Shown here: piece by piece, positions 1 to 41,620 of the stretch
Numbering within the stretch: the stretch's first letter is position 1
How the letters are laid out: every line of letters begins with the position of its first letter
From: a virus
Virus genome (UHGV): UHGV-0179596
Length of the DNA: 41,620 nucleotides
Reading direction: 5' to 3' (one strand)
Made by a program: the position numbers and the translations under genes
Notes under the pieces: model-generated
The model's database searches: none
Told to the model about the DNA's origin: nothing
The model's input: only the letters and a program-made list of their open reading frames with translations

Positions 1-1143
1 CTATGCTGTTTTGATATCTACGATAATCCAGTCTTTACCACGATCATCATTGTATCGGTCGGTCATTTTTCTGGATTTATGGCCTAACAACTTTTGCGTA
101 TCCAGACCCTGTTCCCGATATAACCGTTCTGACAGAGATCGCTGCTCATGAAATGTGGGCGCAGTTCCTTGCTCCCATTTTATGCCACATTTTTCCCGGG
201 CCTTTTTAAAAGCCGTTGTCAGAGTATTCGCAGAAACCTGGTCTCCTCTGTTTGCTTGAGAGGTAGTGTGACGGTAATGGACCAGATATTTACTAACAAC
301 AGCATCCCTGCACTGAGATATAACTTCACGAAGGGTAATATTCAGAGCATCGCATTTCAGGTTAAGCGGAATAGCAAGTTTTGAACCGGTTTTTTCCTGA
401 GTAATGTGCAACATGTCGTCCCATATATCAGAGAATTTCAAATTGCAGATATCGCCTAAACGTTGTCCAGTAACAAGAGCAAGTAGCATGCCGCATTTTA
501 AATAGGGCTGCCGTCTGCTTACGCTGTCAAATATTGCCTGCCATTCGGGCAGTGACAATCTTTGGCGGTTTACTCGATTTCGTGGTTGTTTTGTTGCCTG
601 CGCTGGGTTAAATCCTGGCGGAACATGTCCTGCGTGTTGTGCTTCTTTGAAGACGGCGATCAACACCATTCTCACGACTTGCGCCATCCTGTTATGACCT
701 TCAGCCTTTACAGCATCAATTATTTCGGCAATATCAAGTGCGGTAATATCCTTGAGGTGTTGCATTCCACAATGCTCACGGAAAAGACGAATGGGTTTGC
801 CTTTTTGCCGATAGGAGTTGGGTCTTAGTTCATTATGTTGCAGCCTGTCCTCTTGGATAGAAATATATTTATCAAGCCATTCTGTCACCGTAATGTCTGA
901 GCGCCTGCCTTTCATTCTTTCCAGACGCTCATTGACGCTTAATATTTGTCTGGTACGTTGTTCAGCAATAATGGTATTTGCTTCAGTAGCAACTTGTTTT
1001 GCTTCATTCTCATCAGTTCCTAAGCTATGAAAACGACCGGATAGTGGATGTTTGTATTGCCAATATACCTTTCCGGTTCGCTTATCTAATTTGCAATATA
1101 AATTGGGTATAGAGATTTTGTGAGATCGGGGTCTAGCAGCCAT
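1..1143 (-). CDS. int: Phage integrase, tyrosine recombinase (lambda Int family)
   Basis: 380-aa ORF with ATG at 1141-1143 and stop at the window edge; full-length resemblance to lambda Int by recall, including N-terminal PNLY and C-terminal HEQRSLSERLY...LLGHKS...DRY region; xis overlaps its 5' end. Confidence 0.93.
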   Translation of the reverse strand: MAARPRSHKISIPNLYCKLDKRTGKVYWQYKHPLSGRFHSLGTDENEAKQVATEANTIIAEQRTRQILSVNERLERMKGRRSDITVTEWLDKYISIQEDRLQHNELRPNSYRQKGKPIRLFREHCGMQHLKDITALDIAEIIDAVKAEGHNRMAQVVRMVLIAVFKEAQHAGHVPPGFNPAQATKQPRNRVNRQRLSLPEWQAIFDSVSRRQPYLKCGMLLALVTGQRLGDICNLKFSDIWDDMLHITQEKTGSKLAIPLNLKCDALNITLREVISQCRDAVVSKYLVHYRHTTSQANRGDQVSANTLTTAFKKAREKCGIKWEQGTAPTFHEQRSLSERLYREQGLDTQKLLGHKSRKMTDRYNDDRGKDWIIVDIKTA

Positions 1144-1369
1144 CAGCGATTATCCTTTGGAGTTTTGGGTTTGCGTTTATTGGGAGTTGCGGTTCTGCAA
1201 GCGTTCCTACAAAACGGGAATTTCGGTCAATCATCCAGTAGCGACCAACTTTTATAGCGGGTGGGGCCATCATTTTCCCTTGCGCGTATTTTTTCAGAAC
1301 TCGCTCACTTGGTGCTAAGTCCCCAAATTCTTCTTTAGCCCAGTCCTGTAAAGTGATTAGTCGAGACAT
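1133..1369 (-). CDS. xis: Excisionase
   Basis: 78-aa ORF directly upstream of int with 11-nt overlap; strong SD (GAGGAGGA) before ATG; N-terminus resembles lambda-family Xis. Confidence 0.8.
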   Translation of the reverse strand: MSRLITLQDWAKEEFGDLAPSERVLKKYAQGKMMAPPAIKVGRYWMIDRNSRFVGTLAEPQLPINANPKLQRIIADGC

Positions 1370-1508
1370 TTGTCCTCCTCTTAGCTGCTGAGGGAGTTTG
1401 TGACCGATATATCTGACATGATATTAAGCTCATGGCAGGTACATCTCTTGACTGGTCATAGAGATAAATTTAATGCTGAGAAATGCAGTATTGAATTTAT
1501 CAATTTTT

Positions 1509-1748
1509 CTATTTCCTGCGCATGTCACGTAACTTCTTAATGTGTTCTGCCGTTTCGATCTCTTCTGCTATCCGATCTGCATCAGCTTTATTCACAGGTT
1601 CAAAGTCATGATTAAAGCGGAACATGCTGGCGATACATGTTCTGCCTTTTCGGATGTAGTGAACTTTGTTGTGGGTAGAACGCAGGATTTTGCAGGGAGT
1701 GCCGTGGTGGTCGACGTACCAGGTGTTAGGGTCAATCACTCTGAACAT
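1509..1748 (-). CDS. Hypothetical protein (distal pL operon)
   Basis: 79-aa ORF with ATG start, co-oriented with and overlapping the neighbouring ORFs; no family recognised. Confidence 0.5.
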   Translation of the reverse strand: MFRVIDPNTWYVDHHGTPCKILRSTHNKVHYIRKGRTCIASMFRFNHDFEPVNKADADRIAEEIETAEHIKKLRDMRRK

Positions 1749-2061
1749 TCTTGACCTTGTGTTGTGCGGATTGATATTCAGTGCTGATATTCACCTTTAT
1801 AGCGAACACCTTTACCGGTTTATCGCCAAAGTGCGGATGTGTGATTGTCTTCACTTCATATCCGTCATACGGAACATCAATTCTGCGACTGGAATCGTCG
1901 CGCTTCGGATATCCCTTTGTGATAATCAGGCGGTCATATTCCCGGAACATAATTCGCTTATTCCAGTAGTCATTACACAAGCGATACTCTTCCGTTTTCT
2001 CTCCGCGAATCATGGCATCGAAGTATTCACTTTTAACAGCAAGTTGCAGGTTAGCCATCAC
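1732..2061 (-). CDS. ASCH/DUF3850-like small protein
   Basis: 109-aa ORF; N-terminal pattern KSEYFDAMIRGEKTEEYR resembles the ASCH/PUA-like DUF3850 signature from memory; 4-nt overlap with upstream ORF. Confidence 0.55.
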   Translation of the reverse strand: MMANLQLAVKSEYFDAMIRGEKTEEYRLCNDYWNKRIMFREYDRLIITKGYPKRDDSSRRIDVPYDGYEVKTITHPHFGDKPVKVFAIKVNISTEYQSAQHKVKNVQSD

Positions 2062-2279
2062 TTAATCCCCCTTTGTTTGCGGATAAGCTCCAGATCTTGC
2101 TGGCAACTGGCGCAAGTCCGACAACCCTGAACGGCCAGGCGTCTTCGTTCATCTATCGGATCGCCACACTCACAACAATGAGTGGCAGATACAGCCAGGT
2201 AGTTCAGGCGGCGCATTTTTATTGCTGTGTTGCGCTGTAATTCTTCTATTTCTGATGCTGAATCAATGATGTCTGCCAT
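2058..2279 (-). CDS. TraR/DksA-family C4 zinc-finger protein
   Basis: 73-aa ORF with CxxC-x17-CxxC motif (CCECGDPIDERRRLAVQGCRTCASC), typical of phage TraR-like proteins. Confidence 0.75.
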   Translation of the reverse strand: MADIIDSASEIEELQRNTAIKMRRLNYLAVSATHCCECGDPIDERRRLAVQGCRTCASCQQDLELIRKQRGIK

Positions 2280-2334
2280 CTTTCATTAATCCCTGAACTG
2301 TTGGTTAATACGCTTGAGGGTGAATGCGAACAAT

Positions 2335-2355
2335 AAAAAAGGAGCCTGTAGCTCC
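2335..2355 (-). terminator. Putative intrinsic terminator inside the leftward operon
   Basis: Minus-strand reading GGAGC-TACAG-GCTCC followed by T6; coordinates approximate. Confidence 0.4.
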
Positions 2356-2472
2356 CTGATAATTTTGCTTTTCATGTTCATCGTTCCTTAAAGACGCCGT
2401 TTAACATGCCGATTGCCAGGCTTAAATGAGTCGGTGTGAATCCCTTCAGCGTTACCGTTTCGCGGTGCTTCT

Positions 2473-2655
2473 TCAGTACGCTACGGCAAATGTCATTGAC
2501 GTTTTTGGAAACTGCTGTCTGACTTTTTTGATTTCAGAATTAGCCTGACGGGCAATGCTGCGAAGGGCGTTTTCTTGCTGAGGTGTCACTGAACAAGCCC
2601 CATGTCGGCAAGCATAAGCACACAGAATATGAAGCCCGCTGCCAGAAAAATGCAT
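2473..2655 (-). CDS. Hypothetical small protein (possible lambda orf61 equivalent)
   Basis: 60-aa ORF in the position of lambda orf61; weak protein-like character, see rejected note on adjacent alternate frame. Confidence 0.3.
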   Translation of the reverse strand: MHFSGSGLHILCAYACRHGACSVTPQQENALRSIARQANSEIKKVRQQFPKTSMTFAVAY

Positions 2656-2665
2656 TCAGTGGTTG

Positions 2666-2857
2666 TCATACCTGGTCTCTCTCATCTGCTTCTGCTTTCG
2701 CCACCATCATTTCCAGCTTTTGTGAAAGGGATGTGGCTAACGTATGAAATTCTTCGTCTGTTTCTGCTGGTATTGGCACAAACCTGACTCCAATTTGAGC
2801 AAGGCTATGTGCCAAATCAATACTCGTTCTTAACTCAACAGGAGATGCTTTGTGCAT
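2666..2857 (-). CDS. Lambda orf63-like protein
   Basis: 63-aa ORF; sequence matches my recollection of lambda orf63 ([12 protein letters not shown]...); position left of exo as in lambda. Confidence 0.6.
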   Translation of the reverse strand: MHKASPVELRTSIDLAHSLAQIGVRFVPIPAETDEEFHTLATSLSQKLEMMVAKAEADERDQV

Positions 2858-3018
2858 ACCGCCCCCCGTTTATTATTTATCTCCTCAGCCAGCCGCTGGG
2901 CTTTCAGCGGATTTCGGATAACAGAAAGACCGTGAAATACCCAGCCTCGCTTTGTAACGGAGTAGACGAAAGTGATCGCGCCTACCCGGATATTATCGTG
3001 AGGATGGGTCATCGCCAT
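2830..3018 (-). CDS. Lambda orf60a-like protein
   Basis: 62-aa ORF immediately upstream-overlapping exo end, same position as lambda orf60a. Confidence 0.55.
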
Positions 3019-3689
3019 TGCTCTCCAAATACAAAACCAATTTCAGCCAGTGCTTCGTCCATTTTTTCGATGAACTCCGGCACCATCTCGTCAAAACTCG
3101 CCATGTACTTTTCATCCCGCTCAACCACGACATAATGCAGGCCTTCACGCTTCATTCGTGGGTCATAGTTGGCAAAGTACCAGGCATCTTTTCGTGTCAC
3201 CCACATGCTGTACTGCACCTGGGCCATGTAAGCCGACTTTATGGCCTCGAAACCACCGAGCCGGAACTTCATGAAATCCCGGGAGGTAAACGGGCATTTC
3301 AGCTCAAGGCCATTGCCGTCACTGCATAAACCATCGGGAGAGCAGGCGGTGCGCATACTTTCGTCGCGATAGATGATCGGGGATTCAGTAACATTCACGC
3401 CGGAAGTGAATTCAAACAGGGTTCTGGCGTCGTTCTCGTACTGTTTTCCCCACGCCAGCGCCTTAGCATTAACTTCCGGAGCCACACCGGTGCAAACCTC
3501 AGCCAGCAGGGTGTGGAAGTAGGACATTTTCATGTCAGGCCACTTCTTTCCTGAGCGGGGCTTTGCTATCACGTTGTGAACTTCTGAAGCGGTGATGACG
3601 CCGAGCCGTAATTTGTGCCATGCATCATCCCCCTGTTCGACAGCTCTCACGTCGATCCCGGTACGCTGCAGGATAATGTCCGGTGTCAT
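3009..3689 (-). CDS. exo: Lambda exonuclease (Red alpha)
   Basis: 226-aa ORF essentially identical to lambda Exo by recall ([40 protein letters not shown]...). Confidence 0.97.
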
Positions 3690-4471
3690 GCTGCCACCTT
3701 CTGCTCAGTGGCTTTCTGTTTCAGGAATCCAAGAGCTTTCACTGCTTCGGCCTGTGTCAGTTCTGACGATGCGCGAATGTCGCGGCGAAATATCTGGGAA
3801 CAGAGCGGCAATAAGTCGTCATCCCATGTTTTGTCCAGGGCAATCAGCAGAGTGTTAATCTCCTGCATGGTTTCATCGTTAACCGGAGTGATGTCGCGTT
3901 CCGGCTGACGTTCTGCAGTGTATGCGGTATTTTCGACAATGCGCTCGGCTTCATCCTTGTCATAGATACCAGCAAATCCGAAGGCCAGACGGGCACACTG
4001 AATCATGGCTTTATGCCGTAACATCCGTTTGGGATGCGACTGCCACGGCCCCGTGATTTCTCTGCCTTCGCGGGTTTTGAATGGTTCGCGGCGGCATTCA
4101 TCCATCCACTCGGTAACGCAGATCGGATGATTGCGGTCTTTGCGGTAAATCCGGCATGTACATGATTCATTGTCCTGCTCAAAGTCCATACCATCAAACT
4201 GCTGGTTTTCATTGATGATGCGGGACCAGCCATCAACGCCCACCACCGGAACAATGCCGTTCTGCTTATCAGGGAAGGCGTAAATTTCTTTCGTCCACGG
4301 ATTAAGGCCGTACTGGTTGGCGACGATCAACAATGCGATGAACTGCGCATCGCTGGCATCACCTTTAAATGCCGTCTGGCGAAGAGTGGTGATCAGTTCC
4401 TGTGGGTCGACAGAATCCATGCCGACACGTTCAGCCAGCTTCCCTGCCAGCGTTGCGAGTGCTGTACTCAT
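3686..4471 (-). CDS. bet: Recombination protein Bet (Red beta)
   Basis: 261-aa ORF matching lambda Bet ([48 protein letters not shown]...); 4-nt overlap with exo. Confidence 0.97.
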
Positions 4472-4476
4472 CCGTT

Positions 4477-4773
4477 TTATACCTCTGAATCAATATCAGC
4501 CTGATGGTGAGCAATGGTTTCAACTATGTACCGGATGTGTTCTGCCATGCGCTCCTGAAACTCAACATCGTCATCAAACGCACGGGTAATGGCTTTTTTG
4601 CTGGCCCCGTGGCGTTGTAAATGATCGATGCATAGCGATTCAAACAGGTGCTGGGGCAGGCCTTTTTCCATGTCGTCTGCCAGTTCTGCCTCTTTCTCTT
4701 CACGGGCGATCTGCTGGTAGTGACGCGCCCAGCTCTGAGCCTCAAGACGATCCTGAATGTAATAAGCGTTCAT
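4477..4773 (-). CDS. gam: Gam, RecBCD inhibitor (98-aa GamS form)
   Basis: 98-aa ORF matching lambda GamS ([21 protein letters not shown]...); the upstream GamL extension is in a different frame here, see findings. Confidence 0.95.
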
Positions 4774-4848
4774 GGCTGAACTCCTGAAAATGGCTGTGAA
4801 AATATCGCCCGCGAAATGCCAGGCTGATTAGGAAAACAGGAAAGGGGG

Positions 4849-4992
4849 TTAGTGAATGCTTTTGCTTGATCTCAGTTTCAGTATTAATATCCATTTTTTA
4901 TAAGCGTCGACGGCCTCACGAAACATCTTTTCATCGCCAATAAAAGTGGCGATAGTGAATTTAGTCTGGATAGCCATAATTGTTTGATCCAT
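4849..4992 (-). CDS. kil: Kil, host-killing FtsZ inhibitor
   Basis: 47-aa reading [47 protein letters not shown] inside the longer track ORF 4849..5118; matches lambda Kil. Confidence 0.85.
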
Positions 4993-5125
4993 TTTTTGGG
5001 ACTCCTGGCTGATTAAGTATGTCGATAAGGCGTTTCCATCCGTCACGTAATTTACGGGTGATTCGTTCAAGTAAAGATTCGGAAGGGCAGCCAGCAACAG
5101 GCCACCCTGCAATGGCATATTGCAT
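4961..5125 (-). CDS. cIII: cIII, FtsH inhibitor stabilising cII
   Basis: 54-aa ORF translated by hand: [54 protein letters not shown]; matches lambda cIII. Below the ORF-track size cutoff. Confidence 0.9.
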   Translation of the reverse strand: MQYAIAGWPVAGCPSESLLERITRKLRDGWKRLIDILNQPGVPKNGSNNYGYPD

Positions 5126-5197
5126 GGTGTGCTCCTTATTTATACATAACGAAAAACGCCTCGAGTGAAGCGTAATTGGTATGCGGTAACGCCGCGC

Positions 5198-5566
5198 TCA
5201 GGCGGCCTTGATAGTCATATCATCTGAATCAAATATTCCTGATGTATCGATATCGGTAATTCTTATTCCTTCACTACCATCCATTGGAGGCCATCCTTCC
5301 TGACCATTTCCATCATTCCAGTCGAACTCACACACAACACCATATGCATTTAAGTCGCTTGAAATTGCTATAAGCAGAGCATGTTGCGCCAGCATGATTA
5401 ATACAGCATTTAATACAGAGCCGTGTTTATTGAGTCGGTATTCAGAGTCTGACCAGAAATTATTAATCTGGTGAAGTTTTTCCTCTGTCATTACGTCATG
5501 GTCAATTTCAATTTCTATTGATGCTTTCCAGTCGTAATCAATGATGTATTTTTTGATGTTTGACAT
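5198..5566 (-). CDS. ea10: Ea10-like protein
   Basis: 122-aa ORF at the lambda ea10 position between cIII and ral; same length as lambda Ea10. Confidence 0.75.
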   Translation of the reverse strand: MSNIKKYIIDYDWKASIEIEIDHDVMTEEKLHQINNFWSDSEYRLNKHGSVLNAVLIMLAQHALLIAISSDLNAYGVVCEFDWNDGNGQEGWPPMDGSEGIRITDIDTSGIFDSDDMTIKAA

Positions 5567-5748
5567 CTATTCATATCCTCATAGATAAAAAATCGCCCTC
5601 ACACTGGAGGGCAAAGAAGATTTCCAATAATCAGAACAAGTCGGCTCCTGTTTAGTTACGAGCGACATTGCTCCGTGTATTCACTCGTTGGAATGAATAC
5701 ACAGTGCAGTGTTTATTCTGTTATTTATGCCAAAAATAAAGGCCACTA

Positions 5749-5949
5749 TCAGGCAGCTTTGTTGTTCTGTTTACCAAGTTCTCTGGCAATCATTGCCGTC
5801 GTTCGTATTGCCCATTTATCGACATATTTCCCATCTTCCATTACAGGAAACATTTCTTCAGGCTTAACCATGCATTCCGATTGCAGCTTGCATCCATTGC
5901 ATCGTTTGAATTGTCCACACCATTGATTTGTATCAATAGTCGTAGTCAT
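5749..5949 (-). CDS. ral: Ral, restriction alleviation protein
   Basis: 66-aa ORF matching lambda Ral (MTTTIDTNQWCGQFKRCNGCKLQSECMVKPEEMFPVMEDGKYVDKW...). Confidence 0.9.
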   Translation of the reverse strand: MTTTIDTNQWCGQFKRCNGCKLQSECMVKPEEMFPVMEDGKYVDKWAIRTTAMIARELGKQNNKAA

Positions 5950-6019
5950 ACGGATAGTCCTGGTATTGTTCCATCACATCTTGAGGATGCTCTTCGAACT
6001 CTTCAAATTCTTCTTCCAT
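5933..6019 (-). CDS. Lambda orf28-like acidic peptide
   Basis: 28-codon ORF translated by hand: MEEEFEEFEEHPQDVMEQYQDYPYDYDY; overlaps ral start as in lambda. Confidence 0.55.
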   Translation of the reverse strand: MEEEFEEFEEHPQDVMEQYQDYPYDYDY

Positions 6020-6162
6020 ATATCACCTTAAATAGTGGATTGCGGTAGTAAAGATTGTGCCTGTCTTTTAACCACATCAGGCTCGGTGGTTCTCGTGTAC
6101 CCCTACAACGAGAAATCGGATAAACTCTATTCACCCCTACAGAGAGCAAAAGAGAAACGCCG

Positions 6163-6744
6163 ATGAACAACTCATGGTGGCAGGAACTAATGCATTTTTT
6201 CCTGCAAGGAATGACACTTAAACAGTTGATTCATATGCTAATCATCCTGATCATATTGATTATTGTTATGCCGGTAAGCGTAAAAGAATGGATAAACCTG
6301 CATAATCCAGAAATCCTTCCTCATTACTGGATGTATTACATCCTGTTGTTTTGCGTTAGCTATGTGCTTAACGGCGTTGTTAATTCCGCTTATCACGCTG
6401 TGACTGAAAGAATTGAGGTATTCGCTGCTCAGAAGCGCAAATCTAAAGAAGAAAAATATGTGCAAGATTTGTTTGATTCGTTAACTCTTGGAGAAAGAGC
6501 GTATTTGGCATTCGCTGTAGCCGCTAATAACCAGCTACAAACGGAAAAGGGCGCTCATGAATCAATTTCATTGCTCAAAAAAGGACTCCTCGTTCGAAGG
6601 CCTCCTGCTGTTGGATATCCTGATACCGACCGTTTCGTTATCCCTGAAAGCTATAGACATGAGTGCTACATTAGGTTTGCCGGGAAGGCAGACAGCCTTA
6701 TGGATGAACTTATCGCTCAGGATAAGCATGGCAAAAACAAGTAA
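6163..6744 (+). CDS. sieB: SieB superinfection exclusion protein
   Basis: 193-aa ORF matching lambda SieB by recall, with hydrophobic N-terminal region (LIHMLIILIILIIVMPV); opposite strand to the pL operon as in lambda. Confidence 0.9.
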   Translation: MNNSWWQELMHFFLQGMTLKQLIHMLIILIILIIVMPVSVKEWINLHNPEILPHYWMYYILLFCVSYVLNGVVNSAYHAVTERIEVFAAQKRKSKEEKYVQDLFDSLTLGERAYLAFAVAANNQLQTEKGAHESISLLKKGLLVRRPPAVGYPDTDRFVIPESYRHECYIRFAGKADSLMDELIAQDKHGKNK

Positions 6745-6760
6745 TTAGCAAATGAATTTA

Positions 6761-7033
6761 TCATCTCGCCGTCAGTTGTTTTGATTTCCGGTAGCCTGCC
6801 GCGTAAAGAGCTACGTTCGGAAGACAAGTTGAACCTTCATATTTTCTGGTCAACGTTGTCAGAGTTATCACTTCTGCTCTCATTGCTGGTTTGAGCTTGC
6901 ATTGCAAGACCACTCGTGAAGGGGTTGGCCTGTGTAGCTTGTCGGAGCTGATCGCCTCCTGACTTTGCAGATTTGCGCGACGAGCTCTACGGCGAGAAGC
7001 TGCGGTGCCTTTAAATTCTGTTTTTCTGGACAT
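6761..7033 (-). CDS. N: N-type transcription antiterminator (P22 gp24-like rather than lambda N)
   Basis: 90-aa reading from internal ATG at 7031-7033 preceded by SD GGGAGGA; arginine-rich motif GTAASRRRARRANLQ near N-terminus; C-terminus LPNVALYAAGYRKSKQLTAR resembles P22 gene 24 product from memory. Track ORF extends 24 codons further upstream. Confidence 0.8.
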   Translation of the reverse strand: MSRKTEFKGTAASRRRARRANLQSQEAISSDKLHRPTPSRVVLQCKLKPAMRAEVITLTTLTRKYEGSTCLPNVALYAAGYRKSKQLTAR

Positions 7034-7131
7034 GGATTCCTCCCGAATAAACTTTGGCGATGCAATCTCGAAGCTCCTCCTGAGACGGTTGCTTCGGCAT
7101 TGCATCCCACAGCTTATGTGGTTGGGTGATC

Positions 7132-7176
7132 TGGCTTTTCAGCCACGTAGTCGAGAGTCGACGTTGTTTAAAGAGC
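7132..7176 (-). promoter_or_regulatory. Candidate nutL (boxA GCTCTTTAA, boxB hairpin TGGC-TGAAAA-GCCA)
   Basis: On the minus strand a boxA-like GCTCTTTAA is followed about 20 nt later by a 4-bp GC stem with a UGAAAA loop, about 100 nt upstream of N; same architecture found at nutR. Confidence 0.5.
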
Positions 7177-7434
7177 CTGCCAGTCTGTTCCATTTGGCTT
7201 CCAGCGTCCTGCTGACGGTTAAATAGTACGATATGTACTTTACAAGATCAATACAATTTGTTGTAAGTTGGCGTGGTTTTTTATAACGCTTTGTATTTAA
7301 TAGTGTTGTTTTTTAGCGTGGATGTATTGCCTCGGCGATGTAAGGAGAGATCAGAATTGCGTGGTTTAGTGGGTTGCATCTATTTATTTTTCAATAAATA
7401 TAATTGGTTATGTGTTTTTAGGTGGGCGAACGTG
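7177..7434 (-). promoter_or_regulatory. pL / OL operator region (position-based)
   Basis: Non-coding AT-rich interval between the immunity-operon terminator and nutL; contains palindrome AGTACGATATGTACT and TACAA/TTGTA half-site repeats that recur in the cI-cro intergenic region. Operators not individually resolved. Confidence 0.45.
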
Positions 7435-7465
7435 AGGCAAAGAAAACCCGGCGCTGAGGCCGGGT
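7435..7465 (-). terminator. Intrinsic terminator closing the cI-orfA-orfB operon
   Basis: Minus-strand hairpin AACCCGGC-CTCAGC-GCCGGGTT followed by UUUUCUUUG, placed 5 nt after the orfB stop codon. Confidence 0.55.
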
Positions 7466-7469
7466 TGTA

Positions 7470-8222
7470 TTATGCTGCAAGTCTCTTAACCCAAGTCTCT
7501 CTTTTGGAGAATGGTAGAACTTGGCTTGATTCATGGAAGAGTAAGGAGAGTTGTTGCATTTGATCACCAATTGCTTCGCTGTCTATAACAACAAATCTGT
7601 TGTTATACTCCTCACTTGAAGCTTTAAGATCAATTAGTTTCCCAAGCAATGAGTAAGCACTATTCCAGCTTCCTCCGTGTTTCACGCTTGATGTAAAAAC
7701 GTATTTAGGTATGTCGGTTTTTATTGTTACAGGGACGGTAATTTGATGTCCACTCAAGCCATATACGTTTTCACGAAGAGAAAGTGCGTCTCTAAGCTCT
7801 GTGTGATATAGATAATCAATAACCATACTTTCAAACTTTTCAGCTTGAACTGGCTGATACCAGTCTAACGACAAAGTTGATGCGAGTATACCAGCTCTAA
7901 TTATGTTCGATGTAATCGCACCGACATCCTTTTCTGTTGCCCAAGCAATGATTTCTCCTCGAGCATTGAGTTCTGCGCCTTCTTTAAGCAGTAATTGTCG
8001 TATCTCATCAAGTCGTTTTTTGGTAAGCGAGATCCCTCTTGCCTCCATATTCATTAAGGCATCGCATCTGTCACTAACTAAATACCTACCATTGACTTCA
8101 CGGATAAAGGCACCGACATGCTCTCCATCATCACAGTAAGTGAATGGACTGATAATTCTCAAGGTCTTGCCTATTGGATGGCATTCGAAACCTAGTTGTG
8201 AGATCACTGTTGAGCACATCAT
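7470..8222 (-). CDS. Hypothetical protein, second gene of cassette at the rexB position
   Basis: 250-aa ORF with ATG start overlapping the upstream stop (ATGA at 8219-8222); terminator immediately downstream; no TM segments or catalytic motifs recognised by eye; AT-rich. Confidence 0.7.
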   Translation of the reverse strand: MMCSTVISQLGFECHPIGKTLRIISPFTYCDDGEHVGAFIREVNGRYLVSDRCDALMNMEARGISLTKKRLDEIRQLLLKEGAELNARGEIIAWATEKDVGAITSNIIRAGILASTLSLDWYQPVQAEKFESMVIDYLYHTELRDALSLRENVYGLSGHQITVPVTIKTDIPKYVFTSSVKHGGSWNSAYSLLGKLIDLKASSEEYNNRFVVIDSEAIGDQMQQLSLLFHESSQVLPFSKRETWVKRLAA

Positions 8223-8776
8223 ATTCCAAACCCCATTTGCCCCGACTCATCTTCAAGCGGTAAAGGTATTCTCCCAGAGTAAGTTATGTTCAGATGTTTA
8301 CAGAAGTAATTCCAATACCCTACCAGGTCATCTGGGTTTATGTCATCTTCGATTGGAAACGCTATTCTATCACTATAGTATCCAGCTTCTTCATAGTATA
8401 CATGGTAGTGAGCACCGTAAATGATATCTTGGTACTTCGGATGATCGACCTTGTAACTATTCGTGTGTTTGTCAAAGTGATAGGTATCTACCGCGAAAAC
8501 CCTCTTGTTATGATAGAAAGCAATAATATTTATTTTAGGGTAAGAAATCGGGTCATCAGGTTCTGAATCCTGATCTGGTTTCCATTTCAGTTCAAACTTT
8601 AGCCCTTGTATAGGTATACAATCCTCATCCAAGGGGATGATATGGGCTTGTAGCCACATATCAGAGCGACTTGGTTTCTGTTTCCATTTAACGCCAGAAA
8701 AGTTAACTATTTTTTTACAATAAAGTACTTTATCAACTTCTACTTGGCTTGGCTGATAATCATCTATTTTTGCCAA
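8219..8776 (-). CDS. Hypothetical protein, first gene of cassette at the rexA position
   Basis: 185-aa ORF starting 39 nt after cI stop; first in-frame start is TTG at 8774-8776 (next ATG at codon 40), so the true start is uncertain; aromatic/His-rich stretch HYHVYYEEAGYY; no family recognised. Confidence 0.65.
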   Translation of the reverse strand: MAKIDDYQPSQVEVDKVLYCKKIVNFSGVKWKQKPSRSDMWLQAHIIPLDEDCIPIQGLKFELKWKPDQDSEPDDPISYPKINIIAFYHNKRVFAVDTYHFDKHTNSYKVDHPKYQDIIYGAHYHVYYEEAGYYSDRIAFPIEDDINPDDLVGYWNYFCKHLNITYSGRIPLPLEDESGQMGFGI

Positions 8777-8815
8777 TGTTTACCGCCCTGTAAATTGTAG
8801 ATAAAAGTGGTTTCA

Positions 8816-9475
8816 TCACCCAAACGTCTCTTCAGGCCATTGGCTGGCGATAACTTTCCCCACAACGGAACAACTCTCATTGCATGGGATCATTGGGTAT
8901 TGTGGGTTTAGTGGCTGTAGAAACACCTGACCGCTATCCCTGATCAGTTTCTTGAAGGTAAATTCATCACCACCAAGTCTGGCTATGCAGAAATCGCCGG
9001 GCTCAACAGCTTGCTCAGGGTCAACCAGAATTAACATCCCGTCAGGAAAGCTGGGTTTGGAACCTGTTGGTGCGGTCATTGAGTTACCTTCAACCTCAAG
9101 CCAGAATGCAGAGTCACTGGCTTTTTTGGTTGTGCTTACCAATCTCTCCGCATCGCCTTTGGTAAAGGTTCTGAGTTCTGGAGAGAACATCCCAGCCTGA
9201 ACATGAGAAAAAACAGGGTACTCATATTGTTTTTTAACTGGGGCCGATGAGTATTCGCCAACAGGTGAAAATGTCCCGTCGTGGTTGAATGATATGTTAT
9301 CAATACCAAGGTATTTAAACACCACACCAATATCACTAAGAGATGGATGACGAGATCCGCGCAACCAGTGTCCAATCCCACCCTGCGTCATACCTAGCTC
9401 TTCGGCTAACTTCTCTTGAGTTATGCCGAGCTCTTTCATTCTGGATCTAGCCAGTTCATACCATTTCATTTTCAT
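8816..9475 (-). CDS. cI: CI repressor with lambda-type C-terminal autocleavage domain and non-lambda N-terminal HTH domain
   Basis: From [21 protein letters not shown] onward the sequence matches lambda cI to the C-terminus; N-terminal domain ([37 protein letters not shown]) differs. Start taken at MKMKW (ATG 9475, or 9469); track ORF begins 14 codons upstream. Confidence 0.92.
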
Positions 9476-9586
9476 GTCCTTATTATTACGCTCTGTACTG
9501 GAACCATCCATGCACAATGTGTATTTTTACTTGTATTCGCAAAGTACATATTGTATTTTTTTATTCGTGTTTACTATGGAGGGCAT
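9476..9586. promoter_or_regulatory. Divergent PRM/PR promoter and OR operator region (position-based)
   Basis: 111-bp AT-rich intergenic region between divergent cI and cro; contains TTGTA/TACA half-site repeats; individual operators not resolved. Confidence 0.6.
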
Positions 9587-9802
9587 ATGAGCAACCTACG
9601 AAAATATCGAGAGTCACTGAATATCTCTCAAACAACACTTGCTAAGGCAGTTGGATGCACACAGGGAGCTATCGGACATTGGGAATCTGGTCGTCGCTTC
9701 CCAGACCTTAAAACATGCCGTGCTCTTGTTGCGTGCCTAAACAAGTTAGGCGCAAAAGTCAGTCTTGATGACGTGTTCCCGCCGGAACACAAAGCCGCTT
9801 AA
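9587..9802 (+). CDS. cro: Cro-like repressor (XRE-type HTH)
   Basis: 71-aa reading from ATG 9587 with SD GGAGGG; HTH segment ISQTTLAKAVGCTQGAIGHWESG closely parallels the cI HTH (TQGGIGHW), implying shared operator specificity. Confidence 0.8.
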   Translation: MSNLRKYRESLNISQTTLAKAVGCTQGAIGHWESGRRFPDLKTCRALVACLNKLGAKVSLDDVFPPEHKAA

Positions 9803-9812
9803 TAAGCGGATC

Positions 9813-9857
9813 CGCTCTTTGTAACAACGGACATTCGTCCTACGTCGCTGAAAAGCG
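9813..9857 (+). promoter_or_regulatory. Candidate nutR (boxA CGCTCTTTGTAACAA, boxB hairpin TCGC-TGAAAA-GCGA)
   Basis: boxA-like CGCTCTTT just after cro stop, then about 20 nt later a 4-bp stem with UGAAAA loop; mirrors the nutL candidate in loop sequence and spacing. Confidence 0.5.
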
Positions 9858-9943
9858 AGTTCCAAGATATCTGACCAACTAAGGCCATATGCGTTTCCAC
9901 GCATACCTTTCAACTAACTATTCACTATTGGAAATCTTAAGAA

Positions 9944-10240
9944 ATGGAAAGAACAAGTTACAGCAAACTATCACAGCGTGACGTTGATCGCGCAGAAACA
10001 GATTTACTTATCAATCTGTCAGCTATTACCCAGCGCGGTCTGGCAAAGATGATTGGCTGTCATGAATCGAAGATAAGCAGAACGGACTGGAGATTTATTG
10101 CTTCGGTCTTGTGTGCTTTCGGAATGGCATCAGACATCAGTCCGATTAGCAGGGCTTTTAAGTATGCGCTTGATGGACTCACCAATAAAAAACGCCCGGC
10201 GGCAACCGAGCGTTCTGAACAAATCCAGATGGAATTCTGA
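9944..10240 (+). CDS. cII: CII transcriptional activator (hybrid: non-lambda N-terminus, lambda C-terminus)
   Basis: 98-aa ORF; C-terminal LTNKKRPAATERSEQIQMEF is identical to the lambda cII C-terminus as I remember it; N-terminal two thirds differ. Confidence 0.85.
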   Translation: MERTSYSKLSQRDVDRAETDLLINLSAITQRGLAKMIGCHESKISRTDWRFIASVLCAFGMASDISPISRAFKYALDGLTNKKRPAATERSEQIQMEF

Positions 10241-10272
10241 GGTCATTACTGGATCAATCCACAGGAGTCATT

Positions 10273-11172
10273 ATGACAAATACAGCAAAAATACTCAACT
10301 TCTGCAGAGGTAACTTTGCCAAACAGGAGCGTAATGTGGCAGATCTCGATGATGGTTACGCCAGACTATCAAATATGCTGCTTGAGGCTTATTCAGGCGC
10401 AGATCTGACCAAGCGACAGTTTAAAGTGCTGCTTGCCATTCTGCGTAAAACCTATGGATGGAATAAACCAATGGACAGAATCACCGATTCTCAACTTAGC
10501 GAGATTACAAAGTTACCCGTCAAACGGTGCAATGAAGCCAAGTTAGAACTCGTCAGAATGAATATTATCAAGCAGCAAGGCGGCATGTTTGGACCAAATA
10601 AAAACATCTCAGAATGGTGTATCCCTCAAAACGAGGGAAAATCCCCTAAAACGAGGGATAAAACATCCCTCAAATTGGGGGATTGCTATCCCTCAAAACA
10701 GGGGGACACAAAAGACACTATTACAAAAGAAAAAAGAAAAGATTATTCGTCAGAGAATTCTGGCGAATCCTCTGACCAGCCAGAAAACGACCTTTCTGTG
10801 GTGAAACCGGATGCTGCAATTCAGAGCGGCAGCAAGTGGGGGACAGCAGAAGACCTGACCGCCGCAGAATGGATGTTTGACATGGTGAAGACCATCGCGC
10901 CATCAGCCAGAAAACCGAATTTTGCAGGGTGGGCTAACGATATCCGCCTGATGCGTGAACGTGACGGACGTAACCATCGCGACATGTGTGTACTGTTCCG
11001 CTGGGCATGCCAGGACAACTTCTGGTCCGGTAACGTGCTGAGCCCGGCCAAACTCCGCGACAAGTGGACCCAGCTCGAAATCAACCGTAACAAGCAACAG
11101 GCAGGTGTGACAGCCTGCAAACCAAAACTCGACCTGACAAACACTGACTGGATTTACGGGGTGGATTTATGA
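10273..11172 (+). CDS. O: Replication initiator O
   Basis: 299-aa ORF matching lambda O; contains the ori iterons internally. Confidence 0.95.
   Translation: MTNTAKILNFCRGNFAKQERNVADLDDGYARLSNMLLEAYSGADLTKRQFKVLLAILRKTYGWNKPMDRITDSQLSEITKLPVKRCNEAKLELVRMNIIKQQGGMFGPNKNISEWCIPQNEGKSPKTRDKTSLKLGDCYPSKQGDTKDTITKEKRKDYSSENSGESSDQPENDLSVVKPDAAIQSGSKWGTAEDLTAAEWMFDMVKTIAPSARKPNFAGWANDIRLMRERDGRNHRDMCVLFRWACQDNFWSGNVLSPAKLRDKWTQLEINRNKQQAGVTACKPKLDLTNTDWIYGVDL
10621..10750 (+). repeat. ori-lambda: four iterons plus AT-rich region inside O
   Basis: Four imperfect direct repeats of about 19 bp (ATCCCTCAAAACGAGGGA-like) at roughly 10621-10706, followed by an A-rich tract (ACAAAAGAAAAAAGAAAAGATTATT). 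Confidence 0.85.
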
Positions 11173-11870
11173 AAAACATCGCCGCACAGATGGTTAATTT
11201 TGACCGTGAGCAGATGCGTCGGATCGCCAACAACATGCCGGAACAGTACGACGAAAAGCCGCAGGTACAGCAGGTAGCGCAGATCATCAACGGTGTGTTC
11301 AGCCAGTTACTGGCAACTTTCCCGGCGAGTCTGGCTAACCGTGACCAGAACGAACTGAACGAAATCCGCCGCCAGTGGGTTCTGGCTTTCCGGGAAAACG
11401 GGATCACCACAATGGAACAGGTTAACGCAGGAATGCGCGTAGCCCGTCGGCAGAATCGACCATTTCTGCCATCACCCGGGCAGTTTGTTGCATGGTGCCG
11501 GGAAGAAGCATCCGTTATCGCCGGACTGCCAAACGTCAGCGAGCTGGTTGATATGGTTTACGAGTATTGCCGGAAGCGAGGCCTGTATCCGGATGCAGAG
11601 TCTTATCCGTGGAAATCGAACGCGCACTACTGGCTGGTTACCAACCTGTACCAGAACATGCGGGCCAATGCGCTGACTGACGCGGAATTACGACGCAAGG
11701 CTGCCGATGAACTGACCTGTATGACAGCGCGAATTAACCGTGGTGAGACGATACCTGAACCAGTAAAACAACTTCCTGTCATGGGCGGCAGACCTCTAAA
11801 TCGTGTTCAGGCGCTGGCGAAGATCGCAGAAATTAAAGCTAAGTTAGGACTGAAAGGAGCAAGTGTATGA
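11169..11870 (+). CDS. P: Replication protein P (DnaB helicase loader)
   Basis: 233-aa ORF matching lambda P; ATGA overlap with O. Confidence 0.95.
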   Translation: MKNIAAQMVNFDREQMRRIANNMPEQYDEKPQVQQVAQIINGVFSQLLATFPASLANRDQNELNEIRRQWVLAFRENGITTMEQVNAGMRVARRQNRPFLPSPGQFVAWCREEASVIAGLPNVSELVDMVYEYCRKRGLYPDAESYPWKSNAHYWLVTNLYQNMRANALTDAELRRKAADELTCMTARINRGETIPEPVKQLPVMGGRPLNRVQALAKIAEIKAKLGLKGASV

Positions 11871-12157
11871 CGGGCAAAGAGGCAATTATTCATTACCTGG
11901 GGACGCATAATAGCTTCTGTGCGCCGGACGTTGCCGCGCTAACAGGCGCAACAGTAACCAGCATAAATCAGGCCGCGGCTAAAATGGCACGGGCAGGTCT
12001 TCTGGTTATCGAAGGTAAGGTCTGGCGAACGGTGTATTACCGGTTTGCTACCAAGGAAGAACGGGAAGGAAAGATGAGCACGAACCTGATTTTTAAGGAG
12101 TGTCGCCAGAGTGCCACGATGAAACGGATATTGGCGGTATATGGAGTTAAAAGATGA
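11867..12157 (+). CDS. ren: Ren
   Basis: 96-aa ORF matching lambda Ren (MTGKEAIIHYLGTHNSFCAPDVAALTG...); ATGA overlap with P. Confidence 0.9.
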   Translation: MTGKEAIIHYLGTHNSFCAPDVAALTGATVTSINQAAAKMARAGLLVIEGKVWRTVYYRFATKEEREGKMSTNLIFKECRQSATMKRILAVYGVKR

Positions 12158-12182
12158 CCATCTACATCACTGAGCTAATAAC

Positions 12183-12214
12183 AGGCCTGCAGGTAATCGC
12201 AGGCCTTTTTATTT
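12183..12214 (+). terminator. tR2-like intrinsic terminator
   Basis: Hairpin AGGCCTGC-AGGTAATC-GCAGGCCT followed by TTTTTATTT between ren and ninB, the lambda tR2 position. Confidence 0.6.
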
Positions 12215-12230
12215 GGGGGAGAGGGAAGTC

Positions 12231-12671
12231 ATGAAAAAACTAACCTTTGAAATTCGATCTCCGGCACATCAGCAAAACGCTATTCACGCAGTACAGCAAA
12301 TCCTTCCAGACCCAACCAAACCAATCGTAGTAACCATTCAGGAACGCAACCGCAGCTTAGACCAAAACAGGAAGCTATGGGCCTGCTTAGGTGACGTCTC
12401 TCGTCAGGTTGAATGGCATGGTCGCTGGCTGGATGCAGAAAGCTGGAAGTGTGTGTTTACCGCAGCATTAAAGCAGCAGGATGTTGTTCCTAACCTTGCC
12501 GGGAATGGCTTTGTGGTAATAGGCCAGTCAACCAGCAGGATGCGTGTAAGCGAATTTGCGGAGCTATTAGAGCTTATACAGGCATTCGGTACAGAGCGTG
12601 GCGTTAAGTGGTCAGACGAAGCGCGACTGGCTCTCGAATGGAAAGCGCGATGGGGAGATCGGGCTGCATGA
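12231..12671 (+). CDS. ninB: NinB (Orf homolog, recombination mediator)
   Basis: 146-aa reading from MKKLTFEIRSPAHQQ... matching lambda NinB; track ORF begins 6 codons upstream. Confidence 0.9.
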   Translation: MKKLTFEIRSPAHQQNAIHAVQQILPDPTKPIVVTIQERNRSLDQNRKLWACLGDVSRQVEWHGRWLDAESWKCVFTAALKQQDVVPNLAGNGFVVIGQSTSRMRVSEFAELLELIQAFGTERGVKWSDEARLALEWKARWGDRAA

Positions 12672-13195
12672 CTATCAAATCAAATACGCCAGCACACGAC
12701 AAGGACTGCTGGCAAACGCCGCTTTGGCTTTTTGATGCACTGGATATTGAGTTTGGATTCTGGCTGGATTCGGCAGCGAGCGACAAAAATGCTCTGTGCG
12801 CTCACTGGCTAACTGAGGACGACGACGCGCTCAATTCTGAGTGGGTAAGCCACGGTGCAATCTGGAATAACCCACCGTACAGCAATATCAGGCCGTGGGT
12901 GGAAAAAGCCGCTGAGCAGTGTATACAACAGCGACAGACGGTAGTGATGCTTGTGCCAGAGGATATGTCTGTCGGATGGTTCAGCAAGGCTCTGGAGAGT
13001 GTTGACGAAGTTCGTATTATCACTGATGGACGGATTAATTTTATCGAACCATCGACAGGGCTGGAGAAGAAGGGAAACAGCAAAGGCTCCATGCTGCTGA
13101 TTTGGCGACCGTTCATCAGTCCTCGACGGATGTTTACTACCGTATCCAAAGCGGCATTGATGGCGATCGGGCAGGGCGTCAGGAGGGCTGCATGA
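12668..13195 (+). CDS. Orphan DNA N6-adenine methyltransferase (phage Dam-like)
   Basis: 175-aa reading from ATG overlapping ninB stop (ATGA); contains NPPY motif (WNNPPYSN) characteristic of amino-methyltransferases; occupies the lambda ninC slot; no adjacent restriction gene. Confidence 0.8.
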
Positions 13196-13368
13196 GACGA
13201 CAGCGACGAAGCATCACCGACATAATCTGCGAAAACTGCAAATACCTTCCAACGAAACGCTCCAGAAATAAACGCAAGCTAATCCCAAAAGAATCTGACG
13301 TAAAAACCTTCAATTACACAGCCCACCTGTGGGATATCCGGTGGCTAAGATATCGTGCGAGGAAATGA
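13192..13368 (+). CDS. ninE: NinE
   Basis: 58-aa reading [58 protein letters not shown] matching lambda NinE; ATGA overlap with methyltransferase. Confidence 0.8.
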
Positions 13369-13712
13369 CAATGGATTATTCACAGTTAAGTGATTTTGAA
13401 ATTAACAGAATGGTAGGAGACATAATTTTTAAAGGCCTTTGGGCAAGTAAACCGGAAACATCAGGGAATAACACCAACAAATGGTATTACGGAAATGCTG
13501 ATACAACTTTTGAGCCATTAAATCATTTGCCTGACTACTGCAATGATCCGAGCGCTTCATGGCCGATTATTGAGAAATACAGGATTTCTATCTTAGACCA
13601 GTTAACTGAATGGTGTGTGGATGCAAAAGGCGTAAGCCCAATATTTGATACCAGACCTCTCCGCGCCGCCATGATTGTCTTTCTCCTGATGCAGGAGGCC
13701 AATAATGCTTAG
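13365..13712 (+). CDS. Hypothetical nin-region protein
   Basis: About 115-aa ORF starting at ATG overlapping ninE stop; no family recognised. Confidence 0.55.
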
Positions 13713-13899
13713 CCCATCTCAATCCCTTCAATACCTGAAAGAAAGCATAGAGCGGGCTTCAATGTGCACAGAGTGGATTCTATCTAGGTTTAGCGCATAC
13801 AGAAGATTGCCGGTAAAGGGCATGCCAAGCAAGTCGATGCTGCATATGCAAAAGAATGCGCGCTGGAAGGTATGGCGAGAACACAGGTTATGTGGCTGA
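13705..13899 (+). CDS. Hypothetical small protein
   Basis: 64-aa ORF whose ATG overlaps the upstream stop (ATGCTTAG); translational coupling is the main support. Confidence 0.45.
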
Positions 13900-13918
13900 A
13901 AGAGGGGGTTATTAAGGC

Positions 13919-14281
13919 GTGAATACCTACAGCATCACATTACCCTGGCCTCCGAGCAATAATCGCTATTACCGCCATAATCGCGGGCGCACGCACGTCA
14001 GCGCAGAGGGGCAGGCATACCGCGATAACGTCGCCCGAATCATTAAAAACGCAATGCTGGATATCGGCCTGGCTATGCCTGTGAAAATCCGCATTGAGTG
14101 CCACATGCCGGATCGCCGTCGCCGTGACCTGGATAATCTGCAAAAAGCCGCTTTTGACGCACTCACTAAAGCAGGTTTCTGGCTGGATGATGCTCAGGTC
14201 GTTGATTACCGCGTTGTGAAGATGCCTGTTACCAAAGGTGGGAGGCTGGAACTGACCATCACCGAAATGGGGAATGAATGA
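13919..14281 (+). CDS. rusA: RusA Holliday junction resolvase
   Basis: 120-aa ORF with GTG start and SD AGAGGGGG; sequence matches E. coli DLP12 RusA as I recall it. Confidence 0.93.
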
Positions 14282-14418
14282 TGTTTGAGTTTAATATGGC
14301 AGAACTTCTTCGCCACCGCTGGGGGCGTCTGCGCTTATATCGTTTCCTCGGTTCTGTTTTGACCGATTACCGAATACTGAAGAATTACGCCAAAACCCTG
14401 ACAGGAACAGGAGTATGA
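14278..14418 (+). CDS. ylcG: YlcG-like small protein
   Basis: 46-codon ORF translated by hand ([46 protein letters not shown]), overlapping rusA stop; resembles DLP12 ylcG by recall. Below track cutoff. Confidence 0.45.
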
Positions 14419-14503
14419 AGTCAGAGATAACAATCAACTAATACTGTTTTGTTGATTTTTGCTTGTAATTGGCGTTCTGGTCTGATTTTTGTGGAGTAAG
14501 TTG

Positions 14504-14887
14504 ATGCGTGATATTCAGATGGTTCTTGAGCGTTGGGGTGCGTGGGCGGCTAATAATCATGAAGATGTGACCTGGTCGTCCATTGCCGCCGGTTTTAAGG
14601 GATTAATTCCTTCAAAAGTAAAATCTCGCCCGCAATGTTGTGACGATGACGCGATGATCATTTGCGGGTGCATGGCCCGTCTGAAAAAGAACAACAGCGA
14701 TTTACACGATTTATTAGTAGATTATTATGTATGTGGTATGACATTCATGTCACTGGCAAGTAAGCATTGCTGCTCGGATGGTTATATCGGGAAAAGGTTA
14801 CAGAAGGCTGAGGGCATAATTGAAGGGATGTTAATGGCATTAGATATCCGGTTAGATATGGATATCGTTGCTAATAATTCTAATTGA
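14504..14887 (+). CDS. Q: Late-gene antiterminator Q (phage 21 / QuuD type)
   Basis: 127-aa reading from [21 protein letters not shown]...; Cys-rich motifs ([18 protein letters not shown]); matches DLP12 QuuD by recall. Track ORF starts at an upstream TTG. Confidence 0.85.
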
Positions 14888-14914
14888 TATGCAATTGTTT
14901 ACTAAAAGTTATTA

Positions 14915-14937
14915 AAAATGGGGCGTGGAAACGCCCC
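14915..14937 (-). terminator. Putative terminator downstream of nmpC (minus strand)
   Basis: Hairpin GGGGCGT-TTCC-ACGCCCC followed on the minus strand by AUUUUUAAUAACUUUU; lies between Q stop and porin 3' end. Coordinates approximate. Confidence 0.45.
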
Positions 14938-15024
14938 CAAAATAAAGGGTAATATATAACAGAAGGTTTATATAGTAAGAAGCAAGGTAGTGCTTCTAAA
15001 GGAAGTGGCTTGAGGGCTCCACTT

Positions 15025-15065
15025 ATATGTTGCGGAGGCAAAGCCTCCCGCAACATATCTTTTTC
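15025..15065 (+). terminator. Strong plus-strand hairpin terminator after Q (candidate tR')
   Basis: Near-perfect 14-bp inverted repeat ATATGTTGCGGAGG-CAAAG-CCTCCCGCAACATAT followed by CTTTTT, about 140-180 nt after Q stop and abutting the nmpC 3' end. Confidence 0.5.
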
Positions 15066-15075
15066 GTAAGTCAGA

Positions 15076-16158
15076 TTAGAACTGATAAACCAGACCTACA
15101 GCGACGATGTCGTCGGTATCAATACCAGCTGTTTTGGTAAACTTACTATCGTCAATTAAGTTGATTTTGTAATCAACAAAAGTGGACATGTTTTTATTAA
15201 AGTAGTAAGTAGCACCGACATCGACATACTTGACTAAGTCTCGGTCACCATGAACACCAAGGTCTTTACCTTTTGACTGAAGGTAAGCAACAGATGGACG
15301 CAGACCGAAGTCAAACTGATATTGTGCTACTGCTTCAAAGTTTTGTGCTTTGTTTGCAATATGGTTATTACCAAAAACGGTCATATTCTGAGTTTCAGAA
15401 TATGTGGTAGCCAGATAGATATTGTTCGCATCATATTTCAGGCCTGCAGCCCATACTTCCGCATTTTTGCCGGAGGCATTGAATTTGCTCTTACCATAGG
15501 CGACCTGACCGTCAGTGCGATCTGATTTAGCATAGGTTGCACCCACGCCGAATCCTTCATACTCATAAGTAGTGGAGAAACCGAAACCATCACCATTGGC
15601 TTCAGTTACGTCAGTGCGGTCATTTTTACCCTGATACTGAGCAGCAAAGTTCAGGCCATCGACCAGACCAAAGAAGTCGTTGTTACGATAAGTTGCAACA
15701 CCAGTAGTGCGACCAGTCATGAACACATCTGTTTGGGTCCAGGTATCGCCACCGAATTCTGGCAGAACGTCAGTCCACGCACCGATGTCGTATGCTACAC
15801 CGTAGTTACGGCCGTAATCGATTGAGCCGTAATCACCAAATTTCAGGCCTGCAAATGCAAGACGGGTTTTGTCTTTGGAAGAACCTTGAGATTCAGCACG
15901 GTTGCCTTTGAATTCATATTCCCACTGACCGAAACCAGTCAGTTGATCGTTGATTTGGGTTTCACCTTTGAAGCCAAGACGGGCATAAGTAGTATCACCA
16001 TCATCTGCATCATTAGAGGAGAAGTAGTGCTTGGCATTAACTTTCCCGTATAGATCCAGCTTGTTACTGTCTTTATTATAAATTTCAGCTGCCTGAGCAG
16101 ACATCGCCATCAGTACTGATGCAGCTACAGCAGAAATTGCCACTGTTAATTTTTTCAT
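15076..16158 (-). CDS. nmpC: Outer membrane general porin, OmpC/OmpF/PhoE family (NmpC-like, apparently intact)
   Basis: Signal peptide [23 protein letters not shown] then mature porin ending in the C-terminal aromatic VYQF; matches my recollection of E. coli NmpC. Start taken at MKK (16158); track ORF starts 20 codons upstream at a non-ATG codon. Confidence 0.92.
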
Positions 16159-16584
16159 TGTACGCCCTTTTTTTGAACTATTATTAAAAAATGATGTCAC
16201 TGCGCGATAAATATTCATCTAATCAATGTGATTATTTCAAGATGTAAGTTTTAGTTTCTCATTTAATTTGTGAAGTAGATCTCTATTTTTATCTGAACCT
16301 TTTCTATCTAATCCTATTCATGGCTCTTGTCTGAACAAAAATAAATCTATTAGCTAATTTATATTAATGGCACTTATTTATAAGTGCTCTATAATTCTTT
16401 AGCTTAATTTAAACAAACTAAAAATAACATTGGAAATTATTAACTGGTTATTTGTTGAAGTTTTCTTATGCATTTGTGGTGGTGTTTTGAACACTCGGTG
16501 GCATTCTCACAAATATCATTTAGTAGTTTACGTACGTAAAAAATTGGTTATGCTGTTAAGAGTGGTTACTTCGTCACACAGCTT

Positions 16585-16617
16585 AAACCCGCCGTCGAGC
16601 GGGTTTTTCCATTTTTT
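16585..16617 (+). terminator. Plus-strand hairpin plus U-tract upstream of S (alternative tR' candidate)
   Basis: AAACCCGC-CGTCGA-GCGGGTTT followed by TTCCATTTTTT, about 130 nt upstream of the holin start. Confidence 0.5.
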
Positions 16618-16746
16618 GAGTCTCGATATTAGCTGATAACCCAATACCTGAGTTATTCACTGACTCCGAATCTGTTACGTTTCTGCCTTTATTGCGATAC
16701 GTAGTATCCCCTTAATTTACACCCGCTTTGTCTGCGAGGTGGGGTT

Positions 16747-16962
16747 ATGAAATCCATGGATAAGTTAACAACGGGTGTCGCCTATGGTACCTCAGCAGGT
16801 AGTGCCGGGTACTGGTTTTTACAGTTGCTCGATAAAGTCACGCCCTCACAGTGGGCGGCAATAGGTGTGCTGGGTAGCCTGGTATTTGGCCTGCTGACGT
16901 ACCTGACAAACCTTTATTTCAAGATTAAAGAAGATAAGCGCAAGGCTGCGAGAGGTGAATAA
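16747..16962 (+). CDS. S: Class II holin (phage 21 S21-type pinholin) with dual-start motif
   Basis: 71-aa [31 protein letters not shown]... matching phage 21 S; two in-frame ATGs (16747 and 16756) give the antiholin/holin pair known for S21. Confidence 0.9.
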
Positions 16963-17459
16963 TGCCTCCATCATTACGAAAAGCCGTTGCTGCTGCTATT
17001 GGTGGCGGAGCAATTGCTATAGCATCAGTGTTAATCACTGGCCCAAGTGGTAACGATGGTCTGGAAGGTGTCAGCTACATACCATACAAAGATATTGTTG
17101 GTGTATGGACTGTATGTCACGGGCATACAGGAAAAGACATCATGCTCGGTAAAACGTATACCAAAGCAGAATGCAAAGCCCTCCTGAATAAAGACCTTGC
17201 CACGGTCGCCAGACAAATTAACCCGTACATCAAAGTCGATATACCGGAAACAATGCGCGGCGCTCTTTACTCATTCGTTTACAACGTGGGTGCTGGCAAT
17301 TTCAGAACATCGACGCTTCTTCGCAAAATAAACCAGGGCGATATCAAAGGCGCATGTGATCAGCTACGTCGCTGGACATATGCTGGCGGTAAGCAATGGA
17401 AAGGTCTCATGACTCGTCGTGAGATTGAGCGTGAAATCTGTTTGTGGGGTCAGCAATGA
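16962..17459 (+). CDS. R: SAR endolysin (lysozyme, phage 21 R21 type)
   Basis: 165-aa ORF with N-terminal signal-anchor-release segment ([20 protein letters not shown]) and lysozyme body; matches R21 by recall; start overlaps S stop. Confidence 0.92.
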
Positions 17460-17917
17460 ACAGAGTAACCGCGATTATCTCCGCTCTGGTTATCTGCATC
17501 ATCGTCTGCCTGTCATGGGCTGTTAATCATTACCGTGATAACGCCATTACCTACAAAGCCCAGCGCGACAAAAATGCCAGAGAACTGACGCTGGCGAACG
17601 CGGTAATTACTGACATACAGATGCGTCAGCGTGATGTTGCTGCGCTCGATGCAAAATACACGAAGGAGTTAGCTGATGCGAAAGCTGAAAATGATGCTCT
17701 GCGTGATGATGTTGCCGCTGGTCGTCGTCGGTTGCACATCAAAGCAGTCTGTCAGTCAGTGCGTGAAGCCACCACCGCCTCCGGCGTGGATAATGCAGCC
17801 TCCCCCCGACTGGCAGACACCGCTGAACGGGATTATTTCACCCTCAGAGAGAGGCTGATCACTATGCAAAAACAACTGGAAGGAACCCAGAAGTATATTA
17901 ATGAGCAGTGCAGATAG
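17456..17917 (+). CDS. Rz: Rz inner-membrane spanin
   Basis: 153-aa reading from [21 protein letters not shown]... with N-terminal TM segment and coiled-coil body; overlaps R stop. Confidence 0.88.
17676..17858 (+). CDS. Rz1: Rz1 outer-membrane lipoprotein spanin
   Basis: 60-aa ORF embedded in Rz in the +1 frame; lipobox VVVGC and proline-rich PPPPPAW segment; matches lambda Rz1 by recall. Confidence 0.85.
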
Positions 17918-17948
17918 AGCTGCCCATATCGATGGGCAACTCATGCAA

Positions 17949-18242
17949 TTATTGTGAGCAATACACACGCGCTTCCAGCGGAGTATAAATGCCTAAAGTA
18001 ATAAAACCGAGCAATCCATTTACGAATGTTTGCTGGGTTTCTGTTTTAACAACATTTTCTGCACCACCACAAATTTTTGCTGCATCGACAGTTTTCTTCT
18101 GCCCAATTCCCGAAACGAAGAAATGATGGGTGATGGTTTCCTTTGGTGTTACTGCTGTAGGTTTGTTTCCAACAGTAAACGTCTGTTGAGCACATCCTGT
18201 AATAAGCATTGCCAGAGCGGCAGAAAACAACATTTTTTTCAT
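17949..18242 (-). CDS. bor: Bor lipoprotein (serum resistance, Iss family)
   Basis: 97-aa reading from MKKMLFSAALAMLITGCAQQTFTV... with lipobox ITGC; matches lambda Bor. Track ORF begins 16 codons upstream. Confidence 0.9.
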   Translation of the reverse strand: MKKMLFSAALAMLITGCAQQTFTVGNKPTAVTPKETITHHFFVSGIGQKKTVDAAKICGGAENVVKTETQQTFVNGLLGFITLGIYTPLEARVYCSQ

Positions 18243-18722
18243 CTTATTATCCTGCATTGTTAAAAACGGCAGAATCCTATGTGACAACAATTAAACGATA
18301 GTTAAATGGATTGATGAAAATTAAAACTACACAGGTGGGCTCAGACTATTGGAGGAAGTTGGGGACACTCAGAATCCTGTGGAATGAAATAAACCGGTCT
18401 ATCCGTCCATTACCCTTTTAGCTGCGCTGTATCGTCGCCGTATTCCCGCATTAACCATGACCGTAGCCCGACGGGGAATTCCTTCTGCGTGAGTGTGCGG
18501 GAATAATTAAAAACGATGCACACCGGGTTTTTACCGCGTTAATGATTCGCGGGTTTATCCCGGTGCGATGGTGGAAGAAACAGGAAGCTGTATTACAGAA
18601 AGTGCTACTACTGTATCCCGATGCGATGTATGTAATGTGAGTCAGATAATGGCACAGGATGTGGTGATGTGGCAGTCTGGAACACAGGATATATTGTCAG
18701 AATAAGACCCGTAGGAATAAAA

Positions 18723-19049
18723 ATGAAAAGACGCCTTTTACTACTTTTTCTGTTATCTGTCCTGGCAGTGGGATGCTCGCAGCAAAAAGCTGATGAGCCC
18801 CGGCAATTAGTGACGGTGTATCCACGATATCCGGAATATGCTGCAGCAAATTATATCAAGGGGCTGGTTGAGGTTAAGTTCGATATTGGTGCTGATGGGA
18901 CTGTGACACGGATCGTTTTTCTCCGCTCAGAGCCTCATAATTTGTTTCGTGATGAAGTGGTGAAGGCCATGGCGAAATGGCGATTTGAAAAGAATCGCCC
19001 CTGTCAGGGAGTGAAGAGACAATTTATCTTTACGCCGTCACGTCCTTGA
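18723..19049 (+). CDS. Putative lipoprotein with TonB C-terminal-like domain
   Basis: 108-aa reading from MKRRLLLLFLLSVLAVGC (lipobox LAVGC) with SD AGGAA; body YPRYPEYAAANYIKGLVEVKFDIGADGTVTRIVFLRSEPHNLFRDEVVKAMAKWRFE resembles the TonB C-terminal domain signature. Confidence 0.65.
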   Translation: MKRRLLLLFLLSVLAVGCSQQKADEPRQLVTVYPRYPEYAAANYIKGLVEVKFDIGADGTVTRIVFLRSEPHNLFRDEVVKAMAKWRFEKNRPCQGVKRQFIFTPSRP

Positions 19050-19171
19050 TGCTTCCAGGTAGAGAGGGGCTGGAAGCAGGAGAAAAATGAAAGAGCCAGC
19101 GGTTATATTTTTGTCATGGCTGACGAGGAATGATGGAAGAAGGCGTTGTATGCCACACAACGCCTCACTGT

Positions 19172-19525
19172 TCATTTCTTCTTTTTCTCTGGTGGAACCC
19201 GATGAATAAGAGTTGCACTGGTTTCCGATGAGATGGCGATATACTCGGGCAAAGTATGCTGGCAGTTTTCCAACTGGTCAAAAATACCTGCTCTCGTCTG
19301 TTGCAATGCCTGCAGCATGCGGCGGCAATGCGCCTTGCTTTTACTAACCATCTTTCCTTCCTCTATCAGTCGCTGCGTGAACTCATCATGGAATACCAGG
19401 TAAATGCGGATGTTATCGGTTTTGGCTACGCAGCATAGTACAAAACGGACAGGTGCATCCCGGGACGGGGGAGGCGTCACATGTCCCTGTGATGGTTGTT
19501 CCGGGTAATGTACTGTGTGGGGCAT
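19172..19525 (-). CDS. Hypothetical ORF (uncertain)
   Basis: 117-aa ORF with no SD at its first ATG; an internal ATG (MVSKSK, 59 aa) has SD AGGAAGGA; overlaps the next ORF in another frame; ends in KKKK. Confidence 0.25.
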   Translation of the reverse strand: MPHTVHYPEQPSQGHVTPPPSRDAPVRFVLCCVAKTDNIRIYLVFHDEFTQRLIEEGKMVSKSKAHCRRMLQALQQTRAGIFDQLENCQHTLPEYIAISSETSATLIHRVPPEKKKK

Positions 19526-19664
19526 AAAAATGTCCGATAATTTTACTTTCTACCGCAGTTAGTTGATTCGTTGGTCCTGGTAGCACATTGGGCGAGGATT
19601 TAAATGCCAGGCAACTGAAGGATGATGTCGCAAGGGAGATAGCGAGAATATTTCTGATTTTCAT
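19413..19664 (-). CDS. Hypothetical small exported Cys-rich protein (uncertain)
   Basis: 83-aa reading from MKIRNILAISLATSSFSCLAF (signal-peptide-like) with SD AGAGG; C-terminus TGTCDASPVPGCTCPFCTM. Mutually exclusive in part with 19172..19525. Confidence 0.3.
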   Translation of the reverse strand: MKIRNILAISLATSSFSCLAFKSSPNVLPGPTNQLTAVESKIIGHFYAPHSTLPGTTITGTCDASPVPGCTCPFCTMLRSQNR

Positions 19665-19812
19665 TTGATGATGCCTCTGTGTGAAATGACGGTAAACGAC
19701 GCACTTGTGCCGGCACATAATAGCAAGCACCATAATAGATCAGATTCGATTCTTGCTGTAAGTGATAATTATTCTCGTTTTCGGGTCCTTTCCGTCGATC
19801 CAACAGGTTACG

Positions 19813-19824
19813 GGGCGGCGACCT
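19813..19824 (+). other. cosN cohesive-end site (lambda type)
   Basis: Exact GGGCGGCGACCT, the lambda 12-nt cohesive end, about 190 bp upstream of nu1, flanked by lambda-like ...CAGGTTACG and CGCGGTTTTTCACTATTTATGAAAATTTT. Confidence 0.85.
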
Positions 19825-20000
19825 CGCGGTTTTTCACTATTTATGAAAATTTTTCAGGGAAAATCGTGTCGGTACTTCTCGAATATAACTTTTTGTTTTT
19901 TTTAATATTGCATCCGTAAAGGTCCGACATGAAAGTGTCCGAAAATGCCTTTTTCTGGCGTTTTCATGTCGGGCCTTGTATTTGATAATGGGTTGTTTTC

Positions 20001-20549
20001 ATGAAGGTTAATAAAAAGAGGCTTGCCGAAATTTTCAACGTGGACCCGCGGACGATTGAACGCTGGCAGTCTCAGGGACTCCCTTGCGCCTCCAAAGGTA
20101 GTAAGGGCATTGAATCTGTATTTGATACTGCCATGGCAATTCAGTGGTATGCGCAGAGGGAAACTGATATCGAAAACGAAAAGCTCCGCAAAGAACTGGA
20201 CGATTTGCGTGCGGCAGCGGAGTCAGATTTACAACCCGGCACCATTGACTATGAACGCTACCGGCTCACAAAAGCGCAGGCAGATGCGCAGGAACTGAAA
20301 AATGCCCGTGAAGACGGAGTAGTGCTGGAAACTGAACTGTTTACCTTCATTCTGCAACGTGTGGCACAGGAGATTTCGGGGATACTTGTGCGTGTGCCGT
20401 TGACATTACAGCGTAAATATCCGGACATTTCACCATCACACCTTGATGTGGTGAAAACTGAAATCGCGAAAGCCTCCAATGTTGCAGCTAAGGCCGGTGA
20501 AAACGTGGGCGGGTGGATCGATGATTTCAGACGCGCAGAAGGCAGCTAA
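20001..20549 (+). CDS. nu1: Terminase small subunit
   Basis: 182-aa ORF beginning [28 protein letters not shown] (winged-HTH N-terminus), homologous to lambda Nu1, immediately downstream of cos. Confidence 0.9.
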
Positions 20550-22449
20550 TGCAGCCGGTGCGATAGCTACAGGGCTTTTATCTCTCATTATTCCTGTTCC
20601 ACTGACGACAGTTCAGTGGGCCAATAAACATTATTACCTTCCTAAAGAGTCGTCTTATACCCCGGGGCGATGGGAAACACTGCCGTTTCAGGTTGGCATC
20701 ATGAACTGTATGGGCAACGATCTGATTCGCACGGTTAACCTGATTAAATCTGCCCGTGTTGGTTATACAAAGATGTTGCTGGGAGTGGAGGCTTATTTTA
20801 TTGAGCATAAATCACGCAACAGCCTTCTTTTTCAGCCCACGGACTCAGCTGCTGAAGATTTTATGAAATCTCATGTTGAGCCAACGATAAGGGATGTTCC
20901 TGCATTGCTGGAGCTGGCTCCATGGTTCGGAAGAAAACACCGCGATAATACGCTCACCCTGAAGCGTTTTTCCTCCGGTGTGGGGTTCTGGTGTCTGGGT
21001 GGTGCGGCAGCAAAAAACTACCGTGAAAAATCCGTGGATGTGGTCTGTTATGACGAGCTTTCCTCGTTCGAACCGGATGTTGAAAAAGAGGGTTCGCCAA
21101 CCCTGCTGGGGGATAAACGTATTGAGGGCTCTGTATGGCCAAAATCCATTCGCGGCTCGACGCCTAAAATCAAAGGCTCCTGCCAGATCGAAAAAGCCGC
21201 TAACGAGTCGGCACACTTCATGCGTTTTTATGTGCCCTGTCCGCACTGTGGGGAGGAGCAGTATCTGAAATTTGGCGATGATGCCTCGCCTTTCGGTCTT
21301 AAGTGGGAGAAGAATAAGCCAGAAAGTGTTTTCTACCTTTGTGAGCATCATGGCTGTGTGATCCATCAGTCTGAGCTTGACCAGAGTAACGGGCGGTGGA
21401 TCTGTGAAAACACGGGCATGTGGACCCGTGACGGCCTGATGTTTTTCAGCGCCCGGGGTGATGAAATTCCGCCGCCGCGCTCCATCACTTTCCATATCTG
21501 GACGGCGTACAGTCCGTTCACCACCTGGGTACAGATTGTCTATGACTGGCTGGATGCACTGAAAGATCCCAACGGCCTGAAAACCTTTGTGAACACCACG
21601 CTGGGCGAGACCTGGGAAGAGGCTGTGGGCGAAAAACTCGATCACCAGGTGCTGATGGATAAGGTTGTGCGTTACACGGCGGCGGTGCCTGCCCGGGTGG
21701 TTTATCTGACGGCGGGCATTGACTCGCAGCGAAACCGTTTTGAGATGTATGTCTGGGGATGGGCTCCGGGAGAGGAAGCCTTTCTGGTGGATAAAATCAT
21801 CATTATGGGGCGTCCCGATGAGGAAGAGACGCTGTTACGTGTGGATGCGGCGATCAACAAAAAATACCGCCATGCAGACGGAACCGAAATGACCATTTCC
21901 CGTGTCTGCTGGGACATCGGGGGGATCGATGGCGAAATCGTTTATCAGAGGTCAAAAAAACACGGTGTTTTCCGGGTGCTGCCGGTAAAAGGCGCATCTG
22001 TCTATGGCAAGCCGGTGATCACCATGCCAAAAACCCGCAATCAGCGGGGCGTGTATCTGTGTGAAGTGGGGACGGACACCGCAAAAGAAATTCTCTATGC
22101 CCGTATGAAAGCCGATCCCACGCCTGTGGATGAAGCCACGTCGTATGCTATCCGTTTTCCTGATGATCCGGAGATTTTTTCGCAGACAGAGGCGCAGCAA
22201 CTGGTCGCGGAAGAGCTTGTGGAGAAGTGGGAAAAAGGAAAGATGCGTCTGCTGTGGGATAACAAAAAGCGGCGTAACGAAGCGCTGGACTGCCTGGTGT
22301 ATGCCTACGCGGCATTACGTGTGTCCGTGCAACGCTGGCAGCTTGATCTGGCTGTACTGGCAAAATCCCGGCTAGAAGCGACGACCCGGCCAACCCTTAA
22401 AGAACTGGCAGCGAAGCTGTCCGGAGGAGTGAATGGTTACAGTCGCTGA
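20521..22449 (+). CDS. A: Terminase large subunit
   Basis: 642-aa reading from [10 protein letters not shown]...; long collinear similarity to lambda gpA ([42 protein letters not shown]); overlaps nu1 end. Confidence 0.95.
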
Positions 22450-22639
22450 ACTGCAGGCGCTGCGTCAGGCGCGCCTTGATTTATTAACCGGTAAACGGGT
22501 GGTGTCTGTCCAGAAAGATGGTCGCAGAATTGAATATACGGCGGCTTCTCTGGATGAGCTTAACCGGGCGATCAATGATGCGGAGTCGGTACTGGGGACA
22601 ACCCGGTGTCGCCGTCGTCCGCTGGGAGTGAGGTTATGA
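22433..22639 (+). CDS. W: Head-tail joining protein W
   Basis: 68-aa ORF similar to lambda gpW (LTGKRVVSVQKDGRRIEYTAASL). Confidence 0.9.
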   Translation: MVTVAELQALRQARLDLLTGKRVVSVQKDGRRIEYTAASLDELNRAINDAESVLGTTRCRRRPLGVRL

Positions 22640-24228
22640 AACGAACGCCTGTCCTGATTGATGTGAACGGCGTTCCGCTTCGTGAGAGTCTCAGCTACAA
22701 CGGGGGCGGTGCAGGATTTGGCGGGCAAATGGCTGAGTGGTTGCCACCGGCGCAGAGTGCCGATGCGGCCCTGCTGCCCGCGTTGCGTCTGGGGAATGCC
22801 CGGGCAGATGATCTGGTGCGCAATAACGGAATAGCGGCTAATGCGGTGGCTCTGCATAAGGATCACATTGTCGGGCATATGTTTCTGATCAGCTACCGTC
22901 CGAACTGGCGCTGGCTGGGGATGCGGGAGACCGCAGCAAAAAGCTTTGTCGATGAGGTGGAGGCGGCCTGGTCGGAATACGCCGAAGGGATGTTTGGCGA
23001 GATCGACGTGGAAGGAAAACGCACGTTCACGGAATTTATCCGTGAAGGTGTGGGCGTTCATGCGTTTAACGGCGAAATCTTTGTGCAGCCGGTCTGGGAT
23101 ACGGAAACCACGCAGTTATTCCGTACGCGTTTTAAAGCCGTGAGTCCGAAACGGGTGGACACGCCTGGACACGGTATGGGGAACCGTTTTCTGCGGGCCG
23201 GTGTGGAGGTCGATCGATATGGCCGTGCCGTCGCGTACCATATCTGTGAGGATGATTTTCCGTTCTCTGGTAGTGGACGATGGGAACGGATCCCGCGTGA
23301 ACTTCCCACCGGGCGTCCGGCCATGCTGCATATTTTCGAGCCGGTGGAGGACGGGCAGACCCGTGGGGCTAATCAGTTTTACAGCGTCATGGAACGGCTG
23401 AAGATGCTCGATTCCCTGCAGGCAACACAGCTTCAGTCGGCCATAGTGAAGGCGATGTATGCAGCGACGATTGAAAGTGAACTTGATACCGAAAAGGCCT
23501 TTGAATATATCGCCGGCGCGCCACAGGAGCAGAAGGATAATCCGCTTATTAATATTCTGGAGAAGTTTTCCAGCTGGTATGACACGAATAACGTGACACT
23601 GGGCGGTGTCAAAATTCCGCACCTTTTCCCTGGTGATGATCTGAAACTACAGACTGCGCAGGATTCAGACAATGGATTTTCTGCGCTTGAACAGGCGCTG
23701 CTGCGGTATATCGCCGCCGGTCTTGGCGTTTCCTACGAACAGTTGTCCCGTGATTACTCGAAGGTCAGTTACTCAAGTGCCCGCGCCTCCGCCAATGAGT
23801 CGTGGCGCTATTTTATGGGGCGGCGAAAATTTATTGCGGCCCGGCTGGCCACGCAGATGTTTTCCTGCTGGCTGGAAGAGGCACTTCTTCGGGGGATTAT
23901 TCGTCCGCCACGGGCACGTTTTGATTTTTATCAGGCGCGATCAGCCTGGTCACGGGCAGAGTGGATTGGTGCCGGAAGAATGGCCATTGACGGGCTCAAG
24001 GAAGTCCAGGAATCAGTGATGCGCATTGAGGCCGGACTGAGCACGTATGAGAAAGAGCTGGCGCTGATGGGCGAGGATTATCAGGACATTTTCCGCCAGC
24101 AGGTCAGGGAATCTGCTGAGCGGCAAAAAGCCGGACTCTCACGTCCGGTGTGGATAGAGCAGGCGTATCAGCAGCAGATAGCGGAGAGTCGCAGGCCGGA
24201 AGAGGAGACAACACCACGTGAGACGTAA
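22636..24228 (+). CDS. B: Portal protein
   Basis: 530-aa reading from MKRTPVLIDVNG...; matches lambda gpB; ATGA overlap with W. Confidence 0.95.
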   Translation: MKRTPVLIDVNGVPLRESLSYNGGGAGFGGQMAEWLPPAQSADAALLPALRLGNARADDLVRNNGIAANAVALHKDHIVGHMFLISYRPNWRWLGMRETAAKSFVDEVEAAWSEYAEGMFGEIDVEGKRTFTEFIREGVGVHAFNGEIFVQPVWDTETTQLFRTRFKAVSPKRVDTPGHGMGNRFLRAGVEVDRYGRAVAYHICEDDFPFSGSGRWERIPRELPTGRPAMLHIFEPVEDGQTRGANQFYSVMERLKMLDSLQATQLQSAIVKAMYAATIESELDTEKAFEYIAGAPQEQKDNPLINILEKFSSWYDTNNVTLGGVKIPHLFPGDDLKLQTAQDSDNGFSALEQALLRYIAAGLGVSYEQLSRDYSKVSYSSARASANESWRYFMGRRKFIAARLATQMFSCWLEEALLRGIIRPPRARFDFYQARSAWSRAEWIGAGRMAIDGLKEVQESVMRIEAGLSTYEKELALMGEDYQDIFRQQVRESAERQKAGLSRPVWIEQAYQQQIAESRRPEEETTPRET

Positions 24229-25723
24229 TCTTTCACACATTATTGCCGCAGCATTCAATGAACCGCTGCTTCTGGAGCCCGCCTATGCGCGGGTTTTCTT
24301 TTGCGCGCTCGGGCGCGAGATGGGGGCAGCAAGTCTTTCGGTACCACAACAGCAGGTACAGTTTGATGCTCCCGGAATGCTGGCTGAAACGGACGAGTAC
24401 ATGGCCGGAGGTAAACGACCGGCCCGTGTTTACCGGGTGGTGAACGGTATTGCTGTACTGCCGGTGACCGGCACGCTGGTGCACCGGCTGGGTGGTATGC
24501 GGCCATTTTCCGGAATGACAGGCTATGACGGCATTGTCGCCTGTCTTCAGCAGGCAATGGCGGATAGCCAGGTGCGGGGCGTACTGCTGGACATTGACAG
24601 TCCGGGCGGGCAGGCCGCCGGCGCGTTTGACTGCGCTGACATGATTTACCGCCTCCGTCAGCAGAAGCCGGTCTGGGCACTGTGCAATGACACGGCCTGT
24701 TCTGCAGCCATGCTGCTGGCGTCGGCCTGCTCCCGACGGCTGGTTACCCAGACATCCCGTATCGGCTCCATTGGCGTGATGATGAGCCATGTCAGCTATG
24801 CCGGTCATCTGGCGCAGGCCGGTGTGGATATCACGCTGATTTACTCAGGGGCGCACAAGGTGGATGGCAATCAGTTTGAAGCGTTGCCGGCAGAGGTTCG
24901 CCAGGACATGCAGCAGCGGATTGATGCGGCGCGCCGGATGTTTGCCGAAAAAGTGGCGATGTATACCGGTCTGTCTGTTGATGCCGTCACGGGAACAGAG
25001 GCTGCCGTTTTTGAAGGTCAGTCCGGCATTGAGGCCGGGCTGGCGGATGAATTAATCAATGCGTCGGATGCCATCAGTGTGATGGCCACGGCGCTGAACA
25101 GTAATGTCAGAGGAGGCACTATGCCGCAATTAACTGCAACGGAAGCCGCCGCGCAGGAGAACCAGCGAGTGATGGGGATCCTGACATGCCAGGAAGCGAA
25201 AGGACGTGAACAGCTTGCCACGATGCTGGCAGGACAACAGGGCATGAGCGTTGAACAGGCCCGGGCGATTCTGGCCGCGGCGGCACCGCAGCAGCCGGTG
25301 GCATCCACGCAGAGTGAAGCCGATCGCATTATGGTGTGTGAAGAAGCGAACGGTCGTGAACAACTGGCGGCAACGCTGGCGGCGATGCCGGAGATGACGG
25401 TGGAAAAAGCCCGCCCGATCCTGGCTGCTTCACCGCAGGCGGATGCCGGACCATCACTCCGTGATCAGATCATGGCACTGGATGAGGCAAAAGGGGCTGA
25501 GGCGCAGGCTGAACAGCTGGCTGCCTGCCCGGGAATGACAGTGGAGAGCGCCCGGGCTGTGCTGGCTGCGGGATCAGGTAAGGCAGAACCGGTCTCTGCA
25601 TCCACAACCGCCATGTTTGAACATTTCATGGCGAACCATTCACCGGCAGCGGTACAGGGTGGCGTGGCACAGACGTCAGCAGACGGTGATGCGGACGTGA
25701 AAATGCTCATGGCCATGCCATGA
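24218..25723 (+). CDS. C: Head maturation protease C (S49 family) with nested scaffold region
   Basis: 501-aa ORF with GTG start overlapping B; N-terminal part matches lambda gpC (AFNEPLLLEPAYARVFFCAL, VWALCNDTACSAAMLLASACSRRLVTQTSRIGSIGVMMSH). Confidence 0.92.
   Translation: MRRNLSHIIAAAFNEPLLLEPAYARVFFCALGREMGAASLSVPQQQVQFDAPGMLAETDEYMAGGKRPARVYRVVNGIAVLPVTGTLVHRLGGMRPFSGMTGYDGIVACLQQAMADSQVRGVLLDIDSPGGQAAGAFDCADMIYRLRQQKPVWALCNDTACSAAMLLASACSRRLVTQTSRIGSIGVMMSHVSYAGHLAQAGVDITLIYSGAHKVDGNQFEALPAEVRQDMQQRIDAARRMFAEKVAMYTGLSVDAVTGTEAAVFEGQSGIEAGLADELINASDAISVMATALNSNVRGGTMPQLTATEAAAQENQRVMGILTCQEAKGREQLATMLAGQQGMSVEQARAILAAAAPQQPVASTQSEADRIMVCEEANGREQLAATLAAMPEMTVEKARPILAASPQADAGPSLRDQIMALDEAKGAEAQAEQLAACPGMTVESARAVLAAGSGKAEPVSASTTAMFEHFMANHSPAAVQGGVAQTSADGDADVKMLMAMP
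25121..25723 (+). CDS. nu3: Nu3-like scaffold from an in-frame internal start in C
   Basis: In-frame ATG at codon 302 of C preceded by SD AGGAGG; product carries the RIMGIL...AHGRE... motif known from lambda Nu3, here present three times. Confidence 0.7.
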   Translation: MPQLTATEAAAQENQRVMGILTCQEAKGREQLATMLAGQQGMSVEQARAILAAAAPQQPVASTQSEADRIMVCEEANGREQLAATLAAMPEMTVEKARPILAASPQADAGPSLRDQIMALDEAKGAEAQAEQLAACPGMTVESARAVLAAGSGKAEPVSASTTAMFEHFMANHSPAAVQGGVAQTSADGDADVKMLMAMP

Positions 25724-25759
25724 AGTCAGTGCTGACCATCAATAGGAGGTTTTTACAAT

Positions 25760-26107
25760 ATGGTGACGAAAACCATCACTGAACAGCGTGCGGAAGTACG
25801 TATTTTTGCCGGTAATGATCCGGCTCATACCGCCACAGGCAGCAGCGGGATTTCCTCGCCAACACCGGCACTGACGCCCCTGATGCTGGATGAAGCCACC
25901 GGGAAACTGGTGGTCTGGGACGGACAGAAAGCCGGTAGTGCGGTTGGCATACTGGTACTGCCGCTTGAAGGCACAGAGACGGCGCTGACGTATTACAAGT
26001 CGGGAACCTTTGCGACGGAGGCAATCCACTGGCCTGAAAGTGTGGATGAACACAAAAAGGCCAACGCCTTTGCTGGCAGTGCCCTGAGTCACGCGGCGCT
26101 GCCGTAA
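25760..26107 (+). CDS. D: Head decoration protein D
   Basis: 115-aa ORF similar to lambda gpD (NDPAHTATG, TPLMLD, LVVWDG, FAGSA). Confidence 0.92.
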   Translation: MVTKTITEQRAEVRIFAGNDPAHTATGSSGISSPTPALTPLMLDEATGKLVVWDGQKAGSAVGILVLPLEGTETALTYYKSGTFATEAIHWPESVDEHKKANAFAGSALSHAALP

Positions 26108-26164
26108 CACGTTATCAGGCCACCGCGGTGGCCTGACTGATTTCTGAATGAAAGGAACTGATTT

Positions 26165-27193
26165 ATGGGATTGTTTACGACCCGCCAGTTACTCGGTTAT
26201 ACCGAACAAAAAGTTAAATTTCGTGCGCTGTTTCTGGAGCTGTTTTTCCGCCGTACGGTGAATTTCCATACCGAAGAGGTGATGCTGGACAAAATTACCG
26301 GAAAAACGCCGGTGGCGGCCTATGTCTCCCCGGTTGTTGAAGGAAAAGTGCTGCGTCATCGTGGTGGTGAAACCCGCGTGTTGCGTCCGGGCTACGTCAA
26401 GCCGAAACACGAATTTAATTACCAGCAGGCGGTTGAGCGCCTTCCTGGTGAAGATCCATCTCAACTGAATGATCCGGCTTACCGCCGTCTGCGTATCATT
26501 ACCGATAACCTCAAACAGGAAGAGCACGCGATTGTCCAGGTGGAAGAAATGCAGGCGGTAAATGCTGTGTTGTATGGCAAATACACCATGGAAGGAGACC
26601 AGTTCGAGAAAATTGAGGTCGATTTTGGCAGGTCGACGAAGAATAACATCACTCAGGGTAGTGGTAAGGAGTGGTCAAAACAGGATCGTGACACGTTCGA
26701 TCCTACACATGATATTGACCTCTACTGCGACCTGGCCAGCGGTCTTGTGAATATTGCCATTATGGACGGTACCGTCTGGCGTCTTCTGAATGGTTTTAAG
26801 CTGTTCCGCGAAAAACTGGATACCCGTCGCGGTTCAAATTCTCAACTCGAAACGGCAGTGAAAGATCTGGGCGCAGTGGTGTCCTTCAAGGGGTATTACG
26901 GCGATCTGGCCATTGTGGTGGCGAAAACGTCTTATATAGCAGAAGACGGTACCGAAAAACGTTATCTTCCAGATGGCATGCTGGTTCTGGGGAATACTGC
27001 TGCAGATGGGATCCGTTGTTACGGTGCCATTCAGGATGCTCAGGCGTTGTCCGAAGGTGTGGTGGCCTCTTCCCGTTATCCGAAACACTGGCTGACGGTA
27101 GGGGATCCCGCCCGTGAATTTACCATGACGCAGTCCGCGCCGCTGATGGTGTTGCCGGACCCGGATGAGTTTGTGGTGGTACAGGTGAAATAA
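26165..27193 (+). CDS. E: Major capsid protein E
   Basis: 342-aa ORF collinear with lambda gpE (ITQGSGKEWSKQDRDTFDPT, ARYPKHWLTVGDPAREFTMTQSAPLMVLPDPDEFVVVQV). Confidence 0.96.
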   Translation: MGLFTTRQLLGYTEQKVKFRALFLELFFRRTVNFHTEEVMLDKITGKTPVAAYVSPVVEGKVLRHRGGETRVLRPGYVKPKHEFNYQQAVERLPGEDPSQLNDPAYRRLRIITDNLKQEEHAIVQVEEMQAVNAVLYGKYTMEGDQFEKIEVDFGRSTKNNITQGSGKEWSKQDRDTFDPTHDIDLYCDLASGLVNIAIMDGTVWRLLNGFKLFREKLDTRRGSNSQLETAVKDLGAVVSFKGYYGDLAIVVAKTSYIAEDGTEKRYLPDGMLVLGNTAADGIRCYGAIQDAQALSEGVVASSRYPKHWLTVGDPAREFTMTQSAPLMVLPDPDEFVVVQVK

Positions 27194-27244
27194 TCCGTGA
27201 GCGGGGGCGAAATGCCCCCGTGTCTTTTTTCACAGGGGGCTGAT

Positions 27245-27442
27245 ATGGCAACGAAAGAGCAAAATCTGAAACGGCTTGATGAACTGGCCCTGATTCTGGG
27301 GCGTGAGCCGGATATATCCGGGAGTGCCGCAGAGATAGCGCAGCGGGTGGCAGAATGGGAAGAGGAAATGCAGTCATCCGGCGATGATGTACGCGTTAAC
27401 GCGCATCAGAGTTCTGACCTGCCTCCATCTCTGTGGCGTTGA
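27245..27442 (+). CDS. FI: FI-like DNA packaging protein, short or possibly frameshifted
   Basis: 65-aa reading from MATKEQNLKRLDELALILG..., resembling the lambda gpFI N-terminus; lambda FI is about twice as long. Confidence 0.5.
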   Translation: MATKEQNLKRLDELALILGREPDISGSAAEIAQRVAEWEEEMQSSGDDVRVNAHQSSDLPPSLWR

Positions 27443-27543
27443 TGGTGAAACGGGGGAATCCGTTGAGCTTGCGGATGTTGGTCGGGTGATTCTGATTATG
27501 TCCTCAGATGCAAAAACACACGTTGATGGTGGAATGGCTGTTT

Positions 27544-27897
27544 ATGCGATATTTTCAGAATGCCTTTGATGCCGCCCTTGCCGGGGTGGACAGTACGATT
27601 GTTGAAGTGATGGGCATCAGTGCGCAGTTCACCTCCGGTGCACAGCGTGGCGGCGAGGTTCATGGCGTTTTTGACGATCCGGAGTCGCTGGGTTTTGCCA
27701 GTAGTGGGATCCGTATTGAAGGAAGTAACCCGTCATTATTTGTGCTTACGGATACGGTTTGTGCTGTACGGCGTGGTGACACGCTGACCATTAACGGCGA
27801 GATGTTCTGGGTGGACCGTGTTTCTCCGGATGACGGAGGGAGTTGTTATCTCTGGCTCAACCGGGGGCAACCACCTGCCGCCAGCCGTCGCCGCTGA
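27544..27897 (+). CDS. FII: Head-tail connector protein FII
   Basis: 117-aa reading from MRYFQNAFDAALAGVD... matching lambda gpFII (FWVDRVSPDDGGSCYLWL). Confidence 0.9.
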   Translation: MRYFQNAFDAALAGVDSTIVEVMGISAQFTSGAQRGGEVHGVFDDPESLGFASSGIRIEGSNPSLFVLTDTVCAVRRGDTLTINGEMFWVDRVSPDDGGSCYLWLNRGQPPAASRRR

Positions 27898-27908
27898 AAG
27901 GGGGATGT

Positions 27909-28487
27909 ATGGCCATAAAAGGTCTTGAGCAGGCCGTTGAAAACCTCAGCCGTATCAGCAAAACGGCAGTGCCTGGTGCCGCCGCAATGGCCATTAACCG
28001 CGTTGCTTCATCCGCGATATCGCAGTCGGCGTCACTGGTTGCCCGTGAGACAAAGGTACGCCGGAAACTGGTAAAGGAAAGGGCCAGGCTGAAAAGGGCC
28101 ACGGTCAAAAATCCGCAGGCCAGAATCAAAGTTAACCGGGGGGATTTGCCCGTAATCAGGCTGGGTAACGCGCGGGTTGTCCTGTCCCGACGCAGGCGTC
28201 GTAAAAAGGGGCAGCGTTCATCCCTGAAAGGTGGCGGCAGCGTGCTTGTGGTGGGAAACCGTCGTATTCCCGGCGCGTTTATTCAGCAACTGAAAAATGG
28301 CCGGTGGCATGTCATGCAGCGTGTGGCCGGGAAAAACCGTTACCCCATTGATGTGGTGAAAATCCCGATGGCGGTGCCGCTGACCACGGCGTTTAAACAG
28401 AATATTGAGCGGATACGGCGTGAGCGTCTTCCGAAAGAGCTGGGCTATGCGCTGCAGCATCAACTGAGAATGGTAATAAAGCGATGA
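27909..28487 (+). CDS. Z: Tail completion protein Z
   Basis: 192-aa reading from MAIKGLEQAVENLSRISKTAVPGAAAMAINRVASS...; near-identical to lambda gpZ by recall. Confidence 0.93.
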   Translation: MAIKGLEQAVENLSRISKTAVPGAAAMAINRVASSAISQSASLVARETKVRRKLVKERARLKRATVKNPQARIKVNRGDLPVIRLGNARVVLSRRRRRKKGQRSSLKGGGSVLVVGNRRIPGAFIQQLKNGRWHVMQRVAGKNRYPIDVVKIPMAVPLTTAFKQNIERIRRERLPKELGYALQHQLRMVIKR

Positions 28488-28879
28488 AACATACTGAACT
28501 CCGTGCAGCCGTACTGGATGCACTGGAGAAGCATGACACCGGGGCGACGCTTTTTGATGGTCGCCCTGCTGTTTTTGATGAGGAAGATTTTCCGGCAATT
28601 GCCGTTTATCTCACCGGCGCTGAATACACGGGCGAAGAGCTGGACAGCGATACCTGGCAGGCGGAGCTGCATATTGAAGTTTTCCTGCCTGCTCAGGTGC
28701 CGGATTCAGAGCTGGATTCGTGGATGGAGTCCCGGATTTATCCGGTGATGAGCGATATCCCGGCACTGTCAGATTTGATCACCAGTATGGTGGCCAGTGG
28801 CTATGACTACCGGCGCGACGATGATGCGGGCCTGTGGAGTTCAGCCGATCTGACTTATGTCATTACCTATGAAATGTGA
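28484..28879 (+). CDS. U: Tail terminator protein U
   Basis: 131-aa ORF matching lambda gpU; ATGA overlap with Z. Confidence 0.93.
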
Positions 28880-28886
28880 GGACGAT

Positions 28887-29627
28887 ATGCCAACACCAAA
28901 TCCTCTGGCACCGGTGAAAGGGGCCGGGACCACACTGTGGGTTTATAACGGGAGCGGCGACCCTTATGCAAACCCGCTTTCAGACAATGACTGGTCGCGT
29001 CTGGCAAAAATTAAAGACCTGACGCCCGGCGAACTGACCGCTGAGTCCTATGACGACAGTTATCTCGATGATGAAGATGCGGACTGGACCGCGACCGGGC
29101 AGGGGCAGAAATCCGCCGGAGATACCAGCTTCACGCTGGCGTGGATGCCCGGAGAGCAGGGGCAGCAGGCGCTGCTGGCGTGGTTTAATGAAGGTGATAC
29201 CCGTGCCTATAAAATCCGCTTCCCGAACGGCACGGTCGATGTGTTCCGTGGCTGGGTCAGCAGTATCGGTAAGGCGGTGACGGCGAAGGAAGTGATCACC
29301 CGTACGGTGAAGGTCACCAATGTGGGCCGTCCGTCAATGGCAGAAGATCGCAGTACGGTGACGGCGGCAACCGGTATGACCGTGACGCCTGCCAGCTCCT
29401 CGGTGGTGAAAGGGCAGAGCACCACGCTGACCGTGGCCTTCCAGCCGGAGGGCGCAACTGACAAGAGCTTCCGTGCGGTGTCAGCGGATAAAACAAAAGC
29501 CACCGTGTCGGTCAGTGGTATGACCATCACCGTGAACGGCGTTGCTGCAGGCAAGGTCAACATTCCGGTTGTATCCGGTAATGGTGAACTTGCTGCGGTT
29601 GCAGAAATCACTGTCACCGACAGTTAA
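28887..29627 (+). CDS. V: Major tail protein V
   Basis: 246-aa reading from [20 protein letters not shown]...; near-identical to lambda gpV including the C-terminal Ig-like region. Confidence 0.95.
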
Positions 29628-29642
29628 TCCGGAGAGTCAGCG

Positions 29643-30065
29643 ATGTTCCTGAAAACCGAATCATTTGAACATAACGGCGTGACCGTCACGCTTTCTGAAC
29701 TGTCAGCCCTGCAGCGTATTGAGCATCTCGCCCTGATGAAACAGCAGGCAGAACAGGCGGAGTCAGACAGCAACCGGCAGGTTACTGTGGAAGACGCCAT
29801 CAGAACCGGTGCTTTTGTGGTGGCGATGTCCCTGTGGCATAACCATCCGCAGAAGACAAAGCAGCCTTCCATGAATGAAGCCGTTAAACAGATTGAGCAG
29901 GAAGTGCTTACCACCTGGCCCGCGGAGGCAATTTCTCATGCTGAAAACGTGGTGTACCGGCTGTCCGGTATGTATGGGTTTGTGGTGAATGATGCCCCTG
30001 ACCAGGCAGAGGACTCCGGGCCTGCAGAGCCTGTTTCTGCGGGAAAGTGTTCGACGGTGAGCTGA
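29643..30065 (+). CDS. G: Tail assembly chaperone G
   Basis: 140-aa ORF matching lambda gpG (MFLKTESFEHNGVTVTLSELSALQRIEHLALMK...). Confidence 0.93.
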   Translation: MFLKTESFEHNGVTVTLSELSALQRIEHLALMKQQAEQAESDSNRQVTVEDAIRTGAFVVAMSLWHNHPQKTKQPSMNEAVKQIEQEVLTTWPAEAISHAENVVYRLSGMYGFVVNDAPDQAEDSGPAEPVSAGKCSTVS

Positions 30066-30481
30066 GTTTTGCCCTGAAACTGGCGCGAGAGATGGGGCGA
30101 CCTGACTGGCGCGCCATGCTTGCCGGGATGTCATCCACGGAGTATGCCGACTGGCACCGCTTTTACAGTACCCATTATTTTCATGATGTTCTGCTGGATA
30201 TGCACTTTTCCGGGCTGACGTACACTGTGCTCAGCCTGTTTTTCAGCGATCCGGATATGCATCCGCTGGATTTCAGTTTGCTGAACCGGCGTGAGGATGA
30301 CGAAGAGCCTGAAGATGATGTGCTGATGCAGAAAGCGGCAGGGCTTACCGGAGGCGTCCGCTTTGACCCGGACGGAAATGAAGTTATCCCCGCTTCCCCG
30401 GATATGGCGGGCATGACGGAGGATGACGTAATGCTGATGACAGTATCAGAAGGGATCGCAGGAGGAGTCCGGTATGGCTGA
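29643..30481 (+). CDS. T: G-T fusion produced by programmed -1 ribosomal frameshift
   Basis: T reading frame (track ORF 30047..30481) has no independent start and is in the -1 frame relative to G; slippery heptamer G GGA AAG sits at the junction, as in lambda. Confidence 0.85.
30041..30047 (+). other. Slippery heptamer GGGAAAG for the G/G-T -1 frameshift
   Basis: GGGAAAG in the X XXY YYZ register of the G frame, 6 codons before the G stop. Confidence 0.8.
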
Positions 30482-33035
30482 ACCGGTAGGCGATCTGGTC
30501 GTTGATTTAAGTCTGGATGCGGCCAGATTTGACGAGCAGATGGCCAGAGTCACGCGTCATTTTTCCGGTACGGAAAGTGATGCGAAAAAAACAGCGGCAG
30601 TCGTTGAACAGTCGCTGAGCCGACAGGCGCTGGCTGCACAGAAAGCGGGGATTTCCGTCGGGCAGTATAAAGCCGCCATGCGTATGCTGCCTGCACAGTT
30701 CACCGACGTGGCCACGCAGCTTGCAGGCGGGCAAAGCCCGTGGCTGATCCTGCTGCAACAGGGTGGTCAGGTTAAGGACTCCTTCGGCGGGATGATCCCC
30801 ATGTTCCGGGGGCTTGCCGGTGCGATCACCCTGCCGATGGTCGGGGCCACCTCGCTGGCGGTGGCGACCGGTGCGCTGGCGTATGCCTGGTATCAGGGTA
30901 ACTCAACCCTGTCCGATTTCAACAAAACGCTGGTCCTTTCCGGCAATCAGTCGGGTCTGACGGCAGATCGTATGCTGGTCCTGTCCAGAGCCGGGCAGGC
31001 GGCAGGGCTGACGTTTAACCAGACCAGCGAGTCACTCAGCGCACTGGTTAAGGCGGGAGTAAGCGGTGAGGCTCAGATTGCATCCATCAGCCAGAGTGTG
31101 GCGCGTTTCTCCTCTGCATCCGGCGTGGAGGTGGACAAGGTCGCTGAAGCCTTCGGGAAGCTGACCACTGACCCGACGTCGGGGCTGACGGCGATGGCGC
31201 GCCAGTTCCATAACGTAACGGCGGAGCAGATTGCGTATGTTGCTCAGTTGCAGCGTTCCGGCGATGAATCCGGGGCATTGCAGGCGGCGAACGAGGCCGC
31301 AACGAAAGGGTTTGATGACCAGACCCGACGCCTGAAAGAGAACATGGGCACGCTGGAAACCTGGGCAGACAGGACAGCACGGGCATTCAAATCCATGTGG
31401 GATGCGGTGCTGGATATTGGTCGTCCTGATACCGCTCAGGAGATGCTGATTAAGGCAGAGGCTGCGTTTAAGAAAGCGGACGACATCTGGAATCTGCGCA
31501 AGGATGATTATTTTGTTAACGATGAAGCGCGGGCGCGTTACTGGGATGATCGTGAAAAGGCCCGTCTTGCGCTTGAAGCCGCCCGAAAGAAGGCTGAACA
31601 GCAGAGTCAACAGGACAAAAATGCGCAGCAGCAGAGCGATACCGAAGCATCACGGCTGAAATATACCGAAGAGGCGCAGAAGGCTTACGAACGGCTGCAG
31701 ACACCGCTGGAGAAATATACCGCCCGTCAGGAAGAACTGAACAAGGCACTGAAAGACGGGAAAATCCTGCAGGCAGATTACAACACGCTGATGGCGGCGG
31801 CGAAAAAGGATTATGAAGCGACGCTGAAAAAGCCGAAACAGTCCGGCGTGAAGGTGTCTGCGGGCGATCGTCAGGAAGACAGTGCTCATGCTGCCCTGCT
31901 GACGCTTCAGGCTGAACTCCGGACGCTGGAGAAGCATGCCGGAGCAAATGAGAAAATCAGCCAGCAGCGCCGGGATTTGTGGAAGGCGGAGAGTCAGTTC
32001 GCGGTACTGGAGGAGGCGGCGCAACGTCGCCAGCTGTCTGCACAGGAGAAATCCCTGCTGGCGCATAAAGATGAGACGCTGGAGTACAAACGCCAGCTGG
32101 CTGCACTTGGCGACAAGGTTACGTATCAGGAGCGCCTGAACGCGCTGGCGCAGCAGGCGGATAAATTCGCACAGCAGCAACGGGCAAAACGGGCCGCTAT
32201 TGATGCGAAAAGCCGGGGGCTGACTGACCGGCAGGCAGAACGGGAAGCCACGGAACAGCGCCTGAAGGAACAGTATGGCGATAATCCTCTGGCGCTGAAT
32301 AACGTCATGTCAGAGCAGAAAAAGACCTGGGCGGCTGAAGACCTGCTTCGCGGGAACTGGATGGCAGGCCTGAAGTCCGGCTGGAGTGAGTGGGAAGAGA
32401 GTGCCACGGACAGTATGTCGCAGGTTAAAAGTGCTGCCACGCAGACCTTTGATGGTATTGCGCAGAATATGGCGGCGATGCTGACCGGCAGTGAACAGAA
32501 CTGGCGCAGCTTCACCCGTTCCGTGCTGTCCATGATGACAGAAATTCTGCTTAAGCAGGCAATGGTGGGGATTGTCGGGAGTATCGGCAGCGCTATTGGC
32601 GGGGCTGTTGGTGGCGGCGCATCCGCGTCAGGCGGTACAGCCATTCAGGCCGCTGCGGCGAAACTCCATTTTGCAACCGGAGGATTTACGGGAACCGGCG
32701 GCAAATATGAGCCAGCGGGGGTTGTTCACCGTGGTGAATTTGTCTTCACGAAGGAGGCAACCAGCCGGATTGGCGTGGGAAATCTCTACCGGCTGATGCG
32801 CGGCTATGCCACCGGCGGTTATGTCGGTGGCACCGGAAGTCCGGCGCAAATGCGGCGTTCAGAGGGTATCAGGTTTGAGCAGAACAACAACGTGGTGATT
32901 CAGAACGACGGTACGAATGGTCTGCCAGGTCCACAGATGATGAAGGCGGTGTATGACATGGCCCGCAAGGGTGCCCGTGATGAAATCCAGGCACAGATGC
33001 GCGATGGTGGTCTGTTCTCCGGAGGTGGACGATGA
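30474..33035 (+). CDS. H: Tail tape measure protein H
   Basis: 853-aa ORF, same length as lambda gpH, collinear similarity throughout. Confidence 0.95.
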   Translation: MAEPVGDLVVDLSLDAARFDEQMARVTRHFSGTESDAKKTAAVVEQSLSRQALAAQKAGISVGQYKAAMRMLPAQFTDVATQLAGGQSPWLILLQQGGQVKDSFGGMIPMFRGLAGAITLPMVGATSLAVATGALAYAWYQGNSTLSDFNKTLVLSGNQSGLTADRMLVLSRAGQAAGLTFNQTSESLSALVKAGVSGEAQIASISQSVARFSSASGVEVDKVAEAFGKLTTDPTSGLTAMARQFHNVTAEQIAYVAQLQRSGDESGALQAANEAATKGFDDQTRRLKENMGTLETWADRTARAFKSMWDAVLDIGRPDTAQEMLIKAEAAFKKADDIWNLRKDDYFVNDEARARYWDDREKARLALEAARKKAEQQSQQDKNAQQQSDTEASRLKYTEEAQKAYERLQTPLEKYTARQEELNKALKDGKILQADYNTLMAAAKKDYEATLKKPKQSGVKVSAGDRQEDSAHAALLTLQAELRTLEKHAGANEKISQQRRDLWKAESQFAVLEEAAQRRQLSAQEKSLLAHKDETLEYKRQLAALGDKVTYQERLNALAQQADKFAQQQRAKRAAIDAKSRGLTDRQAEREATEQRLKEQYGDNPLALNNVMSEQKKTWAAEDLLRGNWMAGLKSGWSEWEESATDSMSQVKSAATQTFDGIAQNMAAMLTGSEQNWRSFTRSVLSMMTEILLKQAMVGIVGSIGSAIGGAVGGGASASGGTAIQAAAAKLHFATGGFTGTGGKYEPAGVVHRGEFVFTKEATSRIGVGNLYRLMRGYATGGYVGGTGSPAQMRRSEGIRFEQNNNVVIQNDGTNGLPGPQMMKAVYDMARKGARDEIQAQMRDGGLFSGGGR

Positions 33036-33361
33036 AAACCTTCCGCTGGAAAGTGAAACCCGGGATGGATGTGACATCGGCTCCTTCCGTCAGGGAGGTG
33101 CGCTTTGGTGATGGCTATTCCCAGCGTGCGCCTGCCGGGCTGAACGCTGACCTGAAAACGTACAGCGTGACGCTGTCTGTCTCCCGTGAGGAGGCCACGG
33201 CGCTGGAGTCGTTTCTGGCTGAGCACGGGGGCTGGAAGGCCTTTCTGTGGACGCCGCCTTATGGTTACAGGCAGATAAAGGTGACCTGCGCAAAATGGTC
33301 GTCGCGGGTCAGTATGCTGCGTGTTGAGTTCAGCGCAGAGTTTGAACAGGTGGTGAACTGA
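33032..33361 (+). CDS. M: Tail tip protein M
   Basis: 109-aa ORF matching lambda gpM. Confidence 0.93.
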   Translation: MKTFRWKVKPGMDVTSAPSVREVRFGDGYSQRAPAGLNADLKTYSVTLSVSREEATALESFLAEHGGWKAFLWTPPYGYRQIKVTCAKWSSRVSMLRVEFSAEFEQVVN

Positions 33362-34059
33362 TGCAGGATATCCGGCAGGAAACATTGAATGAATGCACCC
33401 GTGCGGAGCAGTCGGCCAGCGTGGTGCTCTGGGAAATCGATCTGACAGAGGTCGGTGGAGAACGTTATTTTTTCTGTAATGAGCAGAACGAAAAAGGTGA
33501 GCCGGTCACCTGGCAGGGGCGACAGTATCAGCCGTATCCCATTCAGGGGAGTAGTTTTGAACTGAATGGCAAAGGCACCAGTACGCGCCCCACGCTGACG
33601 GTTTCTAACCTGTACGGTATGGTCACCGGGATGGTGGAAGATCTGCAGAGTCTGGTCGGCGGAACGGTGGTCAGGCGTAAGGTTTACGCCCGTTTTCTGG
33701 ATGCGGTGAACTTCGTCAACGGAAACAGCGACGCCGATCCGGAGCAGGAGGTGATCAGCCGCTGGCGCATCGAGCAGTGCAGCGAACTGAGTGCGGTCAG
33801 TGCCTCCTTTGTACTGTCCACACCGACGGAAACGGATGGTGCCGTTTTTCCGGGGCGCATCATGCTGGCTAATACCTGCACCTGGACCTATCGCGGTGAT
33901 GAGTGCGGTTATCACGGTCCGGCGGTCGCGGATGAATATGATCAGCCGACTTCCGATATCACGAAGGATAAATGCAGCAAATGCCTGAGCGGCTGTAAGT
34001 TTCGCAATAACGTCGGCAACTTTGGCGGCTTCCTTTCCATTAACAAACTTTCGCAGTAA
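33361..34059 (+). CDS. L: Tail tip protein L
   Basis: 232-aa ORF matching lambda gpL, with a C-terminal Cys cluster (CSKCLSGCKF). Confidence 0.93.
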   Translation: MQDIRQETLNECTRAEQSASVVLWEIDLTEVGGERYFFCNEQNEKGEPVTWQGRQYQPYPIQGSSFELNGKGTSTRPTLTVSNLYGMVTGMVEDLQSLVGGTVVRRKVYARFLDAVNFVNGNSDADPEQEVISRWRIEQCSELSAVSASFVLSTPTETDGAVFPGRIMLANTCTWTYRGDECGYHGPAVADEYDQPTSDITKDKCSKCLSGCKFRNNVGNFGGFLSINKLSQ

Positions 34060-34064
34060 ATCCC

Positions 34065-34808
34065 ATGACAGAGACAGAATCAGCGATTCTGGCGCATGCC
34101 CGGCGATGTGCGCCAGCGGAGTCGTGCGGCTTCGTGGTGAGAGCGCCGGAGGGGGAAAGATATTTTCCCTGCGTGAATATCTCCGGTGAGCCGGAGGCGT
34201 ATTTCCGGATGGCTCCGGAGGACTGGCTGCAGGCAGAGATGCAGGGTGAGATTGTGGCGCTGGTCCACAGTCATCCCGGTGGTCTGCCCTGGCTGAGTGA
34301 GGCCGACCGGCGGCTGCAGGTGCAGAGTGATTTGCCGTGGTGGCTGGTCTGCCGGGGGGCGATTCATAAGTTCCGCTGTGTGCCGCATCTCACCGGGCGG
34401 CGCTTTGAGCACGGGGTGACGGACTGTTACACGCTGTTCCGGGACGCTTACCATCTGGCGGGGATTGAGATGCCGGACTTTCATCGTGAGGATGACTGGT
34501 GGCGTAACGGCCAGAATCTCTATCTTGATAATCTGGAGGCCACAGGGCTGTATCAGGTGCCGTTGTCAGCGGCGCAGCCGGGCGATGTGCTGCTGTGCTG
34601 CTTTGGTTCATCGGTGCCGAATCATGCCGCTATTTACTGTGGTGACGGCGAGCTGCTGCACCATATTCCTGAACAACTGAGTAAACGAGAGAGGTATACC
34701 GACAAATGGCAGCGACGCACACACTCCCTCTGGCGTCACCGGGCATGGCGCGCATCTGCCTTTACGGGGATTTACAACGATTTGGCCGCCGCATCGACCT
34801 TCGTGTGA
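34065..34808 (+). CDS. K: Tail tip assembly protein K (JAMM/MPN plus NlpC/P60-like)
   Basis: 247-aa ORF; JAMM motif HSHPGGLPWLSEADRR and a Cys/His pair (GVTDCYTLF...HHIP) consistent with NlpC/P60; lambda gpK position. Confidence 0.9.
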   Translation: MTETESAILAHARRCAPAESCGFVVRAPEGERYFPCVNISGEPEAYFRMAPEDWLQAEMQGEIVALVHSHPGGLPWLSEADRRLQVQSDLPWWLVCRGAIHKFRCVPHLTGRRFEHGVTDCYTLFRDAYHLAGIEMPDFHREDDWWRNGQNLYLDNLEATGLYQVPLSAAQPGDVLLCCFGSSVPNHAAIYCGDGELLHHIPEQLSKRERYTDKWQRRTHSLWRHRAWRASAFTGIYNDLAAASTFV

Positions 34809-35377
34809 AAACGGGGGCTGAAGCCATCCGCGCACTGGCCACACAGCTCCCGGTGTTTCGTCAGAAACTGAGCGACGGCTGGTATCAGGTACGGATTGCC
34901 GGGCGGGACGTCAGCACGTCCGGGTTAACGGCGCAGTTACATGAGACTCTGCCTGATGGCGCTGTGATTCATATTGTTCCCAGAGTCGCCGGGGCCAAGT
35001 CAGGTGGCGTATTCCAGATTGTCCTGGGGGCTGCCGCCATTGCCGGATCATTCTTTACCGCCGGAGCCACCCTTGCAGCATGGGGGGCAGCCATTGGGGC
35101 CGGTGGTATGACCGGCATCCTGTTTTCTCTCGGTGCCAGTATGGTGCTCGGTGGTGTGGCGCAGATGCTGGCACCGAAAGCCAGAACTCCCCGTACACAG
35201 ACAACGGATAACGGCAAACAGAACACCTATTTCTCCTCACTGGATAACATGGTTGCCCAGGGCAATGTTCTGCCGGTTCTGTACGGTGAAATGCGCGTGG
35301 GGTCACGCGTGGTTTCTCAGGAGATCAGCACGGCAGACGAAGGGGATGGTGGTCAGGTTGTGGTGATTGGTCGCTGA
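34706..35377 (+). CDS. I: Tail tip assembly protein I
   Basis: 223-aa ORF near-identical to lambda gpI by recall; overlaps the 3' end of K. Confidence 0.93.
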   Translation: MAATHTLPLASPGMARICLYGDLQRFGRRIDLRVKTGAEAIRALATQLPVFRQKLSDGWYQVRIAGRDVSTSGLTAQLHETLPDGAVIHIVPRVAGAKSGGVFQIVLGAAAIAGSFFTAGATLAAWGAAIGAGGMTGILFSLGASMVLGGVAQMLAPKARTPRTQTTDNGKQNTYFSSLDNMVAQGNVLPVLYGEMRVGSRVVSQEISTADEGDGGQVVVIGR

Positions 35378-35437
35378 TGCAAAATGTTTTATGTGAAACC
35401 GCCTCCGGGCGGTTTTATCGTTTATGGAGCATGAGGA

Positions 35438-38400
35438 ATGGGTAAAGGCAGCAGTAAGGGGCATACCCCGCGCGAAGCGAAGGACAACCTGAAATCATCC
35501 CAGATGCTGAGCGTGATAGACGCCATCAGCGAAGGGCCGGTTGAAGGTCCGGTGGATGGATTAAAAAGCGTGCTGCTGAACAGTACGCCGGTGCTGGACA
35601 GTGAGGGGAATACCAATATATTCGGCGTCACGGTGGTGTTCCGGGCCGGTGAGCAGGAGCAGACTCCGCCGGAGGGATTTGAATCCTCCGGCTCCGAGAC
35701 GGTGCTCGGTACAGAAGTGAAATATGACACGCCGATCACCCGGACCATCACGTCGGCAAACATTGACCGTCTGCGTTTTACTTTCGGCGTGCAGGCACTG
35801 GTGGAAACCACCTCAAAGGGGGACAGGAATCCATCGGAAGTCCGCCTGCTGGTTCAGATTCAACGTAACGGTGGCTGGGTGACGGAAAAAGACATCACCA
35901 TTAAGGGCAAAACCACGTCGCAGTATCTGGACTCGGTGGTGGTGGATAACCTGCCGCCGCGCCCGTTTAATATCCGGATGCGCAGGATGACGCCGGACAG
36001 CACCACAGACCAGTTGCAGAACAAAACGCTCTGGTCGTCATACACCGAAATCATCGATGTGAAACAGTGCTACCCGAACACGGCACTGGTCGGCGTACAG
36101 GTGGACTCGGAGCAGTTCGGCAGCCAGCAGGTGAGCCGTAATTATCATCTTCGCGGGCGCATTCTGCAGGTGCCGTCGAACTATAACCCGCAGACGCGGC
36201 AATACAGCGGTATCTGGGACGGAACGTTTAAGCCAGCATACAGCAACAACATGGCCTGGTGTCTGTGGGATATGCTGACCCATCCGCGCTACGGCATGGG
36301 GAAACGTCTTGGTGCGGCAGATGTGGATAAATGGGCGCTGTATGTCATCGGCCAGAATTGCGACCAGTCAGTGCCGGACGGCTTTGGCGGCACGGAGCCG
36401 CGCATCACCTGTAATGCGTACCTGACCACACAGCGCAAGGCGTGGGATGTGCTCAGTGATTTTTGCTCGGCGATGCGCTGTATGCCGGTATGGAACGGGC
36501 AGACGCTGACATTCGTGCAGGACCGACCGTCGGATAAGGTGTGGACCTATAACCGCAGTAATGTGGTGATGCCGGATGATGGCGCGCCGTTCCGCTACAG
36601 CTTCAGCGCCCTGAAAGACCGCCATAATGCCGTTGAGGTGAACTGGATTGACCCGGATAACGGCTGGGAGACGGCGACAGAGCTTGTGGAGGACACGCAG
36701 GCCATTGCCCGTTACGGTCGTAACGTCACGAAGATGGATGCCTTTGGCTGTACCAGCCGGGGGCAGGCACACCGCGCCGGGCTGTGGCTGATTAAAACGG
36801 AGCTGCTGGAAACGCAGACCGTGGACTTCAGCGTGGGTGCAGAAGGGCTTCGCCATGTACCGGGCGATGTCATTGAAATCTGTGATGATGACTATGCGGG
36901 GATCAGCATCGGCGGGCGCGTGCTGGCGGTGAACAACCAGACGCGGACACTGACGCTCGACCGTGAAATCACGCTGCCATCCTCCGGCACCACGCTGATA
37001 AGCCTGGCTGACGGACAGGGGAATCCGGTCAGCGTGGAGGTCCAGTCCGTCACCGACGGCGTGAAGGTAAAAGTGAGCCGTGTTCCTGACGGCGTTGCAG
37101 AATACAGCGTGTGGGGGCTGAAGTTGCCAACGTTGCGCCAGCGCCTGTTCCGCTGTGTGAGTATCCGTGAGAACGATGACGGCACGTATGCCATCACTGC
37201 CGTGCAGCATGTACCGGAAAAAGAGGCCATCGTGGATAACGGGGCGCACTTTGACGGCGACCAGAGCGGCACGGTGAATGGTGTCACGCCGCCAGCGGTG
37301 CAGCACCTGACTGCCGAAGTCACCGCAGACAGCGGGGAATATCAGGTGCTGGCGCGCTGGGACACGCCGAAGGTGGTGAAGGGGGTGAGCTTTATGCTTC
37401 GCCTGACCGTGGCAGCGGATGACGGCAGTGAGCGGCTGGTCAGCACGGCCCGGACGACGGAAACCACATACCGCTTCAGGCAACTGGCGCTGGGGAACTA
37501 CAGGCTGACAGTCCGGGCGGTAAATGCGTGGGGGCAGCAGGGCGATCCGGCATCGGTATCGTTCCGGATTGCCGCACCGGCAGCGCCGTCGCAGATTGAG
37601 CTGACACCGGGGTATTTTCAGATAACCGCCACGCCGCATCTTGCGGTTTATGATCCGACGGTACAGTTTGAGTTCTGGTTCTCGGAAAAGCGGATTGCGG
37701 ATATCAGGCAGGTTGAAACCACAGCACGCTATCTTGGCACGGCGCTGTACTGGATAGCCGCCAGTATCAATATCAAACCGGGCCATGATTATTATTTTTA
37801 CATCCGCAGTGTGAACACCGTTGGCAAATCGGCATTTGTGGAGGCTGTTGGCCAGCCGAGTGATGATGCATCCGGCTATCTGAATTTTTTCAAAGGAGAG
37901 ATAGGGAAAACCCATCTGGCTCAGGAGTTGTGGACGCAGATTGATAACGGTCAGCTTGCGCCTGACCTGGCTGAAATCAGGACGTCCATTACGGGTGTCA
38001 GCAATGAAATCACGCAGACCGTCAATAAGAAACTGGAAGACCAGAGTGCAGCGATCCAGCAGATACAGAAGGTTCAGGTTGATACAAATAATAACCTGAA
38101 CAGCATGTGGGCTGTGAAGCTGCAGCAGATGCAGGACGGACGCCTTTATATCGCGGGTATTGGTGCCGGTGTTGAGAATACTCCTGACGGTATGCAGAGT
38201 CAGGTGCTGCTGGCGGCGGACAGGATTGCGATGATTAATCCTGCGAATGGCAACACAAAGCCGATGTTTGTTGGGCAGGGCGATCAGATATTCATGAACG
38301 AAGTGTTCCTGAAATATCTGACGGCTCCCACCATTACCAGCGGTGGCAATCCCCCAACGTTTTCACTGACACCTGATGGTCGACTTTCTGCGAAAAATGC

Positions 38401-38920
38401 GGATATCAGCGGTAACGTGAACGCGAACTCCGGGACGCTCAACAACGTCACGATTAATCAGAACTGTCGGATTCTGGGAAAACTGTCAGCTAACCAGATT
38501 GAAGGTGATATTGTCAAAACGGTGGGAAAAGCCTTTCCGAGAAATGGCAGTTATGCCAGCGGTACAATAACGGTCACTGTGTACGATGACCAGGCTTTTG
38601 ACCGTCAGATAGTAGTCCCCCCCGTTCTGTTTCGTGGGGGTAAGCATGAAAACTTCAACAGCAACAACCAACAGTCATACTGGTATTCAACCTGTAAGCT
38701 GCAGGTACTGAAGAACGGACAGGAAATCTTTCAGCAACCCGCGACGGATGTCAGCAGGGTATTTTCATCAGTCATTGATATGCCTGCCGGACACGGCCAT
38801 GTCACCCTGACTTTCAATGTTTCTTCATATGGTGCTAATAACTGGACGCCAACGACCAGTATCAGCGACCTTCTTGTTGTTGTGATGAAGAAATCTACAG
38901 CCGGTATCAGTATCAGTTGA
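35438..38920 (+). CDS. J: Central tail fiber / host specificity protein J
   Basis: 1160-aa ORF collinear with lambda gpJ for about 1000 residues; C-terminal receptor-binding part diverges in places. Confidence 0.95.
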
Positions 38921-38938
38921 ATTTTATAACCCAGATAC

Positions 38939-38967
38939 GGGCGCCAGAAATGGCGCCTTTTTTATTT
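38939..38967 (+). terminator. Intrinsic terminator after J
   Basis: Hairpin GGCGCCA-GAAA-TGGCGCC followed by T6 between J stop and the tail fiber start. Confidence 0.6.
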
Positions 38968-38978
38968 GTGGAGTGAAT

Positions 38979-41039
38979 ATGGCAGTACAGATTTCAGGCG
39001 TGCTGAAAGACGGTGCAGGAAAACCGATACAGAACTGCACCATTCAGCTCAAAGCAAAACGTAACAGCACCACGGTTGTGGTGAACACGGTGGCCTCAGA
39101 AAATCCGGATGAAGCCGGACGTTACAGCATGGATGTCGAGTATGGCCAGTACAGCGTTATCCTGCTGGTTGAAGGTTTTCCGCCTTCACATGCCGGGGCC
39201 ATCACCGTGTATGAGGATTCTAAGCCGGGGACATTGAATGATTTTCTGGGCGCTGCAACAGAAGATGATGTTCGTCCGGAGGCACTGTATCGTTTTGAAA
39301 AGATGGTGGAAGAGGTGGCACGCAACGCTGAAGCCGCCTCTCAGAGCGCAGCGGCAGCAAAGAAATCAGAAACAGCAGCGGCATCGTCCAGGAATGCGGC
39401 GAAAACATCAGAGACGAATGCAGGTAACAGCGCGAAAGCGGCAGCTTCTTCAAAAACAGCCGCACAAAACGCAGCAACAGCGGCAGAACGTTCAGAGACA
39501 AATGCCCGTGCGTCAGAAGAAGCCTCCGCAGACAGTGAAGAGGCTTCCCGCCGTAATGCAGAGTCAGCCGCTGAAAATGCCGGAGTCGCCACCACAAAAG
39601 CGCGGGAGGCCGCAGCAGACGCAACAAAGGCCGGGCAGAAAAAGGATGAGGCTCTGTCGGCAGCGACACGGGCTGAAAAGGCGGCAGACCGCGCAGAAGT
39701 CGCAGCGGAAGTGACTGCAGAGCCCTATGCGAATATAGTGCCGCCGCTGCCTGATGTGTGGATACCGTTTAACGATTCACTGGATATGATTGCGGGTTTT
39801 TCTCCGGGCTATAAAAAAATAGCTATTGGTGACGATGTGGTTCAGGTCGCCAGTGATAAACAGGTTAATTTCAGTCGCGCATCAACGGCAACATATATCA
39901 ACAAATCTGGCGAACTGAAAACGGCGGAAATTAATGAGCCGCGATTTGAGTGTGATGGCCTGCTTATTGAGGGACAAAGAACGAACTACATGCTCAATTC
40001 GGAAAGTCCAGCCAGCTGGGGGAAGTCATCAAACATGGATGTGCCCGAAACCGGGACAGATAGTTTTGGTTTTACTTATGGAAAGTTTGTCTGCAACGAT
40101 TCTCTGGTTGGGCAAACTTCGGCTATTAATATGGCATCAATTGCTGCAACAAAGTCAGTTGATGTCTCAGGCGATAACAAGTACGTGACAACCTCATGCC
40201 GTTTTAAAACAGAACGACAGGTAAGGTTACGTATACGGTTTGATAAGTATGATGGTAGTGCAACAACTTTTCTTGGCGATGCGTACATTGATACGCAAAC
40301 GCTTGAAATTAATATGACAGGTGGGGCTGCCGGCAGAATTACGGCACGAGTCAGGAAGGATAAGACCACAGGCTGGATTTTTGCAGAGGCAACGATTCAG
40401 GCAATTGATGGTGAGTTAAAAATAGGCTCTCAGATACAGTATTCTCCTGAGCGGGGTGGGGCAACAGTATCTGGTGACTATATTTATCTTGCCACCCCAC
40501 AAGTAGAGAATGGGCCGTGTGTATCATCATTTATTATTTCAGGAGGCAGCGCAACGACAAGAGCCAGTGATTTGGTTAGTATCCCCACCAGAAATAATCT
40601 TTATAAGTTACCATTTACTTTTTTACTTGAGATTCATAAAAACTGGGATATTGCACCAAACGCCGCACCCCGCGTGTGGGATATAGCAGCAGCCAATACC
40701 GGGCAATCAGCAATTGCAGCAATCAACAGAGGTAGTGGTAAGTTATATATGAGTCTGTCAAACCCTTCAGGCTTGTATGTTAATAGCGCAGCGACAGATG
40801 TATTTGCAGAGAAAACCACATTTGGATGTATTGCAAAAGCTGATGGTCACTTTCATGTGGTGACAAATGGTAAAGCGGTTAATGAAGTTTATTGTGAATA
40901 TAATGGTGTGACCGCTGATAAAAATATCCGATTTGGAGGGCAGACGAATACTGGAGAACGACATCTGTTTGGCCATATTCGCAATTTCCGCATATGGCAT
41001 AAAGAATTAAATGACAGGCAATTAAAAGAGGTCGTATGA
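38979..41039 (+). CDS. stf: Side tail fiber: lambda Stf-like N-terminus, Ala-rich repeat shaft, lectin-like (LamG/ConA-like) C-terminus
   Basis: 686-aa reading from MAVQISGVLKDGAGKPIQNCTIQLKAKRNSTTVVVNTV... (lambda Stf N-terminus); Ala/Ser/Glu-rich low-complexity shaft; C-terminus ends GHIRNFRIWHKELNDRQLKEVV, reminiscent of LamG-type jelly-roll domain endings. Confidence 0.85.
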   Translation: MAVQISGVLKDGAGKPIQNCTIQLKAKRNSTTVVVNTVASENPDEAGRYSMDVEYGQYSVILLVEGFPPSHAGAITVYEDSKPGTLNDFLGAATEDDVRPEALYRFEKMVEEVARNAEAASQSAAAAKKSETAAASSRNAAKTSETNAGNSAKAAASSKTAAQNAATAAERSETNARASEEASADSEEASRRNAESAAENAGVATTKAREAAADATKAGQKKDEALSAATRAEKAADRAEVAAEVTAEPYANIVPPLPDVWIPFNDSLDMIAGFSPGYKKIAIGDDVVQVASDKQVNFSRASTATYINKSGELKTAEINEPRFECDGLLIEGQRTNYMLNSESPASWGKSSNMDVPETGTDSFGFTYGKFVCNDSLVGQTSAINMASIAATKSVDVSGDNKYVTTSCRFKTERQVRLRIRFDKYDGSATTFLGDAYIDTQTLEINMTGGAAGRITARVRKDKTTGWIFAEATIQAIDGELKIGSQIQYSPERGGATVSGDYIYLATPQVENGPCVSSFIISGGSATTRASDLVSIPTRNNLYKLPFTFLLEIHKNWDIAPNAAPRVWDIAAANTGQSAIAAINRGSGKLYMSLSNPSGLYVNSAATDVFAEKTTFGCIAKADGHFHVVTNGKAVNEVYCEYNGVTADKNIRFGGQTNTGERHLFGHIRNFRIWHKELNDRQLKEVV

Positions 41040-41314
41040 AAGATTTAACTTTGAAGTTTCATGACAAACTGCAGTTTAAGGCCTTCCTGTCATCTCTTGA
41101 CTGGGAGGAGGATGAAGACCTCCAGAATAAACTGTTAGTCGATGAAATTGGTTTCACCTACACAGAAACAGGGGTAACAGAAGAGGGAGAACCTGTCTGT
41201 GTCCGGAATGACGGTTATTTTGTCAACATTCGCATTCTTGATGACTTGTTTGATGTTTCTGTATTCTCTGATTATGTCGTGGAGCTGGAAACACCGCTTC
41301 GGGAATGGAGCTGA
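41036..41314 (+). CDS. Hypothetical acidic protein downstream of stf
   Basis: 92-aa ORF whose ATG overlaps the stf stop (ATGA); no similarity to lambda Tfa recognised. Confidence 0.5.
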   Translation: MKDLTLKFHDKLQFKAFLSSLDWEEDEDLQNKLLVDEIGFTYTETGVTEEGEPVCVRNDGYFVNIRILDDLFDVSVFSDYVVELETPLREWS

Positions 41315-41326
41315 AAGGAGGAAATA

Positions 41327-41620
41327 ATGGATATAAGCCCCTTACTTCATGCGCTTTGTGCTGTGGCTGCGCAGATACTGGTTGGTCTTTTTACCGGAAA
41401 CTGGGCTTACGGAGCGATAGCCGGTTGTACGTTCTTCATTGCGCGTGAACATACCCAGGCAGAATATCGCTGGATTGAAATGTTCGGGCATGGCAAGCGA
41501 ATGAATATGCCGTGGTGGGGCGGTTTTGATCCGCGAGCTTGGGATGTGGCAAGCCTGATGGATTTTGCTGTGCCGGTGGTGGCGTGTCTGCTGGTCTGGC
41601 TGTTGGTTAATCGTGGGTGA
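41327..41620 (+). CDS. Hypothetical small membrane protein
   Basis: 97-aa ORF with SD AGGAGG; two hydrophobic segments (ALCAVAAQILVGLFTGNWAYGAIAGCTFFIA and FAVPVVACLLVWLLV); stop codon at the window edge. Confidence 0.55.
   Translation: MDISPLLHALCAVAAQILVGLFTGNWAYGAIAGCTFFIAREHTQAEYRWIEMFGHGKRMNMPWWGGFDPRAWDVASLMDFAVPVVACLLVWLLVNRG

What the first reader, a model, noticed from the sequence alone, without database searches (positions are those of the whole stretch)
7470..8776. Unassigned two-gene cassette in the rexA-rexB slot downstream of cI
Two co-oriented ORFs (185 aa then 250 aa) begin 39 nt after the cI stop, overlap each other by ATGA (8219-8222), and are closed by a hairpin plus U-tract terminator (about 7435-7465) just before pL/nutL/N. 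That is the layout of the lambda cI-rexA-rexB operon, which is transcribed from PRM in lysogens and excludes other phages. Neither protein resembles RexA (279 aa) or RexB (144 aa, polytopic membrane) as I remember them; I see no TM segments, P-loop or other catalytic signature, and the DNA is visibly AT-rich relative to the flanking lambda-like sequence. The first ORF has only a TTG as first in-frame start. Position, operon architecture and composition together suggest a horizontally acquired, lysogen-expressed defence or exclusion module of unknown mechanism.
Basis: partly seen in the sequence, partly recalled or inferred. Interest (0 to 1): 0.85.

Follow-up and report, generated by a model that had tools for sequence, protein, structure and literature searches.

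The report
Prophage two-gene candidate defence cassette
Two uncharacterised genes sit directly behind the prophage repressor gene, in the slot where phage lambda keeps its rexAB exclusion genes. They form a conserved, horizontally swapped two-gene module that is probably an untested anti-phage system carried by E. coli CFT073 and Nissle 1917.

Summary
On the minus strand, cI is followed after 39 nt by gene A (185 aa, TTG start, 8219-8776). Gene B (250 aa, 7470-8222) overlaps A by ATGA, and a strong hairpin terminator (7445-7466) follows before pL/N. Neither protein is RexA or RexB, and neither has a TM segment or P-loop.

- **A:** a small family whose predicted fold has no known relative. It has an invariant R..D..HxN..GxHxH constellation and only sub-threshold similarity to DUF6978.
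- **B:** a DUF1828 protein. Its N-domain is secretion-chaperone/YbjN-like and its C-domain is restriction-endonuclease-like but lacks the canonical catalytic motif.
- **The pair:** strictly adjacent in all 18 lineages sampled, from E. coli to Aeromonas and a Pseudomonas phage. It sits behind a repressor in 13 of them, although the repressors differ.
- **The slot:** phages with the same cI carry other cargo between exactly the same two boundaries.
- **Database link:** both proteins hit only PADLOC's untested candidate PDC-M24.

Best reading: a lysogen-expressed two-protein anti-phage module and a divergent branch of PDC-M24. The defence function and the mechanism are both untested.

The parts
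8816..9517 (-). cI repressor (HTH_3 + Peptidase_S24). The start is probably the ATG at 9511. It is the first gene of the inferred PRM operon.
   Evidence: ORF. (Pfam: Peptidase_S24 E = 1e-28, HTH_3 E = 2e-10). (annotated as cI, 696 nt, in phage PhiR57_1).
8777..8815 (-). 39-nt cI-A spacer. It has no terminator and carries a weak SD-like AGGGCGG 6 nt before the TTG.
   Evidence: sequence. (no terminator here; promoter-like hits are not above the shuffle expectation).
8219..8776 (-). Gene A, 185 aa, TTG start, acidic and soluble. It belongs to a small family (phrog_2017) with sub-threshold similarity to DUF6978 and PDC-M24A. Invariant residues are K22 W31 R92 D97 H104 N106 G121 H123 H125 F158 P173. 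The C-terminal tail (175-185) is conserved but predicted disordered.
7470..8222 (-). Gene B, 250 aa, ATG start overlapping A's stop codon (ATGA). It is a DUF1828 protein (phrog_1960) with a full-length match to PDC-M24B. The N-domain (about 1-120) is secretion-chaperone/YbjN-like. The C-domain (about 130-250) has a restriction-endonuclease-like alpha-beta-beta-beta-alpha-beta core.
7437..7466 (-). Rho-independent terminator closing the operon: stem-loop 7466-7445 plus a T-rich tail. It is also the left recombination boundary of the cargo slot.
   Evidence: scan. (-16.8 kcal/mol, z = -3.7). (homology with other-cargo phages ends at 7466/7467). (a similar hairpin follows B in most lineages).
7467..8813 (.). 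The exchangeable cargo segment: everything between the terminator stem and the cI stop codon. Phages with the same flanks carry unrelated genes here.
   Evidence: blastn breakpoints against L026, L027 and L028. (their annotations).
7220..7305 (-). Approximate oL/pL operator region. It is downstream of the terminator and so outside the cassette.
   Evidence: Inferred by homology only. Three 'putative operator' features in AP005153 lie in the 93% identical flank that aligns to window 6761-7467. Coordinates are good to about 6 nt.
6761..7105 (-). Antiterminator N. RefSeq annotates the 90-aa form, 6761-7033. It marks the far side of the slot.
   Evidence: Pfam N_peptide E = 1e-32..

Best explanation
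A and B form a mobile two-gene cargo operon that rides behind the prophage repressor gene. In the lysogen it is probably transcribed from PRM as a cI-A-B message that ends at the hairpin at 7445-7466 (inferred).

A is translated weakly from a non-ATG start codon that is conserved across lineages. B is translated by coupling through the ATGA overlap. The two proteins most likely work as one complex. This is inferred from their strict adjacency, the coupling, and correlated divergence.

The most likely role is protecting the lysogen against other phages, by superinfection exclusion or abortive infection, as a divergent branch of PADLOC candidate PDC-M24.

The working mechanism is speculative. 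B's chaperone-like N-domain holds a peptide, possibly A's conserved disordered tail or a phage protein. A phage cue then releases or activates an effector. The effector would be either B's endonuclease-like C-domain or A's His/Asp/Asn/Arg site, and it would stop phage replication.
For: **Architecture in the window**
- The layout is confirmed.

**Conservation of the pair**
- A-like and B-like genes are adjacent in all 18 lineages sampled, almost always with an ATGA overlap.
- A co-oriented repressor lies directly upstream, or one gene away, in 13 of 18 lineages. The repressors are of different types: S24-type and short HTH-type.
- A has a GTG or TTG start in 10 of 11 loci of the close clade. 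B always starts with ATG.
- A terminator follows B in most lineages.
- Both genes are under purifying selection, and A-B pairwise distances correlate at r = 0.93.

**The slot is a cargo hotspot**
- Its boundaries are exact and the cargo varies between phages with the same flanks.
- Published work places rexAB and bstA in the same slot (PMC8585504).

**Link to a defence candidate**
- B's family hits only PDC-M24B: 9 of 9 members, best E = 3e-13, matched over the full length.
- A's family hits only PDC-M24A, weakly.
- PDC-M24 was found embedded in BREX/DISARM/type I RM loci.

**Structure**

**A possible phenotype**
- Nissle 1917 prophage 3 carries the cassette as EcN_1291/1292.
- The Nissle authors suspected an unidentified prophage factor behind that strain's complete resistance to lambda and stx phages (PMC5987069).
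Against: - There is no experimental evidence of defence, toxicity, expression or A-B binding, either for this cassette or for PDC-M24 ('145 untested candidates').
- The canonical PD-(D/E)XK residues are not conserved in B. Only S157, G158 and D198 are invariant in the C-domain.
- Both proteins are acidic, which is unusual for DNA-binding nucleases.
- A's match to PDC-M24A and DUF6978 is partial and below threshold (18-22 bits).
- Four lineages show no recognisable repressor upstream (L018, L025, L029, L031); in a fifth (L021) the contigs are too short to tell.
Confidence: 0.5

Rival explanations
1. A toxin-antitoxin or addiction-type module. One protein is toxic and the other neutralises it. 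The selected role would be stabilising the prophage or slot in the genome rather than blocking other phages.
For: - It is a two-gene overlapping operon with translational coupling and a conserved weak start codon on the first gene.
- The two genes are strictly co-inherited.
- The defective, IS-truncated Nissle prophage has retained the cassette.
Against: - Neither protein has an HTH, RHH or AbrB-type antitoxin DNA-binding domain, or any known toxin domain.
- The sizes (185 and 250 aa) are large for type II pairs.
- The operon has no promoter of its own above chance and depends on the repressor's promoter.
- No homologue occurs on any of 72,556 plasmids, where addiction modules thrive.
- This reading is not exclusive of defence, since many TA modules are Abi systems.
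Confidence: 0.15
2. A modulator of the prophage's own lysis-lysogeny decision or induction. It would act on the repressor, the operators or the SOS pathway rather than on foreign phages.
For: - The tie to repressor genes of several types is unusually tight: 13 of 18 lineages.
- From my own knowledge, not checked here: lambda RexA has been reported to influence the bistable switch.
Against: - The same cassette works behind unrelated repressors and operators (S24-type, short HTH-type, a different cI in Stx1_121427). This argues against specific contacts with any one immunity system.
- Phages with the same cI do without it and carry other cargo.
- Neither protein has a DNA-binding motif.
Confidence: 0.1
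3. A host-fitness or virulence moron unrelated to phage conflict, for example an advantage in the gut or urinary tract.
For: - It is present, at 99% identity or more, in 241 of 5426 complete E. coli genomes, including CFT073, ABU 83972, Nissle 1917 and APEC strains.
- bstA, in the same slot, was first linked to virulence phenotypes.
Against: - Both proteins are cytosolic, with no signal peptide or TM segment.
- Homologues occur in ecologically unrelated hosts: Xenorhabdus, Pantoea, Aeromonas, Thorsellia and a Pseudomonas phage.
- The only database link is to a defence candidate.
Confidence: 0.1
4. An anti-defence (counter-immunity) pair that the phage uses against host restriction or other defences.
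For: - Lambdoid early-left regions carry anti-restriction genes. ral lies nearby.
- Both proteins are acidic.
Against: - The cassette lies upstream of pL, behind cI, and is closed by a terminator. It would therefore be expressed in the lysogen rather than early in lytic infection.
- Its relatives are embedded within host BREX/DISARM/RM loci.
Confidence: 0.05

Closest known systems
Phage lambda cI-rexA-rexB operon (Rex exclusion system)
   Same: - The genomic slot and layout are the same: two co-oriented genes directly after cI, closed by a terminator before pL/N on the same strand as cI and N.
- The slot is a recognised mosaic hotspot (PMC8585504).
   Different: - There is no sequence similarity to RexA or RexB in Pfam, PADLOC or PHROGs.
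- There is no membrane protein. RexB is polytopic, whereas A and B have no TM segment.
- Gene sizes are different, and the genes overlap by ATGA.
PADLOC phage-defence candidate PDC-M24 (Payne et al. 2024 preprint, 10.1101/2024.01.29.577857; cassette CAS_00098, FAM_00129>>FAM_00065)
   Same: - It is a two-gene cassette in the same order.
- B matches the PDC-M24B models end to end (2-249 against 4-254 of 256, E = 5e-10). All 9 diverse B relatives match.
- The only PADLOC family hit by A's relatives is the cognate partner, PDC-M24A.
   Different: - A's match is partial and weak: residues 104-163 only, 18 bits, against a 148-position model. That is probably below PADLOC's calling criteria.
- A carries roughly 40 extra residues.
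- PDC-M24 was defined from genes embedded in BREX/DISARM/type I RM loci, not from prophage immunity regions.
- PDC-M24 itself has never been tested.
BstA (Salmonella prophage BTP1) and other repressor-linked prophage defences
   Same: It is encoded directly downstream of the prophage repressor, presumably shares the repressor's promoter, and is followed by its own Rho-independent terminator. The position behind diverse repressors is conserved.
   Different: - BstA is a single protein. Here two proteins are strictly paired.
- There is no sequence similarity; no shared Pfam or PADLOC family appears.
- No self-immunity element of the aba type was looked for.
PD-(D/E)XK (restriction-endonuclease-like) effector domains of Can2/Card1, NucC and type II restriction enzymes
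   Different: - The catalytic D...(D/E)xK triad is not present or conserved.
- There is no CARF or other nucleotide-sensor domain.
- The protein is acidic overall.
Type III secretion chaperone / YbjN-like / DUF2170 fold
   Different: - The similarity is in fold only, at 8-13% identity.
- B has an invariant acidic cluster (D31 D32 D51 E90) and two invariant cysteines. I did not check whether those families share these residues.
- Here the domain is fused to a nuclease-like domain.

Membership tests
Lambda RexAB | RexA homologue (Pfam/PADLOC RexA model) | tested here: not met
   Neither A nor B has a RexA match at E <= 0.1 in Pfam or PADLOC, or at E <= 0.01 in PHROGs.
Lambda RexAB | RexB: small polytopic inner-membrane protein | tested here: not met
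   The maximum Kyte-Doolittle 19-residue hydropathy is 0.45 for A and 1.19 for B. There is no TM segment and no RexB match.
Lambda RexAB | Two genes co-oriented with and directly downstream of cI, ending at a terminator before pL | tested here: met
   This is a positional feature only.
PADLOC candidate PDC-M24 | B component matches the PDC-M24B HMM over its full length | tested here: met
   PDLC04540: E = 4.7e-10, residues 2-249 against profile positions 4-254 of 256. All 9 diverse relatives match PDLC04539, best E = 2.7e-13.
PADLOC candidate PDC-M24 | A component matches the PDC-M24A HMM | tested here: inconclusive
   E = 4.8e-4, 18 bits, covering only residues 104-163 against profile positions 79-134 of 148. 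In the scan of 16 relatives the three PDC-M24A models were matched by 3, 3 and 1 members at E = 2e-4 to 7e-3. No other PADLOC family is hit, so the cognate pairing supports distant homology.
PADLOC candidate PDC-M24 | Gene order A>>B, co-oriented and adjacent | tested here: met
   Cassette definition FAM_00129>>FAM_00065.
PADLOC candidate PDC-M24 | Found embedded in BREX, DISARM or type I RM loci (the basis of the candidate) | tested here: not met
   In the window and in all 18 sampled lineages the context is a prophage immunity region or unclear. None of the loci examined has flanking RM or BREX genes.
PADLOC candidate PDC-M24 | Demonstrated anti-phage activity | not testable with these tools
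   The source paper describes '145 untested phage defence candidates'.
Pfam DUF1828 (PF08861) | Score above the gathering threshold | tested here: met
   B scores 33.5 bits against a cut-off of 22, over residues 26-110. Eight of 9 diverse relatives match.
Pfam DUF1829 (PF08862) | The C-terminal domain matches the model | tested here: inconclusive
   There is no match for the window protein. Only 1 of 9 relatives matches, at E = 0.049.
Pfam DUF6978 (PF22398) | Score above the gathering threshold (29.6 bits) | tested here: not met
   A scores 22 bits, E = 2e-4, covering only the C-terminal 53 of 133 profile positions. Six of 10 relatives give the same sub-threshold match at 15-23 bits. Distant relationship is plausible; membership is not shown.
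PD-(D/E)XK nucleases | Restriction-endonuclease-like alpha-beta-beta-beta-alpha-beta core fold | tested here: met
PD-(D/E)XK nucleases | Conserved catalytic D ... (D/E)xK residues on strands beta-2 and beta-3 | tested here: not met
   The expected positions read S157-G158-H159 and K173-Y-V-F-T-S. Across 12 lineages the only invariant polar residues in the C-domain are S157 and D198.
Type II toxin-antitoxin modules | An antitoxin with a DNA-binding domain, or a recognised toxin family | tested here: not met
   Neither protein matches a Pfam or NCBIfam toxin, antitoxin or HTH/RHH family.

The most novel reading that the evidence does not exclude
A and B form a mechanistically new, repressor-coupled two-protein anti-phage system. 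The A subunit has a fold with no known relative and a conserved HxN...GxHxH active site. B is a chaperone-like sensor fused to a degenerate endonuclease fold. The system would be the unidentified prophage-3 factor behind E. coli Nissle 1917's complete resistance to lambda and Stx phages.
Probability: 0.25. Interest if true: 0.75.

Novelty: new variant of a known kind. Interest (0 to 1): 0.55.

Why it matters
If it is a working defence system, it would add a characterised example to the cI-N 'Rex slot'. It would also give the first functional data for PADLOC candidate PDC-M24 and for the DUF1828 and DUF6978-like families.

It could also explain part of the phage resistance of medically relevant strains. 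The cassette is present in 241 of 5426 complete E. coli genomes, including CFT073, ABU 83972 and the probiotic Nissle 1917. That bears on phage therapy and on the probiotic's safety with respect to Stx-phage conversion.

The exact boundaries of the slot, from the cI stop codon to the terminator stem, also give a simple recipe for mining further cargo from lambdoid prophages.

Tried and rejected
**Searches that found nothing useful**
- PDB sequence searches with profiles of A, B and B's C-domain: nothing below E = 0.2.
- Foldseek on the A model against BFVD: best E = 0.04, TM 0.36 or less.
- The AFDB50 fold library was unavailable.
- NCBIfam: no family for A or B.
- The genome-contig scan returned only 8 close relatives.
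- A profile search with the broad A alignment did not reach true DUF6978 members.
- An exhaustive HMMER search of 1.84 billion representative proteins found only 20 A relatives.
- Plasmids: no B homologue.
- Rfam on window 5500-10500: nothing.
- Literature: nothing on the function of DUF1828, DUF6978 or PDC-M24, or on the RefSeq accessions. I could not find a paper describing the PhiR57_1/PhiR63_2 phages.

**Ideas considered and dropped**
- An independent promoter for A. The promoter-like hits are no more frequent than in shuffles (5 found, 5.9 expected), and the nearest one would start transcription inside A's start codon.
- A canonical nuclease active site in B. The motif is not conserved.
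- The NYN-domain cargo in phage E212's slot as supporting evidence. Its closest PADLOC relative, HEC-09, gave no protection when tested.
Full report
**1. The observation**

All structural claims check out.
- On the minus strand, cI (8816-9517; HTH_3 + Peptidase_S24) is followed after 39 nt by ORF A (8219-8776, 185 aa, TTG start). ORF B (7470-8222, 250 aa) starts with an ATG that overlaps A's stop codon as ATGA.
- A hairpin with an 8-bp stem (6 G-C pairs) at 7466-7445, followed by a T-rich tail, comes directly after B. As RNA it folds at -16.8 kcal/mol, z = -3.7 against shuffles.
- N lies at 6761-7105 (Pfam N_peptide, E = 1e-32).
- The three oL operators annotated in the 93% identical flank of AP005153 map to about 7220-7305.
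- The cassette is 39.6% GC against 50.3% for the window, the lowest 0.5 percentile of same-length windows. Neither protein has a TM segment or Walker A motif.
- The TTG start is genuine: 18 homologues of 183-187 aa all begin M-A-K at that codon.
- Both ORFs are real genes. dN is 0.09-0.30 with saturated dS against relatives from Salmonella, Yersinia, Providencia and Xenorhabdus.

**2. What the window is**

It is a lambdoid phage or prophage.
- The immunity region is 100% identical to phages ev207, ev017, PhiR57_1 and PhiR63_2.
- In PhiR57_1 the gene order is exo-bet-gam-kil-cIII-ea10-ral, sieB, N, two hypothetical genes, cI, cro, cII, O, P.
- The cassette occurs once each, always chromosomal and at 99% identity or more, in 241 of 5426 complete E. 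coli genomes. These include CFT073, ABU 83972, ATCC 11775 and Nissle 1917.
- RefSeq names B WP_000968518.1 ('DUF1828 domain-containing protein') and A WP_001062368.1 ('hypothetical protein').

**3. The two proteins**

Gene A:
- It belongs to phrog_2017, of unknown function.
- It matches Pfam DUF6978 and PADLOC PDC-M24A only below threshold, and only over residues 104-164. Relatives give the same sub-threshold match.
- An exhaustive HMMER search of 1.84 billion representative proteins found only 20 relatives.
- Across these relatives K22, W31, R92, D97, N106, G121, H123, H125, F158 and P173 are invariant, and H104 is nearly so. This is an enzyme-like constellation that I could not assign to any family.
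- Its last 11 residues are predicted disordered, yet S178, G179, Q180 and G182 are invariant in the close family.

Gene B:
- It belongs to phrog_1960, passes Pfam's threshold for DUF1828, and matches PDC-M24B end to end.
- Its model (pLDDT 83) has two domains.
- The canonical D...(D/E)xK residues are absent. Only S157, G158 and D198 are invariant in the C-domain. The N-domain carries an invariant acidic cluster, D31, D32, D51 and E90.
- Both proteins are acidic.

**4. The pair is an evolutionary unit**

I sampled 18 lineages:
- two E. coli immunity types;
- Salmonella, Klebsiella, Aeromonas, Izhakiella, Yersinia, Providencia, Xenorhabdus, Pantoea and Thorsellia;
- an unnamed NCBI genome assembly (L020);
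- five metagenomic lineages;
- a Pseudomonas D3-like phage.

Findings across these lineages:
- In every one, an A-like gene directly precedes a B-like gene, nearly always with the ATGA overlap.
- In the Pseudomonas phage record the A homologue is not annotated.
- A's start codon is GTG or TTG in 10 of 11 loci of the close clade. B's is always ATG. This points to selection for low, coupled expression.
- Pairwise divergence of A and B correlates at r = 0.93.

**5. Position**

- In 13 of 18 lineages a co-oriented repressor gene lies directly upstream. In three of these, one small gene intervenes: DUF3024 in Izhakiella and Providencia, and a 216-aa gene in the Pseudomonas phage.
- The repressors are not all homologous. 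They include S24-type cI proteins of 210-262 aa, short HTH repressors of 128-131 aa, and a different 234-aa cI in phage Stx1_121427 that carries the identical cassette.
- A terminator follows B in most lineages. The AACCCGGCC...GCGCCGGGTT hairpin recurs in several genera.
- Against phages 2G7b, a Sakai-type Stx1 phage and E212, whose flanks are 93-99% identical, homology stops at window 7466/7467 and resumes at 8814-8818. The exchangeable unit is therefore exactly the stretch from the cI stop codon to the terminator stem.
- Those phages carry unrelated cargo there: a 283-aa unknown protein, a 173-aa unknown protein, and a 285-aa NYN-domain protein.
- Published work already describes the cI-N interval as a mosaic hotspot holding rexAB and bstA, and cI as one of the most transcribed prophage genes in lysogens (PMC8585504).

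**6. Link to defence**

- PDC-M24 is one of 145 untested candidates. They were defined because their genes were found embedded in BREX, DISARM or type I RM loci (10.1101/2024.01.29.577857).
- B's family hits only PDC-M24B, and A's family hits only PDC-M24A. This cognate pairing makes distant homology of the whole cassette likely, even though A's score alone is weak.
- This gives two independent lines of association, the prophage Rex slot and defence-locus embedding, but no experiment.
- No B homologue is on any of 72,556 plasmids.
- Only five distinct phages in 50,697 records carry the cassette, plus the one distant Pseudomonas phage.

**7. A possible phenotype**

- The Nissle 1917 study found that a cloned prophage-3 gene, 'pr', reduced lambda and stx phage plating about 200-fold. 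The strain itself is fully resistant, and the authors proposed that other prophage-3 genes contribute (PMC5987069).
- Their gene table lists two hypothetical genes, EcN_1291 and EcN_1292, between sieB and cI. These are B and A, and they are absent from strains SE15, IAI1 and MG1655.
- Their 'pr' primers map to window 9898-10267, which is the cII homologue and not cI.
- The cassette was never tested.

**8. Interpretation**

The best-supported reading is a lysogen-expressed, horizontally exchanged two-protein module that protects the lysogen from other phages. It would be a divergent, prophage-borne branch of PDC-M24.

What is shown:
- the gene structure and the terminator;
- conservation of the pair and of its position;
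- the cargo exchange and its boundaries;
- the fold assignments, on predicted models.

What is inferred:
- transcription from PRM;
- formation of an A-B complex;
- the defence function.

What is speculative:
- that B's chaperone-like domain binds A's tail or a phage protein;
- that the effector is B's endonuclease-like domain or A's His/Asp site.

The rival readings cannot be excluded without experiments. They are an addiction module, a modulator of the lysogeny switch, a host-fitness moron and an anti-defence pair.

**9. Novelty and score**

- The kind of thing, defence-type cargo behind a prophage repressor, is well known, and the family has been flagged computationally.
- The proteins are unrelated to any characterised defence protein, and A's fold has no known relative.
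- I rate it a new variant of a known kind, with moderate interest (0.55). It is highly testable in standard strains, but it is one of hundreds of untested candidates.

Noticed in passing
window 9898-10267 (ORF 9944-10240, + strand): The cloning primers for the Nissle 1917 'phage repressor (pr)' gene (EcN_1294, PMC5987069) map here. This is the cII homologue, not cI. The reported 200-fold drop in lambda/stx plating from the pUC19 clone may therefore reflect cII overexpression rather than repressor immunity.
   Followed up: partly
window 7466/7467 and 8814-8818: Homology with phages that carry different cargo (2G7b, a Sakai-type Stx1 phage, E212) breaks exactly at the first base of the terminator stem and at the cI stop codon. 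The conserved hairpin appears to act as a recombination boundary for cargo exchange.
   Followed up: yes
L033 (Stx1a-converting phage Stx1_121427) 1652-3753: The identical A-B cassette sits behind a different 234-aa cI and before a different 127-aa N. The cassette has therefore moved between E. coli lambdoid phages of different immunity, including a Shiga-toxin phage.
   Followed up: partly
L032 (Pseudomonas phage VB_PaD_phPA-G) 2420-3004: This is an unannotated A homologue with the AID, HxN, HxH and GQMGF motifs. It overlaps the B-like CDS0029 by 4 nt and lies downstream of a CI-like repressor and a 216-aa gene. The record misses this gene.
   Followed up: partly
window 8774-8776, and the A start codons in L002-L031: A's start codon is GTG or TTG in 10 of 11 loci of the close clade, whereas B always uses ATG. 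A non-ATG start is a conserved feature rather than an annotation problem.
   Followed up: yes
window 8219-8251 (A residues 175-185): A's C-terminal tail is predicted disordered (pLDDT below 50), yet S178, G179, Q180 and G182 are invariant in the close family. An SGQ motif persists in most distant relatives. It may be a docking peptide.
   Followed up: no
L012 4044-4385; L014 4053-4394: In Izhakiella and Providencia prophages a 113-aa DUF3024 gene is inserted between the S24 repressor and gene A. The slot can hold stacked cargo.
   Followed up: partly
L028 (phage E212) 1673-2530: A phage with the same immunity carries a 285-aa NYN-domain protein in the slot (Pfam NYN E = 7e-9, weak PADLOC HEC-09 match). 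HEC-09 itself gave no protection when tested by Payne et al.
   Followed up: partly
window 6163-6744 (+ strand): A SieB-family superinfection-exclusion gene (Pfam SieB E = 2.5e-22; phrog_1301) lies on the opposite strand just beyond N. The region therefore holds two candidate exclusion functions.
   Followed up: no
L035 (E. coli Nissle 1917) 493-2098: In Nissle 1917 the prophage at icd is truncated by ISEc52 between an integrase remnant and sieB, which removes the int-ral arm. The sieB-N-B-A-cI block is nevertheless intact.
   Followed up: partly
L019 (Actinomadura rugatobispora contig, 518 nt): A 518-nt contig in an actinomycete assembly encodes the end of A and the start of B at 82% identity to the E. 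coli protein. This is most likely enterobacterial contamination of that assembly.
   Followed up: no
window 9511-9517: The mechanical ORF for cI starts at a TTG at 9517. Deposited annotations use the ATG two codons downstream (696-nt gene).
   Followed up: no

Follow-up and report, generated by a model that had tools for sequence, protein, structure and literature searches.

A porin gene lying between the antiterminator gene Q and the holin gene S has been described before, in phage PA-2 (lc, 1986) and in DLP12 of E. coli K-12 (nmpC). The PA-2 lc locus (GenBank J02580, 'Rz gene, ORF2, lc and ORF1') has the same Q 3' end as the locus described here, followed by the same two hairpins, a minus-strand porin gene, an AT-rich region, a late promoter (pR') cassette and S21-type lysis genes. 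The two are about 93% identical in DNA sequence over the segment following Q, their pR' cassettes are identical save for one stem base (our candidate tR' is without the PA-2 stem mismatch), and their porins differ chiefly at a small number of short stretches, two short indels among them. A literature search on the biology of the PA-2 porin returned nothing specific.

DLP12 (quuD-nmpC-essD-rrrD) and phage 434B (OL657227) carry the same genes in the same order and on the same strands; the pR' cassette and the regulatory region are almost identical too. Comparison with DLP12, which had been proposed from a first reading of the sequence, thus confirmed both the shared arrangement and the expected difference: the porin gene of K-12, like that of 434B, is interrupted by IS5 after codon 346, whereas the gene studied here is intact. 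The lysis-cassette regulatory fragment of DLP12 that has been used experimentally maps to positions 16086-16867 of our sequence, wholly on the S side of the porin gene, and the DLP12 lysis operon is reportedly under Q control.

More distant relatives differ in what separates Q from its promoter. Phage 933W and the Sakai prophages Sp5 and Sp15 share the Q family (81-84% identity) and have homologous -35 and -10 hexamers, leader and first hairpin, but pR' and the 3' end of Q overlap in 933W, whereas here they lie 1.64 kb apart. The cargo of 933W (tRNAs and stx) is downstream of pR', on the plus strand and Q-dependent; the cargo here lies on the minus strand upstream of pR' and is predicted to be Q-independent. 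The lambda Q-pR'-6S RNA-tR' region works along the same lines (a late promoter that is constitutively active, a short leader ending at a terminator and Q-dependent read-through into S), with a Q protein of a different family that has no significant sequence similarity to ours, a leader some 190 nt long, and pR' some 50 bp beyond Q with no cargo in between. In SfII and mEp390, as here, Q is followed by minus-strand cargo, the pR' cassette and the holin gene, the cargo being other genes, while Lambda_ev066 has a promoter-plus-terminator-like cassette directly after Q, ahead of a minus-strand blc gene.

Gene order and the porin cassette

The DNA analysed here (the window) is the whole 41,620-nucleotide stretch of virus genome UHGV-0179596. 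It is a lambda-like temperate phage with integrase, N (6761-7105), cI, O, P, Q, S-R-Rz and bor. Phages ev017 and PhiR57_1 show 99.9% identity to it. Gene order and strands, read from the open reading frames, place a minus-strand porin gene between Q and an S21-type holin gene, as the first-pass annotation had described; by Pfam, the holin gene is followed by genes for lysozyme, then Rz, then Bor (Table 1). RefSeq annotates the exact sequence of the window in E. coli ATCC 11775 as quuD / porin / essD / rrrD. At least 80% of the query is covered in 2395 of 5426 complete E. coli genomes, so that nearly half of these carry the arrangement with a porin gene between Q and S.

Table 1. Features of the region from Q to the lysis genes (window coordinates)
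Feature	Position	Strand	Basis or detail
Q antiterminator gene, 127 aa, Q21/Q933W family	14504..14887	+	Pfam Phage_antitermQ PF06530, 6.7e-54, full profile
Structured convergent intergenic segment	14888..15075		In only 36 phage records, all with porin
Intrinsic terminator of porin transcript (predicted)	14910..14937	-	Stem GGGGCGT/ACGCCCC at 14920-14937, then minus-strand U-tract ATTTTTAATA
Long hairpin with short T-tract	15025..15064	+	Stem 15025-15058, then C, TTTTT at 15060-15064
Intact Lc/NmpC-type general porin gene, 360 aa	15076..16158	-	Porin_1 PF00267, 1.9e-151
AT-rich porin regulatory region, 26.5% GC	16159..16526	-	Composition profile
Late promoter pR' (predicted)	16527..16554	+	-35 TTTACG 16527-16532, 16-nt spacer, -10 TATGCT 16549-16554
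Predicted transcription start (about A16561) with the nearly invariant initial transcribed region GTTAAGAGTGGTTACTTCGTCACACAGCTT	16555..16584	+	Conservation in six phages
tR' candidate	16585..16618	+	Hairpin AAACCCGC-CGTCGA-GCGGGTTT (16585-16606), then TTCCATTTTTT; terminator scan hit
S21-type (pin)holin gene, first late gene	16747..16962	+	Pfam Phage_holin_2_1 PF04971, 2e-35
SAR-type endolysin (lysozyme) gene	16962..17459	+	PF00959, 1.3e-45

Q belongs to the PF06530 family, named Q21/Q933W (10.1101/651190). Over residues 1-120 its product is 81% identical to Q of 933W (81-84% to the Qs of Stx phages, 933W and others) and 88% identical to Q of Lambda_ev066. Homology with 933W Q covers codons 1-120 and stops at the nucleotide level near position 14866, the last seven codons being part of the porin-associated segment. 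By this alignment, a segment of about 1.66 kb (roughly 14864-16523) evidently substitutes for the C-terminal tail of Q, brings the minus-strand Lc/NmpC-type porin gene and parts Q from its predicted late promoter, in place of the compact Q-pR' layout of 933W.

The porin matches PF00267 over the full length of the profile (residues 29-360 on profile positions 1-337), scores 521 bits against the NCBIfam OmpC subfamily (cut-off 484) and is 91% identical to PA-2 Lc; its best solved relatives are OmpC, OmpK36/37 and PhoE. As the mature chains of solved porins align from residue 24 (AEIYNK), residues 1-23 constitute the signal peptide, and by the same alignment the codon at 16158 (MKKLTVAIS...) was taken as the start rather than the mechanical end of the open reading frame at 16218. 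The protein terminates in VYQF, with Phe as last residue. Its initial description as an NmpC-type porin with an intact signal peptide and a C-terminal aromatic residue is therefore correct.

Upstream of the porin gene, GC content is 26.5%, against about 48-52% in the neighbouring genes. A CRP-like site (TGTGA-N6-TCTCT, 16266-16286) can be placed there by carrying over the PA-2 annotation through the alignment, and a promoter scan returned no minus-strand promoter-like hit for the porin in 16159-16526. The second 'CRP site' annotated in PA-2 maps to 16561-16581, in the invariant pR' leader, and is a poor match to CRP; we treat it as a prediction of its time (1986). The locus has traits of a moron or lysogenic-conversion cassette, namely a minus-strand terminator, a composition unlike that of its neighbours and an adjoining segment that, in the phage collection, never occurs without the porin. 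The porin gene is predicted to be such a cassette, with its own terminator and transcribed independently of the phage operons.

Hairpins between Q and the porin gene

All three hairpins noticed in the first-pass annotation (14937-14920 on the minus strand, and 15025-15058 and 16585-16606 on the plus strand) stood up to folding, to shuffled controls and to comparison across phages. A generic terminator scan taken alone performs near chance (7 sites found against 4.4 +/- 2.0 expected), and the weight rests on conservation across phages.

The minus-strand hairpin has a folding energy of -13.8 kcal/mol (4 of 200 shuffles were as good), ends some 25 nt before reaching the Q stop codon and, in seven porin-carrying phages, has an invariant stem with variation confined to the loop. 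The 15025-15058 hairpin is stronger (-22.9 kcal/mol, z -4.7, with none of 200 shuffles folding as well) and has a T-tract on the plus strand only; with this tract it stands 11 nt from the porin stop codon. It is kept in seven phages with the position of the bulge shifted, and the T-tract counts four Ts in three of them and five in the window. We infer that the two are crossed, strand-specific convergent terminators which would prevent the Q-side transcript from entering the porin coding region and the porin transcript from entering that of Q, some 150 nt of 14888-15075 being common to the 3' ends of both. The 15025-15064 hairpin would then be better read as the end of the non-antiterminated Q/early transcript than as tR'.

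The stretch containing these hairpins appears to travel with the porin gene. Positions 14860-15080 were found in 36 records of the phage collection, every one of them porin-carrying, and never in porin-less carriers of the Q family; for comparison, the pR' cassette region matches 360 records and Q homologues number 420. This inheritance of the entire segment with the porin is also what would be expected if the 15025-15058 hairpin acted mainly on the minus strand, as a stabiliser or processing barrier in the porin 3' UTR, possibly giving rise to a 3'-UTR-derived small RNA, its plus-strand T-tract of just 4-5 Ts being incidental. Minus-strand folding of the 171-nt porin 3' region gives a series of five consecutive hairpins (-53.6 kcal/mol, z -5.8). 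However, inverted repeats fold on either strand and the plus strand of the segment also reaches z -4.0; moreover, compensatory changes were not seen, two inner hairpins have uncompensated mismatches in relatives, and the region matched no Rfam family. We regard a mainly minus-strand role as possible though the less likely reading, and it is in any case compatible with termination on the plus strand.

The proposed late promoter cassette

Two locations had been suggested for the late promoter, one immediately after Q and one between the porin gene and S. The second is the one indicated by homology. The pR' region aligns with the annotated pR' of both 933W and VT2-Sakai, and positions 16524-16608 align at 77-79% with the VT2-Sakai/933W region that carries the late-promoter, qut and first-terminator annotations. 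The hexamers match consensus at 8 of 12 positions, below the threshold of the promoter scan, the start site being mapped in the Sakai homologue and placed here by homology. In the Sakai Stx phages, dRNA-seq and Term-seq give a distance of 258 nt from the pR' start to the tR' 3' end (PMC7547250). Counted on 933W, these 258 nt lead to a start 7 nt past the annotated -10, the equivalent of A16561 in the window (the Sakai start was located through this transcript length and not through the genome coordinates of the paper, which mismatch the RefSeq version). Because 16527-16608 matches a 933W/Sakai cassette with a mapped pR' start, and Q is 81% identical to 933W Q, pR' is predicted to lie between porin and S with its start near A16561. 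The promoter would thus not be directly adjacent to Q, as the porin segment intervenes between the Q stop codon and the -35. A plus-strand call of the promoter scan at 16367-16395 (10 of 12 positions) was not adopted, its -35 region not being conserved in PA-2 or 434B.

Six phages have the same or almost the same sequence from the -10 up to the hairpin, with divergent flanks on either side, and the Q proteins of the four of these phages that were compared are 43-100% identical. A near-copy of this initial transcribed region is found in mEp390, and the window has a single copy of the 13-mer TAAGAGTGGTTAC. The conserved stretch (16555-16584) is presumably the pause or Q-loading region. It contains no conserved TAnnnT (-10-like pause) hexamer, the corresponding sequence being TACATT in 933W and TACTTC in the window, and a lambda-like pause motif (AAGAGT-GG, compared with lambda AACGAT-GGG) spans the inferred start rather than +1 to +6. 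We also considered the conserved A-run as the true -10, with TATGCT as the pause element, and rejected it, as the 258-nt Sakai length fits a start 7 nt after TATCAT.

The candidate tR' (-12.0 kcal/mol, z -3.2, 1 of 200 shuffles as good) is the sole terminator-like site found by the terminator scan between pR' and S, and would yield a leader RNA of about 50 nt. Its hairpin is conserved in 933W, SfII and phiP27, and in mEp390 a stem of different sequence occupies this place, so that the position is conserved across Q alleles. A secondary blastn match of the 933W hairpin at 24275-24300 is a chance one inside a coding region, and an Rfam search of 13500-18500 (E up to 1) gave two chance-level hits, neither relevant.

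The homologous first hairpin of Sakai does not act as the last terminator: the 258-nt transcripts run through it to a second terminator (PMC7547250), for which no counterpart was found in the window. The match with the 933W pR'-tR' region is confined to its first 81 nt, and neither the second terminator of 933W nor the 74-nt 3' part of StxS, which has regulatory activity, has a match in the window. The efficiency of the 16585-16606 hairpin is uncertain for this reason. It could be leaky and not controlling, lysogens being silenced by other means, for example the action of Rho in the untranslated leader of 135 nt or a weak pR'; the read-through in Sakai would fit, as would the stem mismatch tolerated in PA-2 and ev099, which weakens the hairpin to -5.8 kcal/mol. 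A hairpin without control seems unlikely to us, however, given that no other terminator-like site lies between pR' and the holin gene and that its position is kept even where its sequence changes, as in mEp390.

A late promoter immediately after Q, with the 15025-15064 hairpin as tR' and Q-modified polymerase reading 1.6 kb antisense through the porin gene to S, can be set aside as very improbable: a strong plus-strand hairpin with a T-tract (-22.9 kcal/mol) does stand where Q-adjacent cassettes usually lie, and such a layout may exist in relatives such as Lambda_ev066 with blc as cargo, but the promoter scan gave no promoter-like site in 14888-15025, the segment accompanies only the porin in the phage collection, and the homologue of the mapped 933W/Sakai pR' is found once in the window, at 16527-16608.

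A proposed model of late transcription, porin expression and Q specificity

The explanation that best accommodates these observations, and which we hold to be highly probable as a whole, combines a pR'/tR' cassette beyond the porin gene, crossed terminators between Q and porin, and late transcription directed away from the porin; it builds on genes, hairpins, homology and distribution as observed, and promoter use, termination and Q loading are its inferred elements. In the lysogen, RNA polymerase starting at pR' would halt at the 16585-16606 hairpin and release the short leader. Upon induction, Q would be made from the N-antiterminated pR transcript and would load onto polymerase at pR', at a distance of 1.65 kb from the Q gene, to carry it past the hairpin into S-R-Rz and the structural genes. 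The porin transcript would pass the 15025-15058 hairpin, which lacks a U-tract on the minus strand, and stop at 14937-14910 just before Q, while unmodified plus-strand transcription coming from Q would pass the 14920-14937 hairpin and stop at 15025-15064, before the porin stop codon. Antisense reading through the porin gene would then be left to N-modified polymerase during lytic growth.

The first-pass annotation held that porin expression and late transcription would be in direct conflict with pR' at either of its two suggested locations. This does not agree with the predicted promoter, as pR' at 16527-16561 would fire away from the porin gene, making the porin and late units divergent. Head-on conflict would be limited to early pR read-through past Q, possibly together with the sigma-E-type promoter reported for DLP12. 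A strict search for the sigma-E motif (GAACT-N14-18-TCNNA) misses the DLP12 '+1' region.

The useful point is the location of the late promoter downstream of the cargo. The porin would therefore be insulated from Q-driven transcription and able to act as a lysogen-expressed conversion gene, in contrast to cargo downstream of pR', such as stx, which depends on induction. The presence of minus-strand cargo at the same site in SfII, mEp390 and possibly Lambda_ev066 thus suggests that the Q/pR' junction is a recurrent insertion point for lysogen-expressed genes.

A further observation concerns the -35/spacer region of pR', which harbours a perfect 12-bp palindrome (TTACGTACGTAA, 16528-16539). Dyads occupy the same place in five alleles (TTACGTACGTAA in the window, TTACGATCGTAA in 933W, GCGTACGC in SfII, GGAATTCC in phiP27 and GCGGTCCGC in mEp390). 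A Q-binding element is expected between the -35 and -10, the known Q21 element being a direct repeat of TGAGCA (PMC6606751), a repeat absent here. The -35/spacer region varies with the Q allele, as expected for a Q-binding element in that position, and in the four cassettes whose Q was compared the dyad and the predicted recognition helix of Q change in parallel. We tentatively propose that the dyads could be Q-binding elements to which Q933W-type proteins bind head-to-head, unlike Q21 on its direct repeat. If this were true, the Q that drives a given late operon, stx operons included, could be predicted from sequence by a simple rule.

Gene order and relatives of the porin locus

The ORF listing and the profile searches from which the gene order was read bear out the succession of Q, minus-strand porin and holin gene S claimed by the first-pass annotation. 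The phage is temperate and lambda-like, carrying O and P genes in addition to those listed below; the long, unscanned plus-strand ORFs past 20 kb presumably encode terminase, head and tail proteins.

Coordinates of genes, late promoter (pR') elements and dyad elements (window positions unless a phage record is named)
Feature	Position	Strand	Basis or remark
Integrase	1-1143
SieB	6163-6744
N antiterminator	6761-7105
cI	8816-9517
RusA	13919-14281	+	Pfam RusA
Small YlcG-like ORF	14278-14418	+	counterpart ORF annotated YlcG in relatives
Q	14504-14887	+	PF06530, 6.7e-54
Porin	15076-16158	-	Porin_1, 1.9e-151
pR' -35 TTTACG	16527-32	+	equivalent of 933W/Sakai pR'
pR' -10 TATGCT	16549-54	+	equivalent of 933W/Sakai pR'; spacer 16 nt
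pR' start	near A16561	+	equivalent of 933W start base
S21-type holin	16747-16962	+	PF04971, 2e-35
Lysozyme (endolysin)	16962-17459	+	PF00959, 1.3e-45
Rz / Rz1	17444-17917 / 17676-17858	+	ORFs where relatives have Rz/Rz1 annotated
Bor	17949-18245	-	PF06291
Dyad, window	16528-16539		TTACGTACGTAA
Dyad, 933W	L005 1924-1935		TTACGATCGTAA
Dyad, SfII	L007 about 2453-2460		GCGTACGC
Dyad, phiP27	L008 about 1482-1489		GGAATTCC
Dyad, mEp390	L006 about 3318-3326		GCGGTCCGC

The porin between Q and S is an arrangement already known. It matches the lc locus of phage PA-2 (J02580), whose porin is 91% identical, and quuD-nmpC-essD of the defective prophage DLP12, the comparison suggested earlier, in which IS5 interrupts the porin. 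Phages ev017 and PhiR57_1 match the full stretch 14400-17000 at 99.9% identity, a prophage of E. coli ATCC 11775 matches 14504-16962 at 100%, and of 5426 complete E. coli genomes, 2395 have the layout (at least 80% query coverage). Phages SfII and mEp390 share the order of Q, minus-strand cargo, pR' cassette and holin, with unrelated cargo. In 434B, a minus-strand LpxR-type lipid A deacylase gene adjoins a truncated lambda-type Q fragment (L001 1622-2581) and is a further outer-membrane cargo at a Q-gene boundary.

The porin itself is intact, as had been claimed, with a 23-residue signal peptide and a C-terminal ...VYQF. AEIYNK, at the mature end, lines up with the first residue of the solved OmpC, OmpK36 and PhoE chains, and NCBIfam assigns it to the OmpC subfamily. 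The Lc porin ('protein 2') of PA-2 is a classical lysogenic-conversion porin under catabolite control, and OmpC is the reported receptor of that phage. The upstream region of the porin has 26.5% GC where neighbouring genes have about 50%. In it, TGTGA-N6-TCTCT at 16266-16286, which the PA-2 record of 1986 lists as one of its two 'CRP binding sites', is a plausible CRP site. The other (window 16561-16581) was rejected, being a poor match to the CRP consensus and coinciding with the invariant pR' leader.

Location of the late promoter

The late promoter had been placed either right after Q or between the porin and S, and two results decide for the latter. The first is homology: over residues 1-120, Q shares 81-84% identity with that of 933W and other Stx phages, and the stretch annotated 'late promoter / qut / terminator' at the Q end in VT2-Sakai and 933W aligns at 77-79% with window 16524-16608. 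In Sakai Stx phages, 258 nt separate the pR' start, as placed by dRNA-seq and Term-seq, from the downstream tR' 3' end (PMC7547250); counted on the 933W sequence, this leads to an A 7 nt past the annotated -10 TATCAT. The second is conservation: in an alignment of pR' cassettes from six phages (the window, PA-2, 434B/DLP12-type, 933W, SfII and phiP27), the block that starts at the -10, includes GTTAAGAGTGGTTAC... and extends to the hairpin and T-run is (near-)invariant, with both flanks diverging. The cassette of mEp390, whose Q is 53% identical, is the same, with a different stem sequence in the same position, and the window contains a single copy of the 13-mer TAAGAGTGGTTAC. These comparisons argue that pR' sits on the S side of the porin; no promoter-like site was found in 14888-15025. 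The published DLP12 lysis-promoter reporter fragment corresponds to window 16086-16867, wholly on the S side of the porin, and the DLP12 lysis operon is reported to be Q-controlled.

Homology to the 933W Q ends near 14866 (codon 120-121) and picks up again at 16524-16527, so that, compared with 933W, the tail of Q has given way to about 1.66 kb of other sequence, which has moved pR' to a distance from Q. Segment 14860-15080 was found in only 36 records of the phage collection, all 36 with the porin, while Q homologues occur in 420 and the pR' cassette region in 360; these comparisons assign the segment after Q to the porin rather than to Q.

Lambda_ev066 may differ. Its Q is 88% identical to that of the window (98-100% over the first 180 nt, with a mosaic breakpoint mid-gene) and is directly followed (L004 2891-3008) by a promoter-like TTGCTG-17-TAATGT, a -10-like TAGAAT, a strong terminator and the lipocalin gene blc on the minus strand; upstream of its S, AT-rich promoter-like sequence precedes a second hairpin of terminator type (L009 about 3270-3350). 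Late transcription in this phage may run antisense through the cargo, as in the first of the two proposed arrangements.

The window hairpin at 16585-16606 (-12.0 kcal/mol) is followed by TTCCATTTTTT. Polymerase reads through the homologous first hairpin of Sakai, yielding 258-nt transcripts that reach a second terminator (PMC7547250); a second terminator is missing from the window, where nothing matches the 74-nt StxS part either. In PA-2 and ev099, a natural G-to-T variant in the 3' arm of tR' (L003 about 1770, and L013; window 16601) creates a C.U mismatch that about halves stability, to -5.8 versus -12.0 kcal/mol; because two independent records share the variant, a sequencing error can be discounted. 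In the pR' leader, no conserved -10-like pause hexamer was identified.

In every pR' cassette examined of this Q family (n=5), a dyad-symmetric element overlaps the -35/spacer just 5' of an A/T run. Among the four cassettes compared along with their Q, dyad and predicted Q recognition helix differ together, and the allele-specific dyad is a candidate Q-binding element, unlike that of Q21, which is a direct repeat. These allele-specific dyads are the one point possibly worth separate study.

Transcription around the porin

From the sequence and the general model of lambdoid regulation, we infer that in the lysogen pR' would fire and polymerase halt at 16585-16606, leaving a leader of about 50 nt, with the porin transcribed from its own promoter. 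Upon induction, N-antiterminated pR transcription would yield Q, which would load at pR' and send late transcription into S-R-Rz, away from the porin. The direct conflict between porin expression and late transcription proposed earlier is not supported, since pR' and the porin promoter would stand back to back, not head on; antisense passage across the porin would be expected from N-modified polymerase only.

Mapped via primers, the -121/+650 numbering of the published DLP12 lysis-promoter fragment puts the '+1' adopted from the RpoE study on the plus strand near 16207. That position is 49 nt away from the start codon of the porin, whose 5' region it faces in antisense orientation. Weakly sigma-E-like hexamers lie nearby on the same strand, at about 16175-16207 (GAACT 16175-79, GTCAC 16196-200). 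Transcription from this site, if it occurs, would run across the porin 5' UTR before reaching pR' and tR'.

Hairpins after Q and other genes

Folding energies and T/U-tracts indicate that all three hairpins of the first-pass annotation (14920-14937, 15025-15058 and 16585-16606) are real. A generic terminator scan found 7 against 4.4 +/- 2.0 expected, which is not itself above chance, and the late-promoter argument therefore rests on comparison with other phages. The 15025-15058 stem, followed by TTTTT at 15060-64 (-22.9 kcal/mol, z -4.7, 0/200 shuffles as good), has its T-tract on the plus strand only, and 14920-14937 its U-tract on the minus strand only; the two look like crossed unidirectional terminators. 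Transcripts from the Q side and from the porin would each cross the hairpin lacking a U-tract in their own direction and stop at the one adjoining the other gene, their 3' ends overlapping by about 150 nt and both coding regions staying free of antisense transcription. A live alternative is that 15025-15058 and the porin 3' region stabilise the mRNA 3' end, as the T-tract is short and the porin 3' untranslated region (14905-15075, minus strand) folds into five hairpins in succession (-53.6 kcal/mol, z -5.8). This region, which could be a stabilising 3' UTR or a small-RNA source, matched no Rfam family and displayed no compensatory changes among 7 phages.

A little past bor, 18669-19049 (+) encodes a predicted 126-aa lipoprotein with a TonB C-terminal domain (PF03544, 1.1e-12), apparently a second envelope-related cargo gene of the late region. 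Between N and cI, where lambda has rexAB, the minus-strand genes 7470-8222 and 8219-8776, with DUF1828 and, weakly, DUF6978 as sole matches, may be lysogen-expressed exclusion or defence genes. Two overlapping minus-strand ORFs (19172-19733) without family match lie between the TonB-like gene and the presumed terminase ORFs, one of them encoding a small Cys-rich protein with a signal-peptide-like N-terminus.

What the first reader, a model, noticed from the sequence alone, without database searches (positions are those of the whole stretch)
17949..19049. Divergent pair of lipoprotein morons after the lysis genes: bor and a TonB-C-like lipoprotein
bor (a serum-resistance lipoprotein) is transcribed divergently from a second lipoprotein gene whose mature part resembles the TonB C-terminal domain. 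A lipid-anchored TonB-C-like module could interfere with TonB-dependent outer-membrane transporters, which are receptors for many phages and colicins, so it may be an exclusion or fitness factor expressed in the lysogen.
Basis: partly seen in the sequence, partly recalled or inferred. Interest (0 to 1): 0.5.

Follow-up and report, generated by a model that had tools for sequence, protein, structure and literature searches.

The report
Prophage lipoprotein made of TonB's C-terminal domain
A lambdoid prophage gene found in about 30% of complete E. coli genomes encodes only the receptor-docking end of the TonB energy transducer, fused to an outer-membrane lipid anchor; it probably jams TonB-dependent uptake, the route used by several phages and colicins, but nobody has tested this.

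Summary
A 108-aa lipoprotein gene lies at 18723-19049 on the plus strand. Its mature part is a complete TonB C-terminal domain (Pfam TonB_C E 7e-13; AlphaFold model 1.0 Å rmsd from TonB in the BtuB complex).

The gene is real and constrained: dN/dS is about 0.12, and it occurs in 1617 of 5426 complete E. coli genomes. An identical copy in E. coli LF82 is transcribed from the silent prophage. It is already annotated ("TonB family protein", "TonB C-terminal domain protein"). I found no functional study.

bor and this gene are not a unit; each occurs without the other, and they are regulated differently.

Two new points:
- Relatives at 33-72% identity in E. coli, Salmonella, Klebsiella, Rahnella and unassigned viral contigs occupy the same slot, between the spanin genes and the terminase, in the late sense.
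- Most lineages carry a Fur-box-like motif about 30 nt before the start codon. The window allele has lost it.

The most likely function is an uncoupled TonB decoy at the inner face of the outer membrane (confidence 0.45). Interest 0.5.

The parts
17949..18242 (-). bor/iss lipoprotein gene (97 aa, lipobox LITGC). It is an independent moron, not functionally tied to the TonB-like gene.
   Evidence: Pfam Lambda_Bor E 1e-30. 100% identical to the UTI89 protein named Iss. In LF82, log2 expression rises from about 4.4 to about 11 between conditions (log2FC 7.1), while the TonB-like gene stays flat.
18243..18722 (.). 480-bp spacer between the two genes. The part left of about 18531 belongs to the bor module shared with lambda and 434. 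The part from about 18532 travels with the TonB-like gene.
   Evidence: Megablast matches to phages that have bor but lack the TonB gene stop at query position 632, which is window 18531. The upstream region from about 18564 aligns with the JLK-2012 allele. No sigma-70 consensus site of 9/12 or better on the plus strand. No Fur box.
18695..18703 (+). Candidate extended -10 element TGTCAGAAT (TGTTAGAAT in the JLK-2012 allele). This is an inferred promoter of the moron.
   Evidence: Conserved between the two E. coli alleles. In the JLK-2012 allele it scores 9/12 with a TG extension. Lysogen transcription is shown only by the LF82 RNA-seq. The assignment is an inference.
18712..18713 (+). Site of a 13-bp gap relative to the JLK-2012 allele. 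The gap removes the right arm of the AT-rich palindrome AGAATAAGAC/TTATTCT, which sits where relatives carry a Fur box.
   Evidence: Pairwise alignment A5. Fur-motif scores: window 7/14 and 10/19; JLK-2012 allele 9/14 and 13/19; Salmonella 14/14.
18723..19049 (+). Gene for the 108-aa lipoprotein whose mature part is a TonB C-terminal domain.
   Evidence: Annotated CPT_21_73 'TonB C-terminal domain protein' in phage 21 and 'TonB family protein' in RefSeq.
18723..18776 (+). Signal peptide with lipobox (residues 1-18; Cys18 codon at 18774-18776). The +2 residue is Ser, which predicts sorting to the outer membrane.
   Evidence: Read directly from the sequence. The lipobox Cys lies at position 16-21 and +2 is S, T, A or V, never Asp, in all 14 lineages. 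The sorting rule is established knowledge; processing was not tested.
18798..19031 (+). TonB_C fold, residues 26-103, equivalent to E. coli TonB 153-230. Only 7 residues separate the lipidated Cys from the domain.
   Evidence: phmmer alignments to 1u07, 2gsk and 2grx. AF2 strands 47-55, 61-70 and 94-103; helices 38-42 and 76-83; pLDDT 97-98. Foldseek to 2gsk_B: rmsd 1.0 Å, TM 0.92. Linker lengths.
19812..19823 (.). cosN region (context). The gene is the last sizeable gene before the right end of the virion DNA and lies inside the late transcription unit.
   Evidence: The phage 21 record ends at the position equivalent to window 19812, and its cosQ maps to 19783-19789. The sequence GGGCGGCGACCT is seen.

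Best explanation
[quoted passage not shown] A 7-residue tether holds a complete TonB C-terminal domain against the periplasmic face of that membrane.

The protein has no inner-membrane anchor and no proline-rich spacer, so it cannot transmit energy. It is proposed to act as an uncoupled competitor. It would occupy the TonB boxes of TonB-dependent transporters (FhuA, BtuB, FepA, CirA and others) by the same strand addition to beta-3 that TonB uses. Alternatively, it would trap the scarce native TonB by pairing with its C-terminal domain.

Either way, TonB-dependent steps would be damped. These include irreversible adsorption of phages such as T1 and phi80, import of group B colicins and microcins, and, as a cost, siderophore and B12 uptake.

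It is made at a low constitutive level from the prophage and also lies in the late operon. In most relatives the gene appears to be under Fur control, so it would be switched on when iron limitation derepresses the transporters.

Shown here: domain identity, fold, lipobox, purifying selection and a conserved genomic slot. Shown in the literature: lysogen transcription of an identical copy. Inferred: lipidation, outer-membrane location, binding partner, and any exclusion phenotype.
For: - **Complete TonB docking domain.** Pfam TonB_C E 7e-13. 38-40% identical to E. coli TonB 151-230. The model fits TonB from the BtuB and FhuA complexes at rmsd 0.9-1.0 Å.
- **Beta-3 is present.** This is the strand that pairs with the TonB box (PMC11658791). 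It corresponds to residues 94-103. The YP motif and the aromatic positions equivalent to TonB Y163, F180, F202, W213, Y215 and F230 are all kept (alignment A1).
- **No energy-transducing part.** NCBIfam TonB equivalogs score 45-69 bits against cutoffs of 265-448, and only over the C-terminal region.
- **Anchor conserved.** Lipobox, a non-Asp +2 residue and a short 6-14 residue tether are found in all 14 lineages.
- **Precedent.** Overexpressed periplasmic TonB domain inhibits iron import. T5 Llp is an outer-membrane lipoprotein that acts on the periplasmic face of FhuA, on a surface that TonB binding partly occludes.
- **Functional constraint and success.** dN/dS 0.12. Present in 1617 of 5426 complete E. 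coli genomes.
- **Expressed from the prophage.** Flanking late genes are silent in the same data.
- **Predicted link to iron and TonB physiology.** Fur-box-like motifs sit at about -30 in most lineages.
- **Mobile cargo.** The gene is carried by phages and by a plasmid, where it lies close to a Qat defence system.
Against: - No binding or phenotype data exist.
- Residues that E. coli TonB uses for specific contacts with transporters are replaced: R158 to T31, Q160 to Y33, R166 to Y39. Position 166 is a conserved Tyr in the lipoprotein family. The partner or binding mode may therefore differ. The role of these TonB residues is from my own knowledge of the 2006 complex structures and suppressor genetics.
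- A strong general block of TonB would be costly in iron-limited hosts. Yet the gene is common in uropathogenic and adherent-invasive strains (UTI89, LF82) that depend on siderophores.
- Co-induction with the iron-uptake regulon in relatives, and chromosomal copies in Gibbsiella and in unassigned metagenome contigs, fit a helper role as well as a brake.
- It has not been checked whether a 7-residue tether allows the canonical docking geometry under the barrel.
- Transporters greatly outnumber a weakly expressed decoy.
Confidence: 0.45

Rival explanations
1. A non-inhibitory accessory of iron acquisition. As a Fur-regulon outer-membrane lipoprotein, it would use the TonB_C fold to organise or prime transporters, for example by holding released TonB boxes, or to bind a periplasmic ligand, as the TonB homologue FusB binds ferredoxin. 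It would be carried by prophages as a fitness gene for iron-poor niches.
For: Fur-box-like motifs overlap the promoter region in most lineages, including chromosomal copies. In LF82 the same prophage also carries the sitABCD metal importer as a moron. FusB's C-terminal domain is among the best structural matches, and a solved complex shows it binding ferredoxin (entries 7zc8 and 9hi3). The gene is common in pathogens that need siderophores.
Against: No known mechanism lets an outer-membrane-anchored TonB domain help an energy-dependent step. The only experimental precedent for an uncoupled TonB domain is inhibition. The window allele has lost the Fur motif and is constitutive.
Confidence: 0.2
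2. An envelope or host-interaction lipoprotein unrelated to the transporters. The TonB_C fold would serve as a generic periplasmic binding module, for example to peptidoglycan or another envelope protein, and would contribute to envelope robustness, serum survival or macrophage survival, like neighbouring morons such as Bor/Iss.
For: It sits beside bor/iss, in a prophage that also carries a porin moron at 15076-16218. The contact residues R158, Q160 and R166 are not conserved. TonB's C-terminal domain has been reported to associate with peptidoglycan (my own knowledge, not checked here).
Against: In LF82 it is not induced in the DMEM and macrophage conditions where Bor rises more than 100-fold. 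The predicted Fur control in relatives points to iron and TonB physiology. The beta-3 edge and the YP motif are conserved.
Confidence: 0.15
3. A late-lysis accessory that works with the spanins, as the PHROG label 'Rz-like spanin' implies.
For: PHROG 1267 carries that label. In several independent prophage lineages the gene lies directly downstream of the Rz/Rz1-type genes and in the late sense. It is an outer-membrane lipoprotein, as o-spanins are.
Against: No similarity to Rz. It has no C-terminal transmembrane segment, so it is not a u-spanin, and it is not short and proline-rich like an o-spanin. The phage has its own complete Rz and Rz1. It is transcribed in the lysogen while Rz is silent. 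Relatives also occur on chromosomes and a plasmid without lysis genes. The slot after the lysis genes is a general moron site, as bor shows.
Confidence: 0.07
4. A functionless fragment of a captured tonB gene ('partial TonB', 'TonB fragment').
For: Older annotations use these words.
Against: dN/dS is 0.12. The ORF is intact and at least 99% identical in 1202 genomes. It has a dedicated signal peptide and lipobox, conserved down to 33% identity. It is only 38-40% identical to host TonB, so it is not a recent capture. It is transcribed.
Confidence: 0.03

Closest known systems
TonB energy transducer of E. coli (C-terminal domain, residues about 150-239; PDB 1u07, 2gsk, 2grx)
   Same: Same domain and fold: three strands and two helices, rmsd about 1 Å, 38-40% identity. 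The YP motif, the aromatic core and the beta-3 strand that pairs with TonB boxes are present.
   Different: It lacks the N-terminal membrane anchor and the proline-rich spacer, so it cannot couple to ExbB/ExbD. It is anchored by lipid to the opposite membrane. R158, Q160 and R166 are replaced by T, Y and Y.
Engineered periplasmic TonB fragments (Howard, Herrmann, Stratilo and Braun 2001, J Bacteriol 183:5885)
   Same: An uncoupled TonB C-terminal part placed in the periplasm, which inhibited iron import through TonB-dependent transporters (summarised in PMC9841981).
   Different: Those were soluble, overexpressed laboratory constructs of E. coli TonB itself. This is a natural, diverged, lipid-anchored protein expressed at a low level. 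The paper itself could not be read here.
Phage superinfection-exclusion lipoproteins Llp (T5) and Cor (phi80, N15, HK022)
   Same: Small phage-encoded lipoproteins of the outer-membrane inner leaflet that act on a TonB-dependent transporter from the periplasmic side. For Llp, acylation is needed for an active complex, and its binding surface on FhuA is one that TonB binding partly occludes.
   Different: No sequence or fold relationship: no Llp or Cor hit appears among the Pfam, PADLOC or PDB fold matches. Llp and Cor are specific for FhuA, the receptor of the phages that carry them. This gene is not tied to one receptor-binding J type: the window and Perceval share the gene, but their J C-termini are only 42% identical. 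A TonB-box decoy would be generic.
Lambda Bor / Iss lipoprotein morons
   Same: Small outer-membrane lipoprotein genes in the slot between lysis genes and cos, expressed from the prophage.
   Different: Unrelated fold and family, opposite orientation, different regulation.

Membership tests
TonB_C domain (Pfam PF03544 / TIGR01352) | Profile match above the curated threshold | tested here: met
   PF03544 49.2 bits against 24.6, E 7.3e-13. TIGR01352 47.4 bits against 27.1.
TonB_C domain (Pfam PF03544 / TIGR01352) | [quoted passage not shown] | tested here: met
   AF2 model pLDDT 88, with 97-98 in the core. Foldseek to 2gsk_B: TM 0.92, rmsd 1.0 Å. The top 12 hits are all TonB or FusB C-terminal domains.
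TonB energy transducer (TonB proper) | N-terminal inner-membrane anchor and proline-rich periplasm-spanning spacer; full-length equivalog score | tested here: not met
   108 aa. The N-terminus is a cleavable lipoprotein signal, and 7 residues link Cys18 to the domain. NCBIfam TonB equivalogs score 45-69 bits against cutoffs of 265-448, matching profile positions about 150-240 only.
TonB energy transducer (TonB proper) | Binding of transporter TonB boxes by strand addition to beta-3 | not testable with these tools
   Beta-3 (residues 94-103) and the YP motif are present.
Bacterial lipoproteins (signal peptidase II substrates) | Positive n-region, uncharged hydrophobic core, and lipobox [LVI][ASTVI][GAS]C with Cys at about 15-35 | tested here: met
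   MKRRLLLLFLLSVLAVGC; Cys18; no charged residue in positions 8-17. Conserved in 14 lineages. Based on sequence pattern only.
Bacterial lipoproteins (signal peptidase II substrates) | Actual lipidation and outer-membrane sorting (no Asp at +2) | not testable with these tools
   The +2 residue is Ser, and S, T, A or V in all lineages. This predicts Lol-dependent outer-membrane sorting by the established +2 rule. No experiment.
Spanins (label of PHROG 1267) | i-spanin or o-spanin pair, or u-spanin with lipobox plus C-terminal transmembrane segment; similarity to Rz or Rz1 | tested here: not met
   BLASTP against the window's Rz gives E 15. The C-terminus VKRQFIFTPSRP is not hydrophobic. Rz and Rz1 are already present at 17456-17917 and 17676-17858. 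The PHROG label is probably an annotation error.
Llp/Cor superinfection-exclusion lipoproteins | Sequence or fold similarity to Llp or Cor | tested here: not met
   The only Pfam hit is TonB_C. No Llp structure appears among the PDB fold matches. No PADLOC hit.
Moron (lysogenic-conversion gene) | Transcribed from the repressed prophage, independently of flanking late genes | tested here: met
   Literature data for a 100% identical copy. LF82 Perceval PERCE_65: log2 5.0-6.6 in all conditions, against 2.3-4.3 for Rz and the small terminase subunit; listed as 8-fold above background. No consensus promoter was found by scanning.
Fur regulon | Fur box (GATAATGATAATCATTATC, or 7-1-7 TGATAATnATTATCA) at the promoter | tested here: not met
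   Window allele: best 10/19 and 7/14, which is background level. Met by motif in relatives: Salmonella 14/14; four further lineages 13/14; the Klebsiella lineages, Gibbsiella and the P0050 lineage 14-15/19. Background windows reach 13/14 or better in 0.9% of cases. Fur binding was not tested.
Lambda Bor/Iss family (for the bor gene) | Profile match and lipobox | tested here: met
   PF06291 106 bits against 25. Identical to the RefSeq 'Iss' protein WP_001298464.1.

The most novel reading that the evidence does not exclude
A family of mobile 'TonB decoys' is spread among Enterobacterales prophages, with related copies on a plasmid and on chromosomes. These are lipid-anchored, outer-membrane-tethered copies of TonB's docking domain, mostly Fur-controlled. 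When iron limitation derepresses the transporters, they would lock all TonB-dependent gates at once. That would protect the lysogen against a whole class of phages (T1 and phi80 type), group B colicins and siderophore-microcins, a broader exclusion principle than the single-receptor Llp and Cor proteins. The phage-21-type allele carried by about 22% of complete E. coli genomes would be a derivative that lost Fur control and became constitutive.
Probability: 0.35. Interest if true: 0.7.

Novelty: new variant of a known kind. Interest (0 to 1): 0.5.

Why it matters
TonB-dependent transporters are the entry points for siderophores, vitamin B12, many phages, colicins, microcins and 'Trojan horse' siderophore antibiotics.

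If nearly a third of complete E. coli genomes, and prophages of Salmonella and Klebsiella, carry a protein that damps TonB coupling, several things could change. It would alter susceptibility to TonB-dependent phages used in therapy, to colicins and microcins in gut competition, and possibly to siderophore-conjugated drugs such as cefiderocol. It would also add a generic mechanism to the list of prophage-encoded exclusion systems.

If the protein instead helps iron uptake, it is an uncharacterised Fur-regulon virulence or fitness gene carried by phages.

Either outcome can be tested with one plasmid and standard assays.

In practical terms, the annotations 'TonB family protein', 'TonB fragment' and 'Rz-like spanin' (PHROG 1267) are all misleading. 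'TonB C-terminal domain lipoprotein' would be accurate.

Tried and rejected
- **Fur box or consensus sigma-70 promoter upstream of the window gene.** None was found. The best Fur match is 10-11/19. The only plus-strand promoter candidates score 8/12.
- **Link between the gene and a particular receptor type, as for Cor and Llp.** Rejected. The window's J C-terminus is 100% identical to PhiR47_2, 1H12 and Lambda_4B5 and 46% identical to lambda J. Perceval carries the identical TonB-like gene with a J C-terminus only 42% identical. The receptor of this J type was not determined.
- **bor and the TonB-like gene as a coupled pair.** Rejected.
- **Known defence families.** No PADLOC hit for this gene or its small neighbours.
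- **Known RNA families in 17400-20100.** Only chance-level hits, E about 0.4.
- **Spanin reading of the PHROG label.** Rejected.
- **Pseudogene reading.** Rejected.
- **Literature.** Eight full-text searches found no functional study of this protein or of any TonB_C lipoprotein. The O157 proteome and RpoS papers do not mention it. The Howard 2001 paper is not held, so it is cited through PMC6042079 and PMC9841981.
- **Technical failures.** Alignment-based locus searches found no usable conserved stretch. Modelling a complex with a TonB box is not possible with the tools given.
Full report
**1. What is in the window**

The window is a lambdoid prophage in integrated gene order: integrase at 1-1143, then early genes, lysis genes, cos, terminase at 20001 onward, and tail genes.
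- Positions 1-16000 are 100% identical to Escherichia phage PhiR63_2.
- Positions 17900-19800 are 100% identical to the right end of classical phage 21 (OL657228), to PhiR47_2, and others.
- By the phage 21 annotation, the region reads S21 pinholin, SAR endolysin, Rz/Rz1, bor (opposite sense), a 45-aa ORF, 'TonB C-terminal domain protein' (CPT_21_73), two small ORFs, cosQ and cosN.

- bor is at 17949-18242 on the minus strand. It is 97 aa (Pfam Lambda_Bor E 1e-30) and identical to the protein RefSeq names Iss in UTI89.
- The second gene is at 18723-19049 on the plus strand. It is 108 aa, preceded by AGGA at 18713-18716.

**2. The second gene is a lipoprotein consisting of a whole TonB C-terminal domain**

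The N-terminus MKRRLLLLFLLSVLAVGC|SQQ has a positive n-region, an uncharged hydrophobic core and the lipobox LAVGC. Ser at +2 predicts sorting to the outer membrane by the established +2 rule.

Residues 24-103 align without gaps to E. coli TonB 151-230.
- Pfam TonB_C E 7.3e-13; TIGR01352 above its cutoff.
- phmmer to 1u07, 2gsk and 2grx at E about 1e-14.
- An AlphaFold2 model built on a 53-sequence alignment has pLDDT 88, with 97-98 in the core. Strands are at 47-55, 61-70 and 94-103; helices are at 38-42 and 76-83.
- The model superimposes on TonB from the BtuB complex at rmsd 1.0 Å (TM 0.92) and from the FhuA complex at 0.9 Å. The twelve best PDB matches are all TonB or FusB C-terminal domains.

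With window residue n equal to TonB residue n+127:
- The YP motif (Y36-P37) and the aromatic positions F53, F75, W86, F88 and F103 (TonB F180, F202, W213, Y215, F230) are kept.
- T31, Y33 and Y39 replace R158, Q160 and R166. That those three TonB residues contact transporters is from my own knowledge of the 2006 structures and suppressor genetics.
- Beta-3, the strand that pairs with the TonB box (PMC11658791), is present.

The protein is not a TonB. It has no membrane anchor and no proline-rich spacer. NCBIfam TonB equivalogs reach only 45-69 bits against cutoffs of 265-448.

**3. It is a real, constrained and very common gene**
- Two E. coli alleles, 72% identical in protein (window type and JLK-2012/Stx1a-phage type), give dN/dS of about 0.12. 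dS is near saturation, so the value is rough.
- The gene is in 1617 of 5426 complete E. coli genomes: at least 99% identical in 1202, and the 60-80% variant in 392. It is annotated 'TonB family protein' in all 29 full-length rows listed.
- It is therefore not new as an annotation. The names in circulation are 'partial tonB-like membrane protein', 'TonB fragment', and the PHROG 1267 label 'Rz-like spanin'.
- The spanin label fails every test: no similarity to Rz, no C-terminal membrane segment, and the phage has its own Rz and Rz1.

**4. Expression**

Prophage Perceval of strain LF82 carries a 100% identical copy. Published RNA-seq lists it as a moron, 8-fold above local background (PMC9928086). 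In the supplementary tables:
- Its log2 level is 5.0-6.6 in every condition (log2FC 0.26).
- The adjacent Rz and small terminase genes are at 2.3-4.3.
- Bor rises from about 4.4 to about 11 (log2FC 7.1).
- Host tonB changes (log2FC 1.36).

So the gene has its own promoter active in the lysogen, it is constitutive, and it is regulated independently of bor. No consensus sigma-70 site was found. A conserved extended -10-like TGTCAGAAT at 18695-18703 is a candidate. Because the gene lies in the late sense between Rz and cos, it should also be transcribed from pR' late in lytic growth; this is an inference.

**5. bor and the TonB-like gene are not a pair**
- Phages with bor but without the TonB-like gene (434, lambda-like isolates) match the window only up to about 18531.
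- Conversely, the TonB-like gene occurs without bor in JLK-2012, Klebsiella phage ST13-OXA48phi12.4, a Salmonella prophage type, a Rahnella prophage and a further lineage of viral contigs.

**6. A wider family with a fixed slot**

An exhaustive HMMER search found short lipoproteins of 107-133 aa at 33-46% identity. Cluster names place them in Salmonella enterica, Klebsiella species, Rahnella, Gibbsiella and Erwinia/Pantoea.

Across 173 loci I defined 14 lineages at 80% identity. All have a lipobox Cys at position 16-21 and S, T, A or V at +2, never Asp. Where the conserved first Pro of the domain could be placed (13 of the 14), only 6-14 residues separate it from the Cys. The domain is therefore always held close to the membrane that carries the TonB boxes.

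In six prophage lineages, with unrelated holins, endolysins and terminases, the gene lies between the spanin genes and the terminase and in the late sense. More distant members are different:
- Some are chromosomal (Gibbsiella, next to ahpC; a metagenomic lineage).
- One is on a plasmid, directly after the ParM/StbB partition genes and close to a Qat defence system.

**7. A predicted link to iron regulation**

A Fur-box-like 7-1-7 motif (TGATAATnATTATCA) lies about 27-38 nt before the start codon in several lineages, and about 58-65 nt before it in two.
- Salmonella TGATAATTATTATCA: 14/14.
- Four other lineages: 13/14, one of them also 16/19 to the classical 19-mer.
- Klebsiella lineages, Gibbsiella and another chromosomal lineage: 11-12/14 and 14-15/19.
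- Only 0.9% of background 100-nt windows from the same loci reach 13/14, and that count includes the true sites.
- The motif variants differ between lineages whose proteins are 35-60% identical, so the motif is conserved rather than simply inherited unchanged.

The window allele has no such motif (7/14, 10/19). Compared with the JLK-2012 allele, it has a 13-bp gap between 18712 and 18713 that removes half of an AT-rich palindrome at the equivalent position. This agrees with its constitutive expression in LF82. Fur binding itself is untested.

**8. Mechanism**

The best-supported reading is an uncoupled TonB decoy at the inner face of the outer membrane. It would compete with TonB for TonB boxes, or trap TonB itself. 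It would thereby damp TonB-dependent entry of phages and colicins, at some cost to iron uptake.

Support comes from:
- the intact docking domain;
- the conserved short lipid tether;
- the laboratory precedent that periplasmic TonB domains inhibit transport (Howard 2001, via PMC9841981);
- the analogy with T5 Llp, a lipoprotein acting on the periplasmic face of FhuA, on a surface that TonB binding partly occludes;
- carriage by phages and a plasmid;
- the predicted co-regulation with the transporters.

Against it:
- the replaced contact residues;
- the likely fitness cost in siderophore-dependent pathogens that nonetheless carry the gene;
- chromosomal Fur-box-bearing relatives, which fit a helper role as well;
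- unverified docking geometry;
- unfavourable stoichiometry.

I put this reading at 0.45. The rivals are a non-inhibitory iron-uptake accessory (0.2), an envelope or host-interaction lipoprotein unrelated to the transporters (0.15), a lysis accessory (0.07) and a dead fragment (0.03).

**9. Verdict**

The gene is already annotated but functionally uncharacterised in everything I could search. As a mechanism it would be a new variant of a known kind: phage lipoproteins that act on TonB-dependent transporters from the periplasm. Interest 0.5. The question is cheap to settle experimentally, and the gene is very widespread.

Noticed in passing
L004:327-341, L019, L006, L018, L032 and others (upstream of homologues); absent at window 18623-18722: Fur-box-like 7-1-7 motif at a near-constant distance (about -27 to -38, or -58 to -65 in two lineages) before the start codon in most lineages of the TonB_C lipoprotein family. 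The window allele lacks it and shows a 13-bp gap at 18712/18713 relative to the JLK-2012 allele.
   Followed up: yes
PHROG 1267 (hit of window 18723-19049): The PHROG family that contains this protein is labelled 'Rz-like spanin'. The protein has no spanin features, so the label looks like an annotation error that will propagate to phage genomes.
   Followed up: partly
window 19172-19348 (-): A 58-aa minus-strand ORF matches PHROG 4843 (unknown function) at E 3e-46 over the whole profile. The phage 21 record annotates two small plus-strand ORFs in this stretch instead, and RefSeq annotates one, so the gene calls between the TonB-like gene and cos may be on the wrong strand.
   Followed up: no
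window 19413-19661 (-): ORF of 82 aa beginning MKIRNILAISLATSSFSCLA, which looks like a signal peptide, just left of cos. It has no Pfam, PHROG, NCBIfam or PADLOC hit and is not annotated in phage 21 or UTI89. It may be chance.
   Followed up: no
window 15076-16218 (-): A full-length porin gene (Porin_1 E 2e-151, NmpC/OmpD-like) in the nin/Q region on the opposite strand. Together with Iss/Bor and the TonB_C lipoprotein, this prophage carries three outer-membrane morons. In LF82 the porin is 10-fold above background.
   Followed up: partly
window 6163-6744 (+): A SieB-type superinfection-exclusion gene (Pfam SieB E 2.5e-22) in the immunity region.
   Followed up: no
window 19051-19077: Perfect 8-bp inverted repeat GCTTCCAG-N11-CTGGAAGC directly after the stop codon of the TonB-like gene. 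It has no T-run, so it is not a classical terminator; its role is unknown.
   Followed up: no
P0036, P0043, P0047 and similar: Among the best library matches are 480-510-aa proteins with four or five tandem TonB_C stretches. Their nature was not examined.
   Followed up: no
L013:5348-5737 and neighbours: A plasmid-borne family member lies directly after ParM/StbB partition genes and close to (about 1.5 kb upstream of) a KAP NTPase-QatB-TatD (Qat-like) defence cluster. This suggests the gene travels with defence cargo.
   Followed up: no

Follow-up and report, generated by a model that had tools for sequence, protein, structure and literature searches.

The window analysed here, a stretch of 41,620 nucleotides of viral DNA (UHGV-0179596), carries at its right-hand end the gene J, a predicted intrinsic terminator, the side tail fibre gene stf and two small open reading frames (ORFs), o92 and o97 (Table 1). 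The side tail fibre locus is 100% identical to that of Escherichia phage 21 (OL657228) and to that of ev017, where it is annotated as "side tail fiber". It is the already-sequenced stf of the lambdoid phage 21, a known gene within a mosaic of the usual kind, and the single new lead from it is a candidate fibre-partner gene family, represented by o92. In 450 of 5,426 complete E. coli genomes, many ExPEC/B2 strains among them, the query region was present over at least 80% of its length.

Table 1. Genes, signals and Stf domains at the right-hand end of the window
Feature	Position	Strand	Basis
J, central tail fibre / tip attachment protein, 1160 aa	35438..38920	+	All Pfam GpJ domains
Predicted intrinsic terminator, GGGCGCCA/TGGCGCCT hairpin and T-run	38939..38968	+	Fold energy; OL657228 annotation
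RBS GGAG, 5 nt before the stf ATG	38970..38973	+	Sequence; RBS annotated in phage 21
stf, side tail fibre gene, 686 aa	38979..41039	+	Phage 21 annotation; lambda similarity; PHROG 1419
Stf residues 1-131, lambda-type N-terminal attachment domain	38979..39371	+	PF08400, E 1e-68
Stf residues 115-250, Ala-rich shaft	39321..39728	+	36% Ala, with E, S and T
Stf residues 253-559, first part of the distal module, with conserved joint PLPDVWIPFNDSL	39735..40655	+	NF048003; Rcc01080 match
Stf residues 560-681, terminal LamG/ConA-like domain	40656..41021	+	PF13385 Laminin_G_3, E 5e-5, just under the cut-off
o92, 92-aa acidic (pI 4.1) alpha/beta protein	41036..41314	+	ATG overlaps the stf stop (ATGA)
o97, 97 aa, two hydrophobic segments	41327..41620	+	Phage 21 annotation: putative membrane protein, 2 TMDs

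The region upstream of stf

J, named central tail fiber in the phage 21 record, adjoins stf on the 5' side. The core observation of the earlier note, a J gene followed by a strong terminator and then by stf, with neither lom nor tfa, was borne out. Directly after the end of J at position 38920, a hairpin of 8 bp, 6 of them GC, occupies positions 38939-38958 and is followed by TTTTTTATTT. The fold energy of the J-stf spacer was -22 kcal/mol (z = -4.0 versus shuffled sequences), and the same terminator is annotated in OL657228. The true start of stf is the ATG at position 38979, and not the GTG at position 38973 given in the ORF list. The spacer aligns to, and equals, the lom-stf spacer of lambda, its terminator corresponds to the one upstream of lambda stf, and the RBS context of stf is the same as in lambda. 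When lambda Lom and Tfa were searched against the whole window by tblastn, no match better than an E value of about 1 was found, and for Lom none was below about 2. The absence of lom between J and stf was therefore correctly noted. It is an ordinary trait, since the spacer is that found between lom and stf in lambda, and 41 related loci that share this fibre type have a homologue of lom (42-46% identity). The gene is an optional insert, lacking in the present phage and found in many of its relatives. The insertion point of the lambda lom moron is also the one used for the lom homologues in relatives with this fibre type, whereas the window, without lom, is left with a single terminator-RBS spacer.

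The stf product matched PHROG 1419 ("tail protein", E = 0) and is built from a lambda-like attachment domain, an Ala-rich shaft and an exchangeable distal module of about 435 residues. Two traits of a lambda-type Stf are present, namely, the PF08400 attachment domain and the location of the gene in the late tail operon, downstream of J. The N-terminal attachment region of lambda Stf has been kept, as had been proposed: residues 1-158 and lambda orf-401 share 74% identity, and a PDB profile search matched the N terminus with the solved lambda tail fibre N terminus (9e7m/9mgh). The shaft is weakly similar to the Ala-rich region of lambda Stf, and that of phage Tritos has about 100 residues more. 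It had been described as Ala-rich and repetitive. The first of these terms agrees with its composition, and the second does not fit well: Tandem Repeats Finder detected no DNA tandem repeat and self-BLAST detected no internal protein repeat, so the shaft is compositionally biased, not tandemly repeated. The locus shares its post-J position, terminator and RBS context, and Ala-rich shaft with the Ur-lambda Stf/Tfa locus (orf-401/orf-314/orf-194), and the present Stf would have the same presumed role as lambda Stf, that of an accessory adsorption fibre.

The stf gene of laboratory lambda PaPa is frameshifted, and stf might also be a functionless remnant in the present phage. Relatives in which an IS element interrupts the 3' end of stf have been deposited as isolated phages, so propagation may not depend on the tip, and host range studies of phage 21 map to J, LamB, OmpC and OmpF. 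However, the ORF is intact and has an RBS, about 300 E. coli prophages or genomes are at least 99% identical to the fibre region, the Stf protein cluster has thousands of members, and the linked gene o92 is under purifying selection (dN/dS of 0.22 to 0.36). We consider a functionless stf hardly credible.

The distal module and its candidate receptor

The C-terminal 300 residues of Stf had been reported to be unrelated to lambda Stf. They are indeed unrelated, as BLASTP found no similarity between the Stf C terminus and lambda orf-314 (best E value, 1.2), but the unrelated part is longer, comprising about 435 residues (252-686). Within it, the GTA_spike_fiber profile (NCBIfam NF048003) matched residues 329-529 (nucleotides 39963-40565) with a score of 55.3 bits (cut-off, 36), and relatives scored 56 to 120 bits with the same profile. 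A PDB profile search matched the head spike fibre Rcc01080 of RcGTA (6tb9_F3) with an E value of 2.2e-7 over about 240 aligned residues. Rcc01080, or GhsB, of Rhodobacter capsulatus thus shares a homologous beta-rich domain with the distal module of Stf. It is a surface-glycan binder on a phage-like particle, where it binds capsular polysaccharide (PMC10218006). This protein of 325 aa is a single flexible subunit, not an intertwined trimer, and attaches through an N-terminal Leu-Gly repeat to the pentameric base of the head spike (PMC7296036). In Stf, by contrast, the domain lacks the Leu-Gly head anchor, is fused to a lambda-type tail fibre N terminus and shaft, and is accompanied by an additional terminal LamG-like domain.

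A LamG/ConA-like C-terminal signature had been proposed for the terminal domain. For the Stf of the window, the match to the PF13385 (Laminin_G_3) profile was borderline, at 23.9, 25.1 and 27.3 bits (the last value for the isolated domain), just under the cut-off of 27.6. It was backed by the family, as the profile matched 9 of 9 diverse members of the terminal-domain family (best E value, 1e-10), and PF13385 is recorded for the fibre products of relatives. The profile match covers the terminal 120 residues and includes the C-terminal ...G.IRN.RIW...L.D.Q.. strand. This domain is the most variable part of the fibre, with 37-42% identity in relatives for which residues 251-555 are 84-87% identical. 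An AlphaFold2 model of residues 251-686, built from a 20-sequence alignment, was all-beta, with a mean pLDDT of only 49.9. With this low-confidence model, Foldseek retrieved from the PDB the jelly rolls of LamG, CBM40 and botulinum toxin HcN (E values down to 2.6e-5; TM score of about 0.55 normalised to the CBM40 target). Because the model is poor, the lectin-like fold is proposed from the profile matches together with a weak Foldseek signal.

Phage 21 uses LamB through J (bioRxiv 10.1101/2023.04.13.536812), and the tip of lambda Stf binds OmpC according to work cited in 10.1101/2022.09.30.509847. Since the distal part of the present Stf differs from that of lambda Stf, its receptor specificity should differ as well, in line with the earlier proposal, and a glycan is expected as the target where lambda uses OmpC. 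A carbohydrate target, suggested previously, appears plausible in view of the GTA_spike_fiber match above the cut-off, the capsule-binding RcGTA homologue and the LamG matches in the family.

The distal module could instead be an enzyme of the ConA-like superfamily, such as a glycan hydrolase, lyase or esterase, that acts on a surface polysaccharide. The superfamily of PF13385 includes glucanases, one Foldseek hit of the low-confidence model was a GH43 arabinanase, and there was a weak profile match to an SGNH esterase chain, although it involved the Ala-rich region. Nevertheless, the top structural matches (laminin LG, CBM40 and botulinum toxin HcN) are binding modules, the characterised protein nearest to the module binds capsule and is not reported to have any activity, and no catalytic family in Pfam or NCBIfam matched the distal module. 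An enzymatic function is therefore very unlikely in our opinion.

We infer a binding fibre, in which the lambda-like N-terminal domain would dock Stf on the tail tip and the Ala-rich shaft, probably a helical trimer, would extend it. The exchangeable module of about 435 residues would form the tip, with the conserved joint, the RcGTA-type beta-rich domain and the terminal LamG/ConA-like domain. This tip would most likely bind reversibly to a glycan of the cell surface, for example, LPS, capsule or a polymer of that kind, and such binding may speed adsorption ahead of the engagement of LamB by J. More speculatively, such fibres might resemble a collectin, with three lectin heads, each folded on its own, at the end of a helical stalk in place of an intertwined trimeric tip. 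This fibre type is common, and identification of its ligand would clarify which hosts lambdoid and P2-like prophages infect and make their host range easier to predict. Lambda-based delivery particles already depend on swaps of the Stf tip, and knowledge of the ligand would be useful for their engineering.

Exchange of the tip together with its 3' neighbour

The same distal module, 86% identical from residue 252 on, was found fused to a P2-type fibre N terminus. At that locus, the module is followed by o92, by o97 and then by a truncated Caudo_TAP fragment of 74 aa. As for tfa, the claim that no tfa-like gene follows stf held in the window, where lambda Tfa remained unmatched by tblastn, and also beyond its end, where phage 21 has just a 20-codon relic of tfa and then sitDCBA. 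Full-length tfa was found downstream in 0 of the 51 related loci with room for it. In 33 of them, a 3' relic of tfa, 20 to 39 codons long, starts about 22 nt after o97. Such a short 3' relic of tfa marks a cassette replacement. The distal module would have arrived as a cassette with the coupled o92 and, in Escherichia, the o97 membrane protein; this cassette would have replaced the C terminus of a lambda-type Stf and nearly all of tfa, with the short 3' scar of tfa left behind.

Cassettes of a fibre tip and a downstream accessory gene are represented by stf-tfa of lambda, H-G of P2, S-U of Mu and gp37-gp38 of T4. Similarly to these, a variable tip and a small 3' gene are swapped jointly between conserved flanks at the present locus, and the exchange unit of tip and o92 was seen in both lambda-like and P2-like fibres. 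The accessory gene, however, is different: in place of Tfa/Caudo_TAP, the gene coupled to stf belongs to another family, and its product is an unrelated alpha/beta protein without a Caudo_TAP match. Taken as a whole, the reading of a phage 21-type stf locus with an exchangeable glycan-binding tip, a cassette origin and o92 as a substitute for Tfa seems to us fairly probable. Within this reading, the architecture of Stf, its homologies, the limits of the cassette and the linkage of the genes are shown by the analysis, and glycan binding, the task of o92 and the trimeric geometry are proposed.

o92 as a candidate partner of the tip

In all 77 informative IMG/VR loci, stf is followed within 0 to 3 nt by the start of an o92 homologue, and homologues accompany the fibre module in P2-like, Mu-like, Aeromonas and Chromobacterium contexts. 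Distant homologues, 27-35% identical, were found after proteins with GTA_spike_fiber and LamG_3 matches in Mu-like Atlantibacter, Chromobacterium, Aeromonas and metagenomic loci; in Chromobacterium and Aeromonas, the o92 homologue is separated from the fibre gene by one other gene, and at the Mu-like locus the fibre-o92 pair lies within the baseplate operon. The fold of o92 was predicted with confidence (pLDDT of 90). The family has about 800 proteins, every one of them annotated as "hypothetical". o92 belongs to phrog_1361, of unknown function, and the PHROGs of o92 and o97 are unknown-function families only. Neither protein had a significant match in Pfam or NCBIfam (sub-threshold E values of 0.04 to 0.06 only), and a profile of o92 gave nothing meaningful among PDB sequences. 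o92 could not be aligned with lambda Tfa, did not match Caudo_TAP (PF02413), and had no sequence or fold similarity to known fibre chaperones (Tfa/Caudo_TAP, gp38, gp57A and the intramolecular S74 domain). In the literature searched, neither this Stf nor o92 was the subject of experiments, and nothing specific was found on the domain combination or on a matching chaperone.

The earlier note had further suggested that the fibre folds independently of a chaperone. Of its interpretation, the different receptor and the plausible carbohydrate target stand, but this part does not: the argument from a missing chaperone is weak, because a translationally coupled gene of 92 aa is always found with the module, across phage types and genera, and clearly suggests itself as a dedicated accessory factor. 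We infer that o92 is probably a dedicated assembly factor or an accessory subunit of the distal module, in place of Tfa. If it is needed for assembly, engineered chimeras with this tip must also carry o92. More broadly, and tentatively, the o92 family could be an unrecognised class of dedicated accessory factors (chaperones or small distal subunits) for tips with GTA-spike-fibre and LamG domains, functionally replacing Tfa in lambda-, P2- and Mu-like phages, a possibility to which we give somewhat less than an even chance.

Alternatively, the tip may fold without a helper, with o92 and o97 as passengers, for example, in lysogenic conversion or exclusion, at the end of the late operon. The RcGTA head spike fibre, homologous to the main domain, consists of one flexible subunit instead of an intertwined trimer (PMC7296036), and beta-sandwich heads that fold on their own may not depend on a chaperone for trimerisation. 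The lack of similarity between o92 and Tfa or any solved chaperone agrees with this possibility, as does the position after the tail fibre gene, a known site for morons and cargo that is occupied by sitABCD in phage 21. The identity of o92 is also separable from that of the distal domains, since in E. ruysiae the distal fibre domains are about 35% identical and o92 is 91% identical. On the other hand, the overlap between the o92 start and the stf stop is conserved, and the adjacency of fibre and o92 persists in lambda-, P2- and Mu-like tails of four genera even at 27-35% identity. The baseplate operon that holds the Mu-like pair is not a cargo site, and a PADLOC search of o92 and o97 gave no defence match. 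Passenger genes beside a helper-free tip are therefore unlikely in our view, and a role of o92 in the assembly or structure of the tip is preferred.

The identity of the terminal domain was correlated with that of o92 (r = 0.99). We rejected this cognate co-variation as strong evidence because the data comprise few clades and E. ruysiae combines diverged distal domains with a closely similar o92.

Both ORFs located downstream of stf inside the window, o92 and o97, were missing from the earlier note. In Escherichia, o97 travels with the cassette and is 84-100% conserved.

Layout of the fibre locus

The segment from 38800 to 41620 was 100% identical to Escherichia phage 21 (OL657228) and phage ev017, as well as to many E. 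coli chromosomes, e.g., those of S88, UM146, NU14, ABU 83972 and ATCC 11775. At least 80% of the segment was carried by 450 of the 5426 complete E. coli genomes. That the fibre gene is a functionless remnant strikes us as highly improbable. The stf gene is already known and annotated, its domains are found in PHROGs and NCBIfam, and the phage 21 record names the gene "side tail fiber," with a terminator and a ribosome binding site annotated at matching places. A GTG at 38973, proposed as the stf start by a mechanical ORF list, differs from the annotated start and was not retained. Two downstream genes, o92 and o97, had been left out of an earlier note on this DNA.

Features of the fibre locus in the window and of the tfa relic in related loci
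Feature	Position	Remarks
J (tip attachment gene)	end 38920	ORF list and Pfam domains
J-stf spacer	58 nt	contains hairpin and T run
Terminator hairpin	38939-38958	8 bp, 6 GC; run of T follows
Ribosome binding site GGAG	38970-38973	5' of ATG 38979
stf ORF	ATG 38979 to 41039	686 codons
o92	41036-41314	92 codons; ATG overlaps stf stop (ATGA, 41036-41039)
o97	41327-41620	97 codons; ends exactly at window edge
tfa 3' relic	L001 8841-8900 (phage 21)	about 22-81 nt past window end
tfa 3' relic, further loci	L003, L090 5873-5989, 30 other loci	about 22 nt after o97

The earlier note had J followed directly by a strong terminator and then by stf, with no lom gene between them. Both points were borne out. 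The 58-nt spacer holds a hairpin with a T run and had a folding energy of -22 kcal/mol (z = -4.0 against shuffles), and a tblastn search with lambda Lom against the whole window gave nothing better than an E value of about 1. The spacer aligned to the lom-stf spacer of lambda, sharing its terminator-RBS-ATG context; a further hairpin separates J from lom in lambda. In 41 related loci with this fibre type, the J-stf position was occupied by a lom homologue (42-46% identical). As a facultative insert, lom is commonly either present or absent, and its absence from this window is not notable. Late transcription in lambdoid phages is Q-antiterminated, and the terminator should therefore not block late expression.

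Stf: lambda-type attachment region, distinct tip

Stf belongs to the lambda type of side fibres but has another tip cassette and another candidate accessory gene. Its N terminus keeps the attachment region of lambda Stf, as first proposed: residues 1-158 were 74% identical to lambda orf-401, PF08400 matched residues 1-131 (E value of 1e-68), and the family profile matched the solved lambda fibre N terminus in 9e7m/9mgh. The shaft had been called Ala-rich and repetitive. Residues 115-250 are indeed 36% alanine, with abundant E, S and T, but repetitiveness is weak for this allele, with no DNA tandem repeat in the shaft region of stf and no internal repeat in a protein self-BLAST. The shaft of the relative Tritos is about 100 residues longer.

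Homology to lambda ended near residue 250, and therefore about 435 residues differ, not the 300 estimated earlier; their lack of similarity to lambda orf-314 agrees with the earlier note. Residues 329-529 matched NF048003 of NCBIfam ("phage head spike fiber domain," GTA_spike_fiber) at 55 bits (cut-off, 36). When the family profile was searched against the PDB, it matched chain 6tb9_F3, the RcGTA head spike fibre Rcc01080, over about 240 residues (E value of 2e-7). On the capsid spike, this fibre occurs as one flexible subunit (PMC7296036); when fluorescently tagged, it bound much better to cells with a capsule than to cells lacking one (PMC10218006).

A separate domain of greater variability makes up the last 125 residues. 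A LamG/ConA-like signature had been claimed for it; Pfam Laminin_G_3 was matched by 9 of 9 diverse homologues (best E value of 1e-10) and no other family was, while the window protein itself scored 23.9 bits at residues 560-681, or 27.3 bits as an isolated domain, against a cut-off of 27.6. Weak sequence matches in the PDB were to LamG-type proteins. An AlphaFold2 model of residues 251-686 was all-beta but poor (mean pLDDT of 49.9), and its Foldseek neighbours were uniformly laminin LG pairs, CBM40 sialic-acid-binding modules and botulinum toxin HcN domains. The model and its neighbours are consistent with a lectin-like fold and do not prove it. The earlier reading of the tip as lectin-like and probably carbohydrate binding is thus reasonable, strengthened by the GTA homology, which that reading had not included; an enzymatic tip seems to us quite unlikely.

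We consider the following picture fairly probable as a whole. Stf would dock on the tail tip via its lambda-like N terminus, with the distal module projected by the Ala-rich stalk. The GTA-type and LamG-type domains would bind a surface glycan reversibly and so increase adsorption before J binds LamB, and o92 would assist. [quoted passage not shown] In the literature, we found no paper on the receptor of this fibre or on the o92 family.

The 3' end of stf in phage 1W is interrupted by an IS element (L004 6190-8606) that has three ORFs and cuts the LamG-like domain short near residue 643; o92 and o97 come after the IS. This amounts to a naturally occurring tip knockout in a deposited isolate and recalls the frameshifted stf of lambda PaPa. 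The matches of 3W, 4A7 and Lambda_4C10 likewise stop at window position 40906 and resume at a second place; the locus inspected for the IS was that of 1W.

Linkage of o92 to the fibre

The product of o92 is acidic (pI 4.1), with a confidently predicted fold (pLDDT of 90) in a beta-alpha-alpha-beta4 arrangement, and its dN/dS of 0.22-0.36 indicates purifying selection. It had no significant match in Pfam, NCBIfam or PADLOC and no similarity to lambda Tfa; its PHROG family is annotated without a function, and its structural neighbours were uninformative. Among 80 IMG/VR loci with the fibre module, 77 were intact at the end of the fibre gene, and each of these had an o92 homologue starting 0-3 nt downstream of the stop codon; the other 3 were truncated or IS-interrupted. 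The pairing extended to a P2-like prophage, where the fibre joins a P2-type N terminus (PF12571) to the distal module (86% identical from residue 252) and is followed by o92, o97 and a truncated 74-residue Caudo_TAP fragment. Profile searches recovered about 800 family members, all annotated "hypothetical," in Escherichia, Atlantibacter, Aeromonas and Chromobacterium. Distant members (27-35% identical) came right after proteins carrying the conserved joint, the GTA_spike_fiber domain and a LamG_3 end, in a Mu-like baseplate operon, after a J-like gene (Chromobacterium), in Aeromonas and on a metagenomic contig, with another gene in between in Chromobacterium and Aeromonas.

Mainly because this pairing is conserved, we did not accept the suggestion that the fibre folds independently of a chaperone; a helper-free fibre with mere passengers downstream seems unlikely. 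We infer that the most evident candidate for a dedicated assembly factor, or for a small accessory subunit, is o92, and give about even chances that it helps Stf to fold or assemble or remains bound as a small subunit. The locus would gain in interest should o92 turn out to represent a new type of accessory factor for fibres.

In Aeromonas, a small ORF between the fibre gene and the o92 homologue (L094 5185-5415; L093 5218-5496) carries a CCxxHDxxY motif, which in our view resembles the catalytic motif of secreted phospholipase A2. The o97 product has two hydrophobic segments and is 84-100% conserved whatever the fibre tip allele; the gene, also present in the P2-like context, does not occur at the loci of Atlantibacter, of Chromobacterium or of the metagenomic contig. 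Unlike the window, many relatives (Tritos; IMG/VR loci L049-L086) have an additional fibre gene, about 0.7-1.1 kb long, between o92 and o97, encoding 346 aa in Tritos (L006 5765-6805). Its motif DRDLKDNIQVID... presumably resembles the intramolecular chaperone domains of other fibres.

Cassette history and the rest of the window

The reported absence of tfa from the window held: a tblastn search with lambda Tfa gave nothing better than an E value of about 1. Just past the window end in phage 21 and in PhiR63_2, the latter 99.9% identical in this region, lies ATEEETPLLEARKKYRVLL, 80% identical to lambda Tfa residues 156-175, with a stop codon before it and sitDCBA after it on the other strand. 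Such relics, 20-39 codons long and without a start codon, covered Tfa residues 156-175/194 at 80-92% identity. They lay at the same distance in 33 of the 51 related loci having sequence after o97, and none of the 51 had a full tfa. The relic looks like the scar of a cassette replacement. Across the fibre family, identity remains at 84-100% for residues 251-555 and for o97 but ranges over 37-100% in the terminal domain and 49-100% in o92; conserved flanks therefore enclose the variable unit. Co-variation between o92 and the terminal domain was not relied on, as the data fall into a few clades and one E. ruysiae prophage combines distal domains about 35% identical with an o92 that is 91% identical.

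The sitDCBA iron/manganese ABC transporter operon directly follows the cassette on the opposite strand (L001 8913-12362, phage 21); annotated in the phage 21 and PhiR63_2 records, it is virulence-associated cargo of this prophage family. Many IMG/VR prophage contigs (L007-L035) stop at an identical point, 584 nt after the stf match and at the o97 stop, and the window edge at 41620 is therefore probably a predicted prophage boundary rather than the true attR; in phage 21, about 5.7 kb of prophage sequence still follows before attP.

The remainder of the window has the make-up of a lambdoid prophage, from int to Q and on through a porin gene, lysis genes, and head and tail genes, and is nearly identical to PhiR63_2. 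The OmpD/NmpC-type porin gene, on the minus strand between Q and the holin gene, was placed at about 15.1-16.3 kb by alignment to PhiR63_2 (L099 15787-16929), and a bor homologue lies 3' of the lysis genes; both are typical lambdoid morons. PhiR63_2 carries an IS200-family transposase (L099 12357-12815). Its match to the window falls into two pieces at that site, with the PhiR63_2 span 710 bp longer, and the window probably lacks this transposase.

What the first reader, a model, noticed from the sequence alone, without database searches (positions are those of the whole stretch)
41036..41620. Two small unknown ORFs at the tail-fiber-distal moron position
Immediately after stf, where lambdoid phages often carry exclusion or conversion genes (lom, cor), lie a translationally coupled 92-aa acidic protein and a 97-aa protein with two predicted transmembrane segments. 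Neither resembles Tfa. The membrane protein could act as a superinfection-exclusion or immunity factor, or the pair could assist fiber assembly.
Basis: partly seen in the sequence, partly recalled or inferred. Interest (0 to 1): 0.5.

Follow-up and report, generated by a model that had tools for sequence, protein, structure and literature searches.

The report
Fiber partner gene plus roaming membrane gene
The two small genes after the side tail fiber gene of this phage 21-like prophage are real but are not a pair: the first always travels with this type of fiber gene and is probably its helper, and the second is a highly conserved small membrane protein of unknown function that sits next to receptor-binding genes in many unrelated phages and occurs in about a third of complete E. 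coli genomes.

Summary
Both ORFs are real, conserved and under purifying selection. The window matches phage 21 at 100% identity, where both are annotated only as hypothetical, and no curated library or solved structure identifies either. They are two independent modules. ORF1 (92 aa, pI 4.1) overlaps the stf stop codon. An ORF1-like gene accompanies the head-spike-fiber/LamG-type receptor-binding gene in all 171 such loci in the ORF1- and ORF2-seeded sets, and in 43 of 80 diverse phage contigs found by searching with the fiber domain alone. It is most likely that fiber's cognate accessory protein or chaperone, unrelated to Tfa. ORF2 (97 aa) is predicted to have three helices, not two, and a nearly invariant loop that is probably cytoplasmic. 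Its family spans several proteobacterial classes. It lies directly after diverse receptor-binding genes in lambdoid, P2-, HP1-, P22- and epsilon15-like phages, inside a diversity-generating retroelement cassette, and at non-phage chromosomal sites. Only 1 of 80 fiber-seeded contigs has it. It behaves as mobile cargo; exclusion or immunity is plausible but untested. Matches occur in 35% of complete E. coli genomes. Interest is moderate.

The parts
38979..41039 (+). stf, the side tail fiber gene (phage 21 CPT_21_22). It combines an N-terminal prophage tail fiber domain, an Ala-rich segment, a head-spike-fiber-type domain and a LamG-like C-terminus.
   Evidence: Pfam phage_tail_N 9.8e-69 and Laminin_G_3 5.1e-05 (below Pfam's cutoff); NCBIfam GTA_spike_fiber 1.2e-14 at residues 331-531; phage 21 annotation.
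39765..41036 (+). StfC: the receptor-binding C-terminal part of Stf (about residues 265-688), the domain type that ORF1 accompanies.
   Evidence: Profile built from this region finds StfC-like genes upstream of ORF1-like genes in Escherichia, Comamonas, Pantoea, Chelativorans and Leclercia prophages and in environmental phages.
41036..41039 (+). ATGA overlap of the stf stop codon and the ORF1 start codon (translational coupling).
   Evidence: Sequence. The same -4 or -1 overlap occurs in 169 of the 170 adjacent StfC/ORF1 pairs.
41036..41314 (+). ORF1: a 92-aa acidic soluble alpha/beta protein (PHROG 1361/18574). Inferred cognate accessory protein or chaperone of the StfC-type fiber.
41316..41321 (+). 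AGGAGG ribosome-binding site of ORF2, 5 nt before its ATG.
   Evidence: Sequence; annotated as a ribosome-binding site in phage 21.
41327..41620 (+). ORF2: a 97-aa membrane protein with three predicted helices (PHROG 1443), belonging to an accessory family that spreads horizontally.
41441..41545 (+). ORF2 residues 39-73: the near-invariant loop (RE.TQAEYRWI ... G.G.R.NMPWWGG.D), predicted to lie at the cytoplasmic face.
   Evidence: Family alignments; this loop averages 5.3 K+R against about 1 on the opposite side.

Best explanation
The region holds two unrelated modules. (1) ORF1 is the dedicated partner of the head-spike-fiber/LamG-type receptor-binding domain at the end of Stf. It is translated by coupling to the stf stop codon, so it is made alongside the fiber late in infection. 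It most likely acts on the extreme C-terminus of Stf, either as a folding or assembly helper or as a small accessory protein bound at the tip. In function it would be an analog of Tfa, without homology to it. The linkage and coupling are shown; the biochemical role is inferred. (2) ORF2 is a separate accessory gene for a small inner-membrane protein with three helices. Its almost invariant loop and a cluster of conserved polar residues (H8, R40, E41, E46, D68, D79) are predicted to lie at the cytoplasmic membrane face. The gene moves horizontally and tends to lodge next to receptor-binding genes of many temperate phage types, and also at chromosomal sites with no phage genes. In phage 21 it is probably co-transcribed with the late tail genes; in P22-like phages it has what look like its own signals. 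Its most likely role is a cargo function in the host membrane, such as exclusion of incoming phage or immunity to a membrane-acting agent. This last step is inference only.
For: ORF1 and fiber linkage. Every locus with a StfC-like gene has an ORF1-like gene: 79/79 E. coli prophage contigs, 9/9 species-level genomes (8 directly adjacent; in Chelativorans the order is StfC-ORF2-ORF1), 79/79 Leclercia-type contigs whose ORF1 is only 30% identical, and 4/4 others; overlaps are -4 or -1. In a set seeded on StfC alone (27-39% identity, GC 35-67%), 43/80 contigs have an ORF1-like gene, almost always right after the last StfC gene. Mosaic analysis shows ORF1 tracks the Stf C-terminus and not the body of the binding domain. 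ORF2 independence. ORF2 is present in 0/80 Leclercia-type and 1/80 StfC-seeded loci. It follows other receptor-binding genes: a giant J-like protein, an S74-type fiber, tailspikes, P2 H-like fibers, the phiHAP-1 tail fiber assembly gene, and it lies between a candidate variable protein and bAvd plus reverse transcriptase. It also occurs at non-phage sites, next to pirin in Aeromonas and NAD-dependent DNA ligase domains in several other loci. Conservation is 45-64% identity across proteobacterial classes, with an invariant motif. In Gally a terminator-like hairpin and a promoter-like site precede it. Matches occur in 1903 of 5426 complete E. coli genomes.
Confidence: 0.55

Rival explanations
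1. ORF1 and ORF2 work together as a two-protein unit, for example a soluble and a membrane component that assemble or mature the fiber, or a paired effector and immunity system.
For: They are adjacent in phage 21 and in 1127 complete E. coli genomes. The StfC/ORF1/ORF2 trio recurs in Escherichia, Comamonas, Pantoea and Chelativorans and in one environmental contig, L263.
Against: ORF2 is absent from 80/80 Leclercia-type and 79/80 StfC-seeded loci. ORF2 occurs without ORF1 after at least ten other kinds of receptor-binding genes and at non-phage sites. In L089 and L091 a second fiber gene separates them. Their GC content differs (42.7% against 53.1%).
Confidence: 0.08
2. ORF2 acts in the lytic cycle as a late membrane protein, for example by modulating lysis timing or membrane state, or by protecting the producing cell late in infection. 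It would not be a lysogen-expressed cargo gene.
For: It is tightly packed with late genes: gaps of -20 to +27 nt in many prophages, a 12-nt gap and no promoter-like or terminator-like site in phage 21, and an overlap with the phiHAP-1 tail fiber assembly gene. In epsilon15-like phiv142-3 it lies just upstream of a membrane protein, holin and endolysin. In Comamonas L005 it is followed by a hydrophobic 125-aa ORF that I read as multi-transmembrane.
Against: Copies at non-phage chromosomal sites in Aeromonas and other genera have no lysis partners. In Gally it lies after a terminator-like hairpin with a promoter-like site, next to int. Phage 21's own lysis genes are not in this region.
Confidence: 0.2
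3. ORF2 is a small membrane enzyme or regulator that alters envelope glycans or their lipid carriers. That would be lysogenic conversion, changing the receptors recognised by glycan-binding fibers and spikes.
For: From my own knowledge of these phages (not tested here), P22-like phages carry gtrABC or oac between tailspike and int, and epsilon15 carries its conversion genes just after its tailspike; ORF2 occupies those slots in Gally and phiv142-3. Invariant polar residues cluster at the predicted membrane interface. Most neighbouring receptor-binding proteins are glycan-directed types: pectate-lyase spikes, S74-type fibers, lectin-like StfC. The Aeromonas copy lies near two lipid A acyltransferase genes.
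Against: There is no similarity to any known transferase, phosphatase or polymerase inhibitor. The family also occurs in Sphingomonadales, which by general knowledge lack classical LPS. 97 residues with three helices is very small for an enzyme.
Confidence: 0.15
4. ORF1 has nothing to do with the fiber and is simply a hitch-hiking gene at a permissive site.
For: No homology or fold match to any chaperone. The related RcGTA fiber folds without a partner.
Against: Linkage with stop/start overlap persists down to about 25-30% ORF1 identity, across host classes and GC contents from 35% to 67%. Hitch-hikers do not keep translational coupling over that distance. ORF1 divergence follows the Stf C-terminus.
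Confidence: 0.07

Closest known systems
Tail fiber assembly chaperones (lambda Tfa, P2 G, Mu U, T4 gp38/gp57A)
   Same: ORF1 is a small gene immediately 3' of the fiber gene and co-expressed with it. It co-inherits with the fiber's C-terminal end.
Prophage exclusion proteins encoded near tail genes (Cor of phi80/N15/HK022, T5 Llp, HK97 gp15, T4 Imm, P22 SieA, P2 Z/fun)
   Same: ORF2 is a small envelope protein encoded beside receptor-binding or tail genes of temperate phages. In P2-like prophages it occupies the slot after the fiber genes where P2 has G and Z/fun (the P2 gene order is from my own knowledge).
   Different: No hit to any exclusion family or PADLOC model. ORF2 is far more conserved and more widely distributed than those proteins. 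It is not matched to one receptor type, and no phenotype is known.
Conversion genes next to tailspike genes (P22 gtrABC, Sf6 oac, epsilon15 gp21/gp22, D3 Iap)
   Same: Same position in P22-like and epsilon15-like genomes. They are membrane proteins and, in Gally, apparently an independent transcription unit.
   Different: No homology. ORF2 is a single small protein, and its taxonomic range includes bacteria without classical O-antigen.
E1-type pore-forming colicin immunity proteins (about 100 aa, three transmembrane helices; recalled from memory)
   Same: Size and three-helix inner-membrane architecture.
   Different: No sequence hit. No adjacent toxin gene was seen in any locus examined. This is a resemblance only and was not tested.
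RcGTA head spike fiber (rcc01080)
   Same: Stf carries the same domain (NCBIfam GTA_spike_fiber), and RefSeq names E. coli homologs accordingly. The RcGTA protein is lectin-like and binds capsule (PMC10218006).
   Different: Here the domain is fused to a lambdoid side-fiber N-terminus and a LamG-like end, and it is followed by ORF1. Whether RcGTA has an ORF1-like neighbour was not checked.

Membership tests
Tail fiber assembly protein families (Pfam Caudo_TAP, DUF4376; PHROG tail-chaperone families) | Significant match to the family profile | tested here: not met
   ORF1 and ORF2 have no such hit at E<=1 in Pfam or NCBIfam, and their PHROG hits are only families of unknown function.
Tail fiber assembly protein (functional class) | Encoded directly after, and co-inherited with, the fiber's C-terminal receptor-binding part | tested here: met
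   ORF1: adjacent in 170 of 171 loci with a StfC-like gene, with -4/-1 overlaps, and in 43 of 80 of an independent StfC-seeded set. Its divergence follows the Stf C-terminus.
Tail fiber assembly protein (functional class) | Required for folding, oligomerisation or activity of the fiber; binds its C-terminus | not testable with these tools
   Needs co-expression, pull-down or knockout experiments.
PHROG 1361 / 18574 (unknown function) | Profile match over the full length | tested here: met
   ORF1 matches phrog_1361 at 8.1e-42 and phrog_18574 at 3e-06. Distant relatives match both.
PHROG 1443 (unknown function) | Profile match over the full length | tested here: met
   ORF2 matches at 2.4e-58 over residues 1-96 of 97.
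Known anti-phage defence or superinfection-exclusion proteins | Match to a PADLOC, Pfam or PHROG model of a known exclusion or defence protein | tested here: not met
   PADLOC gave 0 families for both proteins; no relevant Pfam or PHROG hit.
Known anti-phage defence or superinfection-exclusion proteins | Expression reduces plating or DNA entry of challenge phages | not testable with these tools
   No published data were found for this family.
Moron (independently transcribed cargo gene in a phage late region) | Own promoter and terminator flanking the gene | tested here: inconclusive
   Phage 21 context: no promoter-like or terminator-like site between stf and the end of ORF2. Gally context: a terminator-like hairpin and a promoter-like site precede the homolog. 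These are consensus scans only.
Moron (independently transcribed cargo gene in a phage late region) | Patchy distribution independent of the neighbouring structural genes | tested here: met
   Met for ORF2. Not met for ORF1, which always accompanies StfC.
Holin / lysis cassette membrane protein | Encoded with the endolysin and spanin genes of the same phage | tested here: not met
   In phage 21 the pair lies between stf and sitDCBA, with no lysis genes nearby. Only the epsilon15-like context places it upstream of a holin.

The most novel reading that the evidence does not exclude
ORF2 founds an unrecognised, very widespread family of phage-borne and chromosomal small inner-membrane proteins. 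Its invariant cytoplasmic-face motif would engage a conserved host or phage component, for example blocking a common step of genome entry across the inner membrane, or acting as one of the smallest membrane enzymes. In that reading it would be a broad-spectrum prophage-encoded protection or conversion factor present in about a third of E. coli genomes. ORF1 would separately define a new family of fiber chaperones or tip proteins for lectin-like receptor-binding domains in environmental phages.
Probability: 0.25. Interest if true: 0.7.

Novelty: new variant of a known kind. Interest (0 to 1): 0.42.

Why it matters
Both proteins are annotated only as hypothetical in every genome and phage record examined, including the classic phage 21 and the E. 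coli type strain. If ORF1 is the obligate partner of head-spike-fiber/LamG-type receptor-binding domains, then anyone swapping such fibers to retarget lambdoid particles should carry ORF1 along with the last ~45 residues of Stf. It would also add a fiber-helper family with no homology to Tfa. ORF2 is a compact, highly constrained membrane protein that many unrelated temperate phages keep beside their receptor-binding genes. Its function, whether exclusion, conversion or something else, can be tested cheaply by expression and phage challenge, and it could explain part of prophage-conferred phenotypes in E. coli.

Tried and rejected
- Family scans: Pfam, NCBIfam and PADLOC gave nothing significant for either ORF. 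PHROGs gave only families of unknown function.
- Profile searches against PDB sequences found nothing significant.
- The large repeat proteins in the ORF1 representative search look like spurious repeat matches, judged from the two I read.
- Domain-fusion test: the C-terminal extension fused to the ORF1-like domain in Comamonas and Pantoea matches only PHROG 6034 and 14311, both of unknown function, so it gives no link to known chaperones.
- Viral-contig scans with three other ORF1 subfamilies (P0192, P0181, P0229) found nothing, and the broad ORF1 alignment was too divergent to seed a scan.
- Literature: the phage 21 genome announcement does not mention these genes. The NC-SV prophage paper and the phiv142-3 paper have no data on them; in phiv142-3 the homolog is Orf5, while the paper studied orf6 and orf10, and the supplement does not list orf5.
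- Holin reading for ORF2 in phage 21: rejected on position.
- Housekeeping-gene reading for ORF2: rejected because its species distribution is patchy.
Full report
**What is there.** The last 585 bases of the window hold two plus-strand ORFs exactly as reported. ORF1 (41036-41314, 92 aa) starts with an ATG that overlaps the stf stop codon (ATGA). ORF2 (41327-41620, 97 aa) is preceded by AGGAGG five bases upstream. The region is 100% identical to Escherichia phage 21 (OL657228), ev017 and PhiR63_2. In phage 21 the genes are CPT_21_23 ('hypothetical protein') and CPT_21_24 ('putative membrane protein'). They lie between stf and the sitDCBA transporter operon on the opposite strand, with attP and int further on. 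The window ends at ORF2's stop codon, and so do many IMG/VR prophage contigs. My inference is that this end comes from prophage-boundary trimming just before the host-like sit genes.

**Are they real genes, and are they known?** Both are real.
- ORF2 has 577 homolog clusters.
- ORF1 has 48 close homolog clusters and 77 representative clusters with a profile search; a broader profile gives 521.
- Divergent E. coli alleles give dN/dS of about 0.2 for ORF2 and 0.35-0.4 for ORF1, on few substitutions.
- AlphaFold models are confident, with pLDDT 92 for ORF2 and 90 for ORF1.
- Pfam, NCBIfam and PADLOC give nothing significant. PHROGs places them in families 1361/18574 (ORF1) and 1443 (ORF2), all of unknown function.
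- Every source name retrieved is 'hypothetical protein'.
- No paper I could find addresses either protein.

**ORF1 belongs to the fiber.** Stf here joins a lambdoid N-terminal domain to a head-spike-fiber-type domain (NCBIfam GTA_spike_fiber, residues 331-531) and a weak LamG-like C-terminus. I built a profile of this C-terminal part ('StfC') and searched all fetched loci.
- Every locus with a StfC-like gene also has an ORF1-like gene: 79/79 E. coli prophage contigs, 9/9 species-level genomes, 79/79 Leclercia-type contigs and 4/4 others. In all but one it follows directly, nearly always with a -4 or -1 overlap. In Chelativorans the order is StfC, ORF2, ORF1-like.
- The Leclercia-type ORF1 is only 30% identical to the window's, and none of those 80 loci has ORF2.
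- Those sets were seeded on ORF1 or ORF2, so I ran an independent scan seeded only on StfC. The domain matches more than 512 viral contigs. Among the best 80 (27-39% identity, GC 35-67%), 43 have a detectable ORF1-like gene, almost always right after the last StfC gene and sometimes after two or three tandem StfC paralogs. Only one of the 80 has ORF2.
- Mosaic comparison among E. coli phages shows ORF1 follows the extreme C-terminus of Stf. In 2E9 and L088 the body of the binding region is only 23-35% identical, yet the last ~45 residues are 68-75% identical and ORF1 is 91-93% identical. In L089 the central domain is 93-97% identical, but the C-terminal ~130 residues (35-57%) and ORF1 (54%) have diverged together.

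Linkage with preserved translational coupling over this evolutionary distance indicates a functional partner of the fiber. The most economical reading is an assembly helper or a small tip-bound accessory protein.

There are caveats. ORF1 matches no known chaperone family or fold. The C-terminal extension fused to it in Comamonas and Pantoea is itself of unknown function. The homologous RcGTA head spike fiber was made alone in E. coli and still bound cells (PMC10218006), so a partner is not strictly needed for folding.

**ORF2 is a separate, mobile membrane-protein gene.** The model has three helices (4-23, 26-53, 74-96). The first two form a hairpin within the hydrophobic stretch 1-38. Across the family the loop 39-73 averages 5.3 K+R, against about 0.1 at the N-terminus, 0.1 at the hairpin turn and 0.9 at the C-terminus. 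The positive-inside rule therefore puts the loop in the cytoplasm, contrary to the N-in/C-in note in the phage 21 record.

The family spans Gamma-, Beta- and Alphaproteobacteria and Desulfovibrio at 45-64% identity. Its core is nearly invariant: H8, Q16, W26, G29, RE.TQAEYRWI, G.G.R.NMPWWGG.D, W72, D79 and P83. H42, C34 and C87 are not universal.

With annotated or Pfam-checked neighbours, ORF2 homologs lie directly after:
- a 2520-aa J-like protein in Comamonas;
- a Phage_tail_fib/Peptidase_S74 fiber in an HP1/P2-like Leclercia prophage;
- one tailspike and before another in a Salmonella element;
- a pectate-lyase spike that follows J in Citrobacter;
- the H-like fiber and a 75-aa ORF in P2-like E. 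coli prophages, before an invertase and the sheath gene;
- the tailspike and before int in the P22-like phage Gally;
- the tailspike-like Orf6 and before a membrane protein, holin and endolysin in epsilon15-like phiv142-3;
- the putative tail fiber assembly gene in phiHAP-1;
- a Tail_spike_N protein in Leclercia;
- a second, S74-type fiber inserted between ORF1 and ORF2 in other Escherichia prophages;
- a 383-aa ORF, with bAvd and a reverse transcriptase following, that is, inside a diversity-generating retroelement cassette.

It also occurs with no phage genes nearby: next to pirin in Aeromonas, next to NAD-dependent DNA ligase domains in several loci, and next to assorted housekeeping genes. 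It occurs in an early-looking region of an Aeromonas phage and, as partial matches, in jumbo phages. Its species distribution is patchy. In complete E. coli genomes, 1903 of 5426 have a match, 1127 have both ORFs and many have ORF2 alone behind another fiber, with up to seven places per genome.

**How ORF2 might work.** In phage 21 no promoter-like or terminator-like site separates stf, ORF1 and ORF2, and many prophages have gaps of only -20 to +27 nt upstream. Late co-transcription is therefore likely in those contexts. In Gally the tailspike gene is followed by a strong terminator-like hairpin, an AT-rich spacer with a promoter-like site, and then the gene, which is the layout of an independently expressed cargo gene. 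From my own knowledge, that slot holds gtrABC or oac in P22-like phages.

The neighbouring receptor-binding proteins are highly diverse while ORF2 is nearly invariant, so ORF2 cannot be matched to a particular receptor. Its target, if any, must be something conserved. I rank the readings as follows:
1. A cargo protein acting in the host inner membrane, such as exclusion of incoming phage or immunity to a membrane-acting agent.
2. A late lytic-cycle membrane function.
3. A small envelope-modifying enzyme or regulator.

None of these is tested. The conserved polar cluster predicted at the cytoplasmic membrane face is the obvious target for mutagenesis.

**Comparison with known systems, and verdict.** ORF1 behaves like a tail fiber assembly or accessory gene in position and inheritance, but it fails the sequence and fold membership tests for Tfa-type families. 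ORF2 resembles Cor, Llp, HK97 gp15, Imm, SieA and Z/fun only in being a small envelope protein beside tail genes, and it fails all profile tests for known exclusion or defence families.

The sequences are common and already catalogued as hypothetical, so the genes themselves are not new. What is new is the inference that ORF1 is a homology-free partner of a widespread lectin-like receptor-binding domain, and that ORF2 is a highly constrained roaming membrane protein that lodges beside receptor-binding genes. Interest is moderate.

Noticed in passing
window 41620 (end of window); L012, L013, L015 and other loci: The window ends on the last base of ORF2's stop codon, and many IMG/VR prophage contigs end at the same base. 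This looks like prophage-boundary trimming just before the host-like sitDCBA genes. In phage 21 the genome continues for about 6 kb to attP and int.
   Followed up: partly
window 39765-41036 (Stf C-terminal part); L245-L324: The head-spike-fiber-type domain of Stf is widespread: more than 512 viral contigs match, across GC 35-67%. In environmental phages it often occurs as two or three tandem paralogous genes followed by a single ORF1-like gene.
   Followed up: partly
L089 6918-7958, L091 7286-7990, L158 6315-7313: In other Escherichia and Leclercia prophages a second, short fiber gene with a Peptidase_S74 (intramolecular chaperone) domain follows ORF1. In L089 and L091 it separates ORF1 from ORF2.
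   Followed up: yes
L116 6785-10054 (Comamonas nitrativorans); L118 (Pigmentiphaga): An ORF2 homolog sits between a 383-aa ORF and bAvd plus a reverse transcriptase, that is, inside a diversity-generating retroelement cassette. The 383-aa ORF has no Pfam hit and I read it as an Mtd-like variable protein. The template and variable repeats were not looked for.
   Followed up: partly
window 38939-38958 (between J and stf): A strong terminator-like hairpin (GGGCGCCAGAAATGGCGCC followed by a T-run) lies between J and stf, and phage 21 annotates a terminator there. stf, ORF1 and ORF2 therefore lie downstream of a terminator inside the late operon, so their expression would depend on read-through.
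   Followed up: no
window 39738-41314 compared with 41327-41620: GC content differs. The StfC region is 43.5% and ORF1 42.7%, against 50.3% for the whole window and 53.1% for ORF2. This fits StfC plus ORF1 being one imported module and ORF2 having a different history.
   Followed up: partly
L003 2554-4970 (Lambda_4C10): Three genes annotated 'Mobile element protein' lie between the tail fiber gene and the conserved stf 3' end plus ORF1 and ORF2 in phages 4C10, 4A7, 1W and 3W. I read this as an insertion sequence that has interrupted the 3' end of stf.
   Followed up: no
L239 4398-9777 (Salmonella, 160-kb contig): An ORF2 homolog lies between two tailspike genes (Tail_spike_N plus pectate lyase) in an element with baseplate-wedge genes. 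The contig size suggests a large multi-tailspike myovirus, possibly virulent. A Salmonella Kuttervirus-sized phage (KFSST3, 156.6 kb) has only an unannotated partial match.
   Followed up: no
L001 6828-7121 (phage 21 record annotation of ORF2): The GenBank note gives a 29-aa signal sequence and two transmembrane domains, N-in and C-in. This conflicts with the three-helix model, with the absence of any positive charge at the N-terminus, and with the K/R distribution of the family.
   Followed up: yes
L241-L244 7391-7957 (P2-like E. coli prophages): A resolvase/invertase gene directly follows the ORF2 homolog, at the position between the fiber genes and the sheath gene. No inverted alternative fiber segment was looked for.
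   Followed up: no
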